Positions 1 through 64,000 of a stretch of 64,000 nt of DNA are shown piece by piece. Each line of letters opens with the position of its first letter. Positions within the stretch are counted from its first letter, which is position 1. A model generated the notes under the pieces. It worked only from the letters and a program-made list of their open reading frames with translations. It ran no database searches and was not told where the DNA came from. The position numbers and the translations under genes are program-made. The stretch lies in contig JAGWAR010000003.1 in NCBI GenBank assembly GCA_021296325.1, positions 5,796-69,795 of the forward strand. The letters run 5' to 3'. This DNA comes from Alphaproteobacteria bacterium (lineage in GTDB: Bacteria; Pseudomonadota; Alphaproteobacteria; GCA-2746255).

Positions 1-539
1 CGTTTCGTAATGATGTTGATAACGGCGCCGATCGCGTCGGAGCCATAGAGCGTACCCTGGGGCCCGTGGAGGATTTCGATCCGCTCGACGTCGTGGACCG
101 GCACGCTGGCGAAGTTCATGCGCCCATCCGTCGTGCTGGGATCGTTCATCTCGATCCCGTCAAGCAGGATGAGGGTATGGTTTGCCCTTGAACCCCGGCT
201 GAAGATGGCCGTGTTCTTGCCGGGGCCGCCATTGCGGATGACACTCAGGCTCGGCACGGTTCGCAAGGCATCCCCGATCGAGCGGTATTGCCGGCGTTCG
301 ATGTCCTCCGCCGTGATGACGGTCATCGAGGATGCGATCTGCTCCTTCGGCGTTGCGATTCGCGTCGCGGTGACGACGACATCGGGAAGGACCGTGGGGG
401 CTTCCGATTCGGTGTCCTCCTCTTCCGCGGTTGCGGGAGCCGCCCCAACCGCCATTGCGACACATACGGCCCAGAGGGCGGCGCGCCCAAGCCAAGGACG
501 CGCTTTCGATTTTCTCGTGTTTTCCGGTAACATCGGCAT
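1..539 (-). CDS. TonB-dependent outer-membrane receptor, N-terminal part (gene continues beyond window start); likely BtuB-like given upstream cobalamin riboswitch
   Basis: Minus-strand translation from ATG at 539: MPMLPENTRKSKARPWLGRAALWAVCVAMAVGAAPATAEEEDTESEAPTVLPDVVVTATRIATPKEQIASSMTVITAEDIERRQ...TLYGSDAIGAVINIITK. It has a signal peptide, a TonB-box-like segment and plug-domain motifs. The ORF track only shows fragments because the gene runs off the window. Confidence 0.8.
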   Translation of the reverse strand, partial: MPMLPENTRKSKARPWLGRAALWAVCVAMAVGAAPATAEEEDTESEAPTVLPDVVVTATRIATPKEQIASSMTVITAEDIERRQYRSIGDALRTVPSLSVIRNGGPGKNTAIFSRGSRANHTLILLDGIEMNDPSTTDGRMNFASVPVHDVERIEILHGPQGTLYGSDAIGAVINIITK

Positions 540-864
540 TGCAGACTCCGTCTGTGTGAGTGGGTTTTCCCGTTCACGGGAGAGCCCGGCCCGGCAAGGT
601 GCCCGGGTTCTCCCGCCTTTTCGTTCGGTCGCGGCGAAGGTCGTTCGGCCGGAACCATCGACGATGGGTCTGCTGCCCCCGATGAGTCGTGGCAAAGCGA
701 GAGCGGCCCGCCGAATCCGGCGGTCTCTCTCAATCGAAAGATGTAAGGGTCGTGAAAAATACATTCGCACCGGATTCCCGTTGCCGACAACATCCTTCAA
801 ACGAAGCCATGTCACCGTCTACGGAAATCCGCACCCGTCGGGGTAACCCCGCCCAACGGCTGGT

Positions 865-1040
865 GACACTCGACGGTAGGTCTCCTGGCTTGCGGATATA
901 GGCTTTAGCGCGTCCTGCCTTCCCAGTTTCCCAGTGGCTTTTATGGACGCAGCCTCCGCTCACAGTTGCGGGGGCAGCCACGGCATTGGCCGGTTATGGC
1001 CTCACCGTGTTCCCTTGTTATCCCCGAAAACGGGGAACCG
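865..1040 (-). promoter_or_regulatory. Cobalamin (AdoCbl) riboswitch in the 5' leader of the TonB-dependent receptor
   Basis: Minus-strand reads AAGGGAACACGGTGAGGCC...CTGCCCCCGCAACTGTGAGCGG...AGCCACTGGGAA..GGGAAGGC...AGCCAGGAGACCTACC. These are the conserved GGGAA/GGUG, CUGCCCCCGCAACUGU, GCCACUG and B12-box (AGCCAGGAGACCUGCC-like) elements of RF00174. Confidence 0.7.
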
Positions 1041-1087
1041 TCGAAAAGGAGCTTAGCGAATTTCCCGGCACTTCTCAACCAAAGACA

Positions 1088-1115
1088 CGCCCCGTCCAGA
1101 ATGCCGGACGGGGCG
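1088..1115 (-). terminator. Putative rho-independent terminator downstream of the minus-strand lipoprotein gene
   Basis: Perfect inverted repeat CGCCCCGTCC-agaatgc-GGACGGGGCG immediately after the stop at 1163. It is followed on the minus strand by GUGUCUUUGGUUG. Confidence 0.4.
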
Positions 1116-1162
1116 CGCTGAATTTCGACTTTACGCTTTCTGGAAAGCGTAAAGGAAAATGC

Positions 1163-1732
1163 CTAAGCCGATAGCTCTTCGTATTGTTTTACGAATTCAC
1201 CAGCCAGCGAACGCAACACCAGCTTGATCTGGGTCAGGATTTTCTCGCCCTCGCCGTCCGTCGTCATCTTGGCGTAATTCGATCCGAAGGAACTTATCCA
1301 AGGTCCGGGCGATTCTTTGATATGAACGGAGATGATGTTTTTGGCACCGTCCGCCTCGACCATGACCGCCAAGGCAACGTCACAGATCGATTCGGCCATG
1401 AAAACACCGTAGGCGTGACATTTGCCGGAAAATTTCTGTAGTTGCATCGAGGTAATGGTCGCACCTTGCGGCATCGCGGCAAGCAAATGCCCAAGGAGAT
1501 AATCACCGATGGAAATCGTGTGGTATTTGTTCGAAAGGTTGTCGGACATGTATTCGAAGGTGGCATTGCCAAACGTGGAACGGTCCGCCATCGAGATCTT
1601 ATCCATCATCGGAGCGGCGCCCGGCACCTGCTGCGCCGTCGGTTGTGGAATGTTGACCTGGGTCGCCCGGCCGCAACCAACGAGAGCCGTGGCCAAAACG
1701 AGGACCGCCAAAAGTCTGCTGTAATTTTTCAT
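1163..1732 (-). CDS. Lipoprotein of unknown function (189 aa), lower GC than surroundings
   Basis: Signal peptide with lipobox LVGC (MKNYSRLLAVLVLATALVGCG). No recognisable catalytic motifs. GC is roughly 55% against about 64% locally. Confidence 0.55.
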   Translation of the reverse strand: MKNYSRLLAVLVLATALVGCGRATQVNIPQPTAQQVPGAAPMMDKISMADRSTFGNATFEYMSDNLSNKYHTISIGDYLLGHLLAAMPQGATITSMQLQKFSGKCHAYGVFMAESICDVALAVMVEADGAKNIISVHIKESPGPWISSFGSNYAKMTTDGEGEKILTQIKLVLRSLAGEFVKQYEELSA

Positions 1733-1889
1733 TTCCCCCCCGTGCGAATGCCGAATCGGGGTAAACGGCCCCGATCATCAAGCAGATTTGCCAGTCTAGC
1801 TGCGAATCGCGGCCAGGAGAACCCACCTTGTACCCGATCCGGGAGGACAAAACGCGCGTTCGGTGGCATATTTTTCTAAGGGTAGCCCG

Positions 1890-2099
1890 ATGACCGAAAC
1901 CGCATCCACCATCACCTGCCCGGAATGCGGGCACACAAAGACCGAGGCGATGCCGACGGAGGCTTGCGTCTATTTCTACGAATGCGGAACCTGCGGCGCG
2001 CTTCTGAAGCCAAGGAAGGGGGATTGTTGCGTCTTTTGTTCCTATGGGTCCGTCCCCTGCCCGCCCGTCCAGGAAGCCCGGGCCGGGCGGGAGACCTAG
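1890..2099 (+). CDS. GDCCVxC-domain small cysteine-rich protein (69 aa from ATG 1890; track ORF starts at an upstream GTG, 1863)
   Basis: MTETASTITCPECGH...CVYFYECGTCGALLKPRKGDCCVFCSYGSVPCP has ten Cys including the GDCCVFC signature of the GDCCVxC (seleno)protein family. An SD-like AAGGG lies 8 nt upstream of ATG 1890. Confidence 0.65.
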   Translation: MTETASTITCPECGHTKTEAMPTEACVYFYECGTCGALLKPRKGDCCVFCSYGSVPCPPVQEARAGRET

Positions 2100-2312
2100 G
2101 CGCCAAGGACGGCGAGCGCCGGTTTGGGGTGCCTTTAGCTCTTTCTTAAGGCGCATACGGTAGTAACTGCAGACGGAGAAGTGGGCCATTTGAAGGGGAC
2201 ACTCGACCGTGCATACGCCGATGAAAAGCGAGAAGGCATTCCTCTGCACGCCCGCGGCCAAGAGGCCGTCGGCGAGAAGGATGGGCTGCGCCCATCCTTC
2301 GGGGGGTGCCCG

Positions 2313-3632
2313 GTGACTCCCTACGAAATCCTGCAACTTCTTCGCAAGCATGAGAAATGGCTTGCCGGCAAGGCCGATGGCGAGCGCGCGGATCTGAGCC
2401 AGGCCGATCTGTCGGGCCTGGACCTTTCCAAGGCGGATCTGCGGAAGGCGCGCATGAATGGCGCCGTTCTCAAAAACTGCAACCTGACCGGCGCCAATCT
2501 GGAAGGCGCCAGCCTCTACGCGGCGAATCTGTCCGACTGCATCCTGAGAAAGGCGAACCTCACGAAGGCCGATTTACATGGCGTCGATCTCAAGAAAGCC
2601 GACTTGACCGAGGCCAATCTGGAAGGCGCCGACCTGCGGGAGGGCCGGATGTTCGACATGAGCTAGGGGGACGGCTGGAAAGCCGTCGGCAGCAACCTCG
2701 GGCAATCCGTCCTGAACGGCGCTATTTTGAAAAACGTCAACCTCACCCGCGCTAACATGAAAAAGGTGTCCGCCCTGGATGCCGACATGTCGGGCGCGAC
2801 GCTGGTGGGCGTCAAACTTCAGGAATCGGATCTGAAAGGCGCCAATCTAAGCAATTCAAACCTTGCAGGCGCCAATCTCGGGAATACGGACCTGTCCAAC
2901 TGCAATTTCGACGCGGCCAATCTCACCCGTGCCAACGTGGCAGGCGCAAACCTTGCCAACGCCAATCTGGAAACGGCGAACCTGATGGACGTGGAGATGG
3001 CGCTTTCCCATGTGAAGAACGCCAAGCTTCCGCGCACGCCCCCGAAGGGCAAGCGGCCGATCCAGGTTGTGCTGGAGGACCATTTGCGCTGGATCGAAAC
3101 CCGGGGCAAGGAAGGCGAACGGGCCAATTGCGACGGCTACGACCTTACCAATCTGGACCTTTCCGGCATCGACCTCAGCGGCGCCAGCATGAAAGGGGCC
3201 GACCTGTCTCGCGCCGATCTTCACGGCTGCACGTTCGAGCTTTCCGACCTGTCCCGCGCCACGCTTCAGAACACGAATCTGGAAGGCGTGAACATGGCCG
3301 GGACAAACCTGACGGAGGCCGACCTGACCGGCGCCAATTTTCATGGGGCGCGGCTTGTCTCGGTCGAGCTTCGCGACCAGGCGGGGCGCTCCACGGGACG
3401 AATGTGGCCCACCAATTTGAGCCGGGCGGCCCTGCTGGGCGCCTGCCTCGCGGAATCGGACCTGACGGGGGCCAACCTGCGCGGGGCCGATCTGCGCGGG
3501 GCCGATCTGCGCGGGGCCAACATGGCCGGGGCGGCCGTGGAAGGCGCCAATCTGGAGGGCGTGCAGTTCAAGGGCGTCATCGCCTTCGACGGCGTGATCG
3601 AGGACGTCGCAAAGCAAAAGCGGGCGGGTTAA
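2313..3632 (+). pseudogene. Pentapeptide-repeat protein paralogue 1 (PRP1), interrupted by an in-frame TAG at 2664-2666; otherwise a 439-codon frame
   Basis: Track ORFs 2181..2666 and 2727..3632 are in the same frame, separated only by one amber codon (..LREGRMFDMS*GDGWKAVGSNLGQS..). The start is placed at GTG 2313 by homology: (M)TPYEILQLLRKHEKWLAGK aligns with MSPKDIIRLLRKHERWLQGK (PRP2) and MSPHEIIRLLRKHEQWLQGK (PRP3). The body is A(D/N)LxG-type pentapeptide repeats. Confidence 0.7.
3477..3521 (+). repeat. Three tandem 15-bp units (ctgcgcggggccgat x2, ctgcgcggggccaac) inside PRP1 encoding (L)RGAD repeats
   Basis: Read directly: ..ctgcgcggggccgatctgcgcggggccgatctgcgcggggccaac.. translated GANLRGADLRGADLRGANMAG. 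Confidence 0.8.
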
Positions 3633-3643
3633 CCCTGATAGAC

Positions 3644-3660
3644 CCCGTCGGACGGCGCGT
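3644..3660 (+). terminator. Putative rho-independent terminator after PRP1
   Basis: CGGACG-gcg-CGTCCG hairpin followed by atttccataaaattttt (T-rich). Confidence 0.45.
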
Positions 3661-3920
3661 CCGATTTCCATAAAATTTTTCGAAAATTTGATTCCCTCTT
3701 GCCAGGGAACGGCGTCGATTGGCCGTTTCGCTGAACTATTTCGTTAAAGCAAAAAATTTTATCTAAATTCAAAACAAATTCTAACCAAATCCGAATCGAA
3801 AATTATTGAAAGCTTTATTCGATTTAAGGTTTCTTCTCGTTAAGTGAGAAGGAGTGGGCACGAGGCAAACACGGTTTCCTTTCTGTTAAGCGAATTAGGA
3901 AGATCGCTTTTTTCGAAGGT
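3661..3920 (+). promoter_or_regulatory. AT-rich (~40% GC) 260-bp spacer between PRP1 and PRP2: probable regulated promoter or curved-DNA region
   Basis: Strong compositional contrast with the 64% GC flanks. It contains A-tracts (aaagcaaaaaattttatctaaattcaaaacaaattctaacc), direct repeats ttcgaaaat / atcgaaaatt and tctcgttaagtga / tctgttaagcga. The only ORFs are short overlapping ones with no support. Confidence 0.4.
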
Positions 3921-3941
3921 ATGGAACCAAGTAGGTGTGAC

Positions 3942-5205
3942 ATGTCTCCAAAGGACATCATACGGCTGCTGCGAAAGCACGAAAGGTGGCTACAAGGCAA
4001 GGTCGGCGGCGTACAGGCCAACCTTTCGAACATGAACCTAACCGGGTTGGATTTTTCCTATTCCAACCTGAGTCAGGCCGAGCTTAACAGCACCAACCTC
4101 AAGCGCAGCAATTTGAACGGCGCCAACCTTTCGGGTGCGCATCTGCCGGCGGCCGACCTTTCGCTCGCCAATCTGATTCACGCGGACTTCACCGGCGCAC
4201 ACATGCAAGGCGTCAACCTGCACAAGGCCGTTCTCAAGCGCGCCAAGCTTGAGCTTGCGGATTTGCGGGAAGGCCGCGTTGCCGCCTGGAGCGAATCCGG
4301 CGACTGGAAAGCCATGTCCATCGCGGCCGATCTCAGCAACGCCGTCTTCGACGAGGGCGAACTGACCGATGCCAATTTGAGCGGCGCTGATATGCGCGGA
4401 AGTTCAGGCAAGGACGCCAACCTCTCCGGCACCATCCTTACCGGTGCAAAACTGGACAACGCCGATTGGAAAAAGGCGAACCTGACCCAGGCCAACCTTA
4501 CGGACGCAAGGCTTGTGGAAGCGAATTTCGCCGGCAGCAATTTCAACGCGGCGACCCTTGTCCGGGCCGACGTTCACGGAACCGATTTTTCGAACGCCAT
4601 CCTCGATACCGCCAATCTCGAGGATGCGCCGATCGAATTCGCAAAACTGCAAGGCGCAAAGCTTCCGGCGTCATTCAAGAAGCGGGCCAAGCCGCTGCAG
4701 AACGTCCTCAGGGATCATCAGCGCTGGATCGAAACCCGGGGAAGAACCGGCGAACGGGCCATGCTGGACGGCTATGATCTGAGCGGCCAGAACCTGTCCG
4801 GCATCGATATGAGCGGCGCCAGCCTCCGCGGGGCGGACCTTTCCGAGGAGGATCTAAGCACCGGCACCTTCGAATTAACAGACTATTCTTACGAATATGG
4901 AAGGCGCGCGGCTTGCCGGCGCCAATCTTCTGGAGGCCAATTTAAGCGGGGCAAACCTTCACAACGCCCAGCTGATTTCGATCGAGCTTCGGGATTCCAT
5001 CGGCAAGCGTACGGGACGGATGTGGCCGTCCAACCTTACGCGCGCAACGCTGATCAATACCCGGCTGGCAGGCGCCAATCTTACAGAAGCCAACCTGACC
5101 GATGCCAATATGCACGGCGCAGATCTTGACGGCGTGACTTTTGCCGGAGCGGGCATCCGCGTGGCTCCGGCAGAGCCGGAAGGCTACGGAAATTCGGCCT
5201 CGTGA
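3942..5205 (+). pseudogene. Pentapeptide-repeat protein paralogue 2 (PRP2), frameshifted near 4875-4895 by a ~17-nt deletion relative to PRP1 and PRP3
   Basis: N-terminus MSPKDIIRLLRKHERWLQGK from ATG 3942. In-frame translation degenerates into Arg/Gln-rich nonsense after ..FELTDYSYEY. The +1 frame (track ORF 4897..5205) resumes the paralogous sequence NMEGARLAGANL...VELRDSIGKRTGRMWPSNLTRATL. Nucleotide alignment with PRP1 and PRP3 shows 40 nt here where they have 57 nt. Confidence 0.65.
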
Positions 5206-5250
5206 ACACGAAACCCATGAACAACCATCAAGCCTACAATTAGGTGAAAC

Positions 5251-6546
5251 GTGTCCCCTCATGAAATCATACGGTTGCTTCGGAAGCACGAGCAGTGGCT
5301 GCAAGGCAAGCCCGAGGGTGCGCAGGCGGATTTTTCCAAGCTGGATCTTTCCGGCCTGGACCTTTCCAGCGCGAATTTGAGCCGGGCAAACCTGAATGGC
5401 GTGTCCCTGAAAAACTGCAACCTGACCGGCGCCAACCTTGAGAACGCCAATTTGTACGCGGCCGAATTTTCCTATTCGACGCTTGCGCATGCGAATCTCA
5501 AGGGCGCCGACCTGCATGGCGTAAATTTCTACAAGGCCGACCTTAGCGGAGCCAGCCTTGAAAAGGCCGATCTGCGGGAGGGCCGCCTCGCCGTCATGAC
5601 GGGCAAGGGCACCTGGCAGGTCGTCGGCAGCAACCTTGGCCGCTCGATCCTGGACGAGGCCACGCTTCGGGGCGCCAACCTGACGCGTACCGACATGAAG
5701 GCCTGCTCGGCAGTTGGAGCCGATTTTTCCGGGGCGACGATGGTCGGCGCGCGCATGAAAAACGCCAATTGCGAAGGCGCTAACCTGAACCATGCCAACC
5801 TTTCGGGCGCCAATCTTGGAAATGCCAATCTGAAAGGCTGCAATTTCAGTGGCGCCACGCTGGTCCAGACCCACGTGACGGGCGCCGATTTCTCAAACGC
5901 GAATCTTGAAACCGCCAATCTGGTGGACGTGCCGCTGACGCTTGCAAAAGTGACCAAGGCGCGCCTGCCGGCCACGCCGTCGGAGCGGAAAAAGACGATC
6001 GAGGCCATCCTCGAGAGCCACATGAAGTGGGTGAAAAGCCGGGGCAGCATGGGCGAACAGGCCATCCTGGACGGCTATGACCTGAGCTGGCTCAACCTCG
6101 CCGGCGTGGACTTGAGCGGCGCCAGCCTGAAAGGCGCCAATCTTTCGGAAACCGACCTGCATGGCGGGATTTTCGAACTGGCCGATTTTTCCGGGGCTGC
6201 CCTTCAGGGCACGAATCTGGAAGACGCCGTCCTGTCCGGCGCCAGCCTTTCGGAAGCGGACCTGAGCGGCGCCAATTTGCGCCGGGCTCATCTGCATCCG
6301 GTGGAATTGCGGGATCAAAACGGCATCTCGACCGGGCGCACCTGGCCCACCAACCTCTCGCGGGCGGCCCTTCTGGAAGCCAATTTGAGCGGCGCCGACC
6401 TCACATCGGCGAATCTGACCCATGCCGATTTACGCGGCGCGGACCTGCGCGATGCCAGTCTGAAGCAGGCGATCGTCGAAGGCGTGAACATGGAAGAAGC
6501 CTATTTCGGCGAAGATGGAAAGAGGGCCGCCGCCGCGGCGTCCTGA
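5251..6546 (+). CDS. Pentapeptide-repeat protein paralogue 3 (PRP3), 431 aa, apparently intact
   Basis: MSPHEIIRLLRKHEQWLQGKPEGAQADFS.. followed by three blocks of A(D/N)LxG pentapeptide repeats. Non-repeat segments ..IEAILESHMKWVKSRGSMGEQAILDGYDLS.. and ..VELRDQNGISTGRTWPTNLSRAALL.. are shared with PRP1 and PRP2. Confidence 0.8.
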   Translation: MSPHEIIRLLRKHEQWLQGKPEGAQADFSKLDLSGLDLSSANLSRANLNGVSLKNCNLTGANLENANLYAAEFSYSTLAHANLKGADLHGVNFYKADLSGASLEKADLREGRLAVMTGKGTWQVVGSNLGRSILDEATLRGANLTRTDMKACSAVGADFSGATMVGARMKNANCEGANLNHANLSGANLGNANLKGCNFSGATLVQTHVTGADFSNANLETANLVDVPLTLAKVTKARLPATPSERKKTIEAILESHMKWVKSRGSMGEQAILDGYDLSWLNLAGVDLSGASLKGANLSETDLHGGIFELADFSGAALQGTNLEDAVLSGASLSEADLSGANLRRAHLHPVELRDQNGISTGRTWPTNLSRAALLEANLSGADLTSANLTHADLRGADLRDASLKQAIVEGVNMEEAYFGEDGKRAAAAAS

Positions 6547-6571
6547 CCACCATCCCCCCTGTGCCCTGACC

Positions 6572-6596
6572 CGGCCGGCGAACACGGAACGCCGGC
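6572..6596 (+). terminator. Putative rho-independent terminator after PRP3
   Basis: GCCGGCG-aacacggaa-CGCCGGC hairpin followed by ttgtat. Confidence 0.4.
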
Positions 6597-6653
6597 TTGT
6601 ATCCCGGCGAAAAGCCGTTCACGCTTCGTGGATGCCTTTCCGGGAGAGCCTTC

Positions 6654-7400
6654 ATGCGCATAAGCCCCCTGCCCTGGCTTGAGCCGGTGATCGCCCACCG
6701 CGGCGCAAGCGGGGTGGCGCCGGAGAACACCCTGGCCGCGATCCGCCGGGCGGGCGAGCTTGGCGCCCGCTGGGTGGAGGTCGACCTTCGCCGGACCGCG
6801 TCGGGGCCTTTCGTGCTCATGCACGACGCCACCCTCGATCGCACGACGAACGGCACGGGCCTGGTTTCGGAAACGCCTTGCGAGGCGATCGCCGGGTTGG
6901 ACGCCGGCGGCTGGTTCGGGTCGGACTTCGCGGGCGAGCCGGTACCGACACTGAATGCCTTTATGGCGCTTTGCGGCGAGCTTGGGCTGGTAGCCAATAT
7001 CGAGATCAAGGCGGAAGCCGACGCGGACGCGGTTGGTTATGCCGCCGCCAAGGCCCTGCTTGAAGGCTGGCCGGGAACGCTGCCGCCGCCGCTGATCTCA
7101 AGCGATTCGCCCACCCTGTTGCGCGCCGTCGCGAAAATAGCGCCCGATTTTCCCCGTGGCCTCATCGTAACCCAGGTGCCAAGCGAAGCCGTGCTCAACG
7201 AACGCGCCTGGGGATGCGTTTCCGTGCACGCCAGCGATACGTTTCTTACGCGGGCCAAGACCGCGTTGCTGGTCGCCAGTGGCTACGCCGTGCTGGTGTA
7301 CACGGTCAACACGCCGGCGCGCGCCCGAACGCTTTTCGGCTGGGGGGTCGATGCCATCTTCACGGACCACCCGGAGCCGGCGCGCTGGCAGAACGGCTAG
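6654..7400 (+). CDS. Glycerophosphodiester phosphodiesterase (GDPD family)
   Basis: MRISPLPWLEPVIAHRGASGVAPENTLAAIRRAGELGARWVEVDLRRTASGPFVLMHDATLDRTTNG carries the HRG..ENT and E.D motifs of GDPD. RBS GGGAGAG precedes ATG 6654. Confidence 0.8.
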   Translation: MRISPLPWLEPVIAHRGASGVAPENTLAAIRRAGELGARWVEVDLRRTASGPFVLMHDATLDRTTNGTGLVSETPCEAIAGLDAGGWFGSDFAGEPVPTLNAFMALCGELGLVANIEIKAEADADAVGYAAAKALLEGWPGTLPPPLISSDSPTLLRAVAKIAPDFPRGLIVTQVPSEAVLNERAWGCVSVHASDTFLTRAKTALLVASGYAVLVYTVNTPARARTLFGWGVDAIFTDHPEPARWQNG

Positions 7401-7711
7401 CGGCCGGCTTCGAGCAAAAACCCGATGGCAAGCAGCGTCAACAACCGCCGCGTGCGGGCATCGATTTCCTTCTGTGTCCCATCCCCGGACGCCGCACCCG
7501 CATCCGACGTCTCTCGCCGCGCCCGCAAGGGTGGCCGCGTATCGGCGGGTGGCGCCATCGCGGTTAGAGCCGGCGGTTCGACGGCGGCTTCGCGTGCCAG
7601 CGTGAAACGGGGATGCTCCAGGGTTACCAGAGCGACACCGGTAAGCCCCAGCAAGAAGGCGCCGAGCGCATGGATGCCGATCTTCCGACCAGGAAATCGC
7701 ATCGTCATCAT
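7397..7711 (-). CDS. Possible small two-helix membrane protein (104 aa)
   Basis: Two hydrophobic segments (IHALGAFLLGLTGVALVTL; LLTLLAIGFLL). It is convergent with the GDPD gene, overlapping by 4 nt. There is no homology evidence. Confidence 0.3.
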   Translation of the reverse strand: MMTMRFPGRKIGIHALGAFLLGLTGVALVTLEHPRFTLAREAAVEPPALTAMAPPADTRPPLRARRETSDAGAASGDGTQKEIDARTRRLLTLLAIGFLLEAGR

Positions 7712-7884
7712 CTGCCTCCTTTGATTCCCGGAGTGCAGGGTAGCGCGACCGCCCTAAGGAAAAATTAAGTAATACATTGATTTTATTGATTATTATCGTC
7801 TTTTGCAGAAAAGATGCGCGACGTATTTAGCAGGTTTGCCGTGCAAATTCGCGGCGAATGCGCCGAAGCCAGCGTTTCCGCCCA

Positions 7885-9342
7885 TCACGCCCCCTGCCCG
7901 AATGGTCCGAACATGGATTCGGCAGGACCGGCCGTGACCGGCCGGCCGGAAAGGTGGCGGTTGATCCAGGCCGGCAGTTTCGGCGCCGGCATTGGATGGC
8001 CGATGCCATAGCCCTGGGCCAGATCGCAGCCAAGCTCGGTCAGAAAATCCCGGGCGGGCCCGGATTCGATTCCCTCGGCAACGACCGTGACCCCGAGTCG
8101 CTCGGCCAGGTAAATCAGGGACTGCACGATCGCCACGTCGCTCATGTTCGTCGTGATGTTGGCGATGAAGGACGGGTCGATCTTGATTTCGTGGATGGGC
8201 AGTTTTTTCAGATAGGCAAAGGAGGAGAACCCCGTCCCGAAATCGTCAACCGAGATCCGAATTCCCATGGAATGAAAGCGATTTAGAATCTCCAGAATGT
8301 GATCGAGGTTCAGCATTAACGCGCTTTCGGTGATTTCCAGCACGAGAAGTTCGGTCGAGATCTGCCAGTGCTCCAGCAGGCCGATCACCCGTTCGGGCAA
8401 TTCGAGATCGTGCAGGGCGCGCGGAGAAACGTTGATCGCGACCGGCAGGGATAGCCCCTGCCGGCTCCAGACGCCTACCTGTTCAAGCCCCATGCTGATC
8501 GTGGCCTCCGTCAGGGTCTTGATCACGGCGGTGCGTTCCGCGGCGGGAATGAAGTCGCCGGGAGGCACCAGCCCATGCACCGGGTGATGCCAGCGCACCA
8601 GCGCCTCGACACCGACCAGGTGGCCCGTCTTCAGGGAAATTTTCGGCTGGTATTCGAGCTTCAGCTGGTCCCGTTCGAGGGCTTCCCGCAGCTCGCTGGC
8701 ATAGAGGAAACGGCGGTGCATCTGGTCGTCGCGGGCTAGGTTGTACAGGGCATAGCCGCTGTTCAGGCGCTTGGCTTCGTACATCGCCTGATCGGCATGA
8801 CGGAACAGCGTCGAGGAATCGGCGCCATGCTCCGGAAAGAGCGCAATACCGATGCTGATGCCGACGTCGACGAAACTCCCATCCAGCGCGATCGGCACCT
8901 CCACCGTATGGGCGATCTTTTCGGCCAGGGCGAAGGTGCCCTCCAAGGACGCGGTGGTGGGCAGAATGGCCATGAACTCGTCCCCGCCGAGACGGGCAAG
9001 GGTGTCCGATTCACGGCACGTCCCGACCAGCCGCTCGGCCACCTTCTTCAACACCTCGTCGCCCGCATCGTGGCCCAGCGTATCGTTGATTTCCTTGAAC
9101 CGGTCGAGGTCCATCATAAGCACGGCAAGGCGGGTGTTGTTCCGCCGCGAAAGCGCGATGGCGCGGTCGAGGCGGTCATGAAACAACGCCCGGTTGGAAA
9201 GGCCCGTCAGGGGATCGTAAAGGCTTAGCTGTTCCAGCTCTTCCTGGGTGCGGACGAGTTCGTTGGTAAGCTCGGTGACGCTCCGGTAGGTTTCGTCAAG
9301 CTCGGTTTCCAGGGCGGCAATGGTGGCCCTGGCGGCACGCAA
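7885..9342 (-). CDS. GGDEF-EAL protein (diguanylate cyclase/phosphodiesterase) with only a coiled-coil N-terminus and no sensor domain
   Basis: The RLGGDEF motif and EAL domain (..LKLEYQPKISLKTGHLVGVEALVRW..) are present. The track start 9405 overlaps the upstream gene by 58 nt; a TTG at 9342 lies immediately after the upstream stop (9347-9349). Confidence 0.8.
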   Translation of the reverse strand: MRAARATIAALETELDETYRSVTELTNELVRTQEELEQLSLYDPLTGLSNRALFHDRLDRAIALSRRNNTRLAVLMMDLDRFKEINDTLGHDAGDEVLKKVAERLVGTCRESDTLARLGGDEFMAILPTTASLEGTFALAEKIAHTVEVPIALDGSFVDVGISIGIALFPEHGADSSTLFRHADQAMYEAKRLNSGYALYNLARDDQMHRRFLYASELREALERDQLKLEYQPKISLKTGHLVGVEALVRWHHPVHGLVPPGDFIPAAERTAVIKTLTEATISMGLEQVGVWSRQGLSLPVAINVSPRALHDLELPERVIGLLEHWQISTELLVLEITESALMLNLDHILEILNRFHSMGIRISVDDFGTGFSSFAYLKKLPIHEIKIDPSFIANITTNMSDVAIVQSLIYLAERLGVTVVAEGIESGPARDFLTELGCDLAQGYGIGHPMPAPKLPAWINRHLSGRPVTAGPAESMFGPFGQGA

Positions 9343-9346
9343 CGCG

Positions 9347-9769
9347 TCATTTCCATTTGACGATTTCAACCCGGGTCCCCTTGCCAATGGTGGAAGTGAT
9401 CGCAAAATCGTCCATCAGACGCTTGACGCCGGGCAGACCCTGTCCGGGATTGCCGCCTGCCGGTACGCCGTCCTCGACGGCGCGGCGGGTATCCGAAATG
9501 CCGGGCCCCTGATCGATAAAGACGCAGCGTATGCCGATGGCGCTGCCGTTTTCGGCCAGATGCATCTCCATCCGCCCACCACCACCATGCAGCAAGGTGT
9601 TGCGCGCCAGCTCGCTGACCGAGGTTGCGATACGGGTCTTGTCGAGGGCCGAGAAACGCAGCTCTTCGGCGTATTGCCGGGCCGCCCGCCGGGTGCGGAT
9701 GATGTCTTCTTCGGAAGCGATGTCATACGCGTTCATGATCGCTTGCTCTTGGCAGTGCGCGATTTTCAT
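9347..9769 (-). CDS. RsbW/SpoIIAB-like anti-sigma regulatory factor (GHKL Ser/Thr kinase), 140 aa
   Basis: ..ATSVSELARNTLLHGGGGRMEMHL...IRCVFIDQGPGI.. shows N-box/G-box-like HATPase_c motifs. Size is typical of partner-switch kinases. Confidence 0.65.
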   Translation of the reverse strand: MKIAHCQEQAIMNAYDIASEEDIIRTRRAARQYAEELRFSALDKTRIATSVSELARNTLLHGGGGRMEMHLAENGSAIGIRCVFIDQGPGISDTRRAVEDGVPAGGNPGQGLPGVKRLMDDFAITSTIGKGTRVEIVKWK

Positions 9770-9983
9770 CCGACATTTTTTCGTTGCGTTGCGTTGCCGC
9801 TAAACTCTCACGGGCAGTCTTAAGAAACGATAAAATGCGCGGCGTGCGCACAGCGCGACGTTACACACAACGGTATGTGAATCATGTCGCGCGCGTGCAC
9901 GGGATCGCGTGCATAAGTGTGAAGAAGAAAAATCCCGGACGAAACCATCCAGGGCCACGACCGGAACGATCGATTGCGGGAAG

Positions 9984-10059
9984 TGGCGACCCCAACGGGA
10001 TTCGAACCCGTGTTGCCACCTTGAAAGAGTGGAGTCCTAGGCCTCTAGACGATGGGGTC
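9984..10059 (-). tRNA. tRNA-Glu (anticodon UUC)
   Basis: Minus strand GACCCCATCGTCTAGAGGCCTAGGACTCCACTCTTTCAAGGTGGCAACACGGGTTCGAATCCCGTTGGGGTCGCCA. Cloverleaf with 7-bp acceptor, TTCGAAT T-loop, anticodon loop CUUUCAA, encoded CCA. Confidence 0.9.
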
Positions 10060-10135
10060 GAGCCAAAGGCGGGCCACCGTGTCTAAACCGGGAAGCCCTT
10101 AAAATCAAGCCTCTCCGGGCTTTCCGGCTGCCCCG

Positions 10136-11929
10136 TCAGGCGTCGGGCCGGGCCAGGGCCGCGTCCTCGATGAAGAGCTGGACGTCGTCCCTTCCCTGCC
10201 AGCGATCGGCCCGGAGATGGCCGGCCAGATGGAGCGACGTGCCGCCCTTGTCGAGCAGGGCGCGGCCGAGTTCCGTCTCGGCGCATCGAAAGGCGATCCC
10301 CTTCATCCGCCCGCCCCCTTCCGCGTCCGTGATCATGCAACGGACGTGATCTTCGCCGACGATCTCGGAAAAGGCGACGCGGGCATTGGCGAAGGCGAAG
10401 CGGGGCTCGGCATTGCCGGGGCCGAAGGGGCTCAGGCGTTCGAGCAGGCGCACGAATTCCACCGTCGCTGCCGCCGGCGTCAACGCGCCGTCAAAGCCGA
10501 GCGAGGGTACGAAGCCGGCCTCTTCCAGGGCGGCGCCGATCCGCGCATCGAGAAAGGCCCGCAAGCCCTCGATACCGTCCGCCTCCACCGTAAAGCCGGC
10601 CGCCATCGCATGGCCGCCGCCGGTGCGGGCAAGTCCCGCCTGGCGGGCCGCCAGCACGGCGCTGCCCAGATCGACGCCGGGCACGGACCGGCCCGAGCCG
10701 GTCGCCATGTTGCCGTTGAGGGCGGCGACGAAGGCTGGCCGGTTGTAGCGTTCGCGAAGCCGACTGGCGACGATGCCGACGACGCCCGGATGCCAACCCT
10801 GGCCACAGGCAAAGGCGATGGCGCGGTCTTCGCCGGCGCCGTCGATTTGCTGGATCGCCTTATCAAGGACGGCCGCCTCGATCTCTTTGCGCTCGGCGTT
10901 CAGGGCGTCGAGATGGGCGGCGAGTTCCCTTGCTTCAAGCGCATCCTCCGTCGCCAGCAATTTCGCACCAATACCCGCCTCGCCGACCCGGCCGCCGGCG
11001 TTCACCCGCGGCCCCAGCAGAAAGCCCAGATGGTAGGCGCCGGGCCGCGTCTCGAGACGGGCCACGTCCATCAGGGCGGCGATGCCGGGATTGCCGCGCT
11101 GGGCCACGAGTTTAAGTCCCTGGGCCACGAAGGCGCGGTTGAGCCCCGTCAATTGCGCCACGTCGCAGACCGTGCCCAATGCCACGAGATCGAGCCAGGC
11201 AAGCAGGTCCGGCTCGGGACGCGTTTCGTACCAGCCCGCCTGGCGGAGCGCGCGGTTCATCGCGATGACCAGAAGATAGGTGACGCCGACGGCCGCCAGC
11301 ATGCGGTGCGGGCTTTCCTCGTCGAGGCGATTCGGGTTGATGACGGCGTGGGCAATGGGAAGTTTTGGTTCGCCGATATGGTGATCGACGACGATGACGT
11401 CGAGGCCGGCCTCCGCCGCCGCCGCGAGTGGCGAAAAGGCGGTCGCCCCGCAATCGACGGTGATGACGACCGAGACGCCCTCGCCTTTCAGGCGCAGCAG
11501 CGCCGCAGCGTTCGGCCCATAGCCTTCCTTCAGGCGGTCCGGAATGTAGACGCGAAGCGGGACGCCTGCCGCCCGGAAGAAGCGTTCGAGCAGCGCCGCG
11601 GACGTGGCCCCATCGACGTCGTAATCGCCGAAGACGGCAACCCGCTCGCCCTCGCGGATGGCCCGCACGAGTCGGGCCGTGGCCCGATCCATGTCCTTCA
11701 GATGGGAAGGATTGGGGAGCAGGCGTTTCAGGGTCGGCTCGAAGAAACTTTCCGCCTCGTCGGGGTGGACGCCGCGGGCGGCCAGCACCCGGCCCATGAT
11801 TTCCGGCAGGTTCAGGCGCTGGGCGAGAGTCATGCCAAGCCGTGCATCGGCCAGCCGCGCCCGCCAGCGTTTCCCCAGAAGGGAACGTTCCACGTCCAGA
11901 AAACTGTCGCCCGAAGGGGGCTTCACCAT
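10136..11929 (-). CDS. recJ: Single-stranded-DNA-specific exonuclease RecJ
   Basis: 597 aa; DHH/DHHA1 motifs (VFGDYDVDGATSAALL, ..DHH..). Confidence 0.85.
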   Translation of the reverse strand: MVKPPSGDSFLDVERSLLGKRWRARLADARLGMTLAQRLNLPEIMGRVLAARGVHPDEAESFFEPTLKRLLPNPSHLKDMDRATARLVRAIREGERVAVFGDYDVDGATSAALLERFFRAAGVPLRVYIPDRLKEGYGPNAAALLRLKGEGVSVVITVDCGATAFSPLAAAAEAGLDVIVVDHHIGEPKLPIAHAVINPNRLDEESPHRMLAAVGVTYLLVIAMNRALRQAGWYETRPEPDLLAWLDLVALGTVCDVAQLTGLNRAFVAQGLKLVAQRGNPGIAALMDVARLETRPGAYHLGFLLGPRVNAGGRVGEAGIGAKLLATEDALEARELAAHLDALNAERKEIEAAVLDKAIQQIDGAGEDRAIAFACGQGWHPGVVGIVASRLRERYNRPAFVAALNGNMATGSGRSVPGVDLGSAVLAARQAGLARTGGGHAMAAGFTVEADGIEGLRAFLDARIGAALEEAGFVPSLGFDGALTPAAATVEFVRLLERLSPFGPGNAEPRFAFANARVAFSEIVGEDHVRCMITDAEGGGRMKGIAFRCAETELGRALLDKGGTSLHLAGHLRADRWQGRDDVQLFIEDAALARPDA

Positions 11930-11938
11930 CGCGCCAAC

Positions 11939-12928
11939 TTAGCGATCCGCCGGATTGAAACCGGTCTTGCGTGCAAAATTGTGACGCGCCTCGATCATGC
12001 GCACCGTGCCGGATTTCGAACGCATCACCGTCGAATAGGTGTAGGCACCGCCGGCAAAACGGCGCACGCCTTTAAGCATGGAGCCGTTCGTCACCCCGGT
12101 CGCCGCAAACATGACGTCGCCATTGGCCATTTCGCTCAGGCTGTATTTGCGGTTGAAGTCGGTGATGCCGCAATGCTTCGCCCGGCCGCGTTCGTCGTCG
12201 TTGCGGAACTGGAGGCGGCCCTGCATCTGGCCGCCGATGCAGCAAAGGGCGGCGGCGGCCAGCACGCCTTCCGGGGCGCCACCGATGCCCATGTAGATGT
12301 CCACCCCGCTGTCCGGCAGCGTGGTGGCGATGACGCCGCTGACGTCGCCGTCCGAGATCAGCATGATGCGCGCGCCCGCCTCGCGGATGCCGGCGATCAG
12401 TTCGTGATGGCGGGGCCGGTCGAGCACGCAGACGACGAGGTCGGAAACGTCCGAGCCTTTCGCCTTGGCCAGCGCCTTCAGATTTTCCGCAGGGCTCGCA
12501 TCGAGATCGACGATCCCCCCGGGCAGCCCCCGGCCGACGGCGATCTTGTCCATGTAGACGTCCGGGGCGTTCAGGAACCCGCCGTCCTCGGCCATGGCGA
12601 TCACGGCCAGCGCGTTCTGCCCGCCCTTGGCGGTGATCGTCGTGCCTTCGAGGGGGTCCAGCGCGATGTCGACCTTCGGCCCCTTGCCGAGGCCCACCTT
12701 CTCGCCGATATAGAGCATCGGGGCTTCGTCCCGCTCACCCTCGCCGATGACGACGGTGCCATCGATGGTCAGGCTGTTCAGGGCCGCGCGCATGGCATCA
12801 ACCGCCGCCTGGTCGGCTGCCTGCTCGTCGCCGCGGCCCATCAGGAGGGACGCGGAAAGGGCCGCCGCTTCCGTGACGCGCACCACTTCCAGCGCCAGGT
12901 TGCGCTCCATCGTTCCTTGCTTTGCCAT
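11939..12928 (-). CDS. glpX: Fructose-1,6-bisphosphatase class II (GlpX)
   Basis: 329 aa; MERNLALEVVRVTEAAALSA..GRGDEQAADQAAVDAMR.. is characteristic of GlpX. Confidence 0.85.
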   Translation of the reverse strand: MAKQGTMERNLALEVVRVTEAAALSASLLMGRGDEQAADQAAVDAMRAALNSLTIDGTVVIGEGERDEAPMLYIGEKVGLGKGPKVDIALDPLEGTTITAKGGQNALAVIAMAEDGGFLNAPDVYMDKIAVGRGLPGGIVDLDASPAENLKALAKAKGSDVSDLVVCVLDRPRHHELIAGIREAGARIMLISDGDVSGVIATTLPDSGVDIYMGIGGAPEGVLAAAALCCIGGQMQGRLQFRNDDERGRAKHCGITDFNRKYSLSEMANGDVMFAATGVTNGSMLKGVRRFAGGAYTYSTVMRSKSGTVRMIEARHNFARKTGFNPADR

Positions 12929-12949
12929 TCCCGCTCCCTGCTCTTACGA

Positions 12950-14254
12950 CTAGGTTCGGCCGCCTAGCGTTTCAATCCGAATCATTCTGGGCGATTCCAC
13001 GACCGTATCCAAGCGGTCGATTCGCTCAAGGGCGTGACGCATCGCCGACTCGCTGGTTTCATGGGTCGTGATGACGACCGGCACGGTGGAACCCGGCGAA
13101 CGCTGGCGCTGCAGCATCGATTCCATCGACACCTTTTCATCCCGGAGGATGGCTGCCACGTCCGCGATGACGCCGGGGCGATCGACCAGCATCAGGCGCA
13201 AGTAATAGGCGCCCCAGTGGCGATCCATCGGCGCCGAGAGAATCCTGGCGAGGTGCCGGGCCGGCACCGAAAAGGTCGGGAGCCGCGTCCCGCGGGCAAT
13301 GTCGACGAGATCGGCAACGATGGCCGAGGCCGTCGGGCCGGCGCCGGCGCCGCGTCCCTCGAACATGGCGCTTTCCACGAAGTCGCCGTCGGCGACGATC
13401 GCGTTATCGACGCCTTCGACATAGGCAATGGGCGCCGACAACGGCACCATGCACGGGTGCACGCGCTGTTCGAGTCCGTCTTCCGTCGGCCGCACCGTGC
13501 CCAGCAGCTTGATCCGGTAGCCAAGTTCCTCGGCGTAACCAATGTCGAGCGCGCTTACGTGACGAATGCCTTCCGTATAAACGCCGTCGAAATCGATCTC
13601 GCAACCGAAGGCGACGGCGGCCAGGATGGCAAGCTTGTGGGCCGTATCGACGCCATCGACGTCGAAGGAGGGATCGGCTTCGGCGTAGCCGAGCTTCTGG
13701 GCCTCCTCCAGGACGGCTTCGAATTCGCGCCCCGAACGGCGCATCTCGGTCAGGATGAAATTGCTGGTCCCGTTCAGAATTCCGTAGACGCGTTTCAGGT
13801 GATTGCCGGCCAGCCCTTCGCGCAACGCCTTGATGATCGGGATGCCGCCTGCCACTGCGGCTTCGTAAGCCAGCACAACGCCCCGTTCCTCCGCCATGCG
13901 GGCCAGCGGAATCCCGTGATGGGCCAGCATTGCCTTGTTCGCGGTGACGACGTGGCGGCCATGCTGGATGGCCGTGTCGCAAATTTCTTTCGCAACCCCG
14001 TCGGCACCACCGATCAGCTCGACGACGACATCGACTTCCGCTTCGGCCGCCATCTGGACCGGGTCATCGAACCACGGCACGTTCTGGAGGTTGATGCCCC
14101 GGTCGCGCTTGCGGTCGCGGGCCGATACGGCCGAAACGACGAGCGAGTGGCCGCACCGCTCGGTGAGCAGTTCACCGTGCTCCTGCAGAACGCGATAGGT
14201 GCCGGCACCGACCGTTCCCAGCCCGGCAATCGCCACTTTCAATTGCGTGTTCAA
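12950..14254 (-). CDS. hom: Homoserine dehydrogenase
   Basis: 434 aa; [13 protein letters not shown]-binding N-terminus, catalytic core and C-terminal ACT domain. Confidence 0.85.
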
Positions 14255-15474
14255 GATGCCGCTGCCCTTCCTTCCAGCTGCTCGAGCAATTTATCGGCAG
14301 AACCGATAAACGCCTTGATGTTCCGCACCGCCTGCCGGGTCCGATGCGCGTTTTCGACGACGGCGAGTCGCACGTGTCCCTCGCCATATTCACCGAAGCC
14401 AAGGCCCGGCGAGACGGCAACCTTCGCTTCCTGCAGCAGCAGCTTCGAGAAGGCGAGCGAACCCAGATGCGCGAAGGGCGCAGGCAACGGCGCCCAGACG
14501 AACATCGTCGCCGGCGGTGATGGCACGTTCCAGCCCGCCGCCTGCAGGCCATGCACGAGAATGTCGCGGCGTTCCCGGTAGATCTGGCGAATTTCCTCGA
14601 CGCAGTCCTGCGGGCCGTTCAGCGCCGCCACGGCGGCCACCTGAATCGGCGTAAAGGCCCCGTAATCCACATAGGACTTGATGCGCGCGAGCGCGCCGAT
14701 CAGCTTTGGGTTGCCGGTGGCAAAACCGATTCGCCAGCCCGGCATGTTGTAGGTCTTGCTGAGCGAGGTGAATTCGACCGCGATGTCCTTGGCGCCGGGC
14801 ACCTGCAGGATCGAGGGTGGCGGCCCGGATTCAAAATAGATCTCGGCATAGGCCAGGTCCGACAGAATATAGATCTGGTGCCGCCGGCAGAAATCGACGA
14901 CTTCGCCATAGAAATCGAGGTCGACGACCTGGGTCGTCGGGTTCGACGGGAAATTGAGCACCAGCGCGGTCGGCGGCGGCACGCTGTGGCGGAGTGCCCG
15001 CTCCAGCCCCTTCAGGAACTCGTTGATGTCGGGACCCAGGGGAATGTGCCGGATGGCCGCGCCCGCGATGATGAAGCCGTAGGGGTGGATCGGATAGCTT
15101 GGGTTCGGCACGAGCACGATGTCGCCCGGCGAGGTGATTGCCTGGGCAAGGTTGGCCAAGCCTTCCTTCGATCCGATCGTCACGATCGTTTCCGTTTCCG
15201 GATCGACCGAGACGTTGAATCGCCGGGCGTAATAGTTCGCCAGCGCCTTGCGCAGGCCGGGAATGCCCCGCGAGTTCGAATAGCGGTGGGTTTTCGGGTC
15301 CTGGACGGTTTCGACCAGCTTATCGACAATATGCTGCGGCGTCGGCCGGTCGGGATTCCCCATGCCGAAGTCGATAATGTCCTCGCCGGCCGCGCGTGCG
15401 CGGGCCTTCATTGCATTTACTTCAGCGAAGACGTAGGGCGGAAGCCGCCGAATCCGGTGGAATTCCTGTTCCAT
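14251..15474 (-). CDS. PLP-dependent aminotransferase class I/II, AlaC/YfdZ-like (alanine transaminase family)
   Basis: [56 protein letters not shown] closely follows the E. coli AlaC pattern. It overlaps the hom start by 4 nt. Confidence 0.8.
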
Positions 15475-15560
15475 GACTATTCAATACGTACCCTTCCATT
15501 CCGGCTCGTCCAAGGCATCCAACCTTTCGAGCGGCGGAATGGACGGTACGCAACCCAAAG

Positions 15561-16931
15561 TTAGTAATCGATATATATTTCGGTCCGCCGGTTACCGGCC
15601 TCGCCCGACGGCATCACCTCATAGTAAATCGGCTCGCTGTCCGATCTCGCGCCGACAAAAATCCGATCTCCGCTAATTCCCTGCCGCATCAATTCCTTTG
15701 CAACGCTGTTCGCACGGTCAACGGAGATGTTGAAATTCGCGAGCTGGTGCTCCGTGGGATCCAAATCCCGCGTTCGGCTGCTGGCATGACCGATGACTCG
15801 CAGCGACTTGCCGTTCTGGCGGAACATCCCGACAACGTCCTTCAGCAACGCCCGGTCTTTTTCGTCGAGCGAGCTGGACCCCACTCCGAAACCAACCGTC
15901 GCCACCCGGATGGACATGCCGGTGTCGTTCGGGCTGTACTCGGCAAGCGAACGCGGCGCGTCTGAATCCGCGTTGCTTTTCGTCATCAGCGCCTTCGGGG
16001 CCGGCAACGGCGTACTTACCGCCGGCATGGAACCGTTTTCAGGAACCTGCACGGACGGCAACCCACCGGCAACCGGCGCCGCTGCGGCCTGTGGCTGGAA
16101 GTTTGCCGGCAAGGTCGGCGCACCGGACTGCATGAAGTATTTCTGCATTGTCTGGTTCAGCTCCGGTGCCGCCGTTGGAAAATACGGCAGGGAAGGAACC
16201 ACGTCCGACGCAGGAATGTTCAACGGCGCCGCAACCATTGGTGACTGCGGAAGCGGCCGTGAGACCATGGGTGGCGGCGACGGCACGATCGACCGCGGCT
16301 GGCGCAGCGCAACGGGCGGGGCCGGACGCGCTTCGGCCGTCAGCACGGGCGGTGGCGGTGGTGCCGTGACGCGCATCGCCGCTTCCGGCGAATCGATTCG
16401 CTCCGAAACGCCCTTGGGAACGGAAGTCGCGCTCGAAAGCTCGCCAGCCATCATCACCGGTGAGCGCGGCGCGGCCTTCGGCGGCGGCGCTTCGGCCAGC
16501 TTTCTCATTTGCCGCCCCGACTGTATGGCAAGGGCGGTATCCGCCTCTGACTGGAACCGGATGGTTTCGTCCGAGTATTTGGCATGGGCACGGTCGGCCA
16601 CCAAGCCTTCCGAAATTTCGGCGGCGCTTTCCGGATCGTAGGCCGGCGGCCTGGCCGGTACGTCGCTCAAATTCGGAAAGGATTCATCGGCGGCGGCCAC
16701 TCGCTCGCGCTCGAGCGTCGGCTCCAGCGCGCTGGGCGGGGCCTCGGCATAGGCCTCGTCGTCGCTTAGCCAGCTGTCGACCCCTTTGTACCACTCGACC
16801 GGGTTCACCTCGTCCGGCACCTGGCTGCATCCAGCCAGGGTGAAAAGGGAAGCTGCCAGCGCAAGGCCCAGCGTGTTAAAATACGCCGGATGCGCAGAAC
16901 GAAGCTTGTCAGTCATTAACCGTTTACCCAT
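15561..16931 (-). CDS. OmpA-family lipoprotein with long Pro/Ala-rich linker
   Basis: Lipobox LAGC near the N-terminus and a low-complexity P/A-rich middle. C-terminal OmpA-like domain (..RVIGHASSRT..NFNISVDRANSVAKELMRQGISGDRIFVGARSDSEPIY..). Confidence 0.75.
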   Translation of the reverse strand: MGKRLMTDKLRSAHPAYFNTLGLALAASLFTLAGCSQVPDEVNPVEWYKGVDSWLSDDEAYAEAPPSALEPTLERERVAAADESFPNLSDVPARPPAYDPESAAEISEGLVADRAHAKYSDETIRFQSEADTALAIQSGRQMRKLAEAPPPKAAPRSPVMMAGELSSATSVPKGVSERIDSPEAAMRVTAPPPPPVLTAEARPAPPVALRQPRSIVPSPPPMVSRPLPQSPMVAAPLNIPASDVVPSLPYFPTAAPELNQTMQKYFMQSGAPTLPANFQPQAAAAPVAGGLPSVQVPENGSMPAVSTPLPAPKALMTKSNADSDAPRSLAEYSPNDTGMSIRVATVGFGVGSSSLDEKDRALLKDVVGMFRQNGKSLRVIGHASSRTRDLDPTEHQLANFNISVDRANSVAKELMRQGISGDRIFVGARSDSEPIYYEVMPSGEAGNRRTEIYIDY

Positions 16932-17045
16932 GGCAGGGAGCGCCCTCCTCGACGAAACGGCCCTGGATCAAGACTTTGACTCCCGCACCATATGGAAGCG
17001 CCCGCCGGTTGGCCCAGTGCCGGACAAATCATAAGGGAATCCCCA

Positions 17046-18842
17046 ATGAACGATCAACTGAACTCCACCCCTGAAAGTCAGGATTTCGGCCAGTTTACGA
17101 AGAATTTGACCCAGATCGCCGAAAAGAGCCAGCGGATCGTACAGGATTTCCTCTCAAAACAGGCCGAACAGAGCGACGGCGCGATGGGCATGCCCACGAA
17201 CGTCGGCACCGCTTTTCTGGAAATGACAAAAGAGATGATGGCGAACCCGGTGAAGGTGTTCGAGGCCCAGATGGAACTTTGGCAGGGCTATCTCGAGCTT
17301 TGGCAGCACGCCACCAACCGCGCCATGGGGATTGAAGCGGCACCGGTTATCGAGCCGGAAGATTCGGATCGCCGCTTTGAGCATCCCGAATGGGACAACA
17401 ACCCGATGTTTGCCTACATCAAGCAATCCTACCTGCTGACGTCGCGCTGGATGCAGTCCCTGCCCTCGAAGGCGGAGAATCTGGATCCGGACGATGCTCG
17501 CAAGGTCGATTTTTACACACGGCAGTTCGTCAACGCGATCGCGCCGAGCAATTTTGTGTTGACCAACCCGGAAGTATTGCAGGCGACGATTGAAAGTCGC
17601 GGCGAAAACCTCGTTCGCGGTTTGCAGAATCTGCTGGAGGACCTGGAAAGCGGAAAAGGCCACCTGCAAATCCTTCAGACGGACCCGGACGCCTTCAAGC
17701 TTGGCAAGAACATCGCCTCAACGCCCGGCAAGGTCGTCTATCAGAGCGATCTGATGCAGCTCATTCAATACGAGCCAACGACAAAGCAGGTGTACAAGCG
17801 GCCCCTTCTGATCATCCCACCGTGGATCAACAAGTATTACATCCTGGATTTGCGTGAAAAGAATTCCTTCGTCCGTTGGGCGCTTGAAAAGGGCCACACG
17901 GTTTTCATGATCTCGTGGGTAAACCCGGACGAAAGATACGCCGACAAGAGTTTCGAGGATTACATGTACGAAGGCCCGCTGGCGGCGCTCGACGCGATCG
18001 AGAAAGCAACCGGCGAGAAGCAGGCCAACGTGGTCGGCTATTGCATTGGCGGAACGCTGCTTGCCTCCACCCTTGCCTATCTTGCCGCAAACAACGACCG
18101 TCGCGTGCACAGTGCAACGTTTCTTACGACGATGGTCGATTTCGAGGAGCCGGGAGAGCTTGCCGTCTTCATCGACGAGGAACAACTCGCCGAGCTTGAA
18201 GAAAAAATGGACAACCGGGGTTACCTGGAAGGCCGTGAAATGGCCACGACCTTCAACATGATGCGCGAGAACGACCTGATCTGGTCTTTCGTCGTCAACA
18301 ACTACCTGCTTGGCAAGGACCCCTTCCCGTTCGACCTGCTTTTCTGGAACTCCGATTCAACGCGCATGCCGGCCAAGATGCACAGCTTCTACCTGCGGCA
18401 CATGTACCTGGAAAACCGGCTTTCCAAGCCGAAGGGAATTACACTCGGCAGCACCCCGATCGATTTGCGCAAGGTCAAGGTGCCGACCTATCTTCTGGCC
18501 TGCCGCGAAGACCACATCGCGCCCTGGAAATCCGTCTATGCAGCCACCCAGCTATATGGCGGGACGAACCGCTTCGTGCTTTCCGCCTCCGGCCACGTGG
18601 CAGGCGTCGTCAATCCGCCCGCGAAGAACAAGTACGGTTTCTGGACATCGGACACCAATCCGGGCACGCCCGAGGCCTGGCTTGCCGGTGCCGAGCAGAA
18701 AGAAGGCTCGTGGTGGCAGGACTGGGCGAAATGGATCGCCGGCCAGGGCGGCAGCAAGGTCGAAGCGCGCCTGCCCGGCAAGGGCGGCCTCAAGCCGATC
18801 GAGGCGGCGCCCGGTTCTTACGTGAAAGTGAGCTCGAGCTGA
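17046..18842 (+). CDS. phaC: Class I poly(3-hydroxyalkanoate) synthase PhaC
   Basis: 598 aa from ATG 17046 (RBS AAGGGA). Lipase-box GYCIGG and conserved ..FVVNNYLLGKDPFPFDLLFWNSDSTRMP.. are present. Confidence 0.85.
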   Translation: MNDQLNSTPESQDFGQFTKNLTQIAEKSQRIVQDFLSKQAEQSDGAMGMPTNVGTAFLEMTKEMMANPVKVFEAQMELWQGYLELWQHATNRAMGIEAAPVIEPEDSDRRFEHPEWDNNPMFAYIKQSYLLTSRWMQSLPSKAENLDPDDARKVDFYTRQFVNAIAPSNFVLTNPEVLQATIESRGENLVRGLQNLLEDLESGKGHLQILQTDPDAFKLGKNIASTPGKVVYQSDLMQLIQYEPTTKQVYKRPLLIIPPWINKYYILDLREKNSFVRWALEKGHTVFMISWVNPDERYADKSFEDYMYEGPLAALDAIEKATGEKQANVVGYCIGGTLLASTLAYLAANNDRRVHSATFLTTMVDFEEPGELAVFIDEEQLAELEEKMDNRGYLEGREMATTFNMMRENDLIWSFVVNNYLLGKDPFPFDLLFWNSDSTRMPAKMHSFYLRHMYLENRLSKPKGITLGSTPIDLRKVKVPTYLLACREDHIAPWKSVYAATQLYGGTNRFVLSASGHVAGVVNPPAKNKYGFWTSDTNPGTPEAWLAGAEQKEGSWWQDWAKWIAGQGGSKVEARLPGKGGLKPIEAAPGSYVKVSSS

Positions 18843-19370
18843 TTATTCTTTAAGCGCCGCCAGGTATTCCGCGCCCAGTTTCGCGTAATGGGCGTTCGTG
18901 TCGGGCAGAAAATCCGCCTCTTCCCTGGTCAGCTTGCGAACACAGCGCGCCGGATAGCCGGCCCATAGCTCGCCCGCCTTCACCCGCTTGCCCATTGTGA
19001 CCAAGGCACCGGCCGCCACCATTGCACCGCTTTCGACGACGACGCCATCCATCAGCTTCGCCCCCATGCCGATGAAGCTGCCGTCCTCCAGCGTGCAGGC
19101 GTGCAGCAGGGCCATATGCCCGATGGTGACGCCGGAGCCGATATAGGTGCCAAGGCCGTTCCGCGTTACGTGGATGACCGTATTGTCCTGGACGTTCGTC
19201 CTTTCACCGATGCGGATTTCGTTCACGTCGCCGCGAATCACGACACCGAACCAGATGCTGGAACGCGCCCCGATCTCGACATCGCCCACGACCGTCGCCG
19301 TGGGCGCGATGAAGGCATCCCCGGCAATCTTCGGCATGCGGTTTTTATAGGGCAGCATGAGTCCGGTCAT
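18843..19370 (-). CDS. Gamma-carbonic-anhydrase-family / hexapeptide-repeat protein
   Basis: Left-handed beta-helix hexapeptide repeats (IGARSSIWFGVVIRGDVNEIRIGERTNVQDNTVIH..). Confidence 0.75.
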   Translation of the reverse strand: MTGLMLPYKNRMPKIAGDAFIAPTATVVGDVEIGARSSIWFGVVIRGDVNEIRIGERTNVQDNTVIHVTRNGLGTYIGSGVTIGHMALLHACTLEDGSFIGMGAKLMDGVVVESGAMVAAGALVTMGKRVKAGELWAGYPARCVRKLTREEADFLPDTNAHYAKLGAEYLAALKE

Positions 19371-19391
19371 GGCCGATCGTTCCAGGCAGCG

Positions 19392-20465
19392 CTATGGGAA
19401 AAGGGGTTCCTGCTCGAGGCCAGTCGCTTCCGGAACACCCGAAACCAGATTGAAATTCTGCACGGCCTGGCCGGAAGCGCCCTTGACCAGATTGTCGAGG
19501 GCCGAGATCAGGATAGCCCGGTCCGGCCGGCGATCCGGGAAAACCCCGATCAAGCAGACATTGGACCCCCGCACGTGGTGCGTGGCGGGTGTCGTTCCGT
19601 CCGGAACCACCCGCACGAAACGCTCGTCCTTGTAGCGCGCTTGCAGCGCCGCCCGCAGATCGTCGGCGTCCGCGTTCGGGCCCAGCCGCACATAGACGGT
19701 CGAAAGGATGCCCCGGTTCATCGGCACGAGATGCGGCGTAAAGGAGACCGTCACCCGCTTTCCCGCCGCCCGGCTCAGGCCCTGCTCGATTTCGGGTACG
19801 TGCCGGTGCCGGCCGACCCCGTAGGCATGGATACCTTCCGCCACCTCGGCAAACAGGCTTTCCTCCTTGAGCGAGCGACCGGCGCCGGTGACACCGGATT
19901 TCGAATCGATGACGATATCGTCGGCCTCGACCAGACCCGCCTCCAGCAGCGGCATCAGGGGCAGCAGGGCCGACGTGGGATAGCAGCCCGGGCACGCAAT
20001 GAGCCTGGCGTTCGGGATGGCCTCGCGAGCAAGCTCGGTAAGCCCGTAGACGGCTTCCTTCTGCAGCGACTTGGCCCGGTGGGGATGCCCGTACCATTCC
20101 GCATAGGTTTCGGGATCCGCCAGCCGGAAGTCGGCGGAGAGGTCGAGAATTTTCAAATGCCCCGGCAACGCCGCCACCGTTTCCTGGGTCTCGCCATGGG
20201 GCAGACAGCAGAAAACGGTATCGATGCCGGAAAAGTCGACGTCCTCAACCCGCACCATGCGCGGCAGGCCGAGGCCGTCCAGATGCGGAAAGACGGTTGC
20301 GACCGACTCGCCGGCCCGGCGGTCGGCCGTCAAGGCAGCCAGCGTTGCGTTTGGATGCCGGACGAGGATGCGAAGCAGTTCGGCGCCCGTATAACCACTG
20401 GCGCCGAGAACGGCGATCCGCATTGCCTCTGCTTTTTTGCTCATGGCCTTCACTCCGGTTGCCAT
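19392..20465 (-). CDS. argC: N-acetyl-gamma-glutamyl-phosphate reductase
   Basis: RIAVLGASGYTGAELLRIL.. and the catalytic GCYPTSALL motif. The true start may be an internal Met (MSKK.. or MRIAVLG..). Confidence 0.85.
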   Translation of the reverse strand: MATGVKAMSKKAEAMRIAVLGASGYTGAELLRILVRHPNATLAALTADRRAGESVATVFPHLDGLGLPRMVRVEDVDFSGIDTVFCCLPHGETQETVAALPGHLKILDLSADFRLADPETYAEWYGHPHRAKSLQKEAVYGLTELAREAIPNARLIACPGCYPTSALLPLMPLLEAGLVEADDIVIDSKSGVTGAGRSLKEESLFAEVAEGIHAYGVGRHRHVPEIEQGLSRAAGKRVTVSFTPHLVPMNRGILSTVYVRLGPNADADDLRAALQARYKDERFVRVVPDGTTPATHHVRGSNVCLIGVFPDRRPDRAILISALDNLVKGASGQAVQNFNLVSGVPEATGLEQEPLFP

Positions 20466-20533
20466 AGGTTATAGCAGAAGATGTCCCTGGAGACCGCTTC
20501 CGCCTTTCCCGAGAGGCAACATAACGAGTCTGC

Positions 20534-20770
20534 CTATTTCCGGTTTTCCCTGATGTACCAGCCTATGAAAACCGGCACCGCAAGGGCCGCCAGAAAGACG
20601 CAGACCACAAGCGGAAGCACCCAAGGAATAAGCGGGGGGCAAACAATCTTTCCCATCGTCCACAAACAGAGCAAATCGTAGATGTAGCTGATCCTGGCCA
20701 GGGAATAGATGCCGAGAATCAAAATACCTATCCCCAGCAGGAAAAGCAGAATCTTGGAAGGATTGCTCAT
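20534..20770 (-). CDS. Possible small two-TM membrane protein (78 aa) in a local low-GC patch
   Basis: MSNPSKILLFLLGIGILILGIYSLARISYIYDLLCLWTMGKIVCPPLIPWVLPLVVCVFLAALAVPVFIGWYIRENRK. Two clear hydrophobic helices. The region 20470-20800 is about 50% GC against about 64% around it. Confidence 0.4.
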   Translation of the reverse strand: MSNPSKILLFLLGIGILILGIYSLARISYIYDLLCLWTMGKIVCPPLIPWVLPLVVCVFLAALAVPVFIGWYIRENRK

Positions 20771-20845
20771 GCTCTGAATTACGTTCGTTGCCGAGTCAGG
20801 TTTCCGTCTTCCTTACCAGCAAACCGCACCGCCAGTTAAAGCAAA

Positions 20846-20865
20846 GGGCGCCCCATGAGGCGCCC
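20846..20865 (-). terminator. Rho-independent terminator of the rplM-rpsI operon
   Basis: GGGCGCC-ccatga-GGCGCCC hairpin 27 nt after the rpsI stop, followed on the minus strand by UUUGCUUU. Confidence 0.55.
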
Positions 20866-20891
20866 CTGCAAGAAAAAGGTTCCTCTGGAAA

Positions 20892-21398
20892 TTAGCGCTT
20901 CGAGAACTGGAAGCTGCGGCGGGCTTTGCGTCTGCCGTACTTTTTGCGTTCAACCGTCCGGCTGTCGCGGGTCAGGTAGCCGCCCTTTTTCAGCACGCCT
21001 CTGAGTTCGGGCTCGAAACGGGTCAGTGCCCGGCTGATACCGTGGCGAACCGCGCCCGCCTGCCCGGAAAGCCCGCCACCTTTTACCGTGCAGGCGATGT
21101 CGTACTGGTCCACACGGTTGGCGGTGACGAAGGGCTGATGCACGATCATGCGCAGCACCGGACGGGCGAAATAGGTCTCGAGTTCCTTGCCGTTGACTTC
21201 GATCTTGCCGGAACCGGGCTTGATCCAGACCCGGGCAACGGCGTCCTTGCGCTTGCCCGTTGCATAGGCCCTGCCCTGGGCGTCCAGCTTCTGCTCATAT
21301 ACGGGCGCGGCGACGACGGCGTCCGGCGGCGTCGCCGCGGACTCGTCCGAGCCTGCCAGTTCGGCCAGATTTTCCAGGGTCTTTTTTTCGTCCGCCAT
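20892..21398 (-). CDS. rpsI: 30S ribosomal protein S9
   Basis: C-terminal ..[19 protein letters not shown]...[17 protein letters not shown]. Extended Ala/Asp-rich N-terminus as in alphaproteobacteria. Confidence 0.9.
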
Positions 21399-21406
21399 CC
21401 TACGCC

Positions 21407-21868
21407 TTAAGCTCGCTTGTTCTTCGGATTCATCGATGCCACGTCGAGCGCTTCCGGCTTTTGCGCCTCATGAGGATGGGCGCTGCCAGCGTACACGTAG
21501 AGCTTTTTCATCTGCGCGCGTCCAAGCGGCCCTTTCGGGATCATCCGCTGGACCGCCTTCTGGATGACCTGCTCGGGCCGGCCGCCCGAAAGCCGCTCCG
21601 CGAAGCTTTGGTCCTTGATGCCGCCCGGATAGCCCGTGTGCCAGTAGAATTTCCCGTTCTCAAGCTTGCGGCCGGTCAGCCTTACCTTCTCGGCATTGAT
21701 CACGACGATGTTGTCGCCGCAATCGACGTGCGGGGTGTATTGCGGCTTGTGCTTGCCCCGAAGCCGCATGGCCAGCACGCTGGCGAGACGGCCGAGGACG
21801 ACGCCCTCGGCATCCACCACGTACCACTTCTTCGTCACGTCGGTTGCTTTTGCCGAATAGGTTTTCAT
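21407..21868 (-). CDS. rplM: 50S ribosomal protein L13
   Basis: [30 protein letters not shown].. Start placed at the conserved MKTY (track ORF begins 5 codons upstream). Confidence 0.9.
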
Positions 21869-22068
21869 GGCTTCGCTTTGCATGCCGCCGACCGGGAATC
21901 CTTTGCCTGAAATCTGGCGGCGGAGTATGCCACGGAAATCCTTACTGTCAACGAAATTTCCTTATATATGAGAGAGATAGTACTGCGGTAATATAGGGTT
22001 CAGGCCCCCGGAACGACCTTGTGCCGGGCCTTCGGTTCGATTATTTCTGTGGCCGGGGAGATTTTTCC

Positions 22069-22470
22069 ATGCGCCGTGGCGGTTTTTTCAAGCTTGGCAG
22101 GACCCTGGCCCTGGCCGCCATGGCCTGGCTTGTCGTCCTGAGCACGGTCCACGTGACTTTGGTGCCAGGCTTTGCCAAGGCGGCCGAGGCGGAAGGCCTG
22201 GCTCTTGCGCTTCAGGAAATCTGCTCCGCCACCGGCCTTCGAAAAAGCAACGACACGCCCTCACCTTCGCCGGCGAAGACAGTTCTGTCGCCCTGCACGC
22301 TTTGCTACGCGCTTGGCCATCTGCCGCTTGGTCTCGCAGGATCCGGCCCGGAAGCAACCTTGCCCTTGGCAAGCGCCGCGCTGCCGACGGCCCGCCTGCA
22401 CCAACGCCCGGCGAACGCCCTGCTTGTCGGTCGACCACCATCCCGCGCGCCGCCTTCTTTGCACGCCTGA
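22069..22470 (+). CDS. Small exported Cys-containing protein (DUF2946-like, uncertain), 133 aa
   Basis: Signal/TM segment LALAAMAWLVVLSTV and a CTLCY motif. Pro/Ala-rich tail. ATG 22069 follows an AT-rich promoter-like stretch (ttatatatgagagagatagtactgcggtaatata). Confidence 0.4.
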   Translation: MRRGGFFKLGRTLALAAMAWLVVLSTVHVTLVPGFAKAAEAEGLALALQEICSATGLRKSNDTPSPSPAKTVLSPCTLCYALGHLPLGLAGSGPEATLPLASAALPTARLHQRPANALLVGRPPSRAPPSLHA

Positions 22471-22542
22471 TCCACGAAAAATTTGGAATCCATTCCGGCC
22501 ACGCCCCGATTGGGCGGCGGCCGTCACAGGAGTTGCAGAGCA

Positions 22543-23604
22543 ATGAGAAGAGCTGCCCTAATCCGGACAGGTGGCCTTGCCCTCGGGCTGATGGCCGGCC
22601 TTGTCACCCATGCCCAGGCCGACACGGCGGCCGCCGTCGAAGCGACGCTGGGCCATAACGGCCTCAACCTTGCCATCAACCAGCGTCCGGACGGGCACGC
22701 GCCCATCTCGGTCATGGGCGATCACCGTCACGGCGAAGGCGAAGTCATGCTTTCCTACCGCTTTATGCACATGAAGATGGAAGGCAACCGGGACGGAACC
22801 GACGACCTTTCGACCCAACAGGTGCTGGCCAATTTTGCCGTCGCGCCGTTACGCATGACGATGGACATGCACATGTTCGGCCTCATGTACGGCGTTAACG
22901 ATGCGATGACGGCCATGGTCATGCTGCCCTATGTCGAAAAATCGATGGACCACGTCACCGGCATGGGCGCGTTCTTCACGACTGAGTCGAAGGGCTTTGG
23001 CGACGTTCGGCTGACCGGCATGGTCCGGCTTTACGAGACCGACCGCCATCGCCTGCACCTGAACGCGGGTGTGAGTCTGCCGACCGGTTCGATCAAGGAA
23101 AAGGACGACACCCCGGCAATGGCAAACGCCCAGCTGCCCTACCCGATGCAAATCGGCTCCGGCACCTACGACCTGCTGCCCGGGCTGATCTACAACGGTT
23201 ATTCGGAAACCTATTCCTGGGGCGCCCAGGTGAGCGGCACCATCCGGCTCGACGAGAACAGCCGGGATTACAGCCTGGGCGACCGGGTCCGGTTTTCGGC
23301 CTGGGGGCAACGCCCCCTCGCCGGCTGGCTGAGCGTGTCCGTGGGTGTCGACTTTCAGGCCTGGGGCGACATCGACGGGGCGGATGCGGCCCTGAACCCC
23401 ATGATGGTGCAGACGGCCGACCCCACCCGCCAGAGCGGCAACCGGACGGATATCACCTTCGGCCTGAACACGATCGTGCGCGAAGGTACGCTGGCTGGAA
23501 ACCGTCTCGCCCTTGAATTCGCGGTGCCGGTCCATCAGGACCTCGATGGACCGCAACTCGAAACCGATTGGACGATCACCTTCGGCTGGCAGCTTGCCTT
23601 CTGA
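22543..23604 (+). CDS. Outer-membrane beta-barrel protein with Met/His-rich N-terminal region (CopB / MetA-pathway transporter-like)
   Basis: RBS ACAGGAG then MRRAALIRTGGLALGLMAGLVTHAQA signal. His/Met motifs (GDHRHGEGEVM, FMHMKMEG, MTMDMHMFGLMYG, KSMDHVTGMG). Alternating amphipathic strands and terminal ..GWQLAF typical of OM barrels. Confidence 0.6.
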   Translation: MRRAALIRTGGLALGLMAGLVTHAQADTAAAVEATLGHNGLNLAINQRPDGHAPISVMGDHRHGEGEVMLSYRFMHMKMEGNRDGTDDLSTQQVLANFAVAPLRMTMDMHMFGLMYGVNDAMTAMVMLPYVEKSMDHVTGMGAFFTTESKGFGDVRLTGMVRLYETDRHRLHLNAGVSLPTGSIKEKDDTPAMANAQLPYPMQIGSGTYDLLPGLIYNGYSETYSWGAQVSGTIRLDENSRDYSLGDRVRFSAWGQRPLAGWLSVSVGVDFQAWGDIDGADAALNPMMVQTADPTRQSGNRTDITFGLNTIVREGTLAGNRLALEFAVPVHQDLDGPQLETDWTITFGWQLAF

Positions 23605-23627
23605 AGAAATTCGGGGCGGGGATCGGC

Positions 23628-23984
23628 CTAGCCGGTCCCCGTTTCCTTCGCAATCCAGTCGAGAAAATCCGGATTGCCCGCCGTCAACGGCCAAGCGACG
23701 ACGCAGGGACAGGTGTAGCTGTGCATTTCCTTCACCCGCCGGATGACGGCGTCGACCTGCGAGCCCTGGGTTTTGGCAATCAGCACCGCTTCGCCTTCGT
23801 CCTTCACTTCCCCTTCCCACCGGTAAAAAGACCGCACCGGCGCGATCACGTTGGCGCAGGCGACCAGCCTTTCCTCGACGAGGGTACGCGCCAGTCCCGC
23901 CGCCTCTTCCGTTGAAGCGGCGGTGATGTAAAGGAAGTGGGGCTTCGCCCCAGCGGCGCTTTCCGCGGCCATTTCATCCCCCAT
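23628..23984 (-). CDS. cutA: Divalent-cation tolerance protein CutA
   Basis: ..HFLYITAASTEEAAGLARTLVEERLVACANVIAPVRSFYRWEGEV..VIRRVKEMHSYTCPCVVAWPL is a CutA1-fold signature. Confidence 0.8.
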   Translation of the reverse strand: MGDEMAAESAAGAKPHFLYITAASTEEAAGLARTLVEERLVACANVIAPVRSFYRWEGEVKDEGEAVLIAKTQGSQVDAVIRRVKEMHSYTCPCVVAWPLTAGNPDFLDWIAKETGTG

Positions 23985-24162
23985 GGTGACACCGGCAATC
24001 TATCCCAGGCCCCGCCACCGGTCACCTTCTCCGCCGGGGCCGGAATGCCAGCCACTGTACCAATTTCCCAAGCTGGGCTATATGAAGGGGCCATTTGCCG
24101 GGGCTTCGGCCCCGAAACGGGTGATTTTGCGCATGCGCGACACGCGACGCGACGAACGGGTA

Positions 24163-25170
24163 ATGAAGATCCTCTTCGTGACATCGACGAGGATCGGCGA
24201 CACCGTCATGACGATGGGGCTATTGTCCCACTTGGCCGAGCAATACCCGAACGCCTCCTTCACGGTTGCCTGCGGGCCACTGTCCGTCCCGCTGTTCCGG
24301 GCATTCCCCAATCTGGAGCAGGTCATCCCCGTCTGGAAACGGCCCTATGATCTTCACTGGATCGAACTGTGGATGCAGTGCGTCACCCGCCATTGGGACC
24401 TGGTTGTGGACATGCGCTCGTCCTTCCTGAGCTGGTGCCTGCCGGCCAGCCAGCGGCGCGTCTACCGGAACCGCCACCGCAGCGAGACGCTGCACAAGGT
24501 CGAGCAGCACGGCCGGGTCCTCGGCCTTCAGAAAACGCCGAATCCGAAAATCTGGACGACCGCGGAAGACCGCGAGCGGGCGAACGAGCTGGTCCCCCAG
24601 GGCAAGCCGGTGCTGGCCTTCGGGCCAACGACAAGCTGGGAGGGCAAGCAGTGGCCGATCCCGCGTTACGTCGAACTCATGCAGCGGCTGATCGCCCCGG
24701 CCGGTATTCTTCCCGGCGCGCGGGTCGCCATTTTCGGCACCACCAAGGAGCGGAGGGTGCTGCAGCCCATGATCGACGCCATTCCGCCGGGGGATTTCAT
24801 CGACATCATCGGCAAGGGCGACCTGCTGACGGCGGCGGCCTGTCTCAAGCGCTGTAATTTCTTTATCGCCAACGATACCGGGCTAATGCATCTGGCGGCG
24901 GCGGTGGGCGTGCCGACGCTTGGGCTTTTTGGGCCAAGCCTCAAGGAAAATTACGCCCCCTGGGGAACCTGCACCGGGGTCGCCGAGACGACCATCCCTG
25001 CGAGGGAACTGATCCGCCAGATCGGCCAGACGAGCGGCACCCTGATGGGCAGCCTGACAGTGGATGCGACCGTGGCGGCAGCCCGTGAGCTGTGGGAACG
25101 CTGCGCGTGCCACCAGCTCATGGATTCACCGCACAAGCCGACCTCCCCCCTGCGCGTCGTCGAAAACTAG
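24163..25170 (+). CDS. Glycosyltransferase family 9 (LPS heptosyltransferase-like)
   Basis: MKILFVTSTRIGDTVMTMGLLSHL.. N-terminus and C-terminal ..NDTGLMHLAAAVGVPTLGLFGPS.. match GT9. ATG 24163 is chosen over the upstream in-frame extension. Confidence 0.75.
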   Translation: MKILFVTSTRIGDTVMTMGLLSHLAEQYPNASFTVACGPLSVPLFRAFPNLEQVIPVWKRPYDLHWIELWMQCVTRHWDLVVDMRSSFLSWCLPASQRRVYRNRHRSETLHKVEQHGRVLGLQKTPNPKIWTTAEDRERANELVPQGKPVLAFGPTTSWEGKQWPIPRYVELMQRLIAPAGILPGARVAIFGTTKERRVLQPMIDAIPPGDFIDIIGKGDLLTAAACLKRCNFFIANDTGLMHLAAAVGVPTLGLFGPSLKENYAPWGTCTGVAETTIPARELIRQIGQTSGTLMGSLTVDATVAAARELWERCACHQLMDSPHKPTSPLRVVEN

Positions 25171-25171
25171 G

Positions 25172-25417
25172 CTAGGCCTCTTCCGCGGCAAGTTCGTGAT
25201 AGAGCCGCTCACCCGCCGGCGTGGCAACGAGAACGGCGCCCGGCCCCTTGTCCCACCCCCGTTCCGAAATGAGCCCTTCCGATTCGAGCTCGGTCAGGAT
25301 GTGAGGCGCATCGAACTGCCGGTTCAGCATGACGGCGGTAATCCCGCGCACCGGTTTCGGCATCGTGCACAAGGCTTCAAGAATACGGAAATGGGTAGTG
25401 TTACGCTGAATCTGCAT
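25172..25417 (-). CDS. Hypothetical small protein (81 aa), possibly winged-helix-like
   Basis: ORF only. Predicted helical N-terminal half (HFRILEALCTMPKPVRGITAVMLNRQFDAPHILTELESEGLI). No confident family. Confidence 0.35.
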   Translation of the reverse strand: MQIQRNTTHFRILEALCTMPKPVRGITAVMLNRQFDAPHILTELESEGLISERGWDKGPGAVLVATPAGERLYHELAAEEA

Positions 25418-25446
25418 ACGCTCCGTCCGGCCCTGAAGAAGGAAGG

Positions 25447-25989
25447 CTAGCGCCCTTCGGATGGCCGTTCCGGTGGGACTGCCGGACGAAGCCGCTCCAG
25501 TTCAAGGCGCTTACGGAAGCATTGTACGAGAGCGTAAAAGGAAAGAAGACCAAAAAGTACGAGGGCCGCGAAGAGAATTTCCCGCTTCCACGCCGCCGCC
25601 AGTTCAAATACGCCCGGCGCCAAGCCGAAGAGCCAGACCGCGGCGGCGGCCGTGCCAAGAAGCCCGATGGCGAGCAGCCCCTGGTAGCGGCGCATGGTCG
25701 TGCCCCAGCGCAGGCGCTCGGGTACGCCGAGCACGACGTGGGTAAGCTCGGAACGGTTGCGGTGGCGCTTGCCCTCGTCCGGCCACGGCTCCACCGTCTT
25801 GTCCCACCAGACGATGGGAATATTGGCATCGCGCAACTGCATGCGCAGCGTGAGTTCGGAGTGGGATTCGATCGCGCTTGTCAGGAGGGCGAGGCGCCGG
25901 TTCAGGTGCAGAATGCGACAGGTGAGCAATACCAACGCGACTGCGCCGAGTGCAGCCAACATCGCAACCCAAAGCGGAATGGAATCCAT
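25447..25989 (-). CDS. Hypothetical membrane protein (180 aa, ~3 TM segments)
   Basis: Hydrophobic segments at the N-terminus, around residue 104-126 and 138-158. Co-directional with the 81-aa ORF. No family assigned. Confidence 0.4.
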   Translation of the reverse strand: MDSIPLWVAMLAALGAVALVLLTCRILHLNRRLALLTSAIESHSELTLRMQLRDANIPIVWWDKTVEPWPDEGKRHRNRSELTHVVLGVPERLRWGTTMRRYQGLLAIGLLGTAAAAVWLFGLAPGVFELAAAWKREILFAALVLFGLLSFYALVQCFRKRLELERLRPAVPPERPSEGR

Positions 25990-26177
25990 CGCTCTTCTTT
26001 CAGAAACCGGCCTGTTTCACGGGGTCTTCGCATCAAAGATTACCCAGAGCTTTATGGAAAAGAAAGCGTTGCGAACATGCCGGCGCACCTGAATTCGGGT
26101 GTTAACCATACATTCCGGCACGAAACCGTCAGATCGGAAAAACGGGCTTGGCCGGCCCGCCAAGCCCCGTCGGAAAA

Positions 26178-26254
26178 TGGTCGGAGCGGCGGGATTTGAA
26201 CCCACGACCCCCACACCCCCAGTGTGATGCGCTACCAGGCTGCGCTACGCTCCG
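26178..26254 (-). tRNA. tRNA-Pro (anticodon probably GGG)
   Basis: Minus strand CGGAGCGTAGCGCAGCCTGGTAGCGCATCACACTGGGGGTGTGGGGGTCGTGGGTTCAAATCCCGCCGCTCCGACCA. 7-bp acceptor CGGAGCG/CGCTCCG, T-loop TTCAAAT, anticodon loop CUGGGGG, encoded CCA. Confidence 0.8.
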
Positions 26255-26315
26255 TCCATCAGAAATCGCCGCGCACTATAGGGACGTGCCCGGATCTTCG
26301 CAACGGATGGGACGC

Positions 26316-27062
26316 CTAGCTCCCGAGTTTCCGTAGCGTATTCCGCAATTCTTCGAGTTCGCCGAGGACGGCACGAAGTTCCTCGCGTTGCATCGAATTG
26401 GCCCCCGCACGAACGGTCGGCGGCGCGATGTCGCCGGAACGTTTTGCATCTTTCGGGCCGCCATTACGCAACAGTTTCTGCACGCCCATGATCGTATAGC
26501 CCTCCTCGTAAAGGAGGGAACGAATGCGGCGCAGCAGTTCGATGTCTTCCGGTCGATAGTAGCGCCGGCCGCCGCCGCGCTTCAGCGGACTGACCTGTGA
26601 ATACTTGCCTTCCCAGAAACGAAGGACGTGTTGAGGAACGTTCAGTTCGGAAGCAACTTCACTGATCGTGCGGAATGCCGATGCCGACTTGCTGCCTCGA
26701 CGCAAGGGCATAGGATTCAGCGATTCAACCATGAAAACGCCCCTCGAACCTAAACGCTGGAGCCCGGAAAGAGCCTTATTTATCCGATTCTTAAGGACCT
26801 GCGAGGCCCGGAAGACGAGGACCCGGCGCGGCAGAATCGGCACCTCTTCGCCGGTCTTCGGATTGCGCCCGATGCGCTGGCCTTTCTGGCGAACGGAAAA
26901 ACTTCCGAAGGATGAAACTTTGACGGCCTCACCCCGGACAAGCGCGTCCGAAACCAATTTCAATACCGATTCGACAAGTTCCGCCGACTCGTTCCGAGAA
27001 AGACCGATTTCCTGATACACCGCTTCCGTTAAGTGCGCGCGCGTAACTGTGCTTTCGCTCAT
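26316..27062 (-). CDS. ihfA: Integration host factor alpha fused in-frame to a MerR-family HTH regulator (248 aa single frame, no intervening stop)
   Basis: N-terminal 100 aa is IHF-alpha (..[34 protein letters not shown]). It continues without a stop into ..[44 protein letters not shown].. (MerR HTH) and a C-terminal helical region. The junction was translated codon by codon with no TAA/TAG/TGA. Confidence 0.7.
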
Positions 27063-27152
27063 GAGCCGGTTCCCTGATTTCGCCGGAAACCCTACCCCGG
27101 ACGAAAAAGTCAGTCAACACGGCCGGGCGGGATTTTATAGGAAATTCACGGC

Positions 27153-28127
27153 CTACCAGCGAATCAGCGCCGCACCCCACGTGAATCCGCCACCCATCGC
27201 TTCGAGCAATAAAAGATGTCCGGGTTGGATTCGTCCATCTTCGGCGGCTTCCGCCAGCGCAAGCGGAATGGACGCCGCCGAGGTGTTCGCGTGTTTCTCG
27301 ACCGTGACGACGACCCGTTCGATCGGCAGATCGAGTTTCTTGGCCGTGCTGGTGAGGATGCGTTTGTTCGCCTGATGGGGAACGATCCAGTCGATGTCAT
27401 CGGGCTTCAGTCCGTTTGCGCCAAGCGCTTCGTGCACGACGTCGGCAAGGTTGACGACAGCGTGGCGAAAGACCTCGCGCCCGGACATGCGGAGGTGACC
27501 GACCGTCTGGGTAGCCGAAGGCCCCCCATCCACGTAAAGGAGGTCCCGGTAGCGGCCGTCGGAATGGAGGTGGGTCGAAATTATGCCCGGTTTTTCAGGG
27601 CCTGGCGCACCTTCCCCGGCCTGCAGCACGACGGCGCCGGCGCCATCACCAAACAGGACGCAGGTCCGCCGGTCCGACCAGTCCAGGATCCGCGAGAAGG
27701 TCTCGGCCCCGATGACCAGCGCCGCCTTCGCCTGGCCAGCCCGAATGAAATTATCGGCAGTGGCCAATGCAAAAATGAAACCGGAGCACACGGCCTGCAC
27801 ATCGAAGGCGGCGCCCCATGTCATGCCGAGACGTTCCTGCACCTGGGTCGCCGTCGAGGGAAAGGTAAAATCCGGCGTTGCCGTCGCCAGCACGATCAGG
27901 TCGATGTCCTTGATGTCCACACCGGCGTTGCGAAGCGCCGCCGTTGCCGCATGGGTGGCGAGATCGGCGGTGGTTTCGCCCTCAGCCGCGATGTGACGGT
28001 GTTCGATGCCGGTGCGCGCGACAATCCACTCGTCCGAGGTGTCGAGGGTCTTGGCCAGGTCCGAATTGGTGAGCACGCGTTCGGGGAGATAGGCCCCGCA
28101 CCCCATGATTCGTGAATGCCGGGTCAT
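27153..28127 (-). CDS. fabH: 3-oxoacyl-ACP synthase III
   Basis: 324 aa; catalytic Cys in ..[12 protein letters not shown].., conserved HQAN and C-terminal [13 protein letters not shown]. Confidence 0.9.
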
Positions 28128-29176
28128 GCGGGAGCCGCCGCTTTCGGCCGTGACATGTTGCCGGCGTCCAGGCTTCCGAAGTCACGGATGATCTTGTCGT
28201 TGAACCCGAAGGTCACCATGTCGATGGCGACCCCGATGGCGTTGGCGAAGCCCAAGGCGTCCGTGCCCCCGTGCGACTTCACCACGACACCGTTCAGGCC
28301 CAGCATCATGGCGCCGTTGTAGCGCCGGGGGTCGACCCGCTGGCGCACCTTGCGCAGGGTGGGCCGGGCCAGAAGGTAGCTAAGCCGCGAAAGCAGCGAG
28401 CTGCGGAAGGCCTCCGCCAGCACCTGCGTATAGAATTTCGAGACCCCTTCGGTAGCCTTGAGGGCCACGTTCCCCGTGAAGCCATCCGTCACGGCCACGT
28501 CCACCGCCCCCTCGAGGATGTCGTTCCCTTCGATGAAACCACAGAATTTTATCGGCAGGCCGCCTTCTCTCAGAATCGACGCCGCTTCGCGCAGGTCTTC
28601 GTGGCCCTTGAGTTCTTCCTCGCCGACGTTGAGCAGGCCGACAACGGGTTCCGGCAACCCAAGCACCGTCTTGGCAAATATGTTTCCCATGACGGCAAAC
28701 TGAACGAGGTGGCTGGCGTTGCATTCGAGGTTCGCTCCGAGGTCCAGCATGACGACGTCGCCCCGCATGCTGGGAAGGAAGGTCGCGATGGCCGGCCGGT
28801 CGATTCCGGTAAGGGTCTTGAGAACGAATTTCGCCATGGCCATCAGCGCGCCGGTATTGCCGGCCGAGACGATCCCCGCCGCCTCGCCTTCCTGGACGGC
28901 GTTGATAGCAAGGCGCATGCTGGATTGGCGAGCGTTACGTAACGCCATGGACGGTTTCATGTCGTTCGTCACGACCTCGCTGGTGTGACGAATCTCGGTA
29001 TGTTCGAGAAGCTGCGGATCCTTGGCGACAAGCGGGCGTAGCTGCTTTTCGTCGCCAAACAGGATGAAACGGACGTTCGGGGAACGCTGGCGAACCAGGC
29101 TGGCGCCTTCGACGACGATGCCCGGAGCGCGATCTCCACCCATCGCGTCAAGCGCGATCGTCAGTGCCGTATCCAC
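28124..29176 (-). CDS. plsX: Phosphate acyltransferase PlsX
   Basis: 350 aa; ..[12 protein letters not shown].. N-terminus. It overlaps the fabH start by 4 nt. Confidence 0.9.
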
Positions 29177-29209
29177 GCACCTACCCCCCCGGCCGACCCG
29201 ACAAGGAGG

Positions 29210-29395
29210 TCAGACCGACTCCTGGCTTTCCACGACGTCACGGCCCCGATACTGGCCGCATGCTGGACAAACGTGATGCGGGCGTTTCAGTTCGCCGCAA
29301 TTCGGGCATTCCGCATAGCCCTCTGGCTTCAGGGCCTGATGCGCGCGCCGCATACCCCTTCGCGATTGCGATATCTTTTTCTTGGGAACCGCCAT
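29210..29395 (-). CDS. rpmF: 50S ribosomal protein L32
   Basis: [19 protein letters not shown]...[25 protein letters not shown]. Confidence 0.9.
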
Positions 29396-29465
29396 TTTCG
29401 GTCCTTTCCTAACCCGGGCGTCTAATTAAACAAAAACGGGCCGTCGGGCAAGGTGTCGATAGGCC

Positions 29466-30014
29466 TTATTTCCCACTCTTGAGGGTAACCAGCTTGCGAA
29501 AAGGCGAATTTACCGCATCTTCGCCGGGCGCTTCCGGCGGCGCCTGACGGAAGACCGCTCCCGGCACGCGCGGATAGGGATCAAGCGCCAGAGCAAGCTG
29601 TTCAGCCACCACCTCGCCAAGATCGAGCGTTTTGCCAATCAGGGGCTCCGGCGGGTCTTCCTCATCGATCGTAATATAGACGGCCCCCTGATCCGCCTCG
29701 CCGGGCACCTCGGAGGAAAAACGAAGCGCGAAAGGCGCGTCGATGGCAGCGGCGACATCGGCCAGGGTGACGACGCAAACCTGCACGACGTCGGCCAGGA
29801 GGCGCCCATCCAGACGCAGCAGCCCCTTCTGGTCCGGCGTCAGCCGAAGCGTCGCCTGAAGACGGTCGAGGCACTTCAGATCGAACCGCCGGGCAAGGGC
29901 GGCGCGTTCCGAAGCGTCCGCCTCGATCGCAAACGCCGCCCCCTCCTCGGCCAGGCCTTCCGTCGAGACGGGCCGCGAGAACTCGATCCGGGCTGGCGTC
30001 GGCGTCGGTGTCAT
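29466..30014 (-). CDS. YceD/DUF177 family protein (large-subunit rRNA accumulation protein)
   Basis: 182 aa, acidic. Conserved position upstream of rpmF-plsX-fabH. Confidence 0.65.
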   Translation of the reverse strand: MTPTPTPARIEFSRPVSTEGLAEEGAAFAIEADASERAALARRFDLKCLDRLQATLRLTPDQKGLLRLDGRLLADVVQVCVVTLADVAAAIDAPFALRFSSEVPGEADQGAVYITIDEEDPPEPLIGKTLDLGEVVAEQLALALDPYPRVPGAVFRQAPPEAPGEDAVNSPFRKLVTLKSGK

Positions 30015-30571
30015 GAGGCCATTTCCTTCCGGTCTTCCCCGGCGCCGGGCGGCGGCCCGAAGGAAACCGTCCCCGACGCAATCGCCGTGGCGTCCTGTGC
30101 CTCCAGGGCAAGGGCTTCCCGGCGCAGATAGGCCGCCATGCGTTCGAGCCTGGCCGGACCGGCCTCGACCGTTCCGTATAAATTGCGCGCCAGCGCCGCC
30201 TCGAGGGCGCCGGCCTCGCCGGCAAGCCCTGTCTCATAGGCCGCCACGCGGCCATAGAAGGCGCTGACCATCTGCTTGACCCGCTTGCCGACGGAGAGGT
30301 CCCCCACCCCGATTTCGCGAAGATTTTCGTCCATGTCCATGAACATCGTGTCGAACAATGCCTGCGCCAGCGCTCCGGCATCCAGTTTCTTCAAGCGGTG
30401 AAGGACCAGAAAGGCGTGAAGGGCCACCATTTCGAAGCGTCCGTCGAGCGTATCCGGCACGCCACAAGCGGTATAGAACTCCGCCCGGCGGGCCTGCGCC
30501 ACGATTTGCGCATAAAGGGTGCGCGCCGGTTCATCCGCGACACCCGAATTCATCACCCTCGTAAAACGCAT
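30011..30571 (-). CDS. Ubiquinol-cytochrome c chaperone (Cbp3-like) family protein
   Basis: ..DGRFEMVALHAFLVLHRLKKL...LFDTMFMDMDENLREIGVGDLSVGKRVKQMVSAFYGR.. matches the Ubiq_cyt_C_chap pattern. Confidence 0.65.
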   Translation of the reverse strand: MRFTRVMNSGVADEPARTLYAQIVAQARRAEFYTACGVPDTLDGRFEMVALHAFLVLHRLKKLDAGALAQALFDTMFMDMDENLREIGVGDLSVGKRVKQMVSAFYGRVAAYETGLAGEAGALEAALARNLYGTVEAGPARLERMAAYLRREALALEAQDATAIASGTVSFGPPPGAGEDRKEMAS

Positions 30572-30722
30572 CCTGCACCCTCTTGAAAAGGATCAACGAG
30601 GCCGGGCCAAACGATTGACATTGTGAGGCTTCCGATGCTTTTCTCGGGCAATCGTGGTCGGTCTGGGATCGGCTCAATTATGCGGGATTGATCCAAGTCC
30701 TGCCAACAGCGAAATAGACGGA

Positions 30723-31166
30723 ATGAATCGCAACACACTCCGGCTTTGCGGAATTCTTGGCGCGCTGCTCATCGCATGGAGCGTGACCGCCTGCGCGTCG
30801 CGCATCTCCACGCGTGGAAACGTCCCGGATGCCGATGCGCTTTCCGAGATTCGGCTTGGCGTCCAGACCCGCGAGGACATCGCGGAACTGATCGGCAATC
30901 CTTCAACCGTCACGACGTTCGGCGACTACACCTGGTATTACATCAGCGAAACGGTCGAAATGTCGGCGTTGGGCGATCTTGAAGTGCTCGACCGGAAGAT
31001 CATCGCCATCGATTTCGATACCAGGGGGCTGGTTCAGAATGTCCGCCAATACGATTTGCGGTCCGGCCGGGTCGTCAAGATGGTGGAGCGCAAGACGCCG
31101 ACCCCCGGCAAGGAACCGTCGGCGAACGAGTCCATTCTCGGCGGCATCGGCACCCTTTCCGAGTAA
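30723..31166 (+). CDS. bamE: Outer-membrane protein assembly factor BamE (SmpA/OmlA)
   Basis: Lipoprotein signal ..LIAWSVTACASR, then ..GNVPDADALSEIRLGVQTREDIAELIGNPSTVTTFGDYTWYYISE.. Confidence 0.8.
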   Translation: MNRNTLRLCGILGALLIAWSVTACASRISTRGNVPDADALSEIRLGVQTREDIAELIGNPSTVTTFGDYTWYYISETVEMSALGDLEVLDRKIIAIDFDTRGLVQNVRQYDLRSGRVVKMVERKTPTPGKEPSANESILGGIGTLSE

Positions 31167-31232
31167 CGGTTTATCCTAAAAAAAAGCCCCGGAGGTTTCG
31201 CTCCGGGGCTTTTGCATTGAAAAAGGATTGCC

Positions 31233-33312
<2,080 letters not shown>

Positions 33313-33471
33313 CGTTTTCCCCTTGGGTCGTCGTTCTGGGCCGGGCCGATCGGCGCGGCGGAAACACTGCGGGTAGCCAAAAATCGCGCGGAAAATGACA
33401 GAATCAGAGGACCGGTGCAACCCACCTGTCTGCCCTTGACCTTAACCGGGCGAACCCCCACCATGTTCTCA

Positions 33472-35504
<2,033 letters not shown>

Positions 35505-35515
35505 GGTTTGGACTT

Positions 35516-35968
35516 CTATAGAATTTTTCGCTCGAGCGTGTTCTCGATCAGGATGGAATCGACCATTCCATCGCCAAGCAGGCTGTTGCTGATCCGCAAG
35601 AGCTTTTCCTTGAGCTTTATGATTTCCTTGATGCCGTCCGGATCGCGCCGCCGAGACATATGCTTGTGAAGCTCGCGCAGGATGGCGTCCTTCACGCGCG
35701 GCATGACTTTTTCGATTTCTGCCTTTTTTTCATTCCCTGTCACTTCGAGCGAAACCGCAAGGGCCATGTGCCGTGTCACTTGGTTGCCGCGAATTACCGG
35801 CACGATGAAGTTGCCGACCTGGACGAAATAAGTTTTGGGTGGGGCCGGCTCGGTTTCGACGGACGCCTTTTCCTCGGCGGCGGCGACCGGAAACACACCG
35901 GCTGCGAAAAGAACCAGCGCCAACCCAATGACGGCCAAGCCTGTTGCGATGGCCCGAATACACTTCAT
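35516..35968 (-). CDS. FliL-family (flagellar basal-body-associated) protein, orphan
   Basis: N-terminal TM helix, then ..YFVQVGNFIVPVIRGNQVTRHMALAVSLEV...VMPRVKDAILRELH.. typical of the FliL fold. No other flagellar genes nearby. Confidence 0.6.
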   Translation of the reverse strand: MKCIRAIATGLAVIGLALVLFAAGVFPVAAAEEKASVETEPAPPKTYFVQVGNFIVPVIRGNQVTRHMALAVSLEVTGNEKKAEIEKVMPRVKDAILRELHKHMSRRRDPDGIKEIIKLKEKLLRISNSLLGDGMVDSILIENTLERKIL

Positions 35969-36064
35969 CCTGCGTTCCGCTTTTTCCCGTTCAAGCGCAT
36001 GAACGGAAGGAAGCGTACGTGCATTTGGTAAATTTTCGTTAAACCCCCGGCCGGCGGAGCCGCT

Positions 36065-37054
36065 TTAGAAGTGGCGGTAGCCTTGGCGTCCAAGAGAAAT
36101 TGGAGCGCCTTGCGGGTCGAGAAGCTGGACACCCGCGCCTTTCCCGGTGTCGCCGATGCGGGTCACTCGCAGGCCGTGACGGCCGGCCAGCGACTGGATC
36201 TGTGTTTCCTTCGCCGCGTCCGCCGTAAAGAGAAGTTCGTAATCGTCCCCGCCCGCAAGGATGGTGGCGAGCAGGTCGCGGTCCCCGCCAAGGGCCGCCT
36301 CGGCCGCCTCGGAAAGCGGCACGCGGGCGGCTTCCACCGTGGCGCGGCACCCGGATTGTTCGGCCAGATGGCCAAGGTCGGCCACGAGGCCGTCCGAAAC
36401 GTCGATCGCGGCGGATGCCAGCCCGACCAATCCCTCGCCGAACCCGGTGCGCGGTTCCGGCAGGCGGTAGCGCCCGACGAGATGCGCGCGGGCCGCCTCG
36501 GCAAGGCCGGCGCACCCGCCGTTCAGCACGGCAAGTCCCAGTGCCCCGTCGCCGATTGTGCCGGTGACATAGACGGCATCGCCCTTCCCGGCGCCGGAGC
36601 GGGCGAGCGCCTTGCCCGAAGGCACCTGGCCTAGGGCCGTCAGACTCAACGTCGTCGGGCCAGAGGTCGCCACCGTGTCGCCGCCGGCAAGCGTGATGTC
36701 ATAGGTTTTCTGATCTTCGGCCAGGCCACTTGTGAAATCCGCCACCCAGGCTTCTTCTGTTTTTTCCGACAACGCCAGGGTCAGGAAATAAAGGTGCGGC
36801 CTTGCCCCCATCGCCGCCAGGTCGGAAAGGCTGACGCGCAAAAGTTTTTTGCCAATGGACGCGGGCGGGTCGTCACCAAGGAAGTGAACGCCTTCCACCA
36901 GGGCGTCCACCGTCGCCACGCTGTCGAAACCGGATGCGGGGGGAATGACCGCCGCATCGTCACCAAGCCCACGCGCGCCTTCGAAGCCTTCCGCCAGGGG
37001 CGCAAGGTAACGGGCGATGAGTTCGAATTCACTCGGAAGACGCCGGCGGTTCAT
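36065..37054 (-). CDS. thiL: Thiamine-monophosphate kinase
   Basis: ..EFELIARYLAPLA..GDDAAVI.. and ..GGDDYELLFT... Start set at MNRRRLPSEFELI. Confidence 0.85.
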   Translation of the reverse strand: MNRRRLPSEFELIARYLAPLAEGFEGARGLGDDAAVIPPASGFDSVATVDALVEGVHFLGDDPPASIGKKLLRVSLSDLAAMGARPHLYFLTLALSEKTEEAWVADFTSGLAEDQKTYDITLAGGDTVATSGPTTLSLTALGQVPSGKALARSGAGKGDAVYVTGTIGDGALGLAVLNGGCAGLAEAARAHLVGRYRLPEPRTGFGEGLVGLASAAIDVSDGLVADLGHLAEQSGCRATVEAARVPLSEAAEAALGGDRDLLATILAGGDDYELLFTADAAKETQIQSLAGRHGLRVTRIGDTGKGAGVQLLDPQGAPISLGRQGYRHF

Positions 37055-37571
37055 GATCTGCCTTCTGCATTTCCGGTGCGCGAAGCTCATGGGCAAGCCG
37101 GTCGAGAACCCCGTTCACGAAGCCGGGCTCGCTTCCCTCGAAGAAGGCGTGGGTAAGATCCACATATTCGTTGATGACGACCTTGGCCGGAACGTCCATG
37201 CCCGCCATGAGTTCGAAGGTAGCGGATCGTAGGATCGCCCGTAAAACCGAGCCCAGCCTTTCCATGCTCCAGTCCTTGGCGAGAACGGTGGCGATCCTGG
37301 CGTCGAGTTCCTGCCGCCGCGCCTCGACACCACTGACGATGGCCTCGAATTTCTTGAAGTCGGTTTTCGCCGGCGATTCCTCCAACACGCCTCCCTGGCG
37401 ATGGGCGCGAAATTCACTCAACACCGTTTCCGCCGCCGTGTCCGTAAACTCGATCTGATAGAGCGCCTGAACAGCCGCCAAGCGGGCGGCACTTCGCCGC
37501 ATGGCGCGATGCTCGGCGCCCTCGGGTGCCGCCTCGTCTTCCTTGCCGGTCCCCTGGATGGAAGACGTCAT
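37029..37571 (-). CDS. nusB: Transcription antitermination factor NusB
   Basis: ..RRSAARLAAVQALYQIEF..KDWSMERLGSVLRAILRSATFEL.. Start placed at MTSSIQ.. where the ATG overlaps the ribH stop; the track ORF's further N-terminal extension is spurious. Confidence 0.8.
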   Translation of the reverse strand: MTSSIQGTGKEDEAAPEGAEHRAMRRSAARLAAVQALYQIEFTDTAAETVLSEFRAHRQGGVLEESPAKTDFKKFEAIVSGVEARRQELDARIATVLAKDWSMERLGSVLRAILRSATFELMAGMDVPAKVVINEYVDLTHAFFEGSEPGFVNGVLDRLAHELRAPEMQKADHEPPASSE

Positions 37572-38035
37572 CGCGGGTAAAGACGGAAGTGTCGCTTGAC
37601 CTCGATCATGCGAAGGCAGGCGCGAGCGGCATCCGCTCCCTTGTTCTTTTTGTCCGTCGCGGCGCGTTTCCACGCCTGATCCAGATTCTCCACGGTGAGA
37701 ATCCCGTAACCCAGCGCCAGGGAATATTCCCTGGCCAGGGCCTGAAGCGCGCGGGCGCTTTCCCGGCAGACGTAATCGTAATGCGAAGTTTCGCCCCGAA
37801 TAACGCAACCAAGCGCAAGGTAGCCGTCGAAGCGTTTCTCGCCGGCATAGAATTCGCGCGAACGCAACGCCATGCTGATCGCCGTCGGAATCTCGAACGC
37901 GCCGGGAACGGGAATGCGCTCGTGCGTTGCGCCCGCCGCCTCCAGAACCGCGACGGCGCCGCGCACGAGTTCGTCCGCAACGTCCTCGTAAAAACGGGCC
38001 TCAGCAATCATGATGTGAAGCGGTTCGTCGCCCAT
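37568..38035 (-). CDS. ribH: 6,7-dimethyl-8-ribityllumazine synthase
   Basis: ..IAEARFYEDVADELVRGAVAVLEAAGATHERIPVPGAFEIPTA.. Confidence 0.9.
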   Translation of the reverse strand: MGDEPLHIMIAEARFYEDVADELVRGAVAVLEAAGATHERIPVPGAFEIPTAISMALRSREFYAGEKRFDGYLALGCVIRGETSHYDYVCRESARALQALAREYSLALGYGILTVENLDQAWKRAATDKKNKGADAARACLRMIEVKRHFRLYPR

Positions 38036-38037
38036 CC

Positions 38038-39186
38038 TCAGCCTGCCTCGTCATCCGACGGTATCGGTTCCTGTCCAACGACGCGAAGACCGTACCCATC
38101 GAGACCGATGATCGTATGTTGGGTATTCGAAAGCAGAACCATATCCCGAACGCCGAGGTCGAGCAAAATTTGCGCTCCGATTCCGTAGTCACGGAGCTCT
38201 CCCGGCGCTTTTGTGGCCTTTGGTTTCGATGCCTTGCCTTCGGCTTTTTCCTGACGCGCCTTGACGCGCAGGGAAAGGTTCGAGGGCGTTGCCTCGCGGA
38301 TAAGGACGGCAATGCCGCGTTCGCGCGAGCCAATCAGGCGAAGGGCTGCCTGGAATTCACCGCCCCGGCCTTCGCTGTTTTCACCGAGGATATCGGTAAA
38401 AACGTTGAGCGCGTGCATGCGAACCGGCACCGGCCCCGGTTTCGACGGATCCCCCTTGACCAGGGCGACGTGCTCGACGCCGCTCACCCGGTTTTGATAG
38501 ACAATCATCCGGAATTTTCCGCCATGGCGGCTTACGATTTCCGTCTCCGCCGCACGTTCGACGAGGACTTCGTTGCGGCGGCGGTAGGCGATGAGGTCGG
38601 CGATCGTGCCAATCTTGAGGTCGTGGGCCTCGGCAAAGGCCATGAGATCGGGCAAGCGCGCCATCGTGCCGTCGTCGTTCATGATTTCGCAGATGACGCC
38701 GGACGGGTTGAGGCCGGCGAGCCTGGCAATGTCGATGGCCGCTTCCGTGTGGCCGGCGCGAGTCAACACGCCGCCTTCCCGGCCCACGAGCGGAAACACA
38801 TGCCCCGGTGAAACGATGTCGTGGGCGTCTTTCGAAGGATCGATGGCGACGGCAATCGTGCGCGCCCGGTCGGCCGCCGAAATGCCGGTCGTGACGCCCT
38901 CGCGCGCCTCGATGGAAACGGTAAAGGCGGTCTGCAGACGGGACTGGTTGTGACTGCCCATCAGGGAGAGGTTGAGCGTGCGCACCCGTTCCGACGCGAG
39001 CGCCAGACAGACCAAACCGCGGCCGTGCTTTGCCATGAAGTTGACGGTTTCCGGCGTCGCCTTTTCGGCGGCGATGATGAGATCCCCTTCGTTTTCCCGG
39101 TCTTCGTCATCGACGAGAATGAACATGCGACCCTTGCGGGCCTCATCGATGATTTCTTCGATTGAGGAAAGCGCGAAGCGCGACAC
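38038..39186 (-). CDS. ribBA: Bifunctional 3,4-dihydroxy-2-butanone-4-phosphate synthase / GTP cyclohydrolase II
   Basis: ..VDDEDRENEGDLIIAAE.. (DHBP synthase) and the C-terminal GTP cyclohydrolase II half. Confidence 0.9.
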   Translation of the reverse strand: MSRFALSSIEEIIDEARKGRMFILVDDEDRENEGDLIIAAEKATPETVNFMAKHGRGLVCLALASERVRTLNLSLMGSHNQSRLQTAFTVSIEAREGVTTGISAADRARTIAVAIDPSKDAHDIVSPGHVFPLVGREGGVLTRAGHTEAAIDIARLAGLNPSGVICEIMNDDGTMARLPDLMAFAEAHDLKIGTIADLIAYRRRNEVLVERAAETEIVSRHGGKFRMIVYQNRVSGVEHVALVKGDPSKPGPVPVRMHALNVFTDILGENSEGRGGEFQAALRLIGSRERGIAVLIREATPSNLSLRVKARQEKAEGKASKPKATKAPGELRDYGIGAQILLDLGVRDMVLLSNTQHTIIGLDGYGLRVVGQEPIPSDDEAG

Positions 39187-39189
39187 GGT

Positions 39190-39777
39190 CTATTCCTTCT
39201 CCATAAGGCGGGCGAGGTAGCGTGCAAGCAGGTCCACTTCTACGTTTACCCGCGTGCCTTCCTTCGCGTGGCCGAACGTCGTCATCTGGCGGGTATGCGG
39301 AATGATGTTGACGCCGAAGGCAGCACCTTCGGCCTCGTTCACCGTCAACGAAACCCCGTCCAGCGTAACCGAGCCCTTCGGCGCCAGGAAAGACCCCAAG
39401 GCGGCCGGTCCCCGGAACCGGAGCCGGAGGCTTTCCCCTTCCGGTTCCACTTTTTCCACGACGGCGATGCCGTCGACATGGCCGCTGACCAGATGGCCGC
39501 CAAGCTCATCGCCAAGGCACAAGGCGCGCTCCAGATTGACGGCGGTGCCTTTCTTCCAATCGCCAAGCGTTGTACGCGCCAGGGTCTCGGCCGAGGCCTG
39601 TACCGCGAACCAGTCCTTGTCCTTGTCGATCACGCTCAGGCAAACGCCGGCGCAGGCGATCGACGCTCCGATGGCGAGGCCGGAGAGGTCGAGCCCGGTT
39701 TCGATCTCGATCCGGGTGTCGCCGCCCGGTGCGATGGCGCGAACGCGCCCGATATCCGCAATGATGCCTGTGAACAT
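39190..39777 (-). CDS. ribE: Riboflavin synthase
   Basis: MFTGIIADIGRV.. with internal duplication (..GASIACAGVCLSV.. / ..GSVTLDGVSLTV..). Start at MFTGII; upstream in-frame extension ignored. Confidence 0.85.
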   Translation of the reverse strand: MFTGIIADIGRVRAIAPGGDTRIEIETGLDLSGLAIGASIACAGVCLSVIDKDKDWFAVQASAETLARTTLGDWKKGTAVNLERALCLGDELGGHLVSGHVDGIAVVEKVEPEGESLRLRFRGPAALGSFLAPKGSVTLDGVSLTVNEAEGAAFGVNIIPHTRQMTTFGHAKEGTRVNVEVDLLARYLARLMEKE

Positions 39778-39784
39778 ACCGGTC

Positions 39785-40900
39785 CTATTGCCGACGGACG
39801 TAGATTTCGAGCTGATCTCCGCCGACGGTCCGTGTTTCCCGTCGTACAAAGGTGGGCATATCGGCCAGACGGTCAACTCCAAAGGCCGTCGCCGCCGGTA
39901 TGCCGTCGCCGCCCATGACGGCAGGTGCGCGGAACCAGGCGATGCGGTCGATCAACCCGTGGGCAAAGAGGGCGGCGGCAAGATGGCCGCCCCCTTCCAG
40001 CAGCACCCGCGTCAGGCCGCGCCGGCCAAATTCCTGCATCATTTCCCCGATATCCGGATAGCCGTTCTTGTCGGGTGGCATTCCCAGCACCTCGACCCCG
40101 CAATCCTCGAACGCATGCAAGCGTTCGCCGTCCACGTCTTCCCGGGCAACCACCCAGGTTGGAATCTGGCCCGCCGTCGCCACCAGCTTGCTGGTAAGCG
40201 GCAGGCGCAGGCGGGAATCGACGACAATGCGCACCGGCTTGCGACTCTCGAACCCGTCAAGCCGGCAGGTCAACATCGGATTGTCGACACCGACCGTTCC
40301 GGCGCCGACCAGGATCGCGTCATGGGTGGCCCGAAAGTAGTGGGACAGCTGACGCGCCCGCTCGCCGGTGATCCATTCGCTTTCGCCTTCGCGGGTGGCG
40401 ATGCGGCCATCCAAGGTCGTCGCCGTCTTCAGGGTGACCAGCGGGCGGCCTTCGCGAATGCGCAGGAAAAACCCGGCATTGAGGTCGGCCGCCGCTTCGG
40501 CGGCAACGCCGAGGCCTAGCTTGACCCCGGCCCCGGCCAGCCGCGCGATGCCCTTGCCGGCGACGCGCGGGTCGGGGTCTTCAACGGCGACGACAGCCCG
40601 GCCGATGCCCGCTTCAATGAGGGCGTCCACGCAGGGCGGCGTCTTGCCTTCATGGGCGCACGGCTCGAGCGAAAGATAAGCCGTCGCCCCCCGCGCCGCC
40701 TCGCCCGCACGGGCGAGCGCTTCCGTCTCGGCGTGGGGACGGCCACCGGGCTGCGTCCAGCCGCGGCCTACGACCCGGCCCGCGCGGACCAGGACGCAAC
40801 CCACGGCGGGATTCGGCGCGACGTCGCCCAAGGCCCGCCGGGCCAAGCCCAACGCGGCCTGCATGTGATGAAGGTCGTGATCGTTATTCGTCGTCGGCAC
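39785..40900 (-). CDS. ribD: Bifunctional diaminohydroxyphosphoribosylaminopyrimidine deaminase / 5-amino-6-(5-phosphoribosylamino)uracil reductase
   Basis: Deaminase motif ..[18 protein letters not shown].. plus the reductase domain. Confidence 0.85.
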
Positions 40901-41342
40901 TCAGCCGCCCCACGAATTCCTCGAAGTCCTTGGCTTCGTGAAAATTCCGGTACACGGAAGCAAACCGCACATAGGCCACCTGGTCGAGGTTGGAAAGTGC
41001 GTCCATCACCATTTCGCCGATCACCTCGGAGGAAATTTCGCTTTCACCCGAACTTTCCAGCCGCCGGACGATGCCATTGATGAGCCGTTCGACCTGTTCC
41101 TGCTCGACCGGACGCTTGCGGACCGCAATCTGGATGGAACGCGTCAATTTGTCCCGATCGAAGGGGGCGCGCCGCCCGCTCTTCTTAAGGACGGTCAATT
41201 CCCGCAACTGCACGCGTTCAAACGTCGTAAAGCGCGAACCACAGGCGGTGCACAGGCGCCGCCGGCGAATGGCCGAATTGTCCTCGGTCGGACGCGAGTC
41301 CTTGACCTGGGTGTCCTCATTGAAACAAAACGGGCAACGCAT
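40884..41342 (-). CDS. nrdR: Transcriptional repressor NrdR
   Basis: [18 protein letters not shown] zinc ribbon plus ATP-cone. Confidence 0.9.
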
Positions 41343-41387
41343 GTGTTATCTCCCCATTGCCGGCGCTTCGGCACCGGCGCGTGGCGT

Positions 41388-42695
<1,308 letters not shown>

Positions 42696-42713
42696 CCAGA
42701 CCGGCCTTTCTTC

Positions 42714-43154
42714 TCATCGTGCGGAGAGTTTTTGAACCCGGCGCGCGTGCCGGCCGCCTTCGAAGGGCGTTTCCAAAAACGTTTTCAAACATGCTTTGGC
42801 GGCATCCACCTCGATCAGCCGCGCGCCAAGGGCCAGCACGTTGGCGTCGTTGTGCTGGCGGGCAAGACGGGCCCACTCGGCGTCGTGACAGGGGGCTGCG
42901 CGCAGTTCGGGGTGGCGATTGGCCGCCATGCTGATGCCAAGCCCGCTGCCACAGACCAGCACGCCGCGTTCGACGTCTCCCCGCTGGAAGGCCTGGGCAA
43001 CCGCATCGGCGAAATCCGGGTAATCCACCGATTCCGTGCCGTCCGTTCCCAGATCCAGAACCTCGAATCCCATTTTCTGCAATTCCTCCTTCAGGATTGC
43101 CTTCAAATCGAACCCCGCGTGATCCGAGGCAATTGCAATTGGCTTCGCTGACAT
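42714..43154 (-). CDS. rpiB: Ribose-5-phosphate isomerase B
   Basis: MSAKPIAIASDHAGFDLKAILKEEL.. Start at MSAKP; the track ORF extends 20 codons further. Confidence 0.85.
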   Translation of the reverse strand: MSAKPIAIASDHAGFDLKAILKEELQKMGFEVLDLGTDGTESVDYPDFADAVAQAFQRGDVERGVLVCGSGLGISMAANRHPELRAAPCHDAEWARLARQHNDANVLALGARLIEVDAAKACLKTFLETPFEGGRHARRVQKLSAR

Positions 43155-43456
43155 TGTCGGACGGGCAGCACTTGGGTGGAAAGCGCAAAAAACTACCATA
43201 TGTCGCATGGCCATGCCAGCCCACCCCCGGCCAGGCGGACGCGGAAACGGAGCCGCCCGGACGGGCGGCGGGACCGAATGGACAATGAAGGCCAGTGGAA
43301 ATCGGGGCGTGCGGCGCGCCTGAAAGAAAACAGACGCCTATTTTATTGATTTTGCTGTGAGAAATACCACGTTTTACTTTGATTTCATTGACAGCCAAAT
43401 ATTGCCATGCAACATATAGTCAAATACTCCGTTTCCAATAAACATTGCGCAAGTAC

Positions 43457-43903
43457 ATGAGCGACGACGCCGTCGAGAAAACGTCCCGTACGGAACTGCT
43501 TCGGATGGCCACCGAGATCGTGTCGGCCTATGTCGGCTGCAACAATCTCGACGCCGGGCGAATCCCCGAAGTCATCCAGCTGGTCTATGGTTCGCTCGAC
43601 TCGCTGAGCGCCGGCGGCGGCGGGCCGGAGACATCGCCGCCGCGGCCCATGGTTTCAATCCGCAAGTCGGTGACGCCGGATTACATCATCTGCCTGGAAG
43701 ACGGCAAAAAGCTGAAAATGCTGAAGCGCCACCTGCGCACGACCTACGGGCTTACGCCGGAGGAATATCGGGCCAAGTGGGGCCTGCGGGCGCATTACAC
43801 GATGGTGTCGCCGAACTACCCCGCCCAGCGTTCGGATTTTGCCAAGAAGATCGGGCTGGGCAAGCATGGCAACGCGAAGCGCGACCGCAAGGCGCGTAAA
43901 TAG
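43457..43903 (+). CDS. mucR: MucR/Ros-family zinc-finger transcriptional regulator
   Basis: ..ICLEDGKKLKMLKRHLRTTYGLTPEEYRAKWGL.. carries the Ros/MucR C2H2-like signature. ATG 43457 preferred over TTG 43445. Confidence 0.85.
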   Translation: MSDDAVEKTSRTELLRMATEIVSAYVGCNNLDAGRIPEVIQLVYGSLDSLSAGGGGPETSPPRPMVSIRKSVTPDYIICLEDGKKLKMLKRHLRTTYGLTPEEYRAKWGLRAHYTMVSPNYPAQRSDFAKKIGLGKHGNAKRDRKARK

Positions 43904-43939
43904 CCCCTCGCCCCTCCGCCATTTCCCTTCGTAAGATTT

Positions 43940-45490
43940 TTACTTCGTCGGCGCGATCTCGCCCGTCTTCACCCGCGTCCAATAGGAACGCAGATCCGCG
44001 CGCAACTTGCCGGCCAGCAGGTAAAGCCCGATCGCGTTCGGGAAGGTCATGGCGAAGATCATCGCGTCCGAAAAAGCGATGATCGATCCAAGCCCCATGG
44101 CTGAACCAACAACCGTGAAGCAAAGGAACATGATCTTGAACGTATGATCGGCCACCCGCGTTTTACCGAAAAGATAGGTCCAGCATTTGAGGCCGTAATA
44201 GGACCAGGTGATGATCGTCGAAAAAGCAAAGAGCATGACGGCCAACGCCAGAACGTAGGGAAACCAGTCGATCGTTCGCGCAAAGGCTGCCGACGTCATC
44301 AACACGCCGCCAAGCGCATTGCCGTCCAGGTAAATCTCTTTTTCGAGATAGACTCCCGACAGCACGATCACGAGCGCCGTCATCGTGCAGATGATGATCG
44401 TGTCGACGAAGGGCTCGAGCAGCGAAACGAAGCCCACGGAGACCGGTTCCGATGTCTGCACGGAGGCGTACGCGATGGGAGCCGAGCCAACGCCCGCTTC
44501 GTTCGAGAAAGTCGCCCGCTGCACGCCCATCATGAGAACGCCGATCAGGCCGCCGAATCCCGCTTCCGGCGTGAACGCGCCGTGCACGATGGTCGTGACG
44601 GCGGCCGGCACCAGATCGGCGTTCATGATGACGATGACGAGACCGGCCAGCATATAGACGCTTCCCATGAAGGGAACGACCCGCGCCGTAACGCCGGCGA
44701 TGCTTTTGATGCCGCCGAGAATGACGAGACCGACGACAATGGCCAGGATCAGGCCGAACAGCCAGCCCTGGTTATAGAAGAAACTGTGTTCGCCGCCGGT
44801 GGCGTTGACGAATTGCTGATAGGCCTGGTTCGCCTGGAACATGTTGCCGGCCCCGATCGCCCCTCCGATGCACATCATTGCGAAGAAGGCGGCAAGCCCG
44901 CGCCCCAGCCGGCCCAAACCCAGCTCGGCAAGGCCACGGGAAAGGTAGAACATCGGCCCGCCCGAAACGGTTCCGTCCTCGTGCAGGACCCGGTATTTCA
45001 CGCCAAGCGTGCATTCCGCGAATTTCGAGGCCATGCCGAAAAACCCGGCGGCGATCATCCAGACCGTCGCTCCCGGCCCGCCAAGCGCGATCGCCACCGC
45101 GACGCCGGCGATGTTGCCAAGCCCCACGGTGCCGGACAGAGCCGCCGTCAGCGCGCGGAAGTGGGAAACTTCGCCGGGTTGCGAGGGATCCCGGTACTTG
45201 CCGCGGACGATCGCGATCGCGTGCGCAAATCCCCAGATATTGATGAAGCGGAAGTAAAGCGTGAAAGAAATCGCAACGATGATCAGCCAGACCACGATGA
45301 GCTTGACTTCCGATTCGCCGAAAGGAACGGCATAAAAAATCGCATTGGAAACGGCGTTGGTCAGCGGAGAAAGCGCCGCATTGATCCTTGCATCGAAGTT
45401 TTCCGGCATTTGCTGGGCAAGCGCTGCCAACGCGACCAGCGCCGCCAGCAGCCAGAGAAGCCATTTTTTCTGGAAGATACCGGTCTTCAT
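43940..45490 (-). CDS. Sodium:alanine (AGCS-family) symporter
   Basis: 516 aa, multi-TM. ..[31 protein letters not shown].. is characteristic of the alanine/glycine:cation symporter family. Confidence 0.8.
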
Positions 45491-45525
45491 GCGATCCGTT
45501 CCTTCGGCACGCCCCTGGATCGACG

Positions 45526-45735
45526 CTAGGACTTTCGAAGGCCCTTTTTGTTCAAAACGTAGACGAGTTTCTGCACGGCCGTCCGGGTCAACGTTTCCTC
45601 GGTGTCATGGGGTGAACCGACAATCGTTATCTCCGTTAACGTCACCGGGTCCATCGCCCTCACCTTGACGGCGTTGCCGACCCGCTGAATTTCGATCAGG
45701 ACTTCCCCTTCGCCCGTGTCGAAATTTTGCGTCAT
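45526..45735 (-). CDS. Hypothetical small protein (69 aa)
   Basis: [72 protein letters not shown] 45735 fits better than the upstream in-frame extension. No family recognised. Confidence 0.4.
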
Positions 45736-45874
45736 GGCTGGCCTTCTACCATACTCGGGCCCGAGGTGACACGCCCGTGCGCGGATCCCGGCACCCCCGG
45801 GAAAACGAAATTGCATTGCACCATAGGGCATTTATGCTGGTCCCGCTCATCACCCCGCACGTTCGAGGTCCCGA

Positions 45875-46792
45875 GTGACGGAAAAAGCCGAAGGTCTTGG
45901 CGAGCTTGCGCAAGATATCGACAATTTCTTGTTTCGCTTCGCTTTTCACGACCTGCAGAAGGTAGCCGCGCTTCAGAAAGAGGCGCTGGAAAAATGGGTG
46001 CCGGTCTGTGAGTCGCTGAAGGGGCATGCGGACAAGCTGGTGGACATCGATCTCGGGCGCGCTTTCGTCGCGCTTGAAAAGGCGATGCAGGCCTTCGGGA
46101 AGTCCGACATTCGCCAGTTCGAGGACGCCGTGCGCGTGAAACTTGCCGTGGATGCGGCGAACGTCCTGCTCAAGCAAGTGATCTTCGCCCGTGAATACGA
46201 GGGCGAGGTCTTCGAGGAGGGCGACGAGGCGTTCTACCTGCCGCCGGACGAGGCCCGGAACAACGCCCTGCTGGTCGTCCTCCACGGCGCCTTCATGAAG
46301 GGCCGCCATTTCATCTGGAAGTGGGTGTTTCCGGCGGCGCGCAGAAAACTGGCCGTCTATGCGCCTGCCTCGCACGGGGTTACCTGGTCGGCAGTCGATT
46401 TCGAATGGGTCGAATCGATGATCGGGAAGCTGGCTGAAAATTACGGGCTGGCGAAAGGGGAAACCATGCTGGCGGGGCTTTCGGATGGTGCCGTCGCCGG
46501 TTTCGAGCTTTGCTGCAGAAAGCGCACCCCTTTCCGGAAGGCCGCCTTCCTTTCCGGCACCCGCCCCTTCAACGTCGCCATGATGCCGAAACTGCCGCTT
46601 TACATCGTCCATGGGACGGCGGATCCGATCTTTCCCATCGCGCACGCGCAAAAAACCGTGGAAAGCCTGCGCGCCCAGGTGGGCGACGTTACCTATCGGG
46701 AACTGGCCGACGCACCACATAGCTTCCCCTATCCGGAAGTCGAGGCGTTGATGGACTGGCTGGTGGAAGCGCGTCCGCGCAGGAAACGCTAG
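45875..46792 (+). CDS. Alpha/beta-hydrolase (esterase/phospholipase-like) with ~120-aa N-terminal helical extension
   Basis: The C-terminal half has ..LLVVLHGA.., nucleophile elbow GLSDG, and ..YIVHGTADPIF...H.. (Ser-Asp-His triad arrangement). The N-terminal part is helical and unassigned. Confidence 0.6.
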   Translation: MTEKAEGLGELAQDIDNFLFRFAFHDLQKVAALQKEALEKWVPVCESLKGHADKLVDIDLGRAFVALEKAMQAFGKSDIRQFEDAVRVKLAVDAANVLLKQVIFAREYEGEVFEEGDEAFYLPPDEARNNALLVVLHGAFMKGRHFIWKWVFPAARRKLAVYAPASHGVTWSAVDFEWVESMIGKLAENYGLAKGETMLAGLSDGAVAGFELCCRKRTPFRKAAFLSGTRPFNVAMMPKLPLYIVHGTADPIFPIAHAQKTVESLRAQVGDVTYRELADAPHSFPYPEVEALMDWLVEARPRRKR

Positions 46793-47289
46793 GACGCTTC
46801 GTCGAGGGAAACGTCGGCGGTAAAGCGAAGCGCGTCGGTCCAGAAACGTTCGAGCCGCTTCAGGGTTTTGTTCGTCGCCTGCAAATCCTCAAGCGTCAGA
46901 TAGCCCTTGCCGAGGGCCTCGACGTGCTTGCCGAAGATCGTCTGCAGAATCCCGCAAAGCTTGAGCCCCTTGTCCGAGCAGCGTACCCGGACGGAACGCC
47001 GGTCATGGGTGGAGCGCTCTTGAACGAGGTAACCGTTTTCGACCAGCTTCTTGAGGTTGTACGAAACGTTCGAGCCAAGGTAGAAACCCCGGATCGTGAG
47101 CTCACCCACGGTCAGCTCTTCCTCGGCAACGTTGAACAGGATCAGGCTCTGGACGTTGTTGATGTCCGTAATGCCGAGGCGGTCCAGTTCGTTCTTCACC
47201 ACGTCAAGGAATCGACGGTGAAGCCGTTCGATCATCGAAAAGATTTGCAGATATTCCGACTGCACGACGTTCCTCTCCATTCCATACAA
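46789..47289 (-). CDS. MarR-family winged-helix transcriptional regulator
   Basis: ..LILFNVAEEELTVGELTIRGFYLGSNVSYNLKKLVENGYLVQERSTHDRRSVRVRCSDKG.. is a MarR wHTH pattern. Confidence 0.7.
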   Translation of the reverse strand: MYGMERNVVQSEYLQIFSMIERLHRRFLDVVKNELDRLGITDINNVQSLILFNVAEEELTVGELTIRGFYLGSNVSYNLKKLVENGYLVQERSTHDRRSVRVRCSDKGLKLCGILQTIFGKHVEALGKGYLTLEDLQATNKTLKRLERFWTDALRFTADVSLDEAS

Positions 47290-47391
47290 GCGGGCGCCGC
47301 ACAGCTAACGCGGCCCTAACACTCTGCCGCGTAAAGGTTAACTTTCCATTTAAGAATACGGGAAAAAAATGTATCTAATACGTTGAATAGT

Positions 47392-50300
47392 CTACATATT
47401 TCTGCGGTACCGGCCGCCAACCTCGAACAGGGCCTGGCTGATCTGGCCAAGGGAGCAGCAGCGCACCGCGTCCATCAGCACCGCGAAAACGTTCGCATCC
47501 TCGAGCGCCGCCGCCTTGAGGCGGGCAAGTATCGGCAGGGCTTCTTTGCGATGCCGCGTCTGGAAGTCGCGCAACCGGCGGATCTGGTCTTCCTTTTCGT
47601 CTTCCGTCGAGCGCTGTAGGGCCGGCGTCGGCAGGGGGCCCTGGGCCTCCGGGTTGAGGAAGGTGTTGACGCCGACGATCGGCAGGGTGCCGTCGTGCTT
47701 GCGCATTTCGTAGAGAAGGGATTCGTCCTGGATCTTGCCGCGCTGGTAGCCGGTTTCCATCGCCCCCAACACGCCGCCGCGTTCGGAGATTCTCTCGAAC
47801 TCCTGCAGCACGGCTTCCTCGACCAGATCCGTCAGTTCCTCGAAGAAGAAGGCGCCCTGATTCGGATTTTCGTTCTTTGCGTTCCCCCACTCCCGATTGA
47901 TGATCATCTGAATGGCCATCGCGCGGCGAACCGATTCGGCCGTGGGCGTGGTGAACGCCTCGTCATAGGCGTTCGTATGCAGGCTATTGCAGTTGTCGTA
48001 GATGGCGATCAGCGCCTGCAGGGTCGTCCGGATGTCGTTGAAGGTCATTTCCTTGGCGTGCAGGGAACGGCCGGACGTCTGGACATGGTATTTCAGTTTC
48101 TGGCTGCGTTCGTTGGCGCCATATTTGAACTTCATTGCCGCCGCCCAGATGCGCCGCGCCACCCTTCCCAGGACGGAATATTCCGGGTCCATCCCGTTCG
48201 AGAAGAAGAAGGAAAGGTTCGGCGCAAAATCGTCGATGTCCATGCCGCGGGCGAGATAGGCCTCGACGAAGGTGAACCCGTTGGCAAGGGTGAAGGCGAG
48301 CTGGGTAATCGGATTGGCGCCGGCCTCGGCGATATGATAGCCGGAGATCGAGACGGAATAGAAATTCGCCACCTTGTGCTCGATGAAATATTCCTGGATG
48401 TCCGCCATCATCTTGAGCGCAAATTCCGTCGAGAAGATGCAGGTGTTCTGCCCCTGATCCTCTTTCAGGATATCGGCCTGCACGGTGCCGCGAACGACGG
48501 CAAGGGCCTCAGCGCGGATTTGCGCCGCTTCCTCATTGTTCGGCTCTCGCCCTTCGCCGGCACGGAACGCTTTCAGCTTCTGGTCGATTGCGGTGTTCAG
48601 GAACATAGCGAGGATGGCGGGCGCCGGCCCGTTGATCGTCATCGAGACGGAGGTCTTCGGGTCGCACAGATCGAACCCGTCGTAGAGCACCTTCATGTCG
48701 TCGAGCGTGGCAATCGAAACACCGGAATTGCCGACCTTGCCGTAGATGTCGGGGCGTTCGTCGGGATCGGCGCCGTAAAGGGTGACCGAATCGAAAGCCG
48801 TCGACAGGCGCTTGGCCGGTGAATCTTTCGAGAGGTACTTAAACCGTTCGTTCGTGCGGAAGGGCCCTCCCTCGCCCGCGAACATCCGCGTCGGGTCTTC
48901 GTCCATCCGCTTGAAAGCAAAAACGCCGGCGGTGTAGGGAAAACGGCCGGGCAGGTTCTCCTTACCCAGCCAGCGCAGCAATTCGCCGTGGTCTTCGAAT
49001 TTGGGCAGGGCAACGCGCGGGATCCTCGAGCCGGAAAGCGAAGTCGTGTAAGGGGTCGTCTCGATTTCCCGGTCGCGGACCCTCTCGACGAAGGTCTCGC
49101 CGCCGTAAGACTCCTTCACGCGCGGCCAATCCTCGAGAAGGGCGCGGAAGGCGGGTTCCATGGCTTTTTCCCGGTCGCGGATGAGCAAATCGATCCCGCC
49201 CGCCTGCTGCTCGCCCGCCTCGGCCAGCAGGCGTTTCGCCGCGGACAGCTGCTGCGCCTCGCGGGCAAGGGCGGCCTGGGATTCCACCTTCGCCAGGTAG
49301 CTGCGCACGCATTCCGAAATTTCCGAAAGGTAGTGCTGGCGCGACGGCGGCACGATGCTGGCGCCCGGCTTCGTCGCCTTGTCCGCCATCGGAGGAAGCT
49401 GCGTTGCCCAGGCCCCGAGCTTGCGGGCGTTGAAAAAATCGAGGCAGCCCTCGTAAAGGGCGGTGACGCCCTCGTCGTTGAATTGCGAGGCGATCGTACC
49501 ATAGACCGGCATTTCCTCTGGCGCTGCAGTGAAAGCCTGCTGGGAACGCTGCACCTGCTTGCGGACGTCGCGTAGCGCGTCCATCGCGCCCTTGCGGTCA
49601 AACTTGTTGATGGCGACGATATCGGCAAGATCGAGCATGTCGATCTTTTCGAGCTGGCTGGCCGCGCCATATTCCGGCGTCATCACGTAGAGCGAGACAT
49701 CGGCATGATCGACGATGGCGGCATTCCCCTGCCCGATGCCCGAGGTTTCCACGATCACGAGACCAAACCCGGCCACCTTGCAGGCCGCGATCATGTCGTC
49801 GAGGCCTTCCGGTACTTCCGCACCCGAGCTGCGCGTCGCCAGCGAGCGCATGTAGACCTTCTCCGTAATCGCATTCATGCGAATCCGGTCGCCCAGCAGG
49901 GCGCCACCCGTTTTCCGCTTCGACGGATCGATGGCGAGAATGGCGATGGCAAGGCCGGGATCGTCCATGTGGAAGCGACGGACGATCTCGTCCACCAGCG
50001 AGGATTTCCCCGCCCCGCCGGTGCCGGTGACGCCAAGCACCGGCGTCGTCGCATGGGTGGCGGCAAGGGTGCGCAGCTCCTTTTGAAGATTTTTTTTGAC
50101 GACGCCGCCTTCGATGCCGGTGACGAGACGCGCAAGGTCCCGCCAGTTTGCTTTCCGGACTCCTTCCAGGCCGTTGGGCAGATGCGCGCATAAATCCGCA
50201 TCCGATTTCTCGATCATGTCGTTGATGATGCCCTGAAGGCCGAGCTGTCTTCCGTCCTCGGGCGAATAGATAGCCGCGACGCCGTAATCGACGAGTTCGG

Positions 50301-50724
50301 CGATCTCTTCGGCGACGATGACGCCGCCCCCGCCGCCGAATACCTTGATGTGCTCGCCGCCGCGCTGGCGCAGCAGGTCGACCATGTATTTGAAAAATTC
50401 CATGTGGCCGCCCTGGTAGGAGCTGATCGCAATGGCGTGCGCATCCTCCTGCAAGGCGGCGGTGACGATCTCTTCGACCGAGCGGTTATGGCCAAGATGA
50501 ATGACCTCGACGCCCGAGGCCTGAAGAATGCGGCGCATGACGTTGATCGCCGCGTCGTGGCCATCGAAAAGGCTGGTCGCGGTGACGAAGCGGACCTGAT
50601 GGCGCGCCTTGTAGGGCCCGATCAGGCCTTCGCCGGCCGATCCGCCGGCGTCCGGTATGGTAGGCTGTCGGGTCCTGCTGGTCTTCGCGCGCGGCATGGG
50701 TTTCTCCGAGGCCCCGTTTCTCAA
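47392..50724 (-). CDS. icmF: Fused isobutyryl-CoA mutase IcmF (B12-binding domain - MeaB-like GTPase - mutase domain)
   Basis: 1110 aa. N-terminal B12-binding domain (..[17 protein letters not shown]..), central P-loop GTPase [16 protein letters not shown], and a large C-terminal acyl-CoA mutase domain. Confidence 0.8.
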
Positions 50725-50825
50725 GGGAAATCCGATTGCGTGAGCGAAACGCTTGTTTCCAACGTCCGCAGCCGATTATACCAACCAACGGATATATAAC
50801 GATATTGTCTTATATCGAACGCTGA

Positions 50826-51860
<1,035 letters not shown>

Positions 51861-51889
51861 ACTCTTCCAACCGAACAGGAGGCAAGAGG

Positions 51890-53038
51890 ATGGCCGTTTC
51901 GGGACCGCTTCGCGGCCTTACCGTTGTCGATCTGACGCGGGTGCTGGCCGGTCCCTATTGCACGATGATGCTGGCCGAGCTTGGCGCCCGGATCCTCAAG
52001 GTCGAGCCGCCAGACGGCGACGACGCGCGGCGGTTCGGCCCCTTCCTTGGCAAGACCTCCGTCTATTTCGCCTCACTCAACCGCGGCAAGGAAAGCATCG
52101 CGCTTGACCTTAAGAAAGAAGAAGAGAAGGAAATTTTCCTTGCGCTGCTGGACCAGGCCGACGTGCTGGTCGAGAATTACCGGGCCGGCACGATGGAGCG
52201 GTTGGGCCTTGGCTGGGAGACGTTGCACGAACGCTTTCCCCGGCTGATCTACGCCGCCACCAGCGGCTTCGGGCACAGCGGCCCCTACGCCCACCGCCCC
52301 GCCTACGACATGGTCGCCCAGGCCATGGGCGGGATCATGAGCCTGACCGGCCAGCCGGGCGGGCCGCCGACACGGGTCGGAAGCTCAATCGGCGACATCG
52401 CGGCCGGCCTGTTCACGACGATCGGCATCGAGGCCGCCCTGCTGCATCGCGAGCAAACCGGCGAAGGCATGAAGGTCGACGTCGCCATGCTGGATTCCCA
52501 GGTGGCGATCCTGGAAAACGCCATCGGCCGCTACGTAGCGACGCAGGAAGTGCCGGGGCCGCTGGGCGCACATCATCCTTCGATTGCGCCGTTTGGCGCT
52601 TTCCGGGCCGCCGACGACCATCTGATCGTCGCCTGCGCGAACGAGGCCACCTTTGGAAGACTGTGCGAAGCGCTTGAACGCCCCGAACTTGCAACCGACG
52701 CGCGCTTCAAGGACAACATCGCGCGGGTTAAAAACGTCGAAGCCCTGAAAGAAGAAATCGAATCGGTGCTGGACGGCCGGACGAAGGACGAATGGCTCCG
52801 CCTGCTTGAGAATGCGGACGTACCCTGCAGCCCCATCAACAACGTCGAGGACGTGCTGAACGATCCACAGGTGCTGGCCCGCAACATGGTGATTGAGATC
52901 GCAAATCCGGATGCCGGTTCCTTCCGCGCCGCCGGCAATCCAATCAAGCTTTCCGCCTATCCGGAAAGCCCGACGCGGGCGGCAGCGCCCGAACTCGACG
53001 CGGACCGCGCGCGGATTGTGCGCAAGGACGGCGATTAA
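51890..53038 (+). CDS. CoA-transferase family III (CaiB/BaiF-like)
   Basis: MAVSGPLRGLTVVDLTRVLAGPYCTMMLAELGARILKVEPPDGDD.. RBS ACAGGAGG before ATG 51890. Confidence 0.8.
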   Translation: MAVSGPLRGLTVVDLTRVLAGPYCTMMLAELGARILKVEPPDGDDARRFGPFLGKTSVYFASLNRGKESIALDLKKEEEKEIFLALLDQADVLVENYRAGTMERLGLGWETLHERFPRLIYAATSGFGHSGPYAHRPAYDMVAQAMGGIMSLTGQPGGPPTRVGSSIGDIAAGLFTTIGIEAALLHREQTGEGMKVDVAMLDSQVAILENAIGRYVATQEVPGPLGAHHPSIAPFGAFRAADDHLIVACANEATFGRLCEALERPELATDARFKDNIARVKNVEALKEEIESVLDGRTKDEWLRLLENADVPCSPINNVEDVLNDPQVLARNMVIEIANPDAGSFRAAGNPIKLSAYPESPTRAAAPELDADRARIVRKDGD

Positions 53039-53087
53039 GGGCTCCCCTTGTCGAAAGGCCATGATCGCGGTAATGCTATGAGATAAG

Positions 53088-53855
53088 GTGGCCAAGTCAG
53101 GATCGATGGACAAGAACCCGCACGCCTTCCGTTCCGAAACCCCGCTGCCGCGCCGGCGGTCTTTTGTCTTCCGTACGCCACCGATGACCTGCCCCTATCT
53201 CGATGGGCAGATGGAAAGCCGCATCGCGGTGGACCTTACGGGACCGGACGCCAGCGATCGTTACGACTACCTCTCCCAGACCGGATTTCGCCGCACCGGG
53301 CGGTTCGCTTACCGGCCGAATTGCCCGGACTGCTCGGCCTGCGTGTCCGTACGGGTCCTGGCAAAAGACTTCCAGGCGACCCGGAGCCACCGGCGTATCC
53401 AGGCCCTGAACACCGACCTTCAGGTGTCGGAGCAATCCACCATCGCCACGCCCGAGCAATTCTGGCTGTTTCGCCACTACCAGCTTGCCCGTCACCAGAA
53501 CGGCGACATGGCATCGATGGATTTCTCCGACTACCGCGCCATCGTCGAGGAAGGCCTGCCGGAAACCCGGCTGATCGAATTTCGCCGGCCAAACGGCCAG
53601 TTGGCCCTTGTCGGGTTGATCGACTGGCTCCGCGATGGCCCTTCGGCCGTCTACAGTTTCTTCGAACCCGGAGAAACCCGCCGCAGCTTGGGAAGCTTTC
53701 TGATTCTCTGGCTGATCGAGCAGGCGCGCCGGCGCGAACTTCCGCATGTCTATCTCGGCTACTGGATTGCCGAGTGCCGGAAGATGACCTACAAGACCCG
53801 CTTCCAGCCGCTTGAGGGATATGGCCGGGATGGCTGGTACGCACTCGACCTATAA
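53088..53855 (+). CDS. bpt: Arginyl/aspartyl-glutamyl-tRNA--protein transferase (Bpt/ATE family)
   Basis: ..FRTPPMTCPYLDGQMESRIAV.. and the C-terminal ATE_C pattern (..YLGYWIAECRKMTYKTRFQPLE..). Confidence 0.75.
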   Translation: MAKSGSMDKNPHAFRSETPLPRRRSFVFRTPPMTCPYLDGQMESRIAVDLTGPDASDRYDYLSQTGFRRTGRFAYRPNCPDCSACVSVRVLAKDFQATRSHRRIQALNTDLQVSEQSTIATPEQFWLFRHYQLARHQNGDMASMDFSDYRAIVEEGLPETRLIEFRRPNGQLALVGLIDWLRDGPSAVYSFFEPGETRRSLGSFLILWLIEQARRRELPHVYLGYWIAECRKMTYKTRFQPLEGYGRDGWYALDL

Positions 53856-53888
53856 CGAACGGCAGGGAAAGACAGACCTTGGAAAAAC

Positions 53889-55028
53889 ATGAAGCGCCGT
53901 GACTTCCTGACTGGAGCCGGCGTGGGCCTCGCCGTTGGCGCGGCCGGCGCCTATGCCCTTGGCGGCGGCAAGCCCGCCGACGGACCGGGTGCGGATAGCG
54001 GACCGGCCGCGGGCCGCAAACGGGAAAGCCGTCAATGGAAGATGGTGACGTCCTGGCCGAAGAACATGCCTGGCCTTGGCGTTGGCGCCGAACGTTGCGC
54101 GGAACGCATCACGCGCCTGAGCGAAGGCGAGTTGACGGTCAAGGTCTTCGCGGCCGGCGAACTGGTGCCGGCGTTCGAATGCTTCGACTCGGTATCGCAA
54201 GGTGTCGCGGAACTGGCCCATACCGCCCCCTATTACTGGCAGGGAAAATCGAAGGCGGCGAATTTCTTTGCGTCGGTCCCCTTCGGGCTGACGGCGGCGG
54301 AACAGACGGGCTGGATCCGCTATGGCGGCGGGCAGGAACTCTGGGACGAGCTTTATGCAAAATTCAATCTAAAGGGGTTCATCGCCGGCAATTCGGGAAC
54401 GCAGATGGGCGGCTGGTTCAATCGCAAGATCCGTTCGATTCAGGACTTCAAGGGATTGAAAATGCGGATGCCTGGCCTTGGCGCGGAAGTCTTGCGCCGG
54501 GTGGGCGCGGCCGCCGTCAACATTTCCGGGACTGAACTTTTCGCCGCCCTTCAGACCGGCGCCATCGACGCGACGGAATGGATCGGCCCCTGGAACGACG
54601 TCGCTTTCGGGTTTCACAAGATCTCAAAATACTATTACGGCCCCGGATTCCACGAGCCCGGCACGACGTTGGAGCTGATGGTCAATCTCGAAAAGTACAA
54701 CGCGCTTCCGCAGCATCTGAAAGACATCATCGCCGCCGCCTGCCAGATGGAAAACGACGAGATGGTTGCGGAATACGCCGTACGCAACGCCATGGCCATG
54801 AAGACACTCAAGGAGGAGCACCAAGTCGAGGTCGAGCATTTCCCGGACGACGTCGTGAAGGCGCTTTGGAAAGCGGCGCAGGAAGTGCTTGCCGAGCTTG
54901 AGGGAGTCGACGACATCACCGGAAGGACCTATCGGTCCTTTACCAATTTCCGCAAATACGCCATGCAGTACGGGCCTTACGGAGAAGCGGGCTATCTGAG
55001 GATGCGGGAGCTGGGCGCCGCAGGTTAG
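53889..55028 (+). CDS. TRAP-transporter substrate-binding protein (DctP family), Tat signal; orphan (no adjacent permease genes)
   Basis: MKRRDFLTGAGVGLAVGAAGAYA twin-arginine signal, followed by a DctP-like domain. Confidence 0.75.
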   Translation: MKRRDFLTGAGVGLAVGAAGAYALGGGKPADGPGADSGPAAGRKRESRQWKMVTSWPKNMPGLGVGAERCAERITRLSEGELTVKVFAAGELVPAFECFDSVSQGVAELAHTAPYYWQGKSKAANFFASVPFGLTAAEQTGWIRYGGGQELWDELYAKFNLKGFIAGNSGTQMGGWFNRKIRSIQDFKGLKMRMPGLGAEVLRRVGAAAVNISGTELFAALQTGAIDATEWIGPWNDVAFGFHKISKYYYGPGFHEPGTTLELMVNLEKYNALPQHLKDIIAAACQMENDEMVAEYAVRNAMAMKTLKEEHQVEVEHFPDDVVKALWKAAQEVLAELEGVDDITGRTYRSFTNFRKYAMQYGPYGEAGYLRMRELGAAG

Positions 55029-55039
55029 CGGTTTCGTTT

Positions 55040-57262
55040 CTATTCAAACCGATTCGATTTCGCAAAGCCCTTCGGCACGATGCGGCCCGCGCCGCCGCGC
55101 TTGCCGATCCAGTCCTCGATTTCCGTTTCGGTGCGCGTGCGATCGCCGCTTCGCCAGCTCAAGCCTTCTTCCAGGGCGAAGGTCCTAGCATCCGAAAGCT
55201 CACCCTTCTGGTAGCGCTGGAGAATGTTGCCGCGTCCCCGTCCCATCTCGGGCAGGTCGTCCAGGGGAAAGATCAGCAATTTCCGGTTGGTGCCGACGAC
55301 GGCGACGTGATCGCCCCCGACGACGGCGCTGACGCGCGCGCTTGCGCCTTCGGCCAGGTTCAGCACCTGCTTGCCGGCGCGGGTCTGGGCGACGACGCTG
55401 CTTTCTTCAACGATGAAACCGCGCCCATCGGAGGAAACGACCAGGAGTTTCCGCCCTGGCTGGTGCACGAGAAGGGCCACGATGTCGTCCTCGTTGCCGA
55501 GATCGACCAGCAGGCGTACGGGTTCCCCATGGCCCCGGCCCCGCGGCAGCCGATCGGCAGCAAGCGTGTAGAAACGGCCGTTCGAAGCAAACAGCAATAG
55601 CTTTGACGTCGTTTCGGCGTGCACCTCGAATTTTGGGCGATCTCCTTCCTTGTACTTCACCCCGTTCTCACCCTCGAGATGGCCCTTCACGGCGCGGATC
55701 CATCCCTTCTCCGAGCAAAGCACGGTGATCGGCTCCTTCTCGATCATCGTCTCGAAGGTGAGATCGACGTCCTCGGGCGCCGTCTCGAACGTCGTCCGGC
55801 GGGCACCGAGGGGAGTCTTCTTCGAAAAGCGCTTGCGGATTTCCGCAATTTCGTCGGCAATCATTTTCCAACGCTTGTTCTTGTCCTTCAACAGGCCCTT
55901 CAGGGTGCGTTGCTCTTTCGTGAGAAGGTCGCATTCTTCCTGGATGCGTTTTTCCTCGAGCTTGCGAAGGGCACGCAGGCGCATGTTGAGGACGGCTTCC
56001 GCCTGAAGATCACTTAGCTTGAACGTCTTCATGAGGACGGGCTTCGGCTCGTCCTCCTTGCGGATGATGCGGATGACCTTGTCGAGATTTAGATAGACGA
56101 TGAGATAGCCTTTCAGAATCTCAAGGCGTTCCTCGATCTTGGCGAGACGAAATTTCGACCGTCGGCTAAGCACCTCGTGCCGATGATCGAGAAAGGCCTG
56201 CAGAATCTCCCGAAGGCTCATGACGCGCGGCACGCCCGCCGCCGTCAGCACGTTCAGGTTTAGCCCGATGCGCACTTCAAAGTCCGTCTGCCGGAAAAGC
56301 GACTCCATAAGCAGGGCCGGATCGACGTTGCGGTTGCGGGGTTCCAGGACGAGGCGAATGTTTTCCGTCGATTCGTCGTGGATGTCCTCGAGCATCGGCA
56401 ATTTCTTCGCCTGGAGGAGATCGGCGACTTTCTGGATGAGGCGCGCCTTCGGCACCTGATAGGGGATTTCCGTCACCACGACCTGATAGGTGCCGCGGCC
56501 CAGATCCTCGACTTGCCAGCGGGCACGCAGACGTACGCTGCCTCGACCGGTGCGATAGGCCTCAAGCAGATTGGCGGGTTCCTCGACGATGACACCCCCC
56601 GAAGGAAAATCGGGGCCCGGCATGAGTTCCAGCAGTTTCGGAATCGTCGCCTTGGGAAAACGGATCAGGTGCAGCAGCGCGGCGGCAATTTCGTCGCCAT
56701 TGTGGGGCGGAATGTTCGTCGCCATGCCGACGGCGATGCCGGCCGCCCCGTTTGCCAGAAGATTCGGGAAATTCGCCGGCAGCACGAGCGGCTCGACCGC
56801 CTCGCCGTCATAGGTCGTGCGAAAATCGACGGCATCCTCGTCGATCCCTTCGAGAAGAAGGCTTGCGACTTCCGTAAGCTTTGCCTCCGTGTAGCGCATG
56901 GCGGCGGCGTTATCGCCGTCCACGTTCCCGAAATTGCCCTGACCGTCGACGAGCGGATAACGCACGGCGAAGGATTGGGCGAGACGCACCAGCGTATCGT
57001 AAACGGCGGTGTCGCCATGGGGGTGGTACTTGCCGATGACGTCGCCGACGACGCGGGCGCATTTCTTGTAGCCGGCCTTGGGATCGAGGTGCAGCTCGCG
57101 CATCGCATAGAGGAGCCGCCGGTGGACAGGCTTCAGCCCGTCCCGCACGTCCGGCAGCGAGCGCGCCGTGATGGTGGACAGGGCATAGGCCAGATAGCGT
57201 TCGCCGAGGGCCTCGGCAAAGCCAACGTCGCGGATTTCAGGGGCGCCGGCGGTTTTTCGCAT
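55040..57262 (-). CDS. parC: DNA topoisomerase IV subunit A
   Basis: 740 aa; GyrA/ParC N-terminal breakage-reunion domain with the active-site Tyr region. Length and short C-terminal domain fit ParC better than GyrA. Confidence 0.8.
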
Positions 57263-57282
57263 TGCCGCCTTTGTACACTAGG

Positions 57283-58005
57283 TCATGTGGTCTTTTCCAG
57301 CATACACCCCATAAATCGTGTCCGGGCGGGCGGTTCGCCCTCCTTTCGGGAAGCGAAGATGTGGCGGTCCAGGAAGTGGCCGGTGAGCCGGAGCCCGTCC
57401 CGGATGGCCGCCGTGTCCCAGGCGGCGTCCCGAATCAGGAAGGCCGGCAAGGGCAACAGGCGGTCGGCATAGGGTGCGCCCGCCCCGGCCGAAACGGCGC
57501 GACCGGTTCTCGGCGAGACGTATAGAAGGTCCGTTTCGCTGCCCGTCGCCGCGCAGGCGGCAAGATCCAGCCCGTAACCGAGTTCGGCCAGCAACAGCAA
57601 TTCCCAACGCACATAGGCGGAAGGCCAGTTCGATGCGTCAAGGACGGCGAGAAAACCCAGAAAGCCCCGATAGGCGGCGGCGTGGGGTTCGCGTTCCGGA
57701 AGCGAGGCGTTGGCGACCGCGCAAGCCGAGGTCAGGGCGGCCAGACGCAGGGCATCGTCAAGGGCGGTGCCGGCGAAGCTGCGGACAAGCTCGCAGGTAA
57801 AGCTGCCGAGGTGTTCGCTCAAGCGCGCCCGCCAGCGCGCCCGCACCAGGTTTCCCGGCTGGTAGATGCCGCGCACGCGCCGGCCGTTGCCGCCATGCAC
57901 GATGCCCAGATGCCGGCCGTGTTCGTGCGTGAAAAGCGTCACGATGGTGTCGTTCTCGCCATGCTTGCGCAGACCGAGCACGATGCCATCATCCGTCCAG
58001 TCCAT
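57283..58005 (-). CDS. recO: DNA repair protein RecO
   Basis: MDWTDDGIVLGLRKHGENDTIVTLFT.. is the RecO N-terminal OB-fold pattern. Confidence 0.8.
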   Translation of the reverse strand: MDWTDDGIVLGLRKHGENDTIVTLFTHEHGRHLGIVHGGNGRRVRGIYQPGNLVRARWRARLSEHLGSFTCELVRSFAGTALDDALRLAALTSACAVANASLPEREPHAAAYRGFLGFLAVLDASNWPSAYVRWELLLLAELGYGLDLAACAATGSETDLLYVSPRTGRAVSAGAGAPYADRLLPLPAFLIRDAAWDTAAIRDGLRLTGHFLDRHIFASRKEGEPPARTRFMGCMLEKTT

Positions 58006-58007
58006 GA

Positions 58008-58913
58008 TCAGGCCCGGTAGTCGAGGCCAAGGTCGCGGTAGTGTTCCGGATTCTCGAGCCAGTCCTTCCGCACCTTGACGTGAAGAAAGAGATGAACGCG
58101 CGTGCCGAAAAGGCCTTCCAGCTCATGCCGCGCCGCCGAACCGATGTCCTTGATGCGGCTACCGCCCTCGCCCAGCACGATGGCCTTCTGGCTGGCGCGC
58201 TGGACCAGGATAATCTGTTCGATCCGGATGTCTCCGCCTTCGCGTTCCTTGAAACTTTCCGTCGTCACGGCAAGGGCATAGGGAAGTTCCTGACGAAGTT
58301 GGAGAAACAGTTTCTCGCGGGTGATTTCGGCCGCCAGCAGGCGTGCGGGAAGATCGGAAATCTGGTCTTCCGGAAACAGCCAGGGCCCCGCCGGCGCCAA
58401 CTGGGCGAGATGGCCGAGCAAATCCTCAACCCCGTCCCCGTCCAGCGCCGAGATCATGAAGGTTTTCGCAAAAAGGCCGCTGTCGTTGAGCGTCGCTGAA
58501 AGGCCGAGAAGTTTTTCCCGTTTGATGCGGTCGATTTTGTTGATGGCCAGAACGGCGCTTCGCCCGGCGCTTTTCAAGCCTTCGAGAATGCGTCTCGTCT
58601 CTTTCGAGATGCCCTGTTCGGCATCCACCAGAAGAAGAATCGCATCGGCATCGGCCGCCCCGCTCCAGGCGGCTGCCACCATGGCGCGGTCGAGCCGCCG
58701 CTTCGGTTCAAAGATGCCGGGCGTGTCCACGAAGACGAGCTGGGAGGCTCCTTCGATGCGGATGCCCCGGACCAGGCTACGCGTCGTCTGAACCTTTGGG
58801 GTCACGATCGTGACCTTGGTACCGACGAAGCGGTTGATCAGCGTCGATTTGCCAACGTTCGGCGCGCCGAGGACGGCGATGAAGGCAAAGGACCGCTCCG
58901 TCTCATTCGTCAT
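58008..58913 (-). CDS. era: GTPase Era
   Basis: ..FIAVLGAPNVGKSTLINRFVG.. G1 motif, DTPG, and C-terminal KH domain. Start at MTNETERS. Confidence 0.9.
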   Translation of the reverse strand: MTNETERSFAFIAVLGAPNVGKSTLINRFVGTKVTIVTPKVQTTRSLVRGIRIEGASQLVFVDTPGIFEPKRRLDRAMVAAAWSGAADADAILLLVDAEQGISKETRRILEGLKSAGRSAVLAINKIDRIKREKLLGLSATLNDSGLFAKTFMISALDGDGVEDLLGHLAQLAPAGPWLFPEDQISDLPARLLAAEITREKLFLQLRQELPYALAVTTESFKEREGGDIRIEQIILVQRASQKAIVLGEGGSRIKDIGSAARHELEGLFGTRVHLFLHVKVRKDWLENPEHYRDLGLDYRA

Positions 58914-59586
58914 GCCCGGCCTCTTCGATCCTGAGCAGCATGGCGGCGGCGGCTTCCGTCTCGGCGGCACGTTTCGTGGGCCCGCTGGCGCTCAAGGATG
59001 GAAAGCCCTCGATGGCGACCTCGACGGTGAAGGTCGGCCGATGGTCCGGCCCCGTCCGTTCGACGGTCTGATAGGCCGGCAGCGCCAATCCGCGGGCTTG
59101 CGCCCATTCCTGCAGGCGGGTCTTTGAATCCTGGGGCGGGGCGGTCATGTCCCCGATTACGGCCTGCCAGTTCCGTTCGATGAACCGCCGGGCCGCCGGC
59201 AGACCCCCGTCCAGATAGATGGCGGCGATGACGGCCTCGAGCGAGTCGGCCAGGCGCGAGGGGTGGTCACGCTCCTCGCCTTCCAGAAGGTTGAGGTGAG
59301 CCGCAAGGCCGATCTTGTCGGCGATGTCGATCAGCGTCTCCCGGCGGACCAAGGCCGTATGACGCTTGGCGAGCGCGCCTTCCGGCTCGGCGGGAAAGCG
59401 GCGCAACAGCCAATCGGCGATGACCAGACCCAGCACCCGGTCGCCCAGGAATTCAAGCCGTTCGTAATCCGGGCCGGCCGTATCGCCGCCCGGATGGGTG
59501 AGCGCCTCTTCCAGCAATGCCGGGTCGGCAAAGGCGTGATCGAGCGTCTTCATCAGACCGGTCAGCGAAGCAACGGCCTCCGTCAT
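58903..59586 (-). CDS. rnc: Ribonuclease III
   Basis: ..ERLEFLGDRVLGLVIADWL.. RNase III signature and dsRBD. The ATG overlaps the lepB stop (TGATG). Confidence 0.9.
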   Translation of the reverse strand: MTEAVASLTGLMKTLDHAFADPALLEEALTHPGGDTAGPDYERLEFLGDRVLGLVIADWLLRRFPAEPEGALAKRHTALVRRETLIDIADKIGLAAHLNLLEGEERDHPSRLADSLEAVIAAIYLDGGLPAARRFIERNWQAVIGDMTAPPQDSKTRLQEWAQARGLALPAYQTVERTGPDHRPTFTVEVAIEGFPSLSASGPTKRAAETEAAAAMLLRIEEAGHDE

Positions 59587-60341
59587 CACTGAACCGCTTG
59601 GAAAAAACGGCGAAAGCGAATCGCCACCGGCCATTTCCAGACTTCCCAGATTCGCGTGCCGCCATTGACCGAAAAGAACAGAACTTCCGCACGGCCGACG
59701 AGGTTGTCCTTCGGAATGAATCCGACACCGTGCTTGGCGCGGCTGTCGAGGGAATTGTCCCGGTTATCGCCCATCGCAAAATAATGATGGGGGGGGACTT
59801 TGTAGACCGGTGTGTTGTCGAGCTGTCCTTCGTCCGACGCCTCGATGATCCGATGGCGGCGCCCGTTCGGAAGCGTTTCGATATATTGCTGAATCGATCT
59901 CGGTGACCTATGGGAATTCTGCATCGTGAAATCCTCAATGGATTCGCGCTGCACGATTTCGCCGTTGATGTAGAGCCGGCCCTCCTTCATCTGAATTTCG
60001 TCACCCGGAAGGCCGATGATCCGCTTGATGTAATCCGTGCGATTGTCGGAGGGCAACTTGAAGACAGCGACGTCTCCGCGTTCCGGAATCGTGTAGAAAA
60101 TCCGATCCGCAATCAACGGCAAGCCGAACGGCAGGGAATAACGGCTGTAGCCATAGGAATATTTTGAAACAAACAGGTAATCGCCGACCAGAAGCGTCGG
60201 CACCATCGAGCTGGATGGAATGTTAAAGGGCTCGTAAGCAACCGTGCGCGCAACAAGCGCGATCAGAATAGCGTAAATGATGGTGCGGACCGTATCCCAC
60301 AATCCTCCCCTGCTTCTCGCATACATATATTGTCTCGGCAT
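59586..60341 (-). CDS. lepB: Signal peptidase I
   Basis: ..SSSMVPTLLVGDYLFVSK.. (catalytic Ser box) and ..GDNRDNSLDSR.. Confidence 0.9.
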   Translation of the reverse strand: MPRQYMYARSRGGLWDTVRTIIYAILIALVARTVAYEPFNIPSSSMVPTLLVGDYLFVSKYSYGYSRYSLPFGLPLIADRIFYTIPERGDVAVFKLPSDNRTDYIKRIIGLPGDEIQMKEGRLYINGEIVQRESIEDFTMQNSHRSPRSIQQYIETLPNGRRHRIIEASDEGQLDNTPVYKVPPHHYFAMGDNRDNSLDSRAKHGVGFIPKDNLVGRAEVLFFSVNGGTRIWEVWKWPVAIRFRRFFQAVQ

Positions 60342-60361
60342 CTGGTCCGCCTGAAAGTCGT

Positions 60362-60769
60362 TTAGTTTTTCGCTGCAACGGCATGGATGATGACGCTGGC
60401 CTGGGCGTAAGGGTACTCGTCACTCAAGGAGACTTCCACTCTGGCCGACATGCCTGGCGGCGTGATTTCCACCATGCGCTGGGCCGCACCACCGGTAAGC
60501 TCGATCGTTGGCTTGCCGGAGACGTCGTTCACGACCCCCATGTCACGCCAGAAGACGCCTTTGCGCAGACCCGTGCCAAGCGCCTTCGAACAGGCCTCCT
60601 TGGCGGCAAAGCGTTTTGCGTAGGTGGCGGCCAGCGTCAGGGGCCGGTGGGCTGCCTTTTCGCGTTCGACCTGCGTAAAGAGGCGATTGGTGAAACGATC
60701 GCCGAATCGTTCGAGGGTATGCTCGACCCGGCGGATATCGATCAGATCACTTCCAAAGCCGATGATCAT
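60362..60769 (-). CDS. acpS: Holo-[acyl-carrier-protein] synthase
   Basis: [28 protein letters not shown].. is 135 aa. The track ORF is artificially extended upstream through pdxJ. Confidence 0.85.
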
Positions 60770-61533
60770 GCGGAGCCTCGCTGCGTTGTTTTTTGCAAAG
60801 GGCCGTTCCGGGCATCGTCCATCAGGGCCCGCATGGTTTGAACGCTTGCCCCCAGACCGACGAATACGCCCTCGCCCACCAGAAAATGGCCGATGTTCAA
60901 TTCGCAAACTTCCGGAATGGCGGCGACGGGCGCCACCGTATCGAAGGAAAGACCGTGGCCGGCATGACATTCGAGGCCAAGACCGACGGCGCGTTCCGCC
61001 GCCTCGACCAGACGGTGCAGTTCTTCCGTGCGGGCCTCGCCCTCGGCGTTGCAATAACGTCCAGTGTGCAATTCGACCGCGAAGGCACCAAGGGCACGTG
61101 CCGCTTCGACTTGCGCGCGTTCCGGATCGATAAAAATGGCCACCTCGATTCCGATGGCCATCATCGCCTCGACGTAAGGGGCCAGGTGATGCTTTTCGGC
61201 TACCGCATCGAGGCCGCCTTCCGTCGTCAATTCCTGGCGCTTCTCCGGGACCAGGCAAACCGCGTGCGGCCGGTTGGCAAGGGTCACTTCCAGCATTTCG
61301 GGCGTCGCCGCCATTTCAAGGTTGAGCGGCAAGACCCCTTCCCGGGCAAGCGCCACGATGTCGGCGTCCTGGATGTGGCGGCGATCTTCGCGAAGATGGG
61401 CCGTGATGCTGTCGGCGCCGGCCTTGGCGGCGATGGCGGCTGCCCGCAGGGGATCCGGATGCCGGCCACCGCGGGCGTTTCGCAAGGTCGCCACGTGATC
61501 GATGTTGATGCCGAGGCGCAGCCGTTCAGTCAT
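60766..61533 (-). CDS. pdxJ: Pyridoxine 5'-phosphate synthase
   Basis: [32 protein letters not shown].. ATG at 61533. Confidence 0.9.
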
Positions 61534-62107
61534 CGGATTGGGTTTCCTTCCCGGCGGCGGTACGCATCGCACGACGCACCTTGCCTTCCTCGCGCCGGCG
61601 GTGACGATGGTGCTGATAGCCTGTGACGACGGCCTTGATCGGCCAGTAGAAAGCGCACCATGCAACAAGTGCCGTCGGAATGCCACCTACCGTCATCGGC
61701 CAGAGCAGCCAATCCGGATGATCAAAAATCATCTGGAGCGAAAGGTGTTCCGGGGCGTCCTTGTGGGGACCAAGCTGCAGAATCCAGTTGCCGAATTCGT
61801 AGATCCAGACCCAGATGAGCGGAAAGGTCCACGGATTGCCGATAGCGGTGCCGATGGCCGAGGCAAGCAGGTTGCCGCCGATCAGCCAGGCAATCAAGGC
61901 GGCGGACGCAAAGTGAAATCCCATAAAAGGCGTAAAGGAAATTGCCGCTCCGCACGCGAAGCCCGCCGCAATGCTGTAGGGGGGCGCGGGCAGCCGGCCA
62001 ACCCGGTGAAAAATGTAGCGCGACGCGCGACGCCAGCCGGACCGCGGCCAGACCACGTTGCGCAAGAAGAGGATGGGATGCGGTTTTTTTCGGCGTTTGA
62101 AGAGCAT
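61526..62107 (-). CDS. DUF2062-family membrane protein
   Basis: 193 aa, 3-4 TM. ..AAGFACGAAISFTPFMGFHFASAALIAWLIGGN.. matches DUF2062. Confidence 0.6.
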   Translation of the reverse strand: MLFKRRKKPHPILFLRNVVWPRSGWRRASRYIFHRVGRLPAPPYSIAAGFACGAAISFTPFMGFHFASAALIAWLIGGNLLASAIGTAIGNPWTFPLIWVWIYEFGNWILQLGPHKDAPEHLSLQMIFDHPDWLLWPMTVGGIPTALVAWCAFYWPIKAVVTGYQHHRHRRREEGKVRRAMRTAAGKETQSDD

Positions 62108-62169
62108 CGTATACCGTTAACGCCTATACAGACCTTGAAGAAAACGGATCAACCTGTCGTTTCCTTTGA

Positions 62170-64000
62170 TTAGCCACGTGCTCGCTCGACCGAATTGATT
62201 ACCGGGGACGCGCGAAGGGCGGCAATGATACTGGTCAGATGTTTTGCGTCCTGTACGTCGATGTCAATCACCAGTTCGAAGAAGTCCGTCGCGCGATTGG
62301 TGATCCGCAAATTGTTGATGTTGGCATCGTTGTTCGCGATCACGGTCGACAGATTGCCAAGCGTGCCCGGTTCGTTCAAGACGACCAGCCGCACCCTGCC
62401 AACGTGGCCCGCCGTCTCCTCGGCCCCCTCGTCCCAGGAAACGTCCAGCCAGCTGTTCTTTAACTCGTTGAAAGACGGCAGAATTTCACAATCGATCGTA
62501 TGGATGGTGACCCCCTTTCCCTTCGTCACGATGCCGACGATCCGGTCACCGGGAAGCGGGCTACAACAACCGGCGTAATGTACCGCCATCCCGGGGATGA
62601 GGCCACGGATCGGGATGGGGTTTTCGGGCGCCTTCTTTTTGCGTTTCCGCCGGCTGATCGAAATGACGCCCCCGGTGCGGAACCGGGACGTCTTGCCTGG
62701 AAAAACCGCCTTGAAAATTTCTTCGGCCGTGTAGCGACCTTCCCCAATTGCGGCGTAAAGGTCGTCAGTCGTCTCGCAATGAAAGCTCTTGCAGACGTCT
62801 TCCAGGATTTTTTCGCTAAGCTCGCCCCCCTCGTTTTGAACCGTGCGCTCAAGAATGGCCTTGCCCAGCTGGATATACTGGCCCCGCTGCTTCAGGCGCA
62901 CGAAGCGGCGTATGCACATGCGCGCCTTGCCGGTGACGATGAAGCGTTCCCACGTCGGCGAGGGCGTTTGCGCCTTCGACGTAATGATTTCGACCTGGTC
63001 GCCGTTGTGAAGCTGGCTTTGCAGCGGCAGCATGCGCCCGTTTACCTTCGCGCCGACGCAGGTGTTGCCGATTTCCGAATGGACGGCATAGGCAAAATCA
63101 ACCGGCGTGGCGCCGCGGGGCAGCGCAATCAGGTCGCCCTTCGGCGTAAAGCAGAACACCTGGTCCTGGAACATCCCGAGCTTCGTCTCTTCAAGGAATT
63201 CCGCCGGGTCGGAGGCGTTTTCCAGCAATTCGAGCAGTTCACGCAACCAGCGATACTGGCGGCCATCCATCGCACTGGCCGGCTGGTCCTTGTACTGCCA
63301 ATGGGCGGCGACGCCGCGCTCGGCAATGTCCTGCATGCTGCGGGTGCGAATCTGTATTTCGACCCGCTGCCGCTCGGGTCCGATAACGTCAGTGTGCAGC
63401 GAGCGGTAGCCGTTCGGTTTGGGCGTACTGATATAGTCCTTGAAACGACCCGGCACCATCCGGTAGCGCCGGTGCAGGATGCCAAGGGCGCGATAGCATT
63501 CCTCGATGTTCGCGACGACAACGCGGAACGCCATCACATCCGATAATTGTTCGAAGCTGATGTTCTTGCGCTCCATCTTCTGCCAGATGGAGTAGCATTT
63601 CTTTTCGCGCCCCGAGACGGCGGCCTGGACGCCGCCCTCTTTCAGGGTTTCGGAAAGCTCCTGAAGGATGATAGGAATCTTCGCCCCACCCTCCTGACGC
63701 AGATAGCTAAGCCGGGCCAGCACGGAGTTTCTGGCATCCGCGTTCAATTCCGCAAAGGCCAGATCCTCCAGCTCGGCCTTCATTTCCTGAAGGCCGATTC
63801 GATTGGCCAGCGGCGCGTAGATATCCATCGTTTCCCGCGCGATACGCCGGCGTTTTTCCGGGTCCTGGATGTAGTGAAGCGTGCGCATGTTGTGCAGGCG
63901 GTCGGCAAGCTTCACAAGCAGAACACGAATGTCATCCGACATTGCCAGCACGAGCTTGCGAAAGTTTTCCGCCTGCTGCGTGCGGGTGGATTGCAGCTCG
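62170..64000 (-). CDS. Bifunctional (p)ppGpp synthetase/hydrolase RelA/SpoT, C-terminal ~600 aa (gene continues beyond window end)
   Basis: Synthetase-domain, TGS and ACT regions present. The ORF runs off the right edge. Confidence 0.85.
   Translation of the reverse strand, partial: ELQSTRTQQAENFRKLVLAMSDDIRVLLVKLADRLHNMRTLHYIQDPEKRRRIARETMDIYAPLANRIGLQEMKAELEDLAFAELNADARNSVLARLSYLRQEGGAKIPIILQELSETLKEGGVQAAVSGREKKCYSIWQKMERKNISFEQLSDVMAFRVVVANIEECYRALGILHRRYRMVPGRFKDYISTPKPNGYRSLHTDVIGPERQRVEIQIRTRSMQDIAERGVAAHWQYKDQPASAMDGRQYRWLRELLELLENASDPAEFLEETKLGMFQDQVFCFTPKGDLIALPRGATPVDFAYAVHSEIGNTCVGAKVNGRMLPLQSQLHNGDQVEIITSKAQTPSPTWERFIVTGKARMCIRRFVRLKQRGQYIQLGKAILERTVQNEGGELSEKILEDVCKSFHCETTDDLYAAIGEGRYTAEEIFKAVFPGKTSRFRTGGVISISRRKRKKKAPENPIPIRGLIPGMAVHYAGCCSPLPGDRIVGIVTKGKGVTIHTIDCEILPSFNELKNSWLDVSWDEGAEETAGHVGRVRLVVLNEPGTLGNLSTVIANNDANINNLRITNRATDFFELVIDIDVQDAKHLTSIIAALRASPVINSVERARG

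What the first reader, a model, noticed from the sequence alone, without database searches (positions are those of the whole stretch)
1863..2099. GDCCVxC-type cysteine-rich mini-protein heads the PRP array
The 69-aa product (CPECGH...CVYFYECGTCG...GDCCVFCSYGSVPCP) has ten cysteines arranged like paired zinc-ribbon knuckles and the GDCCVxC signature. That family is small and functionally uncharacterised. Its presence 210 nt upstream of PRP1 and co-directional with it suggests a functional link (metal/redox-sensing partner?). No selenocysteine, TGA or SECIS is evident here.
Basis: partly seen in the sequence, partly recalled or inferred. Interest (0 to 1): 0.5.

Follow-up and report, generated by a model that had tools for sequence, protein, structure and literature searches.

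The report
Orphan mercury-operon-type cysteine mini-protein gene
The small cysteine-rich gene is real and belongs to a large, catalogued but untested protein family that normally sits at the end of mercury-uptake gene cassettes, so its position next to the pentapeptide-repeat genes here looks like inherited gene order in one lineage, not a working partnership.

Summary
The ORF is real. It runs ATG 1890 to TAG 2099 on the + strand (69 aa). The GTG at 1863 is not a conserved start. It scores 106 bits against NCBIfam NF041374 (GDCCVxC; cutoff 40) and is under purifying selection (dN/dS about 0.15-0.18).

The proposed PRP link is not supported. GD-PRP adjacency occurs only in four or five collinear genomes of one alphaproteobacterial lineage. 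It appears in 1 of 80 other species, 2.9 kb away.

Instead, 51 of 79 loci place the gene last in a merR-merT/merF-(merP)-GD cassette, usually without merA. The domain is also fused to MerT, MerC and an NmerA-like HMA domain. Selenocysteine variants read GDCUVFC, and 86% of members end in a Cys pair.

Best reading (inferred, untested): a cytosolic zinc-ribbon plus thiolate-cluster protein that accepts Hg(II) or another soft metal from Mer importers.

The window copy is a Cys-form orphan. No mer gene lies in the 64 kb, and it has lost the C-terminal Cys pair that its closest relatives keep.

It is an ordinary new member of a known family. The family-level mer link is the more interesting result.

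The parts
1890..2099 (+). GDCCVxC-family CDS (69 aa plus TAG stop)
   Evidence: NF041374 at 106 bits against a cutoff of 40. The ATG start is conserved in relatives. dN/dS 0.15-0.18.
1878..1882 (+). Shine-Dalgarno-like AAGGG, 7 nt before the ATG
   Evidence: Read directly from the sequence. AAGGA/AGGGA occupies the equivalent place in L002/L003. Inference only.
1917..1994 (+). Zinc-ribbon half: knuckle C10-P-E-C13 (1917-1928), invariant C26 (1965-1967), knuckle C32-G-T-C35 (1983-1994)
2019..2039 (+). Signature GDCCVFC (G44-C50). C47 (TGC, 2028-2030) is the position that is selenocysteine (TGA) in some orthologues
   Evidence: Sequence. GDCUVFC orthologues keep the family signature in frame after the TGA.
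2058..2069 (+). Invariant C57-P-P-x motif (CPPV)
   Evidence: Invariant C57, P59 and Q61.
2073..2096 (+). C-terminal tail EARAGRET, lacking the Cys pair found in 86% of family members
   Evidence: GGG CGG here against TGT TGC in L001-L003; L091 ends GCGC. 68 of 79 species loci have CC or CxC in the tail.
2100..2312 (+). 213-nt spacer to PRP1, with a conserved non-coding block at about 2132-2185 (CCTTTAGCTCTTTCTTAAGG...) and the PRP1 ribosome-binding site GGGGGGTG
   Evidence: The block is conserved in L002, L003 and L091 although spacer length varies from 167 to 264 nt. No conserved terminator. No Rfam match.
2313..3632 (+). PRP1 (context, not part of the GD unit), interrupted by amber TAG at 2664-2666
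   Evidence: Translation and comparison with the intact 442-448-aa orthologues; CAA in the relatives.
1163..1732 (-). Divergently transcribed 189-aa predicted lipoprotein (context), syntenic in relatives
   Evidence: ORF. The same 189/190-aa gene is in L002, L003 and L091. Only a weak lipoprotein-signal-like match.

Best explanation
The gene encodes a small cytosolic metal-thiolate protein of the GDCCVxC family (NCBIfam NF041374).

Shown:
- It is a bona fide, selectively maintained member of that family.
- Across bacteria the family is the terminal gene of mercury-uptake cassettes (merR, then merT or merF, optionally merP, then GD), usually without merA.
- The domain also occurs fused to the cytoplasmic end of MerT- and MerC-type importers and to an NmerA-like HMA domain.
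- Its second Cys of the CC dipeptide can be selenocysteine.

Inferred mechanism: the N-terminal half (C10, C13, C32, C35) is a structural zinc ribbon. The remaining invariant thiols (C26, C46, C47, C50, C57), helped in most members by a flexible C-terminal Cys pair, bind Hg(II) or another thiophilic metal as it leaves the importer. The protein then buffers the metal or relays it to a reductase or to cellular thiols. This is functionally analogous to NmerA or to the C-terminal Cys pair of MerF and MerA.

The window copy is the Cys form, stands alone (no mer gene in the 64 kb), and has recently lost the C-terminal Cys pair. Here it most likely acts as a stand-alone soft-metal-binding protein, or as a partner of mer genes elsewhere in the genome. 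Its position upstream of the PRP genes is lineage-specific synteny and not a functional coupling.
For: Membership: 106 bits against a cutoff of 40, with all invariant residues present.

Selection: dN/dS 0.15-0.18.

mer linkage:
- 51 of 79 species loci have mer genes within 2.2 kb upstream. In 49 of them MerT, MerF or MerP lies within that 2.2 kb; in nearly all of the architectures listed these genes are co-directional with GD, with GD downstream of them. The commonest architectures are <MerR MerT> GD> (15 loci) and <MerR MerT> MerP> GD> (12 loci).
- Neighbours pass the NCBIfam equivalog cutoffs for MerP (99 against 92.55) and MerF (89.7 against 50). The MerR neighbours score best to Hg-type MerR.
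- RefSeq annotation of plasmids shows Hg(II)-responsive MerR, then MerT, MerP and GD.
- The closest homologue outside the window's lineage lies in merR-merT-merP-GD.
- The cassette is mobile. It is found on prophage-like contigs and in a Tn3-family transposon on many plasmids.

Fusions: NmerA-like HMA + GD (L008), MerT + GD (P0246, P0318) and MerC + GD (P0340).

Selenocysteine forms: GDCUVFC is found in metagenomes, and these forms are also mer-linked. The CU dipeptide is rare and has been associated with heavy-metal chemistry (bioRxiv 10.1101/2022.07.06.499078).

C-terminal Cys pair: present in 68 of 79 loci, reminiscent of the C-terminal CC of MerA (established knowledge).

No separate orphan subfamily: orphans and mer-linked members are interleaved by sequence; 17 of 28 orphans have a mer-linked nearest neighbour.
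Against: - No biochemical data exist for any member.
- The window has no mer gene within 64 kb, and its copy lacks the tail Cys pair. The mer-based mechanism is therefore transferred from homologues.
- 28 of 79 loci are orphans in unrelated contexts, so a mer-independent role must exist or the proteins act in trans.
- The MerR and MerT neighbours fall below the NCBIfam equivalog cutoffs, so metal specificity is not proven.
- A transposon module matching merR-merT-merP-GD (Tn5563a) lowered Hg MICs at least 2-fold in six strains and raised them in only two (PMC4447125). This argues against simple protective sequestration.
- The AF2 model is only moderately confident (pLDDT 65; about 50 for the C-terminal half), so the proposed second metal site is not structurally supported.
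Confidence: 0.6

Rival explanations
1. One reading: the mini-protein is a metal- or redox-sensing partner of the downstream pentapeptide-repeat proteins and heads their operon.
For: It is co-directional with PRP1, 213 nt upstream. The adjacency is kept in L002, L003 and L091. No convincing terminator lies between the two genes. One family member is fused to a PAS-GGDEF signalling protein, so sensor-type use of the domain exists.
Against: - The adjacency is confined to one collinear lineage.
- A PRP lies near GD in 1 of 80 other species, and no pentapeptide family is enriched among the neighbours.
- PRPs of similar size elsewhere lack a GD gene.
- An IS1595 insertion separates the two in L001.
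- The spacer carries its own conserved block and ribosome-binding site.
- PRP1 and PRP2 are disrupted in the window while GD is intact.
Confidence: 0.07
2. The protein is a redox-active thiol/selenol protein. The CC/CU dipeptide would serve as a catalytic redox centre, for example reducing or resolving Hg-thiol adducts or disulfides, possibly as the substrate-carrying partner of a MerA-like flavoprotein. On this reading it is not a passive metal acceptor.
For: Cys/Sec interchange at one position is a classic mark of redox-active cysteines (established knowledge). In 7 of 80 loci a class-I flavoprotein disulfide reductase sits next to GD. It has the active site GGTCALRGCDPKK, has no C-terminal Cys pair, and falls below every NCBIfam cutoff (MerA 297-299 against 454). 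In one archaeal locus a glutaredoxin-like gene lies upstream.
Against: Most loci (about 90%) have no reductase nearby. Fusion partners are metal transporters or an HMA domain, not redox enzymes. There is no thioredoxin-like fold.
Confidence: 0.15
3. The protein is a small zinc-ribbon regulator: a MerD-like co-regulator, or an anti-activator that binds DNA, RNA or MerR.
For: It occupies the distal position in the mer operon, as merD does in Tn21/Tn501 (established knowledge). Zinc ribbons often bind nucleic acids, and the only sequence and fold matches are to TFIIS- and ZitP-type zinc fingers.
Against: There is no similarity to MerD or to any HTH protein. Covalent fusion to the membrane transporters MerT and MerC is hard to reconcile with a DNA-binding regulator. 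Five extra invariant Cys, a Sec variant and a terminal CC pair point to metal chemistry.
Confidence: 0.1
4. In this genome the gene is a decaying remnant of a lost mer cassette with no current function.
For: No mer genes lie in the 64 kb. The conserved C-terminal Cys pair was lost through four nucleotide changes. The neighbouring PRP1 and PRP2 are disrupted, and IS elements flank the gene in L001.
Against: The ORF is intact with all invariant core residues. dN/dS is 0.15-0.18 at dS of about 0.8-0.9, so the gene has been maintained through long divergence in the same orphan context. A few other members also lack tail cysteines.
Confidence: 0.08

Closest known systems
NCBIfam NF041374, GDCCVxC domain-containing (seleno)protein (e.g. 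WP_003089113.1 on Pseudomonas/Klebsiella plasmids)
   Same: Full-length profile match (106 bits against a cutoff of 40). Same nine invariant Cys, the GDCCVFC motif and the CPPxQ motif. About 63% identity to the plasmid allele.
   Different: The window copy lacks the C-terminal Cys pair and is not next to any mer gene. The plasmid allele follows merR-merT-merP.
NmerA, the N-terminal HMA metallochaperone domain of mercuric reductase MerA
   Same: Proposed role: a small cytosolic domain that takes Hg(II) from the inner-membrane importer and passes it on. GD occupies the post-merP position where merA normally lies. It is fused to an NmerA-like domain in L008.
   Different: Unrelated sequence and fold. 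NmerA has a ferredoxin-like beta-alpha-beta-beta-alpha-beta fold with one GMTCxxC site, whereas GD has a zinc ribbon plus a five-Cys cluster. No homology was detected.
C-terminal cysteine pairs of MerF/MerT and of MerA (Hg(II) hand-off sites)
   Same: A flexible terminal CC dipeptide is present in 86% of GD proteins. In fusions the GD domain is attached exactly at the cytoplasmic C-terminus of MerT/MerF-like and MerC proteins.
   Different: GD is a soluble protein with its own folded core. The window copy has no terminal Cys at all.
Bacterial metallothioneins (SmtA/BmtA type) and engineered merT-merP + metallothionein bioaccumulation systems
   Same: A small Cys-rich cytosolic protein downstream of Hg importers could act as an intracellular sink.
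   Different: There is no sequence relationship. The published Tn5563a module, which matches merRTP-GD, mostly increased Hg sensitivity (PMC4447125). That is not what a protective sink would do.
TFIIS/RPB9-type and ZitP-type zinc ribbons
   Different: The scores are marginal. The C-terminal GDCCVxC...CPP half has no counterpart in those proteins.
Other Cys/Sec heavy-metal proteins catalogued by NCBIfam (NF041115 UxxU metal-binding (seleno)protein; NF045683 MerT/CopZ fusion-like selenoprotein)
   Same: Cys/Sec interchange at a metal-ligand position in mer-type transport contexts. A CU dipeptide, as in the MerT-family selenoproteins discussed in bioRxiv 10.1101/2022.07.06.499078.
   Different: Different folds and families. 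The window protein matches neither model.

Membership tests
NCBIfam NF041374 GDCCVxC domain-containing (seleno)protein | HMM score above the curated cutoff (40 bits) over the full 58-position model | tested here: met
   106 bits, E = 8.3e-31, profile positions 1-57 of 58
NCBIfam NF041374 GDCCVxC domain-containing (seleno)protein | GDCCVxC motif plus the invariant Cys set (two CxxC knuckles, C26, C57) and CPPxQ | tested here: met
   All columns that are invariant in 30- and 117-sequence alignments are present in the window protein
NCBIfam NF041374 GDCCVxC domain-containing (seleno)protein | C-terminal Cys pair (common, not universal: 68 of 79 loci) | tested here: not met
   The tail is EARAGRET. 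TGT TGC of the relatives is replaced by GGG CGG. This feature is frequent but not defining.
mer (mercury) operon accessory gene | Located in an operon with merT/merF/merC/merP under a MerR regulator | tested here: not met
   No MerT, MerP, MerF or MerA in the 64-kb window; only a weak MerR-family hit 24 kb away (E = 3e-4). The feature is met for 51 of 79 homologous loci.
mer (mercury) operon accessory gene | Binds or transfers Hg(II) | not testable with these tools
   Requires biochemistry. No published data were found.
Selenoprotein | In-frame TGA decoded as Sec, with a SECIS element | tested here: not met
   The CC pair is TGT TGC and the stop is TAG; there is no in-frame TGA. Orthologues with TGA at the C47 position exist. 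SECIS elements in those orthologues were not examined.
Zinc ribbon (TFIIS/rubredoxin-knuckle type) | Two CxxC knuckles on beta-hairpins coordinating one Zn | tested here: inconclusive
HMA/MerP/NmerA metallochaperones | GMxCxxC motif in a beta-alpha-beta-beta-alpha-beta fold (Pfam PF00403) | tested here: not met
   No HMA hit in Pfam or NCBIfam. The resemblance is functional only.
   1 of 80 species. Linkage occurs only in the collinear lineage L001-L003 and L091. Three lineages of PRP homologues lack GD.

The most novel reading that the evidence does not exclude
The 'incomplete' or 'defective' merRTP modules described in the literature (e.g. Tn5563a) may in fact be a distinct, conserved four-gene system, merR-merT/merF-(merP)-GDCCVxC, spread across at least five phyla, plasmids and prophages. 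In it the overlooked GDCCVxC protein would be a new kind of cytosolic Hg(II) acceptor or relay. It uses Cys or Sec and often has a MerA-like terminal Cys pair, and it stands in for NmerA/MerA or feeds an unrecognised MerA-like flavoprotein that lacks its own C-terminal cysteines. Orphan, tail-less copies such as the one in this window would then be a mer-independent derivative that buffers thiophilic metals.
Probability: 0.4. Interest if true: 0.6.

Novelty: new member of a known kind. Interest (0 to 1): 0.35.

Why it matters
For this window the result is mainly corrective. The mini-protein is an ordinary member of a catalogued family, and the PRP array should be interpreted without it.

At family level the work gives an uncharacterised protein a concrete, testable context. 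The protein is present in thousands of genomes and in hundreds of plasmids, including clinical Klebsiella and Pseudomonas plasmids. It is the conserved last gene of merA-less mercury-transport cassettes that published papers describe as 'merRTP only' and puzzlingly widespread (PMC4447125, PMC10488154). If it is an Hg(II) acceptor or relay, that would explain why such cassettes persist. It would also add a component to the mer paradigm, including a selenocysteine variant.

Tried and rejected
- GTG 1863 as the start codon: rejected, because it is out of frame with the ATG in L002/L003 and homologues begin at the ATG-equivalent Met.
- Read-through of the TAG stop to recover a Cys-containing tail: it would add 12 aa with one Cys and is not conserved, so rejected.
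- Pfam: no family.
- PDB sequence profile: only marginal zinc-ribbon hits.
- Intrinsic terminator after GD: the scan found none on the + strand. The window has a hairpin at 2098-2134, but its energy is not better than shuffles (z = -1.2) and no equivalent hairpin folds in L002, L003 or L091. Rejected.
- Rfam on 1600-2500: nothing.
- MerR-type operator upstream of GD: the inverted-repeat search gave no convincing dyad in 1733-1889.
- Phage genome collection: no match, although prophage-like metagenome contigs do carry merT-merP-GD.
- Reciprocal PRP test: the PRP3 search was dominated by repeat-driven hits (37% identity or less) and did not return clean orthologues. The three contexts examined are therefore PRPs of similar size, not proven orthologues.
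- The canonical MerA active-site pattern found no MerA in the 80 loci. A relaxed pattern found a MerA-like reductase in seven.
- Tail-Cys loss as a correlate of orphan status: rejected, because 28 of 32 orphans keep the pair.
- Literature: no paper names the family or describes a fourth gene in merRTP modules.

Full report
**1. The observation**

The window has an ORF at 1863..2099 on the + strand. The in-frame GTG at 1863 is not a credible start. In the closest relatives the same GTG is out of frame with the ATG, and homologues from many taxa begin at the ATG-equivalent Met. An AAGGG Shine-Dalgarno-like motif lies 7 nt upstream of the ATG.

The protein scores 106 bits (E = 8.3e-31) against NCBIfam NF041374, 'GDCCVxC domain-containing (seleno)protein', whose curated cutoff is 40. 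The match covers the whole model. Pfam has no family for it.

The protein has nine cysteines, not ten: C10, C13, C26, C32, C35, C46, C47, C50 and C57. All nine are invariant in alignments of 30 and 117 homologues, apart from C35, which is nearly invariant (at least 90%) in the 117-sequence alignment. The CC pair is encoded TGT TGC and the stop is TAG, so this copy is not a selenoprotein.

Against orthologues at dS of about 0.8-0.9, dN/dS is 0.15-0.18. The gene is therefore real and under purifying selection. The overlapping 250-aa antisense ORF (1599..2351) is an artefact of the high G+C content.

PRP1 starts at the conserved GTG 2313, so the spacer is 213 nt.

**2. Family size and spread**

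The family is not small. Counts obtained:
- 3,108 clusters at 90% identity.
- 3,054 representatives at 50% identity, of which 1,972 have E of 1e-10 or better.
These include Alpha-, Beta- and Gammaproteobacteria, Acidobacteria, Verrucomicrobia, Bacteroidota and one Thermoplasmata MAG.
- 353 plasmids.

No paper in the searchable library names the family.

**3. Is it linked to the PRPs?**

In the window's own lineage the order is the same throughout: TonB-dependent receptor / 189-aa lipoprotein (minus strand) / GD / three PRPs / GDPD / 104-aa gene / GGDEF-EAL. This holds for L001-L003 (82-85% protein identity) and L091 (76%). The whole block of at least 12 kb is collinear, so the adjacency reflects shared ancestry and is not independent evidence of coupling.

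Outside the lineage the linkage disappears:
- Among 80 other species, a pentapeptide-repeat ORF lies within 6 kb of GD in only one (L043, 2.9 kb away).
- Pfam scans of 94 upstream and 143 downstream neighbours list no Pentapeptide family among the 25 most frequent families.
- The next-closest homologue outside the lineage (P0006, 72% identity, Rhodospirillaceae) lies in merR-merT-merP-GD.
- PRPs of similar size in Ferrovibrio, another alphaproteobacterial group and Stellaceae have no GD gene within 6 kb. Their orthology to the window PRPs is not established, because the PRP3 search was dominated by repeat-driven matches.

Three further points argue against obligatory coupling. In L001 an IS1595 transposase sits between GD and the PRPs. 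The spacer carries its own conserved block and a ribosome-binding site for PRP1. In the window, PRP1 carries an amber codon where relatives have CAA, and PRP2 is frameshifted, while GD is intact.

**4. What the family is linked to**

I searched the 80 species loci with profiles seeded from recognisable MerR, MerT, MerF and MerP neighbours (79 loci were countable). Results:
- 51 of 79 loci have mer genes within 2.2 kb upstream of GD.
- In 49 of these, a Hg(II) importer gene (MerT, MerF or MerP) lies within that 2.2 kb. In nearly all of the architectures listed these genes are co-directional with GD, with GD downstream of them.
- The commonest architectures are <MerR MerT> GD> (15 loci) and <MerR MerT> MerP> GD> (12 loci).
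- 28 loci are orphans, three of them with too little upstream sequence to judge.

The neighbours hold up to curated models. They pass the NCBIfam equivalog cutoffs for MerP (99 against 92.55) and MerF (89.7 against 50). The MerR neighbours score best to Hg-type MerR but fall below its cutoff (134-139 against 150.85). RefSeq annotation on plasmids independently reads 'Hg(II)-responsive transcriptional regulator / MerT / MerP / GDCCVxC'.

Canonical MerA is absent from all 80 loci. Seven loci, in Sphingomonadales and Bacteroidota, carry a MerA-like class-I flavoprotein disulfide reductase next to GD. It has the active site GGTCALRGCDPKK and no C-terminal Cys pair, and it falls below every NCBIfam cutoff.

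The cassette is mobile. merT-merP-GD lies beside terminase and portal genes in metagenomic contigs. One allele is spread over Klebsiella, Enterobacter, Citrobacter, Aeromonas and Pseudomonas plasmids, inside a module reading merR-merT-merP-GD-Tn3 transposase-PIN-RHH-resolvase. That module matches the published description of Tn5563a. Published papers describe Tn5563a as carrying an incomplete or defective 'merRTP' operon without merA, and remark on its surprisingly wide distribution (PMC4447125, PMC10488154). The fourth gene is not mentioned there. The identity of the plasmid module with Tn5563a is my inference from gene content and size; I did not verify it by sequence.

**5. Further anatomy bearing on mechanism**

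- Domain fusions. An NmerA-like HMA domain is fused to GD in an acidobacterial MAG, directly after merR-merT-merP (L008). Two-helix MerT/MerF-like importers carry GD at their C-terminus (P0246, P0318). So does a MerC (P0340; Pfam MerC 42 bits against a cutoff of 27.6). One protein is a PAS-GGDEF-GD fusion (P0358). Attachment to the C-terminus of importers places the domain in the cytoplasm. This rests on the established topology of MerF and MerT.
- Selenocysteine variants. A metagenome scan for GDC-TGA-V(F/Y)C found at least six distinct loci in which the family signature continues in frame after the TGA, for example ...GDCUVFCSYGTVKCPPVQQGNTCC*. Sec therefore replaces the position equivalent to the window's C47. 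Some of these loci are again next to MerR, MerP or MerF. The CU dipeptide is rare among selenoproteins and has been linked to heavy-metal chemistry (bioRxiv 10.1101/2022.07.06.499078).
- C-terminal Cys pair. 68 of 79 members end in a flexible tail with CC or CxC, in both mer-linked and orphan contexts. The window copy has none. Where L001-L003 read GCC TGT TGC GAG, the window reads GCC GGG CGG GAG. L091 ends GCGC. The loss is therefore recent and specific to this genome.
- No orphan subfamily. Orphan and mer-linked members are interleaved by sequence; 17 of 28 orphans have a mer-linked nearest neighbour.

**6. Most likely mechanism**

Shown: family membership, purifying selection, the mer-cassette context of the family, the fusions to importers and to an HMA domain, Cys/Sec interchange at C47, and the frequent terminal Cys pair.

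Inferred: the protein is a cytosolic two-site metal protein. One site is a structural zinc ribbon (C10, C13, C32, C35). The other is a thiolate or selenolate cluster (C26, C46, C47, C50, C57) that receives Hg(II), or another thiophilic ion, from the cytoplasmic face of MerT, MerF or MerC. The tail Cys pair would act as the pick-up arm, as the C-terminal CC of MerA does. The metal would then be buffered or handed on to MerA, to the MerA-like reductase or to low-molecular-weight thiols.

The Tn5563a experiments bear on this. The module lowered Hg MICs at least 2-fold in six strains and raised them in two Pseudomonas strains, for which the authors suggested a chromosomal merA (PMC4447125). This argues against a self-sufficient protective sink and favours a relay or buffer role. 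It is indirect evidence, because those authors did not consider the fourth gene.

For the window copy, which is an orphan without the tail pair and with no mer gene in 64 kb, the biochemical role is probably retained in the core. Its partners are unknown.

I put about 0.6 on this overall statement. The components differ: about 0.98 for family membership, about 0.85 for 'the PRP adjacency is synteny only', and about 0.5-0.55 for the Hg(II)-acceptor mechanism.

**7. Rivals**

See section 3.
- Redox-active thiol/selenol protein, possibly partnered with the adjacent MerA-like flavoprotein, 0.15. Supported by the Cys/Sec interchange and the seven reductase-linked loci.
- MerD-like zinc-ribbon regulator, 0.10. 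Hard to reconcile with fusion to membrane transporters.
- Decaying remnant, 0.08. Contradicted by the dN/dS values and the intact core.

**8. Comparison with what is known, and novelty**

The gene is a member of a known, curated but experimentally uncharacterised family (NF041374), so for the window this is a new member of a known kind. It works like NmerA or the terminal Cys pairs of MerF and MerA, but it is not a member of the HMA family.

I did not find the family-level link to merA-less mercury-transport cassettes in the searchable literature, nor the fusions or the position of the Sec residue. NCBIfam curators may have noted some of this; I could not read the model's description.

**9. 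Verdict**

The family call and the absence of Sec are right. The PRP partnership is not supported.

Interest in the finding as posed is low to moderate (0.35). The more novel reading is that merR-merT/merF-(merP)-GDCCVxC is a distinct mercury-handling system whose fourth component has been overlooked. I give that about 0.4 probability, and it would deserve about 0.6 interest if true.

Noticed in passing
window 2313-3632 (TAG at 2664-2666) and window 3921-5205: PRP1 carries an in-frame amber codon where relatives L002/L003 have CAA (Gln). PRP2 is split between two frames (3921..5129 and 4897..5205). Relatives have three intact PRPs of about 442, 426 and 432 aa. Possible causes: pseudogenisation or assembly errors in this MAG.
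   Followed up: partly
window ~2132-2185 (GD-PRP1 spacer): A non-coding block, CCTTTAGCTCTTTCTTAAGGCG...ACGGAGA, is conserved in L002, L003 and L091 even though the spacer length varies from 167 to 264 nt. It is not a conserved terminator hairpin and has no Rfam match. It may be the PRP1 promoter or operator.
   Followed up: partly
L008 5683-6213; proteins P0246, P0318, P0340, P0358: Domain fusions of the GDCCVxC domain: NmerA-like HMA + GD, MerT/MerF-like two-helix importer + GD, MerC + GD, and a 793-aa PAS-GGDEF protein ending in GD.
   Followed up: partly
L102, L104 (= L129), L110, L123, L126, L178: Selenocysteine forms of the family: GDC-TGA-V(F/Y)C, with the family signature continuing in frame. 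Sec sits at the position of window C47. Some are next to MerR, MerP or MerF. SECIS elements were not examined.
   Followed up: partly
L047, L049, L061, L066, L079 (downstream of GD); L064, L069 (upstream of GD): An unassigned class-I flavoprotein disulfide reductase lies next to GD in Sphingomonadales and Bacteroidota mer-type loci. Its active site is GGTCALRGCDPKK. It has no C-terminal Cys pair and no NmerA domain, and it scores below all NCBIfam cutoffs (MerA 297-299 against 454).
   Followed up: partly
L221 (NZ_MT560066.1) and L222 (NZ_CP073083.1), locus 3861-5192: One GD allele (WP_003089113.1) is spread over many Klebsiella, Enterobacter, Citrobacter, Aeromonas and Pseudomonas plasmids. 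It lies in a Tn3-family module merR-merT-merP-GD-tnpA-PIN-RHH-resolvase that matches published Tn5563a. The literature describes Tn5563a as a 'defective merRTP' operon and does not mention the fourth gene.
   Followed up: partly
L086-L090 (e.g. L086 1961-2946): A merT-merP-GDCCVxC cassette lies in prophage- or phage-like metagenome contigs, beside GpA terminase, portal and ParB-methylase genes. The deposited phage genome collection gave no match.
   Followed up: no
L004 5233-5616; also L006, L038, L075, L048, L011, L071 just downstream of GD: A conserved membrane protein of about 127 aa with several Cys (no Pfam or NCBIfam family) follows GD in several alphaproteobacterial mer-type loci. It may be a further component of the cassette.
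   Followed up: no
L001 3171-4351 and 5333-6352: In one close relative the GD gene is bracketed by IS3-family and IS1595-family transposase genes. The latter is inserted between GD and the PRP array, and the upstream lipoprotein gene is missing.
   Followed up: no

What the first reader, a model, noticed from the sequence alone, without database searches (positions are those of the whole stretch)
2181..6596. Tandem array of three paralogous long pentapeptide-repeat proteins sharing conserved non-repeat helical motifs
Three co-directional genes (PRP1 2313-3632, PRP2 3942-5205, PRP3 5251-6546) encode 400-440-aa proteins built from three blocks of A(D/N)LxG pentapeptide repeats. All share the same interspersed non-PRP segments. 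The first is an N-terminal helix (M)SP(K/H)(D/E)II(R/Q)LLRKHExWL(Q/A)GK. The second is a central segment (R/K)P(I/L)Qx(V/I)LxDHxRWIETRG(K/R)xGERAxLDGYDLS, which itself resembles the N-terminal helix (H-x-x-W-hydrophobic-x-x-K/R-G), suggesting an internally duplicated module. The third is VELRDQxGxSTGRxWPTNLSRAxLL. PRPs normally lack such ordered, conserved inserts; known ones (Qnr, MfpA, AlbG) are DNA or substrate mimics. A three-copy array with decayed members, next to a GDCCVxC Cys-rich protein and inside a tRNA-flanked accessory stretch, is not a described system as far as I can tell. It could be a mimicry-based immunity, decoy or sensor family under diversifying selection, but this is conjecture. 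GC and codon usage match the host, so the family is probably old in the lineage.
Basis: partly seen in the sequence, partly recalled or inferred. Interest (0 to 1): 0.75.

Follow-up and report, generated by a model that had tools for sequence, protein, structure and literature searches.

The report
Three tandem pentapeptide-repeat genes, two broken
The window holds three old, side-by-side copies of an uncharacterised beta-helix (pentapeptide-repeat) protein that is common in Alphaproteobacteria; only one copy is intact, and the "special" helices are ordinary end-caps of this fold, so the finding is real but fairly ordinary.

Summary
Three co-directional pentapeptide-repeat protein (PRP) paralogues share the three stated non-repeat motifs and are 50-58% identical. 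Only PRP3 (5251-6546) is intact. PRP1 has an in-frame TAG at 2664-2666. PRP2 has a 17-nt deletion and frameshift at 4878-4890.

AlphaFold (pLDDT 91) shows that the "helical motifs" are the N-terminal capping helices of two quadrilateral beta-helix domains in one chain. The third motif is a beta-hairpin that projects from domain 2. This cap-plus-repeat module is a common PRP building block: the central-cap profile hits 1909 cluster representatives.

The whole architecture defines a large alphaproteobacterial family of 405-460 aa proteins, annotated only as "pentapeptide repeat-containing protein". Elsewhere it is single-copy with varying neighbours.

The order GDCCVxC gene, then PRP_a, then PRP_b recurs only in two close relatives, which have two intact copies. 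dN/dS there is 0.12-0.32, which means purifying selection. There is no tRNA flank, no defence-system signal and no sign of horizontal transfer.

Function is unknown. The most likely role is a rigid cytoplasmic binding or mimicry scaffold, with an unidentified partner. Interest is low to moderate.

The parts
1890..2099 (+). GDCCVxC-domain small Cys-rich protein. The ORF opens at GTG 1863; the ATG at 1890 matches the start used in relatives.
   Evidence: NCBIfam NF041374, 105.5 bits against a cut-off of 40. Orthologues sit directly upstream of PRP_a in L001:7968-8171 and L016:6180-6383.
2313..3632 (+). PRP1, the 'a' paralogue. GTG start. Disrupted by an in-frame TAG at 2664-2666.
   Evidence: Translation. 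The orthologues OFTM_a and Ga_a are intact and 66% identical. The pentapeptide register is not eroded.
2664..2666 (+). Premature TAG stop in PRP1 (codon 118). It falls in the loop or hairpin between beta-helix blocks A and B.
   Evidence: Paralogues have G, E or K at this column.
3633..3941 (.). AT-rich spacer (41% GC) between PRP1 and PRP2. It contains short elements shared with the a-b spacer of the relatives.
   Evidence: blastn-short matches TTTTAxCTAAATTC and AATxCGAATCGAAA; GC 0.411.
3942..5205 (+). PRP2, the most divergent paralogue (about 50% identical to all others). ATG start. Frameshifted.
   Evidence: It branches outside the a+b clade. There is no counterpart in L001 or L016.
4878..4890 (+). 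Site of the 17-nt deletion in PRP2 relative to PRP1 and PRP3. It shifts the reading frame by +1.
   Evidence: DNA alignment of the three paralogues. Frame analysis.
5251..6546 (+). PRP3, the 'b' paralogue. GTG start with an AGGTGA Shine-Dalgarno sequence. Intact, 431 aa.
   Evidence: An identical gene occurs in an independent Logan assembly of SRR35761419. AF2 pLDDT 91.
5257..5301 (+). PRP3 residues 3-17: N-terminal capping helix of beta-helix domain 1 (EIIRLLRKHEQWLQG).
   Evidence: AF2/DSSP helix H3-17, pLDDT 94-98. H13, G22 and G23 are conserved family-wide.
5584..5646 (+). PRP3 residues 112-132: hairpin or loop insertion after the conserved ADLREG motif. It splits domain 1 into blocks A and B.
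   Evidence: AF2 strands E114-116 and E122-124, pLDDT 54-68. D107, R109 and G111 are nearly invariant or invariant.
5926..5976 (+). PRP3 residues 226-242: basic, Pro-rich interdomain linker.
   Evidence: Low pLDDT (54-68). Net charge +5 over residues 229-270.
5977..6036 (+). PRP3 residues 243-262: central helix, which is the N-cap of beta-helix domain 2 (HxxW...GxxG signature).
   Evidence: AF2 helix H243-262. H257, W260, G265 and G268 are at least 90% conserved. The motif is present in about 78 of the 120 best hits. The profile finds 1909 cluster representatives.
6298..6348 (+). PRP3 residues 350-366: beta-hairpin (PVELRDQNGISTGRTWP) projecting from domain 2.
   Evidence: AF2 strands E351-354 and E360-365, pLDDT about 95. 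G358, T361, G362, N368 and L369 are invariant in the subfamily alignment.

Best explanation
The locus is a vertically inherited tandem cluster of paralogous genes. They belong to a large, unnamed alphaproteobacterial family of cytoplasmic two-domain pentapeptide-repeat proteins.

Each protein consists of two right-handed quadrilateral beta-helix rods. Each rod is preceded by a homologous capping helix (LLxxHxxW...GxxG). A basic Pro-rich linker joins the rods. One conserved hairpin or loop excursion projects from each rod.

In this genome only PRP3 is intact. PRP1 (nonsense codon) and PRP2 (17-nt deletion) were inactivated recently. Both kept a perfect repeat register and the same dN/dS as PRP3 until then.

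Mechanism (inferred, not shown): like every PRP with a known mechanism (MfpA, Qnr, AlbG, HetL), the protein has no catalytic site. It most likely works by binding a conserved cytoplasmic partner through its rigid surface and projecting hairpins, occluding or mimicking that partner's normal ligand. The partner is not identified.

My confidence is about 0.85 in the structural and evolutionary part. It is about 0.35 in the 'rigid binder or mimic of a cytoplasmic partner' mechanism.
For: - PRP identity: PF00805, 261 bits.
- The two caps are homologous.
- Family: about 75 proteins of 405-460 aa are 28-37% identical over 90-100% of the length and share H13, G22/23, ADLREG and H257/W260/G265/G268. 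They come from Caulobacter, Phenylobacterium, Asticcacaulis, Maricaulis, Ferrovibrio, Micavibrio and Stellaceae, and carry only generic names.
- The cap module is widespread and modular.
- Old paralogy and orthology: PRP1 to OFTM_a is 66.5% identical and PRP3 to OFTM_b is 69.7%.
- Purifying selection: dN/dS 0.24-0.32 for a and 0.12 for b.
- The lesions are recent: the repeat register is intact in all three copies, and the relatives have intact a and b.
- Cytoplasmic location: the N-terminus is a charged helix, with no hydrophobic signal (direct reading).
- Capping helices and functional loops are standard PRP features (PMC8145042).
Against: - No partner, phenotype or expression data exist.
- The relative orientation of the two domains is uncertain (pTM 0.64).
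- The protein is only mildly acidic (pI 5.8, net charge -8; family median pI 5.9, range 4.65-8.95). This gives no strong support for DNA mimicry.
- Genomic context is not conserved outside the close relatives, so guilt-by-association fails.
- The two lesions could not be confirmed in an independent assembly.
- The window clade lacks two Arg residues that are nearly invariant in the wider family: R85 and R89 are G/K and H here.
Confidence: 0.6

Rival explanations
1. The proteins are topoisomerase-directed DNA mimics like MfpA, Qnr or AlbG. The two-rod chain would bind gyrase or topo IV and modulate or protect it.
For: - Conserved projecting hairpins recall the Qnr loops A and B, which are required for activity (PMC8145042).
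- The protein is cytoplasmic with a mildly acidic surface.
- The family is single-copy across Alphaproteobacteria, which fits a universal partner.
Against: - Scores are far below the curated cut-offs: Qnr 86.7 against 240, MfpA 90.5 against 360.
- The protein is twice the size.
- Two domains joined head to tail replace the C-terminal-helix head-to-head dimer.
- The C-terminal tail is not conserved among the paralogues.
- Any PRP matches these structures.
- There is no gyrase, topoisomerase or mfpB-like neighbour.
Confidence: 0.15
2. The proteins are adaptors in two-component or c-di-GMP signalling. The beta-helix would dock onto a histidine-kinase-type (GHKL) ATPase or a c-di-GMP enzyme.
For: - Two proteins with the same cap-PRP-cap-PRP architecture carry a C-terminal PilZ domain: P0072 at 28.2 bits against a cut-off of 22.5, and P0083 at 20.9 bits.
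- The Ferrovibrio member sits between five tandem histidine kinases and an OmpR-type response regulator.
- Another member is divergent from a PAS histidine kinase.
- The Micavibrio member is directly upstream of MutL, which is also a GHKL ATPase.
- In the window, a GGDEF-EAL gene and an HATPase_c_2 protein lie 1.3-2.8 kb downstream.
Against: - The sample is small: 6 distinct contexts. Signalling genes are abundant in these genomes.
- The GGDEF-EAL/HATPase segment is absent from the syntenic relative L016.
- One of the PilZ hits is below the cut-off.
- The Maricaulis, P0002 and P0005 contexts show no such link.
Confidence: 0.12
3. One reading: a mimicry-based immunity, decoy or sensor array under diversifying selection, located in an accessory island.
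For: - There are several tandem paralogues, and some have decayed.
- Copy number varies between relatives, three against two.
- PRPs occur in some defence systems. The HalA model gives a weak 16.6-bit hit.
Against: - No PADLOC hits for the PRPs or their neighbours.
- The HalA hit is only 16.6 bits against a cut-off of 250.
- dN/dS is 0.12-0.32.
- Synteny with the flanking core genes is conserved.
- Composition matches the host.
- There are no tRNA, integrase or repeat boundaries.
- Family members elsewhere are single-copy among housekeeping genes.
Confidence: 0.04
4. An envelope or metal-stress module. The PRPs would act together with the GDCCVxC Cys-rich protein and the neighbouring TonB-dependent receptor, in analogy to Caulobacter YjbI/PerA.
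For: - The order GDCCVxC, PRP_a, PRP_b is conserved in three genomes.
- Caulobacter YjbI is a PRP that controls TonB-dependent receptor expression and responds to zinc (PMC12864828).
Against: - YjbI's defining features are absent: a signal peptide, two flanking Cys pairs and a charged C-terminal tail.
- The adjacent receptor is preceded by a cobalamin riboswitch, so it is probably a BtuB-type cobalamin importer transcribed away from the array.
- The three genomes are close relatives with whole-region synteny, so the adjacency carries little information.
- Six distant family contexts lack GDCCVxC.
Confidence: 0.05
5. The stop codon in PRP1 and the frameshift in PRP2 are assembly or sequencing errors, or are tolerated, so that all three genes are functional.
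For: - The repeat register and dN/dS of PRP1 and PRP2 are indistinguishable from intact genes.
- The lesions could not be checked in the independent Logan assembly.
Against: - A 17-nt deletion is not a typical homopolymer error.
- The parts of the window that could be compared with the Logan contigs are 100% identical.
- PRP2 also has lower GC3 after the shift (0.657) and a divergent, shortened C-terminus.
Confidence: 0.15

Closest known systems
Unnamed alphaproteobacterial two-domain PRP family. Examples: WP_305300967.1 and WP_269628182.1 (Phenylobacterium), WP_426013834.1 (Caulobacter), and the Ferrovibrio, Maricaulis and Micavibrio proteins P0071, P0066 and P0116.
   Same: - Length of 405-460 aa.
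- N-terminal cap helix with a conserved His and a Gly pair.
- ADLREG motif followed by a loop.
- Central 'HxxW(V/C/I)x(S/T)xGxxG' cap at about residue 255.
- A loop or hairpin in domain 2.
- 28-37% identity over at least 90% of the length.
   Different: - The window clade is a divergent branch.
- It has HxxW in the N-cap, where the main family has HxRLW...PGGARA.
- R85 and R89 are replaced.
- It has a 'GxxTGRxWPxNLSRA' hairpin, shared only with P0002, P0005 and P0071.
- It is present as a tandem array next to a GDCCVxC gene, not as a single copy.
MfpA / Qnr / AlbG (topoisomerase-interacting PRPs; PDB 2BM4, 2XTW, 3PSS, 2XT2)
   Same: - Right-handed quadrilateral beta-helix.
- Cytoplasmic, with no catalytic domain.
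- Projecting loops (Qnr, AlbG).
   Different: - These proteins are 180-220 aa with a single rod.
- They form a head-to-head dimer through a C-terminal helix.
- They have no HxxW N-cap.
- Scores against the curated HMMs are far below the cut-offs.
HetL (Nostoc PCC 7120, PDB 3DU1)
   Same: - N-terminal capping helix.
- Two loop insertions from the beta-helix.
- Acts by protein binding (HetR).
- Best NCBIfam hit, at 212 bits.
   Different: - The score is below the 260-bit cut-off.
- HetL is a single domain of 237 aa.
- It is specific to cyanobacterial heterocysts.
YjbI/PerA of Caulobacter crescentus (PMC12864828)
   Same: Alphaproteobacterial PRP. Genomic or functional link to TonB-dependent receptors and metals.
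   Different: YjbI is small and secreted, with a signal peptide, two flanking Cys pairs and a charged C-terminal tail. None of these features is present here.

Membership tests
Pentapeptide-repeat protein superfamily (Pfam PF00805; Rfr fold) | At least 8 contiguous A(D/N)LXX pentapeptides | tested here: met
   PF00805 scores 261 bits against a cut-off of 20.2, in 9 stretches. The centre (i) and i-2 positions are canonical in 15-17 of 15-18 repeats per block.
Pentapeptide-repeat protein superfamily (Pfam PF00805; Rfr fold) | Right-handed quadrilateral beta-helix | tested here: met
Alphaproteobacterial two-domain capped PRP family (unnamed) | Length of 405-460 aa with an N-cap helix containing His and Gly-Gly, an ADLREG motif, and a central HxxW...GxxG cap at about residue 255 | tested here: met
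   H13, G22, G23, D107, R109, G111, H257, W260, G265 and G268 are at least 90% conserved across 75 sequences that include PRP3. The central motif is in about 78 of the 120 best hits.
Qnr family (NF033086) / MfpA (NF000349) | Score above the curated HMM cut-off | tested here: not met
   Qnr scores 86.7 against 240. MfpA scores 90.5 against 360. All Qnr sub-models are also far below their cut-offs.
Qnr family (NF033086) / MfpA (NF000349) | Single rod of about 200 aa with a conserved C-terminal dimerisation helix | tested here: not met
   The protein is 431 aa with two capped domains. The C-terminal tails of PRP1, PRP2 and PRP3 are unrelated to each other.
Qnr family (NF033086) / MfpA (NF000349) | Binds or protects DNA gyrase or topo IV | not testable with these tools
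   This needs biochemistry or MIC assays.
YjbI-type secreted PRP (Caulobacter YjbI/PerA) | Secretion signal, two conserved Cys pairs flanking the helix, and a charged C-terminal tail (PMC12864828) | tested here: not met
   The N-terminus is a charged helix (MSPHEIIRLLRKHEQW). The four Cys residues (56, 152, 175, 197) lie within repeats and do not form flanking pairs.
HetL (NF047416) | Score above the curated cut-off | tested here: not met
   212.4 bits against a cut-off of 260, in 4 stretches.
Alr5209 family (NF052603) | Equivalog-level match to a protein of about 149 aa | tested here: inconclusive
   The whole-protein score of 182.9 exceeds the 125-bit cut-off. However, it is the sum of 6 separate stretches against a 113-position model, on a 431-aa protein. 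This is a repeat-summation artefact and not equivalence.
PipB/PipB2 type III effectors (NF011743/4) | Score above the curated cut-off | tested here: not met
   156.5 against 354, and 133 against 274.
Known anti-phage defence systems (PADLOC; HalA) | Match to a defence-system protein model | tested here: not met
   No PADLOC hits for PRP3 or for five neighbouring genes. HalA scores 16.6 bits against a cut-off of 250.

The most novel reading that the evidence does not exclude
The two-domain capped PRP family could be a conserved alphaproteobacterial regulator. It would dock onto dimeric GHKL-type ATPase or c-di-GMP signalling proteins, in analogy to MfpA binding the GyrB ATPase domain. The conserved hairpins would be the specificity determinants. 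The lineage-specific a/2/b array next to GDCCVxC would then represent sub-functionalised copies that are now being pruned. This would give the first function for one of the largest uncharacterised PRP families.
Probability: 0.08. Interest if true: 0.55.

Novelty: new member of a known kind. Interest (0 to 1): 0.22.

Why it matters
PRPs are a very large superfamily. The 2021 review (PMC8145042) counts about 39,000 sequences and notes that understanding of their biochemical function lags increasingly behind. This work does not supply a function. It does delimit a coherent, widespread alphaproteobacterial two-domain family, and a reusable 'HxxW cap plus repeats' module found in about 1,900 clusters at 50% identity. 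It also points to tractable relatives (Caulobacter, Phenylobacterium) in which a knock-out or interaction screen could assign a function. For this window specifically, the practical outcome is an annotation: one intact PRP gene, two probable pseudogenes, and no mobile or defence island.

Tried and rejected
- Exact-sequence look-ups of the PRP1 and PRP2 fragments, to confirm the lesions in the independent Logan assembly of SRR35761419, found nothing on record. Only PRP3 and GlpX/RecJ were found, both 100% identical.
- The afdb50 fold library was unavailable.
- Alignment A2, which included distant members, was too divergent for the metagenome scan. The closer alignment A3 gave one useful locus, L016, and one unrelated giant membrane PRP, L017.
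- Pfam scans of the isolated helices and hairpins at E up to 10 gave no family.
- The promoter and terminator scan gave nothing above shuffled expectation.
- Literature searches for GDCCVxC or GDCCV found nothing relevant. Searches for PRP plus PilZ found nothing relevant. CC_0350 and CCNA_02342 are only listed as 'hypothetical protein with pentapeptide repeats' in regulon tables, and I could not link them to this family.
- dN/dS between paralogues, and between the window and OFTM260, is saturated (dS about 1.1-1.6) and therefore not interpretable. Only the OFTM260 against Ga0209273 comparison is usable.
- I considered that the relatives' PRP_b is a PRP2/PRP3 recombinant. I rejected this because it is closer to PRP3 along its whole length.
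- I considered YjbI/PerA membership and rejected it, because the signal peptide and Cys pairs are missing.
- The BFVD search returned only generic PRPs with low TM-scores.

Full report
**1. What is in the sequence**

Between 2313 and 6546 on the + strand there are three co-directional pentapeptide-repeat (PRP) genes.
- PRP3 (5251-6546) is an intact 431-codon ORF. It has a GTG start preceded by AGGTGA.
- PRP1 (2313-3632, GTG start) contains an in-frame TAG at 2664-2666 (codon 118).
- PRP2 (3942-5205) lacks 17 nt relative to PRP1 and PRP3 between the codons for 'FEL' and 'TNMEG' (4878-4890). Its frame therefore shifts by +1.

All pieces score far above the Pfam Pentapeptide cut-off, and PRP3 reaches 261 bits at E 1.7e-79. 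No other PRP is encoded in the 64-kb window.

With the lesions masked, the paralogues are 49-58% identical over their full length. The important correction is that two of the three genes are disrupted.

**2. What the 'non-repeat motifs' are**

I predicted the structure of PRP3 with AlphaFold2, using an alignment of 75 family members. The model has mean pLDDT 91 and pTM 0.64.
- It shows one short strand every five residues, which is the signature of the quadrilateral beta-helix.
- This pattern is interrupted by helix 3-17, a hairpin or loop at 112-132 (low confidence), a low-confidence basic Pro-rich linker at 226-242, helix 243-262, and a confident beta-hairpin at 351-365.
- A short, poorly supported helix ends the chain.

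Motif 3 (VELRDQxGxSTGRxWP) is a hairpin projecting from domain 2.

A profile-profile comparison of the N-terminal and central helix columns across the family gives probability 85% and E 5.9e-6.

According to the 2021 review PMC8145042, 13 of 16 solved PRPs have capping helices. QnrB1, AhQnr, AlbG, HetL and Rfr23 all have loop insertions, and those of QnrB1 are required for its activity on gyrase.

**3. The family**

A search of 5.8 billion proteins found no close homologue. The best hit is 37% identical. It did find many proteins of 405-460 aa that align over 90-100% of PRP3.

Conserved features across these proteins:
- an N-terminal helix with an invariant-class His and a Gly-Gly;
- a strongly conserved RADLRG...ADLREG region;
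- a central signature 'HxxW(V/C/I)x(S/T)xGxxG' near residue 255. This signature is present in about 78 of the 120 best hits.

Named members come from Caulobacter, Phenylobacterium, Asticcacaulis, Maricaulis, Ferrovibrio, Micavibrio and Stellaceae. All are annotated only as 'pentapeptide repeat-containing protein' or 'YjbI with pentapeptide repeats'.

A 53-position profile of the linker, central cap and first coil alone was scored against 1.84 billion cluster representatives. It finds 1909 proteins at E<=1e-3 and 149 at E<=1e-10. Among those listed or read:
- full-length family members, matched at about residues 230-290;
- apparent half-length proteins;
- proteins with two or three cap-plus-repeat modules, such as P0166, P0161, P0164 and P0195.

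The same HxxWL cap also heads unrelated architectures. Examples are P0006, P0043, the PilZ-fused P0072 and P0083, and the 1445-aa membrane protein in L017.

So the motifs are not peculiar to this array. They are a common, though unnamed, PRP building block. Pfam has no model for them.

**4. Evolution and context**

Two relatives carry the same region:
- the MAG 'Alphaproteobacteria bacterium OFTM260' (L001);
- a 211-kb metagenome contig, Ga0209273_10000075 (L016).

The region is about 70% identical at the nucleotide level across the PRP, lipoprotein/GDCCVxC and GDPD segments, and 76-78% in the flanking receptor and RecJ segments.

The shared gene order is as follows:
- TonB-dependent receptor (-);
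- lipoprotein (-);
- GDCCVxC (+);
- PRP_a (+);
- PRP_b (+);
- GDPD (+), seen in L016 only, because the L001 contig ends within PRP_b;
- in L016, a variable segment, then tRNA-Glu (-) and RecJ (-).

PRP_a is intact in both relatives. PRP_b is intact in L016. In L001 it has no lesion over the 413 codons available, but the contig ends within the gene. PRP1 groups with PRP_a (66% identity) and PRP3 with PRP_b (67-70%). PRP2 branches outside the a+b clade and has no counterpart in the relatives.

The a/b duplication therefore predates the divergence of these lineages, so these are not recent segmental duplicates. PRP2 is either an older paralogue lost from the relatives or a fast-evolving duplicate.

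The AT-rich PRP1-PRP2 spacer shares short elements with the relatives' a-b spacer.

Between the two close relatives, dN/dS is 0.24-0.32 for a and 0.12 for b. This indicates purifying selection, not diversifying selection. Deeper comparisons are saturated.

The pentapeptide register is equally intact in PRP1, PRP2 and PRP3. PRP1 against its orthologue has the same dN/dS (0.20) as PRP3 against its orthologue. Both lesions must therefore be recent, or else they are errors. I could not verify them independently.

The array is not tRNA-flanked, because both tRNAs in the window lie downstream. The segment that does differ between the window and L016 next to tRNA-Glu is 7400-9970, which encodes a GGDEF-EAL protein and an HATPase_c_2 protein. 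It is not the PRP array.

The receptor upstream is preceded by a cobalamin riboswitch at 858-1057 on the - strand, scoring 118 bits. It is therefore probably a BtuB-type importer unrelated to the PRPs.

In six distant family contexts the PRP is single-copy, lacks a GDCCVxC neighbour and has different neighbours each time. The neighbours include histidine kinases plus a response regulator, MutL, HSP20, and a PAS kinase with a cold-shock protein.

PADLOC finds nothing for the PRPs or their neighbours.

**5. Mechanism**

Shown:
- the PRP fold, from prediction;
- the two-domain capped architecture;
- the conserved hairpins;
- the absence of a signal peptide or any catalytic domain;
- purifying selection;
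- wide distribution as a single-copy gene in Alphaproteobacteria.

Inferred: like the PRPs whose mechanism is known, the protein most likely acts stoichiometrically. The known examples are MfpA as a T-segment DNA mimic on GyrB, Qnr and AlbG on gyrase, and HetL on HetR. The protein would bind a conserved cytoplasmic partner through its rigid surface and projecting hairpins.

Evidence does not discriminate between candidate partners.
- A topoisomerase target is the default by analogy. However, the curated models are missed by a wide margin, the size and oligomerisation logic differ, and the charge is only mildly acidic (pI 5.8).
- A signalling role is hinted at by two PilZ fusions and by some kinase-rich neighbourhoods. 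The sample is small.
- The YjbI/PerA envelope model fails on all of its defining features.

**6. Verdict**

The finding is a real but fairly ordinary locus. It is a lineage-specific tandem cluster from a large, functionally unannotated PRP family, with one live gene and two probable pseudogenes. It is not an island, not a defence system, and not structurally exceptional for a PRP.

Its residual value lies in three things: the delineation of the two-domain family, the delineation of the HxxW cap module, and some weak leads (PilZ fusions, GHKL-rich neighbourhoods) towards a function.

Noticed in passing
window 858-1057 (-): Cobalamin riboswitch (RF00174, 118 bits). It lies upstream of a TonB-dependent receptor that runs off the window start. 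In the relative L001, a BtuF-like periplasmic binding protein follows the receptor.
   Followed up: partly
window 7400-9970: This segment holds a small ORF, a GGDEF-EAL protein (7885-9405, -) and an HATPase_c_2 anti-sigma-like kinase (9347-9769, -), next to tRNA-Glu. It has no counterpart in the otherwise syntenic relative L016, where about 1.5 kb of unrelated DNA takes its place. This segment, and not the PRP array, is the variable tRNA-adjacent piece.
   Followed up: partly
window 3633-3941: A 309-bp spacer with only 41% GC in a 62% GC genome. It shares the short elements TTTTAxCTAAATTC and AATxCGAATCGAAA with the PRP_a-PRP_b spacer of OFTM260 and Ga0209273. These may be a conserved promoter or operator.
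   Followed up: partly
P0072, P0083 (proteins): Two proteins have the same cap-PRP-cap-PRP architecture plus a C-terminal PilZ (c-di-GMP-binding) domain. P0072 scores above the Pfam cut-off, and P0083 scores just below it.
   Followed up: partly
L002:578-10127: In Ferrovibrio, the family member sits directly after five tandem paralogous histidine-kinase genes and directly before an OmpR-type response regulator.
   Followed up: no
P0169: A 695-aa protein built from at least 11 tandem copies of a unit of about 47 residues. The unit contains the cap-like motif 'RRYALLSEEHQRWVTTADGGTHYCLKNI' and has no pentapeptide repeats. It appears to be a repeat protein made of cap-like units alone.
   Followed up: no
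window 5251-6546 vs NCBIfam NF052603: The Alr5209 'equivalog' model passes its curated whole-protein cut-off (182.9 against 125 bits) only because six separate repeat stretches are summed. Long PRPs could therefore be mis-named by this rule.
   Followed up: partly
window 1163-1732 (-) ; L001:7263-7868 ; L016:5475-6080: A conserved lipoprotein of 189-201 aa with a Cys lipobox and no Pfam family. It is divergently oriented to the GDCCVxC gene in all three genomes.
   Followed up: no
P0155: One member of the Caulobacter PRP cluster is a 637-aa fusion with an N-terminal HHH_8 plus PHP (PolX-like) region. This is probably a gene-call or frameshift artefact, but it was not checked.
   Followed up: no

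Follow-up and report, generated by a model that had tools for sequence, protein, structure and literature searches.

The window, by which we mean the whole 64,000-nt stretch of DNA analysed here, comes from a metagenome-assembled genome (MAG), to which two of its proteins match exactly (MCE2509863.1 and MCE2509867.1), and carries three pentapeptide-repeat genes in tandem (PRP1, PRP2 and PRP3; pairwise identity 49–58%). A gene for a small GDCCVxC-domain protein lies on their left and a glycerophosphodiester phosphodiesterase (GDPD) gene on their right, and we used these two genes as synteny anchors when comparing the locus with that of related genomes. The features are as follows.

1890..2099, + strand: small GDCCVxC-domain protein gene, left synteny anchor 5' of PRP1 (NCBIfam NF041374, E=8e-31; DNA conserved in the related genome L001).
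2313..2663, + strand: N-terminal part of PRP1, GTG start, 117 codons, PF00805; predicted from the PRP3 AF2 model to form an N-terminal helix and ~4.5 beta-helix coils.
2664..2666, + strand: amber codon TAG, codon 118 of PRP1, in the context AGC-TAG-GGG; placed by sequence and the PRP3 model at the predicted tip of the first beta-hairpin insertion.
2667..3632, + strand: C-terminal part of PRP1, an open frame of 321 codons plus TAA, PF00805; remainder of module 1 and the whole of module 2.
3942..5205, + strand: PRP2, a pseudogene with a 17-nt deletion between 4891 and 4892; the first frame ends at 5129 and the shifted frame at 5205; intact (426 aa) in the related genome L007.
5251..6546, + strand: PRP3, intact paralogue of 431 aa, the most conserved of the three (PF00805; dN/dS 0.123); intact in L001, L007 and L012.
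6654..7400, + strand: GDPD gene, right synteny anchor (PF03009; exact match to MAG protein MCE2509863.1).

PRP1 (2313-3632) is continuous except for the single TAG at 2664-2666. Translation of 2181-3632 gives one internal stop, and the ORFs 2181..2666 and 2727..3632 share a frame and are split by that one codon, just as the preliminary description had stated. The surrounding codons read ATG AGC TAG GGG GAC GGC TGG. Both flanks belong to the pentapeptide-repeat family PF00805, whose hallmark is tandem A(D/N)LXX pentapeptides (N-terminal part, E = 2e-42, 142.5 bits; C-terminal part, E = 4e-58, 192.9 bits; cut-off 20.2 bits), and the alignment to the orthologue in L001 runs gapless over the TAG site at 74% identity. 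Because this alignment continues unbroken past the stop, the two frames are parts of a single gene, PRP1, interrupted by one codon, and do not lie together by chance. Judged from alignments, translation almost certainly begins at GTG 2313 rather than at 2181, which would make the gene 439 codons long and the TAG its codon 118: this GTG lines up with the point at which the paralogues begin (N-termini MSP.EIIRLLRKHE) and with TTG 8001, where the L001 orthologue starts, and conservation is poor, with indels, in the DNA 5' of 2313. The stop is thus premature, at codon 118 of 439, in the sense used to call pseudogenes, and the orthologues of L001 (442 aa) and L012 (437 aa) are unbroken throughout.

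PRP2 is broken as well. The frameshift noted in the preliminary description does shift the frame, and we can now specify the lesion as the loss of 17 nt between 4891 and 4892. In the undeleted L001 sequence the segment missing from the window is flanked by ACG...ACG, an arrangement that fits a deletion by slippage at ACG microhomology.

To place the stop in the protein we used an AlphaFold (AF2) model of PRP3 (82 homologues, mean pLDDT 93.5). The model has two modules. In each of them an alpha-helix (residues 3-17 and 250-262) leads into a pentapeptide beta-helix, which carries a single beta-hairpin insertion (residues 113-125 and 351-365). Foldseek matched it at probability 1.0 to HetL, MfpA, AlbG, Qnr and Np275/276, including PDB entries 2j8k and 2j8i. 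PRP1 and PRP3 are 57-58% identical, and we infer by homology that PRP1 shares the right-handed quadrilateral beta-helix fold. In the alignment, codon 118 of PRP1 falls at the tip of the first hairpin, a variable spot at which homologues carry Q, K, E or G. The window PRPs have in common with Qnr, MfpA, AlbG and HetL the PF00805 family, the quadrilateral beta-helix and projecting loop insertions; they differ in being twice as long (~430 aa) and in having two helix plus beta-helix modules. The NCBIfam equivalog cut-offs are missed by PRP3 for Qnr (86.7 vs 240 bits) and MfpA (90.5 vs 360), with similar results for the C-terminal part of PRP1, and the HetL cut-off is missed by the window PRPs (212 vs 260 bits). 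With scores under these cut-offs, no specific function is assignable to the window PRPs.

The preliminary description had called for a comparison with sister strains, and we compared the locus with that of related genomes. One genome, L001 (OZ252220.1, a 2.1-Mb alphaproteobacterial MAG chromosome), was the sole one to come from a scan of species-representative genomes; the others were found by searching with the neighbouring RecJ protein. The locus in these genomes is as follows (RecJ identities are to the window).

L001: PRP1 intact (442 aa), PRP2 broken, PRP3 intact (432 aa); codon at the site CAA (Gln).
L007: RecJ 86%; 98.1% nucleotide identity to L001; three PRP genes called (435, 426 and 432 aa); CAA (Gln), with PRP1 open across the TAG site in the part of its sequence compared.
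L012/L013 (GCA_002746255.1): RecJ 76%; two PRP genes (437 and 429 aa); AAA (Lys) in the PRP1-like copy.
L010/L011: RecJ 79%; zero PRP genes between the same flanking genes.

In L010, the GDPD gene adjoins a 69-aa gene in the equivalent position, a candidate orthologue of the GDCCVxC gene. The closest relative by RecJ, P0137 (89%), is represented by a 5.7-kb contig that stops short of the PRP locus. Searches further afield returned more distant sequences: a JGI metagenome scan for sister strains gave distant PRPs only, and a search with full-length PRP1 protein was dominated by generic repeat proteins, the best at 41% identity.

Three related genomes thus lack the stop (CAA, CAA and AAA), and since the orthologues of L001, L007 and L012 carry a sense codon, the stop is specific to the window genome. 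The route to TAG is less direct than first proposed. The paralogues had been said to carry GAG or AAG at the aligned position, one substitution away from the stop; the codons are in fact GAA in PRP2 and GGC in PRP3, and CAA and AAA in the orthologues (CAA, AAA, GAA and GGC/GGA over the homologue set as a whole). All sampled homologues are at least two substitutions away from TAG, and the shortest route would lead through a synonymous codon that we did not observe (CAA>CAG>TAG or AAA>AAG>TAG). Gene conversion from PRP2 was also considered as the source of the TAG and was rejected, the loop codons being, by eye, shifted and non-identical.

Within the window, TAG acts as a normal terminator. In a gene prediction based on codon usage it ends 24 of ~60 predicted genes, and when the whole window was scanned for stops with coding signal on both sides, two places emerged: the PRP1 TAG and the ribE|ribBA boundary at 39190, which by Pfam separates two genes. 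These results bear directly on programmed recoding, in which the TAG would be decoded by way of pyrrolysine, a dedicated suppressor tRNA or genome-wide reassignment. That the frame stays open past the PRP1 TAG, and that TAG is unusually common in the window, could be taken to favour such decoding. However, the many predicted genes that end on TAG speak against it, as does the nature of the only other TAG with two-sided, same-frame coding signal, an ordinary gene boundary. A search of the window for a tRNA with a CUA anticodon found none (its tRNAs are Glu-UUC and Pro-GGG only), and the stop lacks the conservation across orthologues expected of readthrough or recoding, with CAA, CAA and AAA at the site. 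Pyrrolysine systems are not known from Alphaproteobacteria. Genome-wide reassignment was rejected on the 24 terminal TAG codons, the lack of a tRNA-CUA and the lack of any other in-gene TAG in the window. Programmed recoding is effectively excluded within the window, and we give it next to no credence as an account of PRP1.

If the stop were old, the codons behind it would be expected to have drifted. We estimated dN/dS between the window and L001 by the Nei-Gojobori method, with the following results.

PRP1, whole: 0.215
PRP1, upstream of the TAG (117 codons): 0.225
PRP1, downstream of the TAG (315 codons): 0.211
PRP2, frame-repaired: 0.106
PRP3: 0.123
Neighbouring lipoprotein gene: 0.189

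For PRP1, dS between the window and L001 is ~0.73; over the PRP genes dS is ~0.7-1.1 with dN/dS of 0.1-0.2. With the PRP1-like protein of L012 as outgroup, unique amino-acid changes in PRP1 number 40 in the window and 36 in L001, and downstream of the stop 29 and 25, respectively; paralogue outgroups gave the same relative-rate result. We found no second lesion in PRP1. Given equal dN/dS on the two sides, even rates and no further lesion, the stop is either very recent (relative to a dS of ~0.73), or unreal, or harmless. The absence of decay is expected if the lesion is very recent, and equally if it is an artefact.

A harmless stop would mean that PRP1 still works, either through low-level UAG readthrough or because its halves act together as a split pentapeptide-repeat protein. 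There is a precedent for the latter. Nostoc punctiforme has two neighbouring genes, Np275 and Np276, and the stretch that separates them also encodes pentapeptides in the same frame (PMC8145042). The pair has been proposed to descend from a single gene that a stop codon divided in two (Vetting et al. 2007, summarised in PMC8145042); Np275, of 98 aa, is capped by a helix at its N-terminus, continues for four coils and folds without a partner (PMC8145042). PRP1 is likewise a pentapeptide frame cut by a stop with in-frame repeats beyond it, and its 117-residue N-terminal fragment, with a predicted helix cap and ~4.5 coils, resembles Np275 in outline. The 321 downstream codons are intact and as constrained as the upstream part, and the stop falls at a predicted variable tip of a surface hairpin, outside the beta-helix core. 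Yet the two cases differ. In Nostoc each piece is annotated as a gene, and a separate start codon opens the second, whereas the downstream part of PRP1 has no recognisable ribosome-binding site: (A/G)GGTG stands a few bases 5' of the start in all three PRP genes, but the candidate restarts at TTG 2727, ATG 2748 and GTG 2757 have no Shine-Dalgarno-like motif before them. The PRP1 stop also lies in a hairpin insertion, not between repeats, and relatives ~74% identical are unsplit, with L001, L007 and L012 each encoding one continuous protein. The features of an Np275/Np276-type split, that is, a start preceded by a ribosome-binding site for the downstream piece and a split retained in relatives, are therefore both lacking at this locus.

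Readthrough fares no better. A G follows the TAG, and G in that place is reportedly not known as a leaky context. The RNA 3' of the stop folds no better than shuffled sequences (z = -1.16), and the small hairpin that follows it is, by inspection, not complementary in L001; a readthrough-stimulating RNA structure was rejected on these two results. Taken as a whole, a PRP1 that still functions, by either route, seems to us quite improbable.

An unreal stop has to be taken more seriously. Here the true codon would be a sense codon, such as CAG or AAG, and the T at 2664 a sequencing, assembly or consensus miscall or a minority allele. The sequence comes from a MAG, whose consensus may stand for one allele of a mixed population, and the lesion is a single base unaccompanied by decay. 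The start codon anomaly of hemB, described below, is possibly also a matter of one base. With CAG as the true codon, the site would contain CCAGG, a Dcm-type motif known both as a hotspot of C>T change and as a motif prone to miscalls in long reads, and amber hotspots in lacI are said to lie at 5-methylcytosine in CCAGG. In PRP1 an ancestral AGC-CAG-G would have held this motif, and C>T at its inner C would give the observed CTAGG; the comparison differs from lacI in that the ancestral CAG of PRP1 is conjectural, the relatives having CAA or AAA. In the window CCAGG occurs at 0.72 of its expected frequency, and CTAGG 12 times against 7.6 expected (1.58). These motif statistics are weak, and we treat deamination or miscalling at CCAGG as a speculative lead that carries no weight in our verdict.

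Other observations weigh against an artefact. In-frame stops or broken genes elsewhere in the window were not found, which sets a rough upper bound of 3 errors of this kind per 55 kb of coding sequence, and at that rate fewer than ~0.07 error-induced lesions would be expected in the 1.3 kb of PRP1. The lesion in the adjacent PRP2, a 17-nt deletion at microhomology, is atypical of sequencing error, and assemblies of normal depth rarely contain substitution errors in their consensus. A contig from the Logan assembly of a public run (SRR35761419) is 100% identical to 5004-7938, 2.9 kb of neighbouring sequence, and indicates that the same strain is present in that run, although the run may share source data with the MAG. 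In the PRP1 region, by contrast, exact-product look-ups returned no record for either half of PRP1 (two starts each), for the 69-aa GDCCVxC protein or for the lipoprotein of 189 aa, which leaves an artefact some room, and a short protein query centred on the PRP1 stop found nothing above 51% identity. On balance we consider an artefact unlikely, but with a chance large enough that the base deserves verification.

The distribution of lesions in the window adds to this picture. Beyond PRP1 and PRP2 we found no other broken gene in the window. When ~40 other ORFs were scanned against Pfam, each family match spanned essentially the whole profile except those of hemB and SpoT, whose partial coverage reflects listed ORFs that start late. 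As a separate observation, hemB has no canonical start codon ahead of its conserved N-terminus and may represent a second single-base oddity of the assembly. Both gene-breaking lesions thus fall within the 2.6 kb of PRP1 plus PRP2, and this clustering fits relaxed selection better than it fits randomly placed sequencing errors.

The explanation we favour, and regard as probable, is that the PRP1 stop is a real, recent nonsense mutation at the level of the strain. It accounts for why the stop sits in a decaying family, why relatives lack it and why no further decay is seen. Of the three options in the preliminary description, namely a nascent pseudogene, an error or readthrough, the first is therefore the one to prefer and the second keeps some probability, while readthrough goes unsupported, with orthologues that lack the stop, TAG a common terminator and no significant RNA structure. 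The course of events would be as follows. A sense codon 118, Gln or Lys in relatives, became TAG in the window genome. Release factor 1 would terminate there and free a 117-residue N-terminal fragment, and the 321 downstream codons would no longer be translated to a useful extent, as no Shine-Dalgarno-like motif precedes TTG 2727 or ATG 2748. The lesion would then be part of an ongoing, strain-level turnover of dispensable tandem PRPs in which PRP3 is the copy most consistently kept.

A knock-out of this sort is an ordinary event of an already-known kind. Bacterial pseudogenes reportedly turn over rapidly, and young, strain-specific lesions in genes that were long under constraint are the usual signature of that turnover. 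PRP1 resembles young strain-specific pseudogenes in general in having one disabling lesion, intact close relatives and a dN/dS not yet measurably relaxed. Its setting is similar too, with paralogues that carry lineage-specific lesions and a family that is lost in one relative. What sets this case apart is only that a single genome has lesions in two of its three tandem paralogues.

The wider family behaves in the same way. Over the relatives and the window, the locus holds between 0 and 3 PRP copies. PRP2 of L001 has three lesions (a 1-nt deletion, one TAA and one TAG), none of them shared by L007; they make up 3 of the 16 differences between the two genomes in PRP2, and the window PRP2 has a lesion different from any of them. 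With this range in copy number and independent strain-level lesions, the PRP family is demonstrably decaying or dispensable in the clade. The suggestion that a single copy out of the three stays functional is right for this genome, where PRP3 alone is intact, but it is not a rule of the lineage: L007 has three intact genes, L001 has PRP1 and PRP3, L012 has two and L010 has none. PRP3 is intact in every PRP-bearing relative sampled.

It is tempting to ask whether the knock-outs were themselves selected rather than neutral. Beta-helix proteins of this kind could alternate between being useful and being harmful, for example as targets or decoys in conflicts, so that strains would repeatedly disable them. 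Long purifying selection followed by recent, independent knock-outs in several strains could mean such switching: window PRP1, window PRP2 and L001 PRP2 were each disabled recently and independently, and L010 has no PRPs at all. By analogy with the Nostoc pair, a split PRP1 that works as two pieces could be a weaker variant of this idea. The same pattern is what ordinary pseudogene turnover leaves behind, and we give recurrent selected knock-outs only a slim chance. A literature search on PRP pseudogene paralogues and amber hotspots returned nothing directly relevant except the PRP review cited above.

For annotation, we recommend entering PRP1 of this MAG as one pseudogene (or marking the base for verification) rather than as two genes, and treating PRP2 likewise. 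Beyond annotation, the tandem PRPs clearly illustrate the turnover of a paralogue family that is dispensable, and PRP3 is the copy to choose for functional study.

The number of pentapeptide-repeat (PRP) genes between shared flanking genes ranges from 0 to 3 across the genomes compared. On one side the cluster is flanked by a glycerophosphodiester phosphodiesterase (GDPD) gene and on the other by lipoprotein and TonB-dependent receptor genes. The counts in the related genomes are as follows.

L010/L011: no PRP genes (L010 9202-10194)
L012/L013 (GCA_002746255.1): two PRP genes (L012 16709-21221)
L007: three PRP genes (16909-21794)

In L007, the stretch between GDPD and the neighbouring RecJ gene, through which these relatives were found, holds additional inserted genes, one of them for an IS1595-family transposase. 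We also observed a small gene of the GDCCVxC-domain (seleno)protein family immediately 5' of PRP1 (window 1890-2099, + strand; NF041374, E = 8e-31), and its DNA is conserved in the related genome L001.

Two lineages have disrupted copies of PRP2, each with its own lesions. The window copy (3942-5205) carries a 17-nt deletion between 4891 and 4892, at an ACG microhomology, whereas the L001 copy (9628-10906) has lost 1 nt and is also interrupted by two stop codons, TAA and TAG. The dN/dS of PRP2 between these two copies is only 0.106. PRP2 is intact in L007 (19121-20401; 426 aa), a genome that shares 98.1% nucleotide identity with L001; disabling changes make up 3 of the 16 differences between L001 and L007 within this gene. 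The L007 assembly looks noisy and low-coverage, and its single-base differences should therefore be treated with caution: the C-terminus of its PRP1 is frame-shifted at an A-run (20596-20700), several conserved residues are altered relative to L001, and a sibling contig bears "6x" in its name. A contig from the Logan assembly of public run SRR35761419 (L002) matches window 5004-7938 at 100% identity over 2,935 nt.

The hairpin tip surrounding the PRP1 stop is a divergence hotspot. Codons 118-121 read TAG GGG GAC GGC in the window (2664-2675) and CAA AAG GGT AGC in L001 (8349-8360), a difference at 7 of 12 nt, set against a locus-wide divergence of about 23% between the two. TAG is also the most frequent stop codon in the window, ending 24 of about 60 roughly predicted genes (TGA, 23; TAA, 13). 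At the loci of relatives its share is 19-31%. As far as the rough gene prediction allows a count, the TAG frequency of the window is high for a GC-rich alphaproteobacterium.

Three further features of the window are listed below.

858-1057, - strand: cobalamin riboswitch (118 bits), 5' of a TonB-dependent receptor gene that extends past the left window end
33469-33576, + strand: TPP riboswitch (55.4 bits, just over the gathering score), 5' of thiC (33615-35504)
about 50886..51860, + strand: hemB (ALAD), whose ALAD Pfam domain begins at about nt 50886

The hemB frame contains no ATG, GTG or TTG from the upstream TAA (50796) to a GTG at 50979, and starting at that GTG would remove about 33 conserved residues. 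Either hemB uses a non-canonical start (ATC 50814, CTG 50823, ATA 50826 or ATT 50856), or its start codon has undergone a base change or is recorded in error.

The region between PRP1 and PRP2 (window 3633-3941; L001 9330-9627) is strongly AT-rich in a genome of 62% GC. Its sequence is conserved in L001, where CGATTTCCATAAAA and AAAAATTTTATCTAAATT are among the long blocks that match the window exactly. A direct repeat of about TAAGGTTTnTTCnnGTTAnG occurs twice in the region, just 5' of PRP2. A comparison of window 3633-3941 with Rfam returned no match. This intergenic region may act in regulation or encode a small RNA.

Follow-up and report, generated by a model that had tools for sequence, protein, structure and literature searches.

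Three tandem paralogues encoding two-domain pentapeptide-repeat proteins, PRP1, PRP2 and PRP3, lie on the forward strand at positions 2313-6546 of the 64,000-nt stretch of DNA from an uncultured alphaproteobacterium analysed here (the window). The 5' and 3' parts of the middle gene are readable in different frames. Is PRP2 then a decaying pseudogene, a shortened gene that is still in use, a pair of genes, a gene rescued by recoding, or an error of assembly?

The array and its protein family

The array consists of the following features.

2313..3632, forward strand: PRP1, the array's first gene, with an in-frame TAG at 2664-2666
3633..3941, forward strand: AT-rich spacer (25-47% GC) 5' of PRP2
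3942..5205, forward strand: PRP2, the middle gene, taken as one locus, with a 17-nt deletion
5251..6546, forward strand: PRP3, the third gene, an intact ORF of 431 aa

PRP3 starts 45 nt past the old PRP2 stop and is the sole whole gene of the array in the window. Scored against the Pfam family PF00805 (gathering threshold, 20.2 bits), PRP3 and both parts of PRP2 belong to the family (PRP3, E = 1.7e-79 and 261 bits; PRP2 upstream part, E = 2e-55 and 184 bits; PRP2 downstream ORF, E = 4.5e-22 and 77.7 bits), and PF00805 matches flank the PRP1 stop on either side. The AF2 model of PRP3 (mean pLDDT, 91.6) contains single-residue strands every 5 residues over about 27-235 and about 272-418, helices at 3-17 (N-terminal), 250-262 (after the linker) and 423-430 (C-terminal), and hairpins at 113-125 in the first and 351-365 in the second beta-helix. 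The predicted fold of PRP3 is a right-handed quadrilateral beta-helix with one short strand per pentapeptide.

Among the PDB entries, the best sequence matches of these PF00805 proteins are the designed beta1 repeat proteins 4yfo and 4yc5, and the natural matches include All3740 (3du1) and Np275/Np276 (2j8k). The window proteins share with them the A(D/N)LXX repeats and, in the PRP3 model, the pattern of one strand per five residues. They differ in having two repeat domains, each of which follows a helix with an H..W motif and is interrupted by a hairpin. The scores against the NCBIfam models of functionally named families were all below the respective cut-offs (HetL, 212 against 260; MfpA, 90.5 against 360; Qnr, 86.7 against 240; PipB2, 156.5 against 354), and the only cut-off exceeded was that of the short Alr5209 model (183 against 125), through six repeated partial matches. 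Since the scores fall under the HetL, MfpA, Qnr and PipB cut-offs, the products are best described as generic pentapeptide-repeat proteins. They belong to the same repeat fold class as the DNA-mimic gyrase protectors Qnr and MfpA. However, in contrast to those proteins (about 180-220 aa, one domain), they have 431 aa and two domains, score 87-90 bits where the NCBIfam cut-offs are 240-360, and have no link to topoisomerases in the present data.

Relatives, copy number and the upstream spacer

When the repaired full-length PRP2 was used as a homology query, the matches were generic pentapeptide-repeat proteins (best match, 36% identity), with PRP3 not among them, and a profile of the non-repeat linker matched only proteins of 160 aa or less and no orthologues. 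Nothing specific was found in a literature search. Orthologues were reached through single-copy neighbours, with RecJ leading to related uncultured Alphaproteobacteria and the GDPD gene beside PRP3 leading to contigs. The RecJ-anchored genome scan gave OZ252220.1, that locus ending 65 nt short of the PRP3 start, and the GDPD anchor completed it. The genomes obtained carry the array as follows.

L152-L155 (GCA_040220975.1, GCA_049617655.1 and two Logan assemblies; one species): three intact PRP genes, of 442, 426-428 and 432 aa
L151 (OZ252220.1, a 2.1-Mb chromosome): intact PRP1 and PRP3, a fragmented PRP2
L082, L160 and L161-L163 (more distant relatives): two PRP genes
L157 and L158 (more distant relatives): zero PRP genes, a small GDCCVxC gene abutting the GDPD gene directly

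The PRP2 orthologue in L152-L155 is syntenic, lying between the PRP1 and PRP3 orthologues (7268..8548 in L152, where it is intact), and the window, L151 and L152 are about equidistant from each other (77-84% nucleotide identity over five genes). The PRP2 copy of L151 keeps the 17 nt and has lesions of its own: codon 80 has lost 1 nt, and codons 183 and 227 have become TAA and TAG, respectively. The window shares none of the three. All of them are in the N-terminal part and the C-terminal part is unchanged, which is the reverse of the pattern in the window. Because L151 carries the 17 nt together with three different lesions, PRP2 has been inactivated at least two times independently, and it is missing from the two-gene arrays. 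The comparison of the genomes thus shows independent PRP2 losses and copy-number variation at the locus.

In a neighbour-joining tree, PRP2 had a long stem and stood next to the B (PRP3) type, with bootstrap values that were uninformative on its sister group. PRP2 is about 50% identical to each other family member, and A- and B-type proteins are 53-68% identical. We read PRP2 as a clade-specific, fast-diverging third copy. An origin as a PRP3-5'/PRP1-3' chimera through unequal crossing-over was considered and rejected, the distance of PRP2 to both being nearly equal from end to end (42-72% per 40-aa window).

PRP1 is interrupted in the window as well. The translation around its stop reads ..EGRMFDMS-stop-GDGWKA.., and the PRP1 orthologues are uninterrupted 442-aa ORFs. 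The TAG at 2664-2666 falls in the N-terminal hairpin; in the alignment, L151 has CAA (Gln) in its place and L152 has GAC. PRP3 shows 83-87% identity to its orthologues in L151 and L152 and has an identical copy in an independent Logan contig. The PRP family seems to be dispensable at this locus because the copy number is 0, 2 or 3, PRP2 was knocked out separately in L151, and PRP1 carries the TAG.

The spacer at 3633-3941 is strongly conserved in the alignment of the three lineages, with long invariant blocks such as CCCGATTTCCATAAAA and AAAAATTTTATCTAAATT, and its core, AATTTT..AAATT..CGAA(T/C)CGAAA..TGA, also lies 5' of the B-type gene in two-gene arrays. It is probably the promoter or regulatory region of PRP2-PRP3. 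The spacer contains no match to the sigma-70 consensus, a scan of 1700-7000 with Rfam and with promoter and terminator consensus patterns gave no match, and the consensus scan found no terminator-like site between PRP2 and PRP3. Since the PRP2 remnant lies between the conserved spacer and PRP3, it is probably still transcribed, the two genes probably sharing the upstream region.

The deletion, the reading frames and the low-GC patch

The original prediction was that a deletion of about 17 nt shifts the frame of PRP2, and this was borne out by the paralogue and orthologue alignments and by tblastn. The nucleotide alignment of the three paralogues that it had called for (MAFFT) contains one 17-nt gap in PRP2 relative to PRP1 and PRP3, at alignment columns 949-965. 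The 17 nt are missing in the window copy only and are present in all five orthologous sequences, which represent two other lineages. The gap is thus not a chance artefact of alignment, because the five orthologous sequences carry the 17 nt, four of them (L152-L155) within an uninterrupted ORF of 426-428 codons. The orthologues show that the PRP2 deletion is derived and lineage-specific. The features around it are as follows.

3942..4893, forward strand: PRP2 upstream part, codons 1-317 and the first base of codon 318, in the original frame
4869..4898, forward strand: low-GC patch, 26.7% GC, across the deletion junction
4893..4894, forward strand: deletion junction, TACG/AAT (the slash marks the junction), placed by orthologue alignment
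4893..5129, forward strand: frame-0 read-through, 78 nonsense codons and a stop, Arg/Gln-rich
4894..5205, forward strand: PRP2 downstream remnant, old codons 324-426 (103 codons), now in the +1 frame
4897..4899, forward strand: ATG of the 102-codon +1 ORF; codon 325, which is CTT in L152, CTC in L151 and ATG in the window

What the 426-codon gene has lost is codons 319-323 and the final 2 nt of codon 318 (..SY[AILQGA]NLEG.., lost residues in brackets). The window reads TCT TACG/AAT ATG at the junction, or TTCTTACG/AATATGG across it. The corresponding sequence is TACG CCATCCTCCAGGACGCG AAC in L151 (codons TCC TAC GCC ATC CTC CAG GAC GCG AAC CTC) and TACG CGATCCTTCAGGGTGCA AAC in L152 (codons TCC TAC GCG ATC CTT CAG GGT GCA AAC CTT). 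The size of the gap stood as predicted. The paralogue alignment had set the junction between 4889 and 4890, and the orthologue alignment, together with tblastn, moves it four bases to the right, between 4893 and 4894, with an uncertainty of at most 2 nt if the ancestor was L151-like and had CG at both ends. The ACG (Thr in the +1 frame) at the junction is a fusion codon and not ancestral. With the intact L152 PRP2 as the tblastn query, aa 1-317 matched 3942-4892 in one frame (86% identity) and aa 324-426 matched 4894-5202 in a different frame (70% identity), six residues being absent between them, and the 13 neighbouring genes aligned without breaks. In a walk along the L152 reading frame, the window PRP2 departs from the intact gene by a single lesion. 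Mapped on the PRP3 model, the upstream part would contain all of the N-terminal beta-helix domain, then the linker and the second helix, and would end about 2.25 coils into the C-terminal beta-helix, which places the deletion in the third coil of that domain.

Frame 0 from ATG 3942 reads ...TGTFELTDYSYEYGRRAACRRQSSGGQF... and ..TGTFELTDYSYEYGRRAACRRQ.. up to a stop at 5127-5129, giving a product of 395 aa (317 native and 78 nonsense residues). Its tail, translated from the native Tyr at 4890, is YEYGRRAACRRQSSGGQFKRGKPSQRPADF...ARRRS-stop; of the 79 residues, 16 are R and 9 are Q, in agreement with the Arg/Gln-rich in-frame end that had been described. The +1 frame has a TAA stop at 4876-4878, beyond which it reads ...TNMEGARLAGANL... 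and ..NMEGARLAGANL.. up to the stop at 5203-5205. The 3' part is readable in +1 only, as claimed, and ORF 4897..5205 encodes 102 aa that match PF00805. The downstream remnant comprises the remaining C-terminal beta-helix and the beta-hairpin (ELRD..TGRMWPSNL) with no additional stop or indel. Exact look-ups of the 395-aa and 102-aa PRP2 products, two PRP1 fragments and a 189-aa lipoprotein matched no record. As a second assembly of the strain, PRP3 and GDPD led to Logan contig L001 alone.

The deletion is neither a clean slip of a 15-nt repeat unit nor a homopolymer slip, the latter as the original prediction had suggested. The motifs TTCGAAT and TACGAAT were considered as a transposon target duplication and rejected; the first goes back to the ancestral Phe-Glu codons, in which the window alone has a G-to-A change, and the second was made by the junction itself (TACG/AAT). 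No direct or inverted repeats flank the deletion beyond the intrinsic 15-nt periodicity.

The low-GC patch was correctly described as AT-rich relative to the paralogues. The 30-nt GC minimum over the three PRP genes is at 4869-4898 (26.7%), compared with a minimum of 40% in the other genes, and the 40-nt string named in the original prediction corresponds to 4866-4905 (37.5% GC). The columns of 4869-4898 have 46.7% GC in L151 and 53.3% GC in L152, and the deleted 17-mer has 59-71% GC in the orthologues. Seven window-specific substitutions, six GC-to-AT and one T-to-A, lie in 4874-4897. This density, seven private changes per 24 nt, is higher than expected (Poisson P about 0.008), though this stretch was picked post hoc and other 40-nt windows of PRP2 contain more private substitutions than the patch. 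Of the two events that had been put forward for the patch, a deletion or a replacement, only the deletion held, as the remaining bases align with the orthologues and a donor at three or fewer mismatches was found nowhere else in the window. The base-for-base alignment indicates that the patch is not foreign DNA and that its base composition reflects point substitutions and the loss of a GC-rich 17-mer. We treat it as a modest local substitution cluster that is possibly linked to the repair event.

Selection on PRP2 and the fate of the gene

Branch counts were made at sites where one of three lineages (window, L151 and L152) alone differs, and are given for codon positions 1/2/3.

PRP2 upstream (codons 1-317), window: 16/9/55
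PRP2 upstream, L152 (intact): 20/8/51
PRP2 downstream (old frame), window: 16/8/12
PRP2 downstream (old frame), L151: 4/4/20
PRP2 downstream (old frame), L152: 4/3/24

In the window, the codon-position contrast between the upstream and downstream parts gave Fisher p = 0.0005 on small counts, and the downstream 16/8/12 did not depart from uniform (chi-square p = 0.26). Over codons 324-405 (82 codons), the window has 12 private residue changes, L151 has 0 and L152 has 5 (p = 0.002), and upstream the window and the intact L152 have 18 and 16, respectively. This indicates that the upstream part has been under purifying selection on the window branch and that the downstream part shows none. The severed part thus appears to have been little constrained for a sizeable share of the window lineage's own history, and the upstream part not so. 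Gene conversion does not account for the downstream private changes, the derived bases matching PRP1 at 12/37 and PRP3 at 9/37 in a scattered manner. A short GCCGGAGCGG stretch at about 5143-5152 is the sole hint of conversion. The downstream replacements in the window are more conservative than random ones (mean BLOSUM62, +0.42 versus -0.57; P about 0.02), and these conservative replacements, together with zero second indels or stops, favour a fairly recent deletion over long neutral drift. The timing signals of PRP2 are therefore in conflict, with the lost codon-position bias downstream on one side and conservative changes without a second lesion on the other.

We propose, with moderate confidence, that PRP2 is an early-stage frameshift pseudogene in a copy-number-variable accessory array. 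According to this scenario, a 17-bp deletion, which perhaps arose by end-joining or slippage on a 2-nt CG microhomology, removed codons 318-323 in the third coil of the C-terminal beta-helix in this lineage. Ribosomes starting at ATG 3942 would then make 317 native and 78 nonsense residues, the last 103 conserved codons would never be read, and full-length PRP2, presumably with its function, would be lost. However, the upstream part shows no relaxed constraint and resembles the intact L152 orthologue, which is evidence against the pseudogene scenario, suggesting that either the deletion is recent or a truncated product is still selected.

The latter alternative, in which selection keeps the 317 native residues as a shortened pentapeptide-repeat protein and the severed C-terminal part drifts, is a possibility to be taken seriously, though we judge it clearly the less probable. 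The upstream third-position bias, private changes as few as in the intact orthologue and an apparently neutral downstream part are what it predicts; frame 0 stays open until 122 nt before PRP3 begins, and single-domain homologues of about 150-160 aa with a helix-plus-repeat layout are abundant in metagenomes. However, the same pattern would be given by faster C-terminal evolution before a recent deletion, the substitution counts are small, and the downstream part still has only conservative replacements and no extra indel or stop. The product would also end in an uncapped partial beta-helix followed by the 78 nonsense residues. Furthermore, PRP2 was destroyed separately in L151 by N-terminal lesions and is absent from the more distant relatives, which speaks for dispensability of the entire gene.

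An assembly artefact, or a minority variant (one haplotype in a mixed population), would mean that the organism is not fixed for the 17-nt gap; either is improbable. The window is a MAG contig, and the strain has one other assembly, Logan contig L001, which begins downstream of the junction, at 5004. On the other hand, that independent assembly is 100% identical to the window over 2,935 nt (5004-7938), the loss of 17 nt in non-repetitive, non-homopolymer DNA is untypical of a consensus error, and mis-joining is unlikely with paralogues that share just about 65-70% DNA identity. The unbroken 13 neighbouring genes, the extra downstream divergence, which is as expected after a real loss of frame, and the independent breakage of PRP2 in L151 also speak against an artefact.

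Gene fission into two polypeptides, the second starting from the new ATG at 4897 behind an A/T-rich unstructured leader, is more improbable still. This ATG arose by a window-specific change of CTY to ATG, 3 nt past the junction, and the cluster of six GC-to-AT and one T-to-A changes in 4874-4897 includes its first base. However, the sequence upstream of the ATG, GACTATTCTTACGAAT, contains no Shine-Dalgarno motif, and frame 0 reads past it, leaving no stop upstream through which translation could be coupled. Changes from Leu to Met in the centre of the repeat are common and neutral, and codon 396 has another one; purifying selection on the downstream part is not seen along the window branch, and the cluster statistic is post hoc, with other 40-nt windows richer in private substitutions.

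Programmed +1 ribosomal frameshifting that restores a near-full-length PRP2 can practically be dismissed: the frames do overlap, so that a +1 shift between 4879 and 4893 would link them, and the conserved downstream part lies in the +1 frame relative to the start, as in prfB, but unlike prfB there is no conserved shift site, the intact orthologues being single-frame here, and ACA GAC TAT TCT TAC GAA has no slippery codon, in-frame stop, obvious hungry codon or SD-like stimulator, while the joined frames would still be six residues short, which is not a whole number of pentapeptides. A direct reading of 4878-4896 (ACA GAC TAT TCT TAC GAA TAT) for a prfB-type signal found no stop, re-pairing codon or GGAGG-like element, in line with the statement in the original prediction that no such signal was obvious.

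Frameshift pseudogenes of dispensable paralogues in bacteria are part of the birth-and-death evolution of tandem gene families. Like such pseudogenes, PRP2 carries a deletion that is derived, confined to its lineage and out of frame, and close relatives have the intact gene; as in birth-and-death families, it was lost separately elsewhere, a neighbouring paralogue is retained and the copy number is 0, 2 or 3. Unlike such pseudogenes, PRP2 has one lesion, no further decay and an upstream part that is seemingly selected. We regard it as an ordinary pseudogene, at most as a truncated gene, which reflects the ordinary decay of a dispensable copy. It is a known kind of event that involves no new mechanism and tells nothing yet about the role of these pentapeptide-repeat proteins.

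For annotation, PRP2 should be given as a single pseudogene or truncated locus (3942..5205) and not as a 395/402-aa gene plus a 102-aa gene, and PRP1 should be flagged for its internal TAG. If a truncated PRP2 is in use, a two-domain protein would have become a shorter one, and decay within this young paralogue would differ between its domains. The locus is a small and clear case of birth-and-death evolution in a bacterial repeat-protein family, in which a two-gene array would have gained a fast-diverging third copy and then lost it at least two times through different lesions.

Broken members of the PRP array

The first of the three tandem pentapeptide-repeat protein genes, PRP1 (2313..3632, + strand), is interrupted by an in-frame TAG at window positions 2664-2666 (..FDMS*GDGWKA..), inside the hairpin of the N-terminal domain. 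The PRP1 orthologues are uninterrupted 442-aa ORFs, in which the codon aligned with the TAG is CAA (L151, OZ252220.1) or GAC (L152, from a related species with an intact PRP2). Together with the 17-nt deletion in PRP2, the PRP1 TAG thus leaves two of the three array members broken in the window genome.

Three bases past the deletion junction (4893|4894), the ATG at 4897-4899 opens a 102-codon ORF in the +1 frame. This ATG is a window-specific change from Leu CTY, and it has no Shine-Dalgarno sequence ahead of it. A second Leu-to-Met change lies at old codon 396. At positions 5143-5152 the window PRP2 has GCCGGAGCGG, versus TCCCGCGCGA or TCCCATGCGA in the orthologues; the aligned PRP1 sequence is GCCGGGGCGG. 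Either a very short tract of conversion by PRP1 or coincidence could account for this.

The only other assembly of the window's strain, Logan contig L001 (SRR35761419), corresponds to window positions 5004-7938 with 100% identity across 2,935 nt, and starts 110 nt downstream of the deletion. Because this distance is too great at k = 31, the contig break is not a bubble caused by the deletion.

The PRP2 orthologue is also broken in a related 2.1-Mb genome:

L151 (OZ252220.1) 7263-8542: broken PRP2 orthologue

Its lesions are a 1-nt deletion at codon 80, a TAA at codon 183 and a TAG at codon 227, and its breakage is independent of that in the window. The C-terminal 82 codons of the L151 gene carry no private amino-acid changes, a pattern that is the mirror image of that in the window PRP2.

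Array size and neighbouring genes

1890-2099, + strand: 69-aa Cys-rich conserved ORF, NCBIfam NF041374 'GDCCVxC domain-containing (seleno)protein' (106 bits; cut-off 40)
9347-9769, - strand: small RsbW/SpoIIAB-like HATPase gene, adjoining a GGDEF-EAL gene

Comparison of window 2313-6546 with L157/L158, L082, L160, L161-L163 and L151-L155 showed that the interval from the GDCCVxC gene to GDPD holds zero, two or three PRP genes in related genomes. The flanks are syntenic (TonB-dependent receptor/ABC uptake genes, lipoprotein, GDPD, RecJ and GlpX). In most related loci examined, the GDCCVxC gene lies immediately upstream of the array or, in loci that lack one, of GDPD.

At the corresponding site beside the GGDEF-EAL gene, L151 (12222-15415) has a full partner-switching module (PAS-STAS, STAS, kinase and SpoIIE phosphatase), of which the window and L152 have only the small HATPase; either the window gene is what remains of such a module, or L151 gained the module by insertion.

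The spacer before PRP2

3633-3941: AT-rich spacer, GC as low as 25%

Long blocks of this spacer, for example CCCGATTTCCATAAAA and AAAAATTTTATCTAAATT, are unchanged in three lineages that differ at approximately 22% of coding positions. In two-gene arrays, the core AATTTT..AAATT..CGAA(T/C)CGAAA..TGA is also found upstream of the B-type (PRP3-type) gene. Neither an Rfam match nor a sigma-70 consensus is present in the spacer, which is probably a regulatory element that has so far gone unrecognised.

Follow-up and report, generated by a model that had tools for sequence, protein, structure and literature searches.

A stressosome-type kinase gene beside a sensor-less GGDEF-EAL gene, and a conserved helix through which the two may communicate

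On the minus strand of an alphaproteobacterial contig (NCBI GenBank assembly GCA_021296325.1, contig JAGWAR010000003.1, positions 5,796 to 69,795; this 64,000 nt stretch is called the window), a small partner-switch kinase gene lies directly upstream of a gene for a GGDEF-EAL protein, raising the question of what the kinase acts on when no partner is encoded beside it, and how the enzyme is controlled. The pair, proposed in an initial annotation made from the sequence alone, is real: the ORFs span 9347-9769 (140 aa) and 7885-9405 (506 aa), and Pfam places HATPase_c_2 (1.3e-9) on the small protein and GGDEF (3e-47) and EAL (2e-70) domains on the large one. Loci L001-L003, L004, L007, L087, L095, and L096 also have the two genes next to each other or linked in an operon, and because the pairing recurs it is not attributed to chance. 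The features of the kinase gene and its surroundings are as follows.

9818..9837, minus strand: 20-nt element CATTTTATCGTTTCTTAAGA, presumed promoter/operator, conserved upstream of the operon
9737..9817, minus strand: remnant leader, scar of an rsbR-rsbS deletion, compared by eye
9737..9769, minus strand: 11-codon in-frame extension from ATG 9769 that yields the 140-aa ORF; homologues are without it
9347..9736, minus strand: rsbT, single-domain GHKL Ser/Thr switch kinase, 129 aa, TGA stop at 9349-9347
9343..9346, minus strand: 4-nt spacer CGCG, scar of an rsbX deletion and presumed site of translational coupling

A kinase of 140 aa had been annotated and the ORF does exist, but the start is most likely ATG 9736, giving 129 aa, because close homologues are all 128-134 aa long. 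The 11-codon extension is probably not translated, and the 22 nt ahead of ATG 9736 share ancestry with the L087 spacer between rsbS and rsbT, which is non-coding. Between the kinase TGA (9349-9347) and an in-frame TTG (9342-9340) the gap measures 4 nt (CGCG), one fewer than first reported. The choice of this TTG as the start of the GGDEF-EAL gene is supported, as in a codon-by-codon alignment position 9342 falls on the ATG of the L087 orthologue and also matches the N-termini of the orthologues in L001, L007, L095, and L096.

The kinase retains its N-box (SELARN), G1 box (DQGPGI), and G2 box (GQGLPG) in invariant alignment columns, and all 26 invariant columns of the RsbT alignment are kept. 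Its AlphaFold2 model (pLDDT 92) has a SpoIIAB-like fold (Foldseek TM 0.78 to SpoIIAB), so the earlier description as RsbW-like holds for the GHKL fold, but the predicted function is that of RsbT rather than of an anti-sigma factor. The protein is 77% and 69% identical to the RsbT proteins of L087 and L007, respectively, both encoded within full modules at the syntenic locus. Judged by its sequence and that of its relatives, the kinase is an RsbT orthologue, a stressosome switch kinase, because JGI annotates its close homologues as RsbT and because two STAS genes lie just upstream of the kinase gene at all 78 loci for which upstream DNA is present. These loci belong to a set of 80 found in genomes with a kinase profile, none of which holds an orphan kinase; a HATPase_c_2+PP2C gene follows nearly all of them, a few having PP2C only or being cut by the contig end. 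A metagenome scan with the window kinase returned four distant relatives only (43-46% identity) and no further clade members.

The window departs from this arrangement. Profile HMMs built from 165 STAS ORFs and 87 PP2C ORFs detected neither domain across the full 64 kb, all frames included, and the ORFs scanned up to 10 kb on either side of the pair include no sigma factor, as had been noted. An RsbR-type co-antagonist (sensor plus STAS) and the single-domain STAS scaffold RsbS, the natural RsbT substrates, are thus absent from the window, only the 3' spacer of rsbS being left, and no RsbX-type phosphatase follows rsbT, with no PP2C/SpoIIE match in the window. Pseudogene remnants of rsbR, rsbS, or rsbX were considered and rejected, as none was found in the intergenic DNA with tblastn (E<=50) and HMM searches. 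The sole tblastn match was between the N-domain of RsbX and the paralogous rsbT. An Rfam scan of positions 7300-10300 returned a tRNA only; recent horizontal insertion beside this tRNA-Glu was rejected because synteny with L001 and L007 extends over the tRNA and either flank.

The missing genes can be traced in relatives. L087 carries all five genes, beyond which lie GDPD and pentapeptide genes as in the window, and L007 has a full module between the window's own neighbours (hom, glpX, recJ, and tRNA-Glu upstream, GDPD and pentapeptide downstream; 80-90% identity for the flanking neighbours). RsbR in these relatives is an RsbRD_N-PAS-STAS protein. Synteny and alignment show the window's rsbT and GGDEF-EAL genes to be orthologues of the full-module genes, the GGDEF-EAL protein being 76-81% identical to its counterparts in L001, L087, and L007 (L087: 76.5%).

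The window, L001-L003, and L087 share the 20-nt element CATTTTATCGTTTCTTAAGA letter for letter, and L007 and L089 differ from it at a single position. Each locus has one copy, which invariably precedes the operon, ahead of rsbR where the module is full and ahead of rsbT where it is truncated; shuffled versions of the window gave 0 matches, even when up to 3 mismatches were tolerated. The element resembles TTAA-N7-TTAA, which makes CtrA a candidate binder. A promoter scan gave no convincing sigma-70 promoter near it. The terminator-like hairpin found at 9852-9836 lacks conservation among relatives. Downstream of the element, the remnant leader consists of about 60 nt homologous to the rsbR leader of L087 (by eye, window CGAAAAAATGTCGGATGAAAATC against L087 CGAAAAATAAATGACGAAAACC) followed by about 22 nt homologous to its rsbS-rsbT spacer (window CTGCCAAGAGCAAGCGATCATG against L087 CTGCCAAGCGTGATCGATCATG). 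At the other end of rsbT the junction reads TGACGCG-TTG in the window and TGACGCGGAG-GTG in L001 (genome GCA_040220975.1), TGACGCG being common to both, whereas in L087 the sequence TGACGG runs on into rsbX (347 codons), the stop of which overlaps the GGDEF-EAL ATG. These junctions show two clean in-place deletions from a five-gene operon, one of rsbR-rsbS and one of rsbX. The STAS partner is missing because of these in-place losses from the ancestral operon, and not as a design feature.

When GGDEF-EAL and RsbT sequences were joined end to end for a neighbour-joining tree, the bootstrap replicates were split 52% to 48% (260 vs 240 of 500) over whether the window and L001 share a single loss. 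One loss and two losses are so evenly placed that it is uncertain how long the lineages have been truncated.

The stressosome might instead act in trans, with the genes for RsbR, RsbS, and a phosphatase of the RsbX type lying at other places in the genome, either relocated or as a paralogous module, and their products still sequestering and releasing RsbT, as at a split locus. The genome is viewed here through 64 kb, RsbR paralogues of Bacillus subtilis are encoded away from the operon (PMC11821858), and the window RsbT retains every invariant family residue, which would include the STAS-binding surface. However, the deletions lie within the operon, and both the upstream element and the spacer are still there, so rsbT did not move away from rsbRS; rsbS adjoins rsbT at all 78 loci with upstream DNA; and a search with the closest RsbS query found RsbS at >=75% identity only inside full modules (L087, L089, L007, and the P0011 contig). 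We regard a stressosome in trans as unlikely. Should the genome encode one at another place, the case would be no more than a known pathway with an ordinary split locus.

What RsbT could act on at the locus itself is indicated by the product of the second gene, the features of which are listed here.

7885..9342, minus strand: GGDEF-EAL protein, 485 aa, TTG start (Pfam GGDEF 3e-47, EAL 2e-70)
9223..9339, minus strand: N-terminal helix, residues 2-40, with continuous a/d heptads, running straight into GGDEF (AlphaFold2)
9253..9312, minus strand: signature motif LETELDETYRSVTELTNELV, residues 11-30, proposed RsbT receiver site
8767..9222, minus strand: GGDEF domain, residues 41-192, with I-site RESD five residues ahead of GGDEF
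7993..8694, minus strand: EAL domain, residues 217-450, with EALVR, N, EITE, DDFGTG, KID, EGIE, and QG

Both catalytic domains were annotated as intact, and all of their motifs are indeed present: ARLGGDEF, the metal-binding segment MMDLDRFKEIND, and the RxxD I-site RESD for the cyclase, and EALVR, AINVS, EITE, DDFGTGFSS, KID, AEGIE, and AQGY for the phosphodiesterase. The best PDB matches are the GGDEF-EAL tandems of MucR and MorA, to which the catalytic motifs align without loss. The protein is likely a bifunctional diguanylate cyclase/phosphodiesterase and the predicted output enzyme of the module. A SiaD profile matches its GGDEF part (2e-39; 135 bits vs a cut-off of 290). The description of the enzyme as sensor-less also stands, with no ligand-binding domain and an N-terminus predicted to be a single helix of about 40 residues; RsbU_N has no Pfam match on the protein at E<=0.01.

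The initial annotation recognized a coiled-coil N-terminus, and the helix is present, but the annotation missed that it carries a specific conserved motif of stressosome outputs, with the consensus ELxETYRSVTxLTNEL and the broader form ELxET[YN]R[SG]VxxLxxEL. In a set gathered via RsbT and not via the helix, no other 20-aa segment of the protein is as conserved as this motif (mean pairwise identity 77.8% vs 43.8% overall). Its solvent-exposed heptad positions are invariant, as are T18, S21, T23, and T26, of which T18 occupies a core heptad position. A regular expression for the motif gave 57 matches in 11,373 ORF segments, each of them in the output protein whose gene follows rsbX, and in 12 further loci it was again confined to output proteins of rsbRSTX modules. 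In the loci examined, the only carriers are signalling proteins encoded just downstream of rsbX, apart from a second copy that lies a few genes further on at one locus, and the motif is both extremely conserved and specific to these modules. The helix heads both GGDEF-EAL enzymes and histidine kinases (the latter in L094 and L097). In most kinase outputs a motif variant directly follows a fused RsbT-like domain, and these outputs keep a separate RsbT too, which weakens the fusion argument for the helix as a receiver.

On these grounds we propose that the pair is the surviving core of an rsbR(PAS-STAS)-rsbS-rsbT-rsbX-GGDEF/EAL operon in which RsbT acts on the helix of the enzyme, a reading to which we give an even chance. 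The genes for RsbR and RsbS and for the feedback phosphatase RsbX were lost and the upstream element, rsbT, and output enzyme retained, the two ORFs being re-joined 4 nt apart. RsbT, no longer sequestered by an adjacent stressosome, would bind the dimeric N-terminal helix (ELxETYRSVTxLTNEL) and stabilize or distort the coiled coil, setting the balance of c-di-GMP synthesis and hydrolysis. Control would then lie in how much of the two proteins is produced, as set by the upstream element still in place and by translational coupling; RsbT might in addition respond by itself in an ATP- or kinase-dependent way. The mechanism is proposed in parallel with B. subtilis RsbT, which binds RsbU and rigidifies its coiled-coil linker (PMC12143880), and with MtT of Moorella thermoacetica, which regulates the cyclase MtG. 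Direct control of the c-di-GMP enzyme by the kinase, as first suggested, is the best-supported reading, given the conserved module-specific helix and the RsbU and MtG parallels. Direct binding is not general, as RsbT of Vibrio vulnificus gave no detectable interaction with the protein encoded downstream (PMC9237108). An extended form of the proposal, that the helix ELxET[YN]R[SG]VxxLxxEL is a general, hitherto unrecognized RsbT receiver on outputs without RsbU_N, GGDEF-EAL enzymes and histidine kinases alike, and that RsbT and output are self-sufficient, with RsbT as the sensor, and have long been kept since the stressosome and its reset phosphatase were lost, is offered only tentatively and is rather doubtful.

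The invariant Thr and Ser residues of the helix also allow for phosphorylation rather than binding. RsbT would then phosphorylate a helix Thr or Ser (T18 is common to both motif variants) and so reshape or break the coiled coil, rather than acting as a stoichiometric binder. This would fit the intact ATP-binding boxes of RsbT and the invariance of T18, S21, T23, and T26; phosphorylation of downstream proteins by RsbT has been proposed for modules without RsbU_N (PMC9237108) and is stated for Moorella in PMC4976288, and RsbT kinase activity matters in B. subtilis even without a stressosome (PMC11821858). The deletion of rsbX, however, leaves no dedicated phosphatase to undo the mark, the characterized effects of RsbT on RsbU are by binding (PMC12143880), and T18 sits in a core heptad position. 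Phosphorylation is considered improbable as the mode of action.

Between the two truncated lineages, window and L001, dN/dS is 0.18 for rsbT and 0.135 for the GGDEF-EAL gene; GDPD, a neighbour, gives 0.17, with dS of about 0.9-1.0 across comparisons. Both genes of the pair are under purifying selection. That RsbT is a functionless leftover, with a constitutive enzyme and rsbT merely an upstream ORF for translational coupling, is quite improbable. Its substrates RsbS and RsbR are gone from the locus, and related modules are eroding (an IS insertion in L005, fragmentation in L089, and a G-to-E change in the G1 box of L007 RsbT), but the rsbT ratio at dS of about 1 is like that of housekeeping-type neighbours, the gene has no frameshifts or stops and keeps all invariant residues, and divergence of RsbT relative to GGDEF-EAL is no higher in truncated than in full-module lineages. 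An RsbW/SpoIIAB-type anti-sigma kinase with partners elsewhere and an incidental GGDEF-EAL neighbour, to which the fold and weak profile matches to SpoIIAB would point, is hardly credible given a score of 36 bits against the NCBIfam SpoIIAB cut-off of 135, the lack of a sigma or STAS gene within 10 kb, the occurrence of orthologues in rsbRSTX modules and not beside sigma factors, and an adjacency kept across lineages only 43% identical in the GGDEF-EAL protein.

Coupling of a partner switch to c-di-GMP, described earlier as little explored, is already known: RsbT-type coupling was shown biochemically for the MtR-MtS-MtT-MtX-MtG system of M. thermoacetica (Quin 2012, as related in PMC12143880 and PMC4976288), and RsbT modules with c-di-GMP outputs have been catalogued in Proteobacteria (PMC9237108). 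The new parts are the sensor-less remnant and the helix motif. As related in those two papers, the Moorella pathway resembles the ancestral module in having R, S, T, and X followed by a GGDEF protein, with the RsbT-type kinase encoded together with the c-di-GMP enzyme that it regulates. By the same accounts MtG receives RsbT through RsbU_N and GAF domains and has no EAL, whereas the window protein has a 40-residue helix, a GGDEF-EAL tandem, and no RsbU_N, and the R, S, and X genes present in Moorella are deleted from the window. B. subtilis likewise has a free RsbT acting on a dimeric effector in which an N-terminal region and a coiled-coil linker lead into a catalytic domain, but RsbU is a PP2C phosphatase that feeds the sigma-B partner switch and has a four-helix N-domain (PMC12143880), whereas the window shows neither a sigma-factor cascade nor such a domain.

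The modules of V. vulnificus and other bacteria resemble L004, L007, L087, L095, and L096 in that rsbX comes straight after rsbT and is followed by a signalling protein without RsbU_N; they differ in the sensor, a globin in V. vulnificus-type modules and RsbRD_N-PAS-STAS in the relatives of the window, which itself is without R, S, and X (PMC9237108). In Pseudomonas aeruginosa SiaABCD, partner-switch proteins also control a diguanylate cyclase with an N-terminal coiled-coil stalk, but it is the partner SiaC, not the kinase SiaB, that binds the cyclase, and the PP2C SiaA is essential (PMC7647112); the window holds neither a SiaC-type partner nor a PP2C, and its kinase is instead orthologous to RsbT. 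In B. subtilis lacking RsbR and RsbS, an RsbT-dependent stress response persists (PMC11821858), and the window is a natural genotype alike at this locus. The B. subtilis strains, however, carry laboratory deletions, have a sigma-B output, and still possess RsbX, whereas the window is without rsbX (PMC11821858). Whether RsbT signals without a stressosome outside the laboratory, as asked in PMC11821858, can be tested in the window lineage.

How RsbT reaches outputs without RsbU_N is left open in PMC9237108. The helix motif is a candidate answer for the Gram-negative outputs and provides a concrete site to mutate or model, since it is common to cyclase/phosphodiesterase and histidine-kinase outputs and is more strongly conserved than the catalytic sites. 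A literature search for the motif strings found no paper. A profile search with the helix alignment against a 5.8-billion-protein database returned six short fragments only, and a single-sequence helix search of a representative library was more productive, although its top match, P0247, was rejected as a spurious repeat protein.

The kinase and GGDEF-EAL genes are adjacent on the minus strand, downstream of a short conserved element:

9837-9818, minus strand: 20-nt element CATTTTATCGTTTCTTAAGA, upstream of rsbT
9347-9769, minus strand: kinase ORF (rsbT), 140 aa, Pfam HATPase_c_2
7885-9405, minus strand: GGDEF-EAL ORF, 506 aa, Pfam GGDEF and EAL, downstream of the kinase ORF

Between the kinase stop codon (TGA, 9349-9347) and an in-frame TTG (9342-9340) stand the four nucleotides CGCG. 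This TTG, already proposed as the GGDEF-EAL start in the initial annotation, is supported by its codon-for-codon match to the ATG of the orthologue in L087, a related locus with the full rsbR-rsbS-rsbT-rsbX-output module, and by the orthologue N-termini, all of which begin 6-9 residues ahead of the common sequence ALETEL. For the kinase, ATG 9736 is the most likely start; the resulting length of 129 aa fits the 128-134 aa of its homologues, and the 22 nt ahead of this ATG match the non-coding rsbS-rsbT spacer of L087. The annotated pair and its arrangement are real, with a gap of 4 nt rather than 5 and a kinase of probably 129 aa rather than 140. The two catalytic domains, described as having apparently intact motifs, retain them (GGDEF, RESD I-site, EALVR, DDFGTG, KID, EGIE, and QG), both domains align in full to the MucR and MorA GGDEF-EAL structures, and they appear catalytically competent.

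The kinase has a SpoIIAB/RsbW-type fold (AF2 pLDDT 92; Foldseek TM 0.78) and had been read as an RsbW-like anti-sigma kinase. That identity is not supported: the SpoIIAB profile gives 36 bits where the cut-off is 135, JGI labels the homologues "serine/threonine-protein kinase RsbT", and these lie in rsbRSTX modules. Eighty genome loci were retrieved with a kinase profile and their domains mapped; two lose their upstream DNA to a contig end, and in the other 78 (78/78) two STAS genes, encoding RsbR and RsbS, lie immediately upstream of rsbT. Directly downstream, nearly all 80 have an RsbX-type gene (HATPase_c_2 and PP2C) and then a signalling protein, the exceptions being a few loci with a PP2C-only gene or ending at a contig end. 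None of the 80 has an orphan arrangement like that of the window. The window kinase falls within the RsbT family when tested for membership, and its relatives are RsbT despite the SpoIIAB/RsbW fold.

The close clade comprises four lineages (the window; L001-L003; L087/L088; L007/L089). L087 has the order RsbR (RsbRD_N-PAS-STAS)-RsbS-RsbT-RsbX-GGDEF/EAL, the last of 485 aa, followed by the same downstream genes as the window (small ORF, GDPD, and pentapeptide genes). L007 holds the full module between both window flanks, at 80-90% identity, with hom, glpX, recJ, and tRNA-Glu upstream and GDPD and pentapeptide genes downstream, and L001, like the window, carries the orphan pair. In-place deletions produced this pair, as the 20-nt element, the rsbS-rsbT spacer, and the rsbX junction show in the DNA. 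The element occurs once per locus, 5' of rsbR in L087, L007, and L089 and 5' of rsbT in the window and L001; allowing 3 mismatches gives no second copy in the window, and shuffled window sequence has no match to it. Just 5' of the window rsbT ATG, CTGCCAAGAGCAAGCGATCATG matches the L087 spacer CTGCCAAGCGTGATCGATCATG. At the rsbT stop, TGACGCG leads to the GGDEF-EAL start in both the window and L001, whereas L087 reads TGACGG and continues into an rsbX gene that overlaps the GGDEF-EAL ATG with its stop. This common junction suggests a single ancestral rsbX deletion; a protein tree, however, splits 52% vs 48% on whether the two are sisters. Remnants of rsbR, rsbS, and rsbX are not detectable in the window.

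Other changes were seen around the module. The tRNA-Glu(UUC) gene of the window (9984-10059, minus strand) comes right after recJ, and 146 nt separate it from the 20-nt element. recJ and then tRNA-Glu are also found in L001 and L007, where roughly 2.5-3 kb (in L001 dodecin, a formate/nitrite-transporter-family gene, and small ORFs) separates tRNA and operon; the loss of this segment from the window is a third local deletion. The module is eroded in L005, where transposase genes replace the GGDEF-EAL gene (9405-10741), and in L089 (5577-10577), which has a split rsbX and a GGDEF-EAL gene disrupted by methyltransferase and IS1595 genes, on a contig of only 1.9x coverage in which some frameshifts may be sequencing errors. 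In the L007 RsbT (10001-10384), Glu replaces a Gly of the G1 box and the HGGGG run is short by one Gly, a sign of erosion.

Residues 2-40 of the GGDEF-EAL protein are modelled (AF2) as a single helix that leads into the GGDEF domain, and its a/d heptad pattern is regular. Conservation was measured in a set of orthologues and more distant relatives chosen via RsbT rather than the helix, against search bias (window, L087, L004, L095, and L096). Residues 11-30 are the most conserved 20-residue stretch of the protein, with a mean pairwise identity of 77.8% (whole protein, 43.8%; GGDEF, 47.7%; EAL, 40.9%). Nine invariant residues (E12, E14, E17, Y19, R20, S21, T23, T26, and N27) would face solvent in a dimeric coiled coil, which points to a partner interface and not to dimerisation alone.

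The motif [ED]L.[EDQ]T[NY]R[GS]V..L...L has 57 matches in 11,373 ORF segments of 87 loci, all 57 in the output protein after rsbX. Twelve further loci again have it in post-rsbX outputs, together with a second motif-bearing kinase a few genes down the L094 cluster. The commonest arrangement is a hybrid histidine kinase with an RsbT-like HATPase_c_2 domain, the motif ELEDTNRGVVALYAELD, and then HisKA-HATPase_c-REC. In an alphaproteobacterial sub-family the motif (ELEETYRSVTxLTNEL) stands at the extreme N-terminus of GGDEF-EAL proteins or plain HisKA-HATPase kinases (L094, L097). When the 43 N-terminal residues of the window protein were searched exhaustively against 1.84 billion representative proteins, eight real matches emerged, in all of which the motif heads a GGDEF-EAL, GGDEF-EAL-REC, or histidine kinase protein; both whose genomic context could be checked are rsbRSTX outputs. 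No Pfam family covers the motif, and no paper containing it was found within the searchable library. By sequence, the helix is both module-specific and hyper-conserved.

In L008-L086, the gene after rsbX (e.g. L010 11374-13530) most commonly encodes such a hybrid histidine kinase, with the RsbT-like HATPase_c_2 domain as its N-terminus (E ~1e-40 to the RsbT HMM). RsbX also has such a domain, so three genes in a row open with domains paralogous to RsbT, which may serve for docking to the stressosome.

Stressosome modules feeding c-di-GMP enzymes are catalogued in Proteobacteria (PMC9237108) and known from Moorella, and therefore the general coupling, described earlier as under-described, is not new. 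What is new is a naturally truncated variant, rsbT plus GGDEF-EAL, kept under selection, together with a helix motif that is a candidate receiver for RsbT. Characterised RsbT targets have an RsbU_N receiver, whereas the window GGDEF-EAL protein lacks one. RsbT binds RsbU, rigidifying its coiled-coil linker, and controls the Moorella cyclase MtG (PMC12143880). By analogy, RsbT would act directly on the N-terminal helix, most likely by binding, and could favour either c-di-GMP synthesis or hydrolysis. A serious rival is that RsbT instead phosphorylates an invariant Thr or Ser of the helix, as suggested for outputs lacking RsbU_N (PMC9237108). RsbT, neither sequestered by RsbR/RsbS nor reset through RsbX, would be available at all times. 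Control would then shift to how the pair is expressed, by way of the element upstream and the 4-nt coupling, a junction that takes the place of the ancestral ATGA overlap with rsbX. It could also lie in RsbT's own ATP- or kinase-dependent responsiveness, reported in stressosome-deleted B. subtilis (PMC11821858).

The window does not hold a complete stressosome module, as R, S, and X are absent. HMMs built from 165 STAS and 87 PP2C ORFs gave zero matches in any frame of the 64 kb, where the rsbT/GGDEF-EAL pair provides the sole GHKL, GGDEF, and EAL matches. The genes within 10 kb encode RecJ, GlpX, Hom, an aminotransferase, an OmpA-family protein, PhaC, GDPD, and pentapeptide-repeat proteins, with no sigma factor among them, and the earlier statement that STAS, PP2C, and sigma factor genes are missing within 10 kb holds. 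Since the view is of 64 kb, a stressosome encoded elsewhere in the genome is possible; a search with RsbS found no relocated orthologue, but a paralogous module could escape it.

Between the window and L001, dN/dS is 0.18 for rsbT, 0.135 for GGDEF-EAL, and 0.17 for the neighbouring GDPD gene, with dS ~0.9-1.0 for all three. The window RsbT retains 26 of 26 invariant family-alignment columns, ATP-binding boxes included, and, measured against the enzyme, RsbT has diverged no more in truncated lineages than in full-module ones. These substitution patterns indicate selection on both genes and argue against a decaying relic.

The 20-nt element includes TTTA-N7-TTAA, which differs at one position from the CtrA box of Alphaproteobacteria (TTAA-N7-TTAA). 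A 104-aa ORF (7397-7711, minus strand) follows the GGDEF-EAL gene on the same strand after a gap of 173 nt and may be an operon member; it has a hydrophobic N-terminal segment, no Pfam family, and 51-56% identity to counterparts in L001 and L087, i.e. in truncated and full modules. The left-end ORFs 118-846, 1163-1732, and 1599-2351 (189-250 aa) have no Pfam family, and at least one of the last two, which overlap, is probably not a real gene. Four plus-strand pentapeptide-repeat genes (2181-2666, 2727-3632, 3921-5129, and 5251-6546) form a cluster at 2181-6546, adjoined by the GDPD gene (6597-7400); in L001, L007, and L087, synteny with the module extends to at least this GDPD gene and two of the pentapeptide genes.
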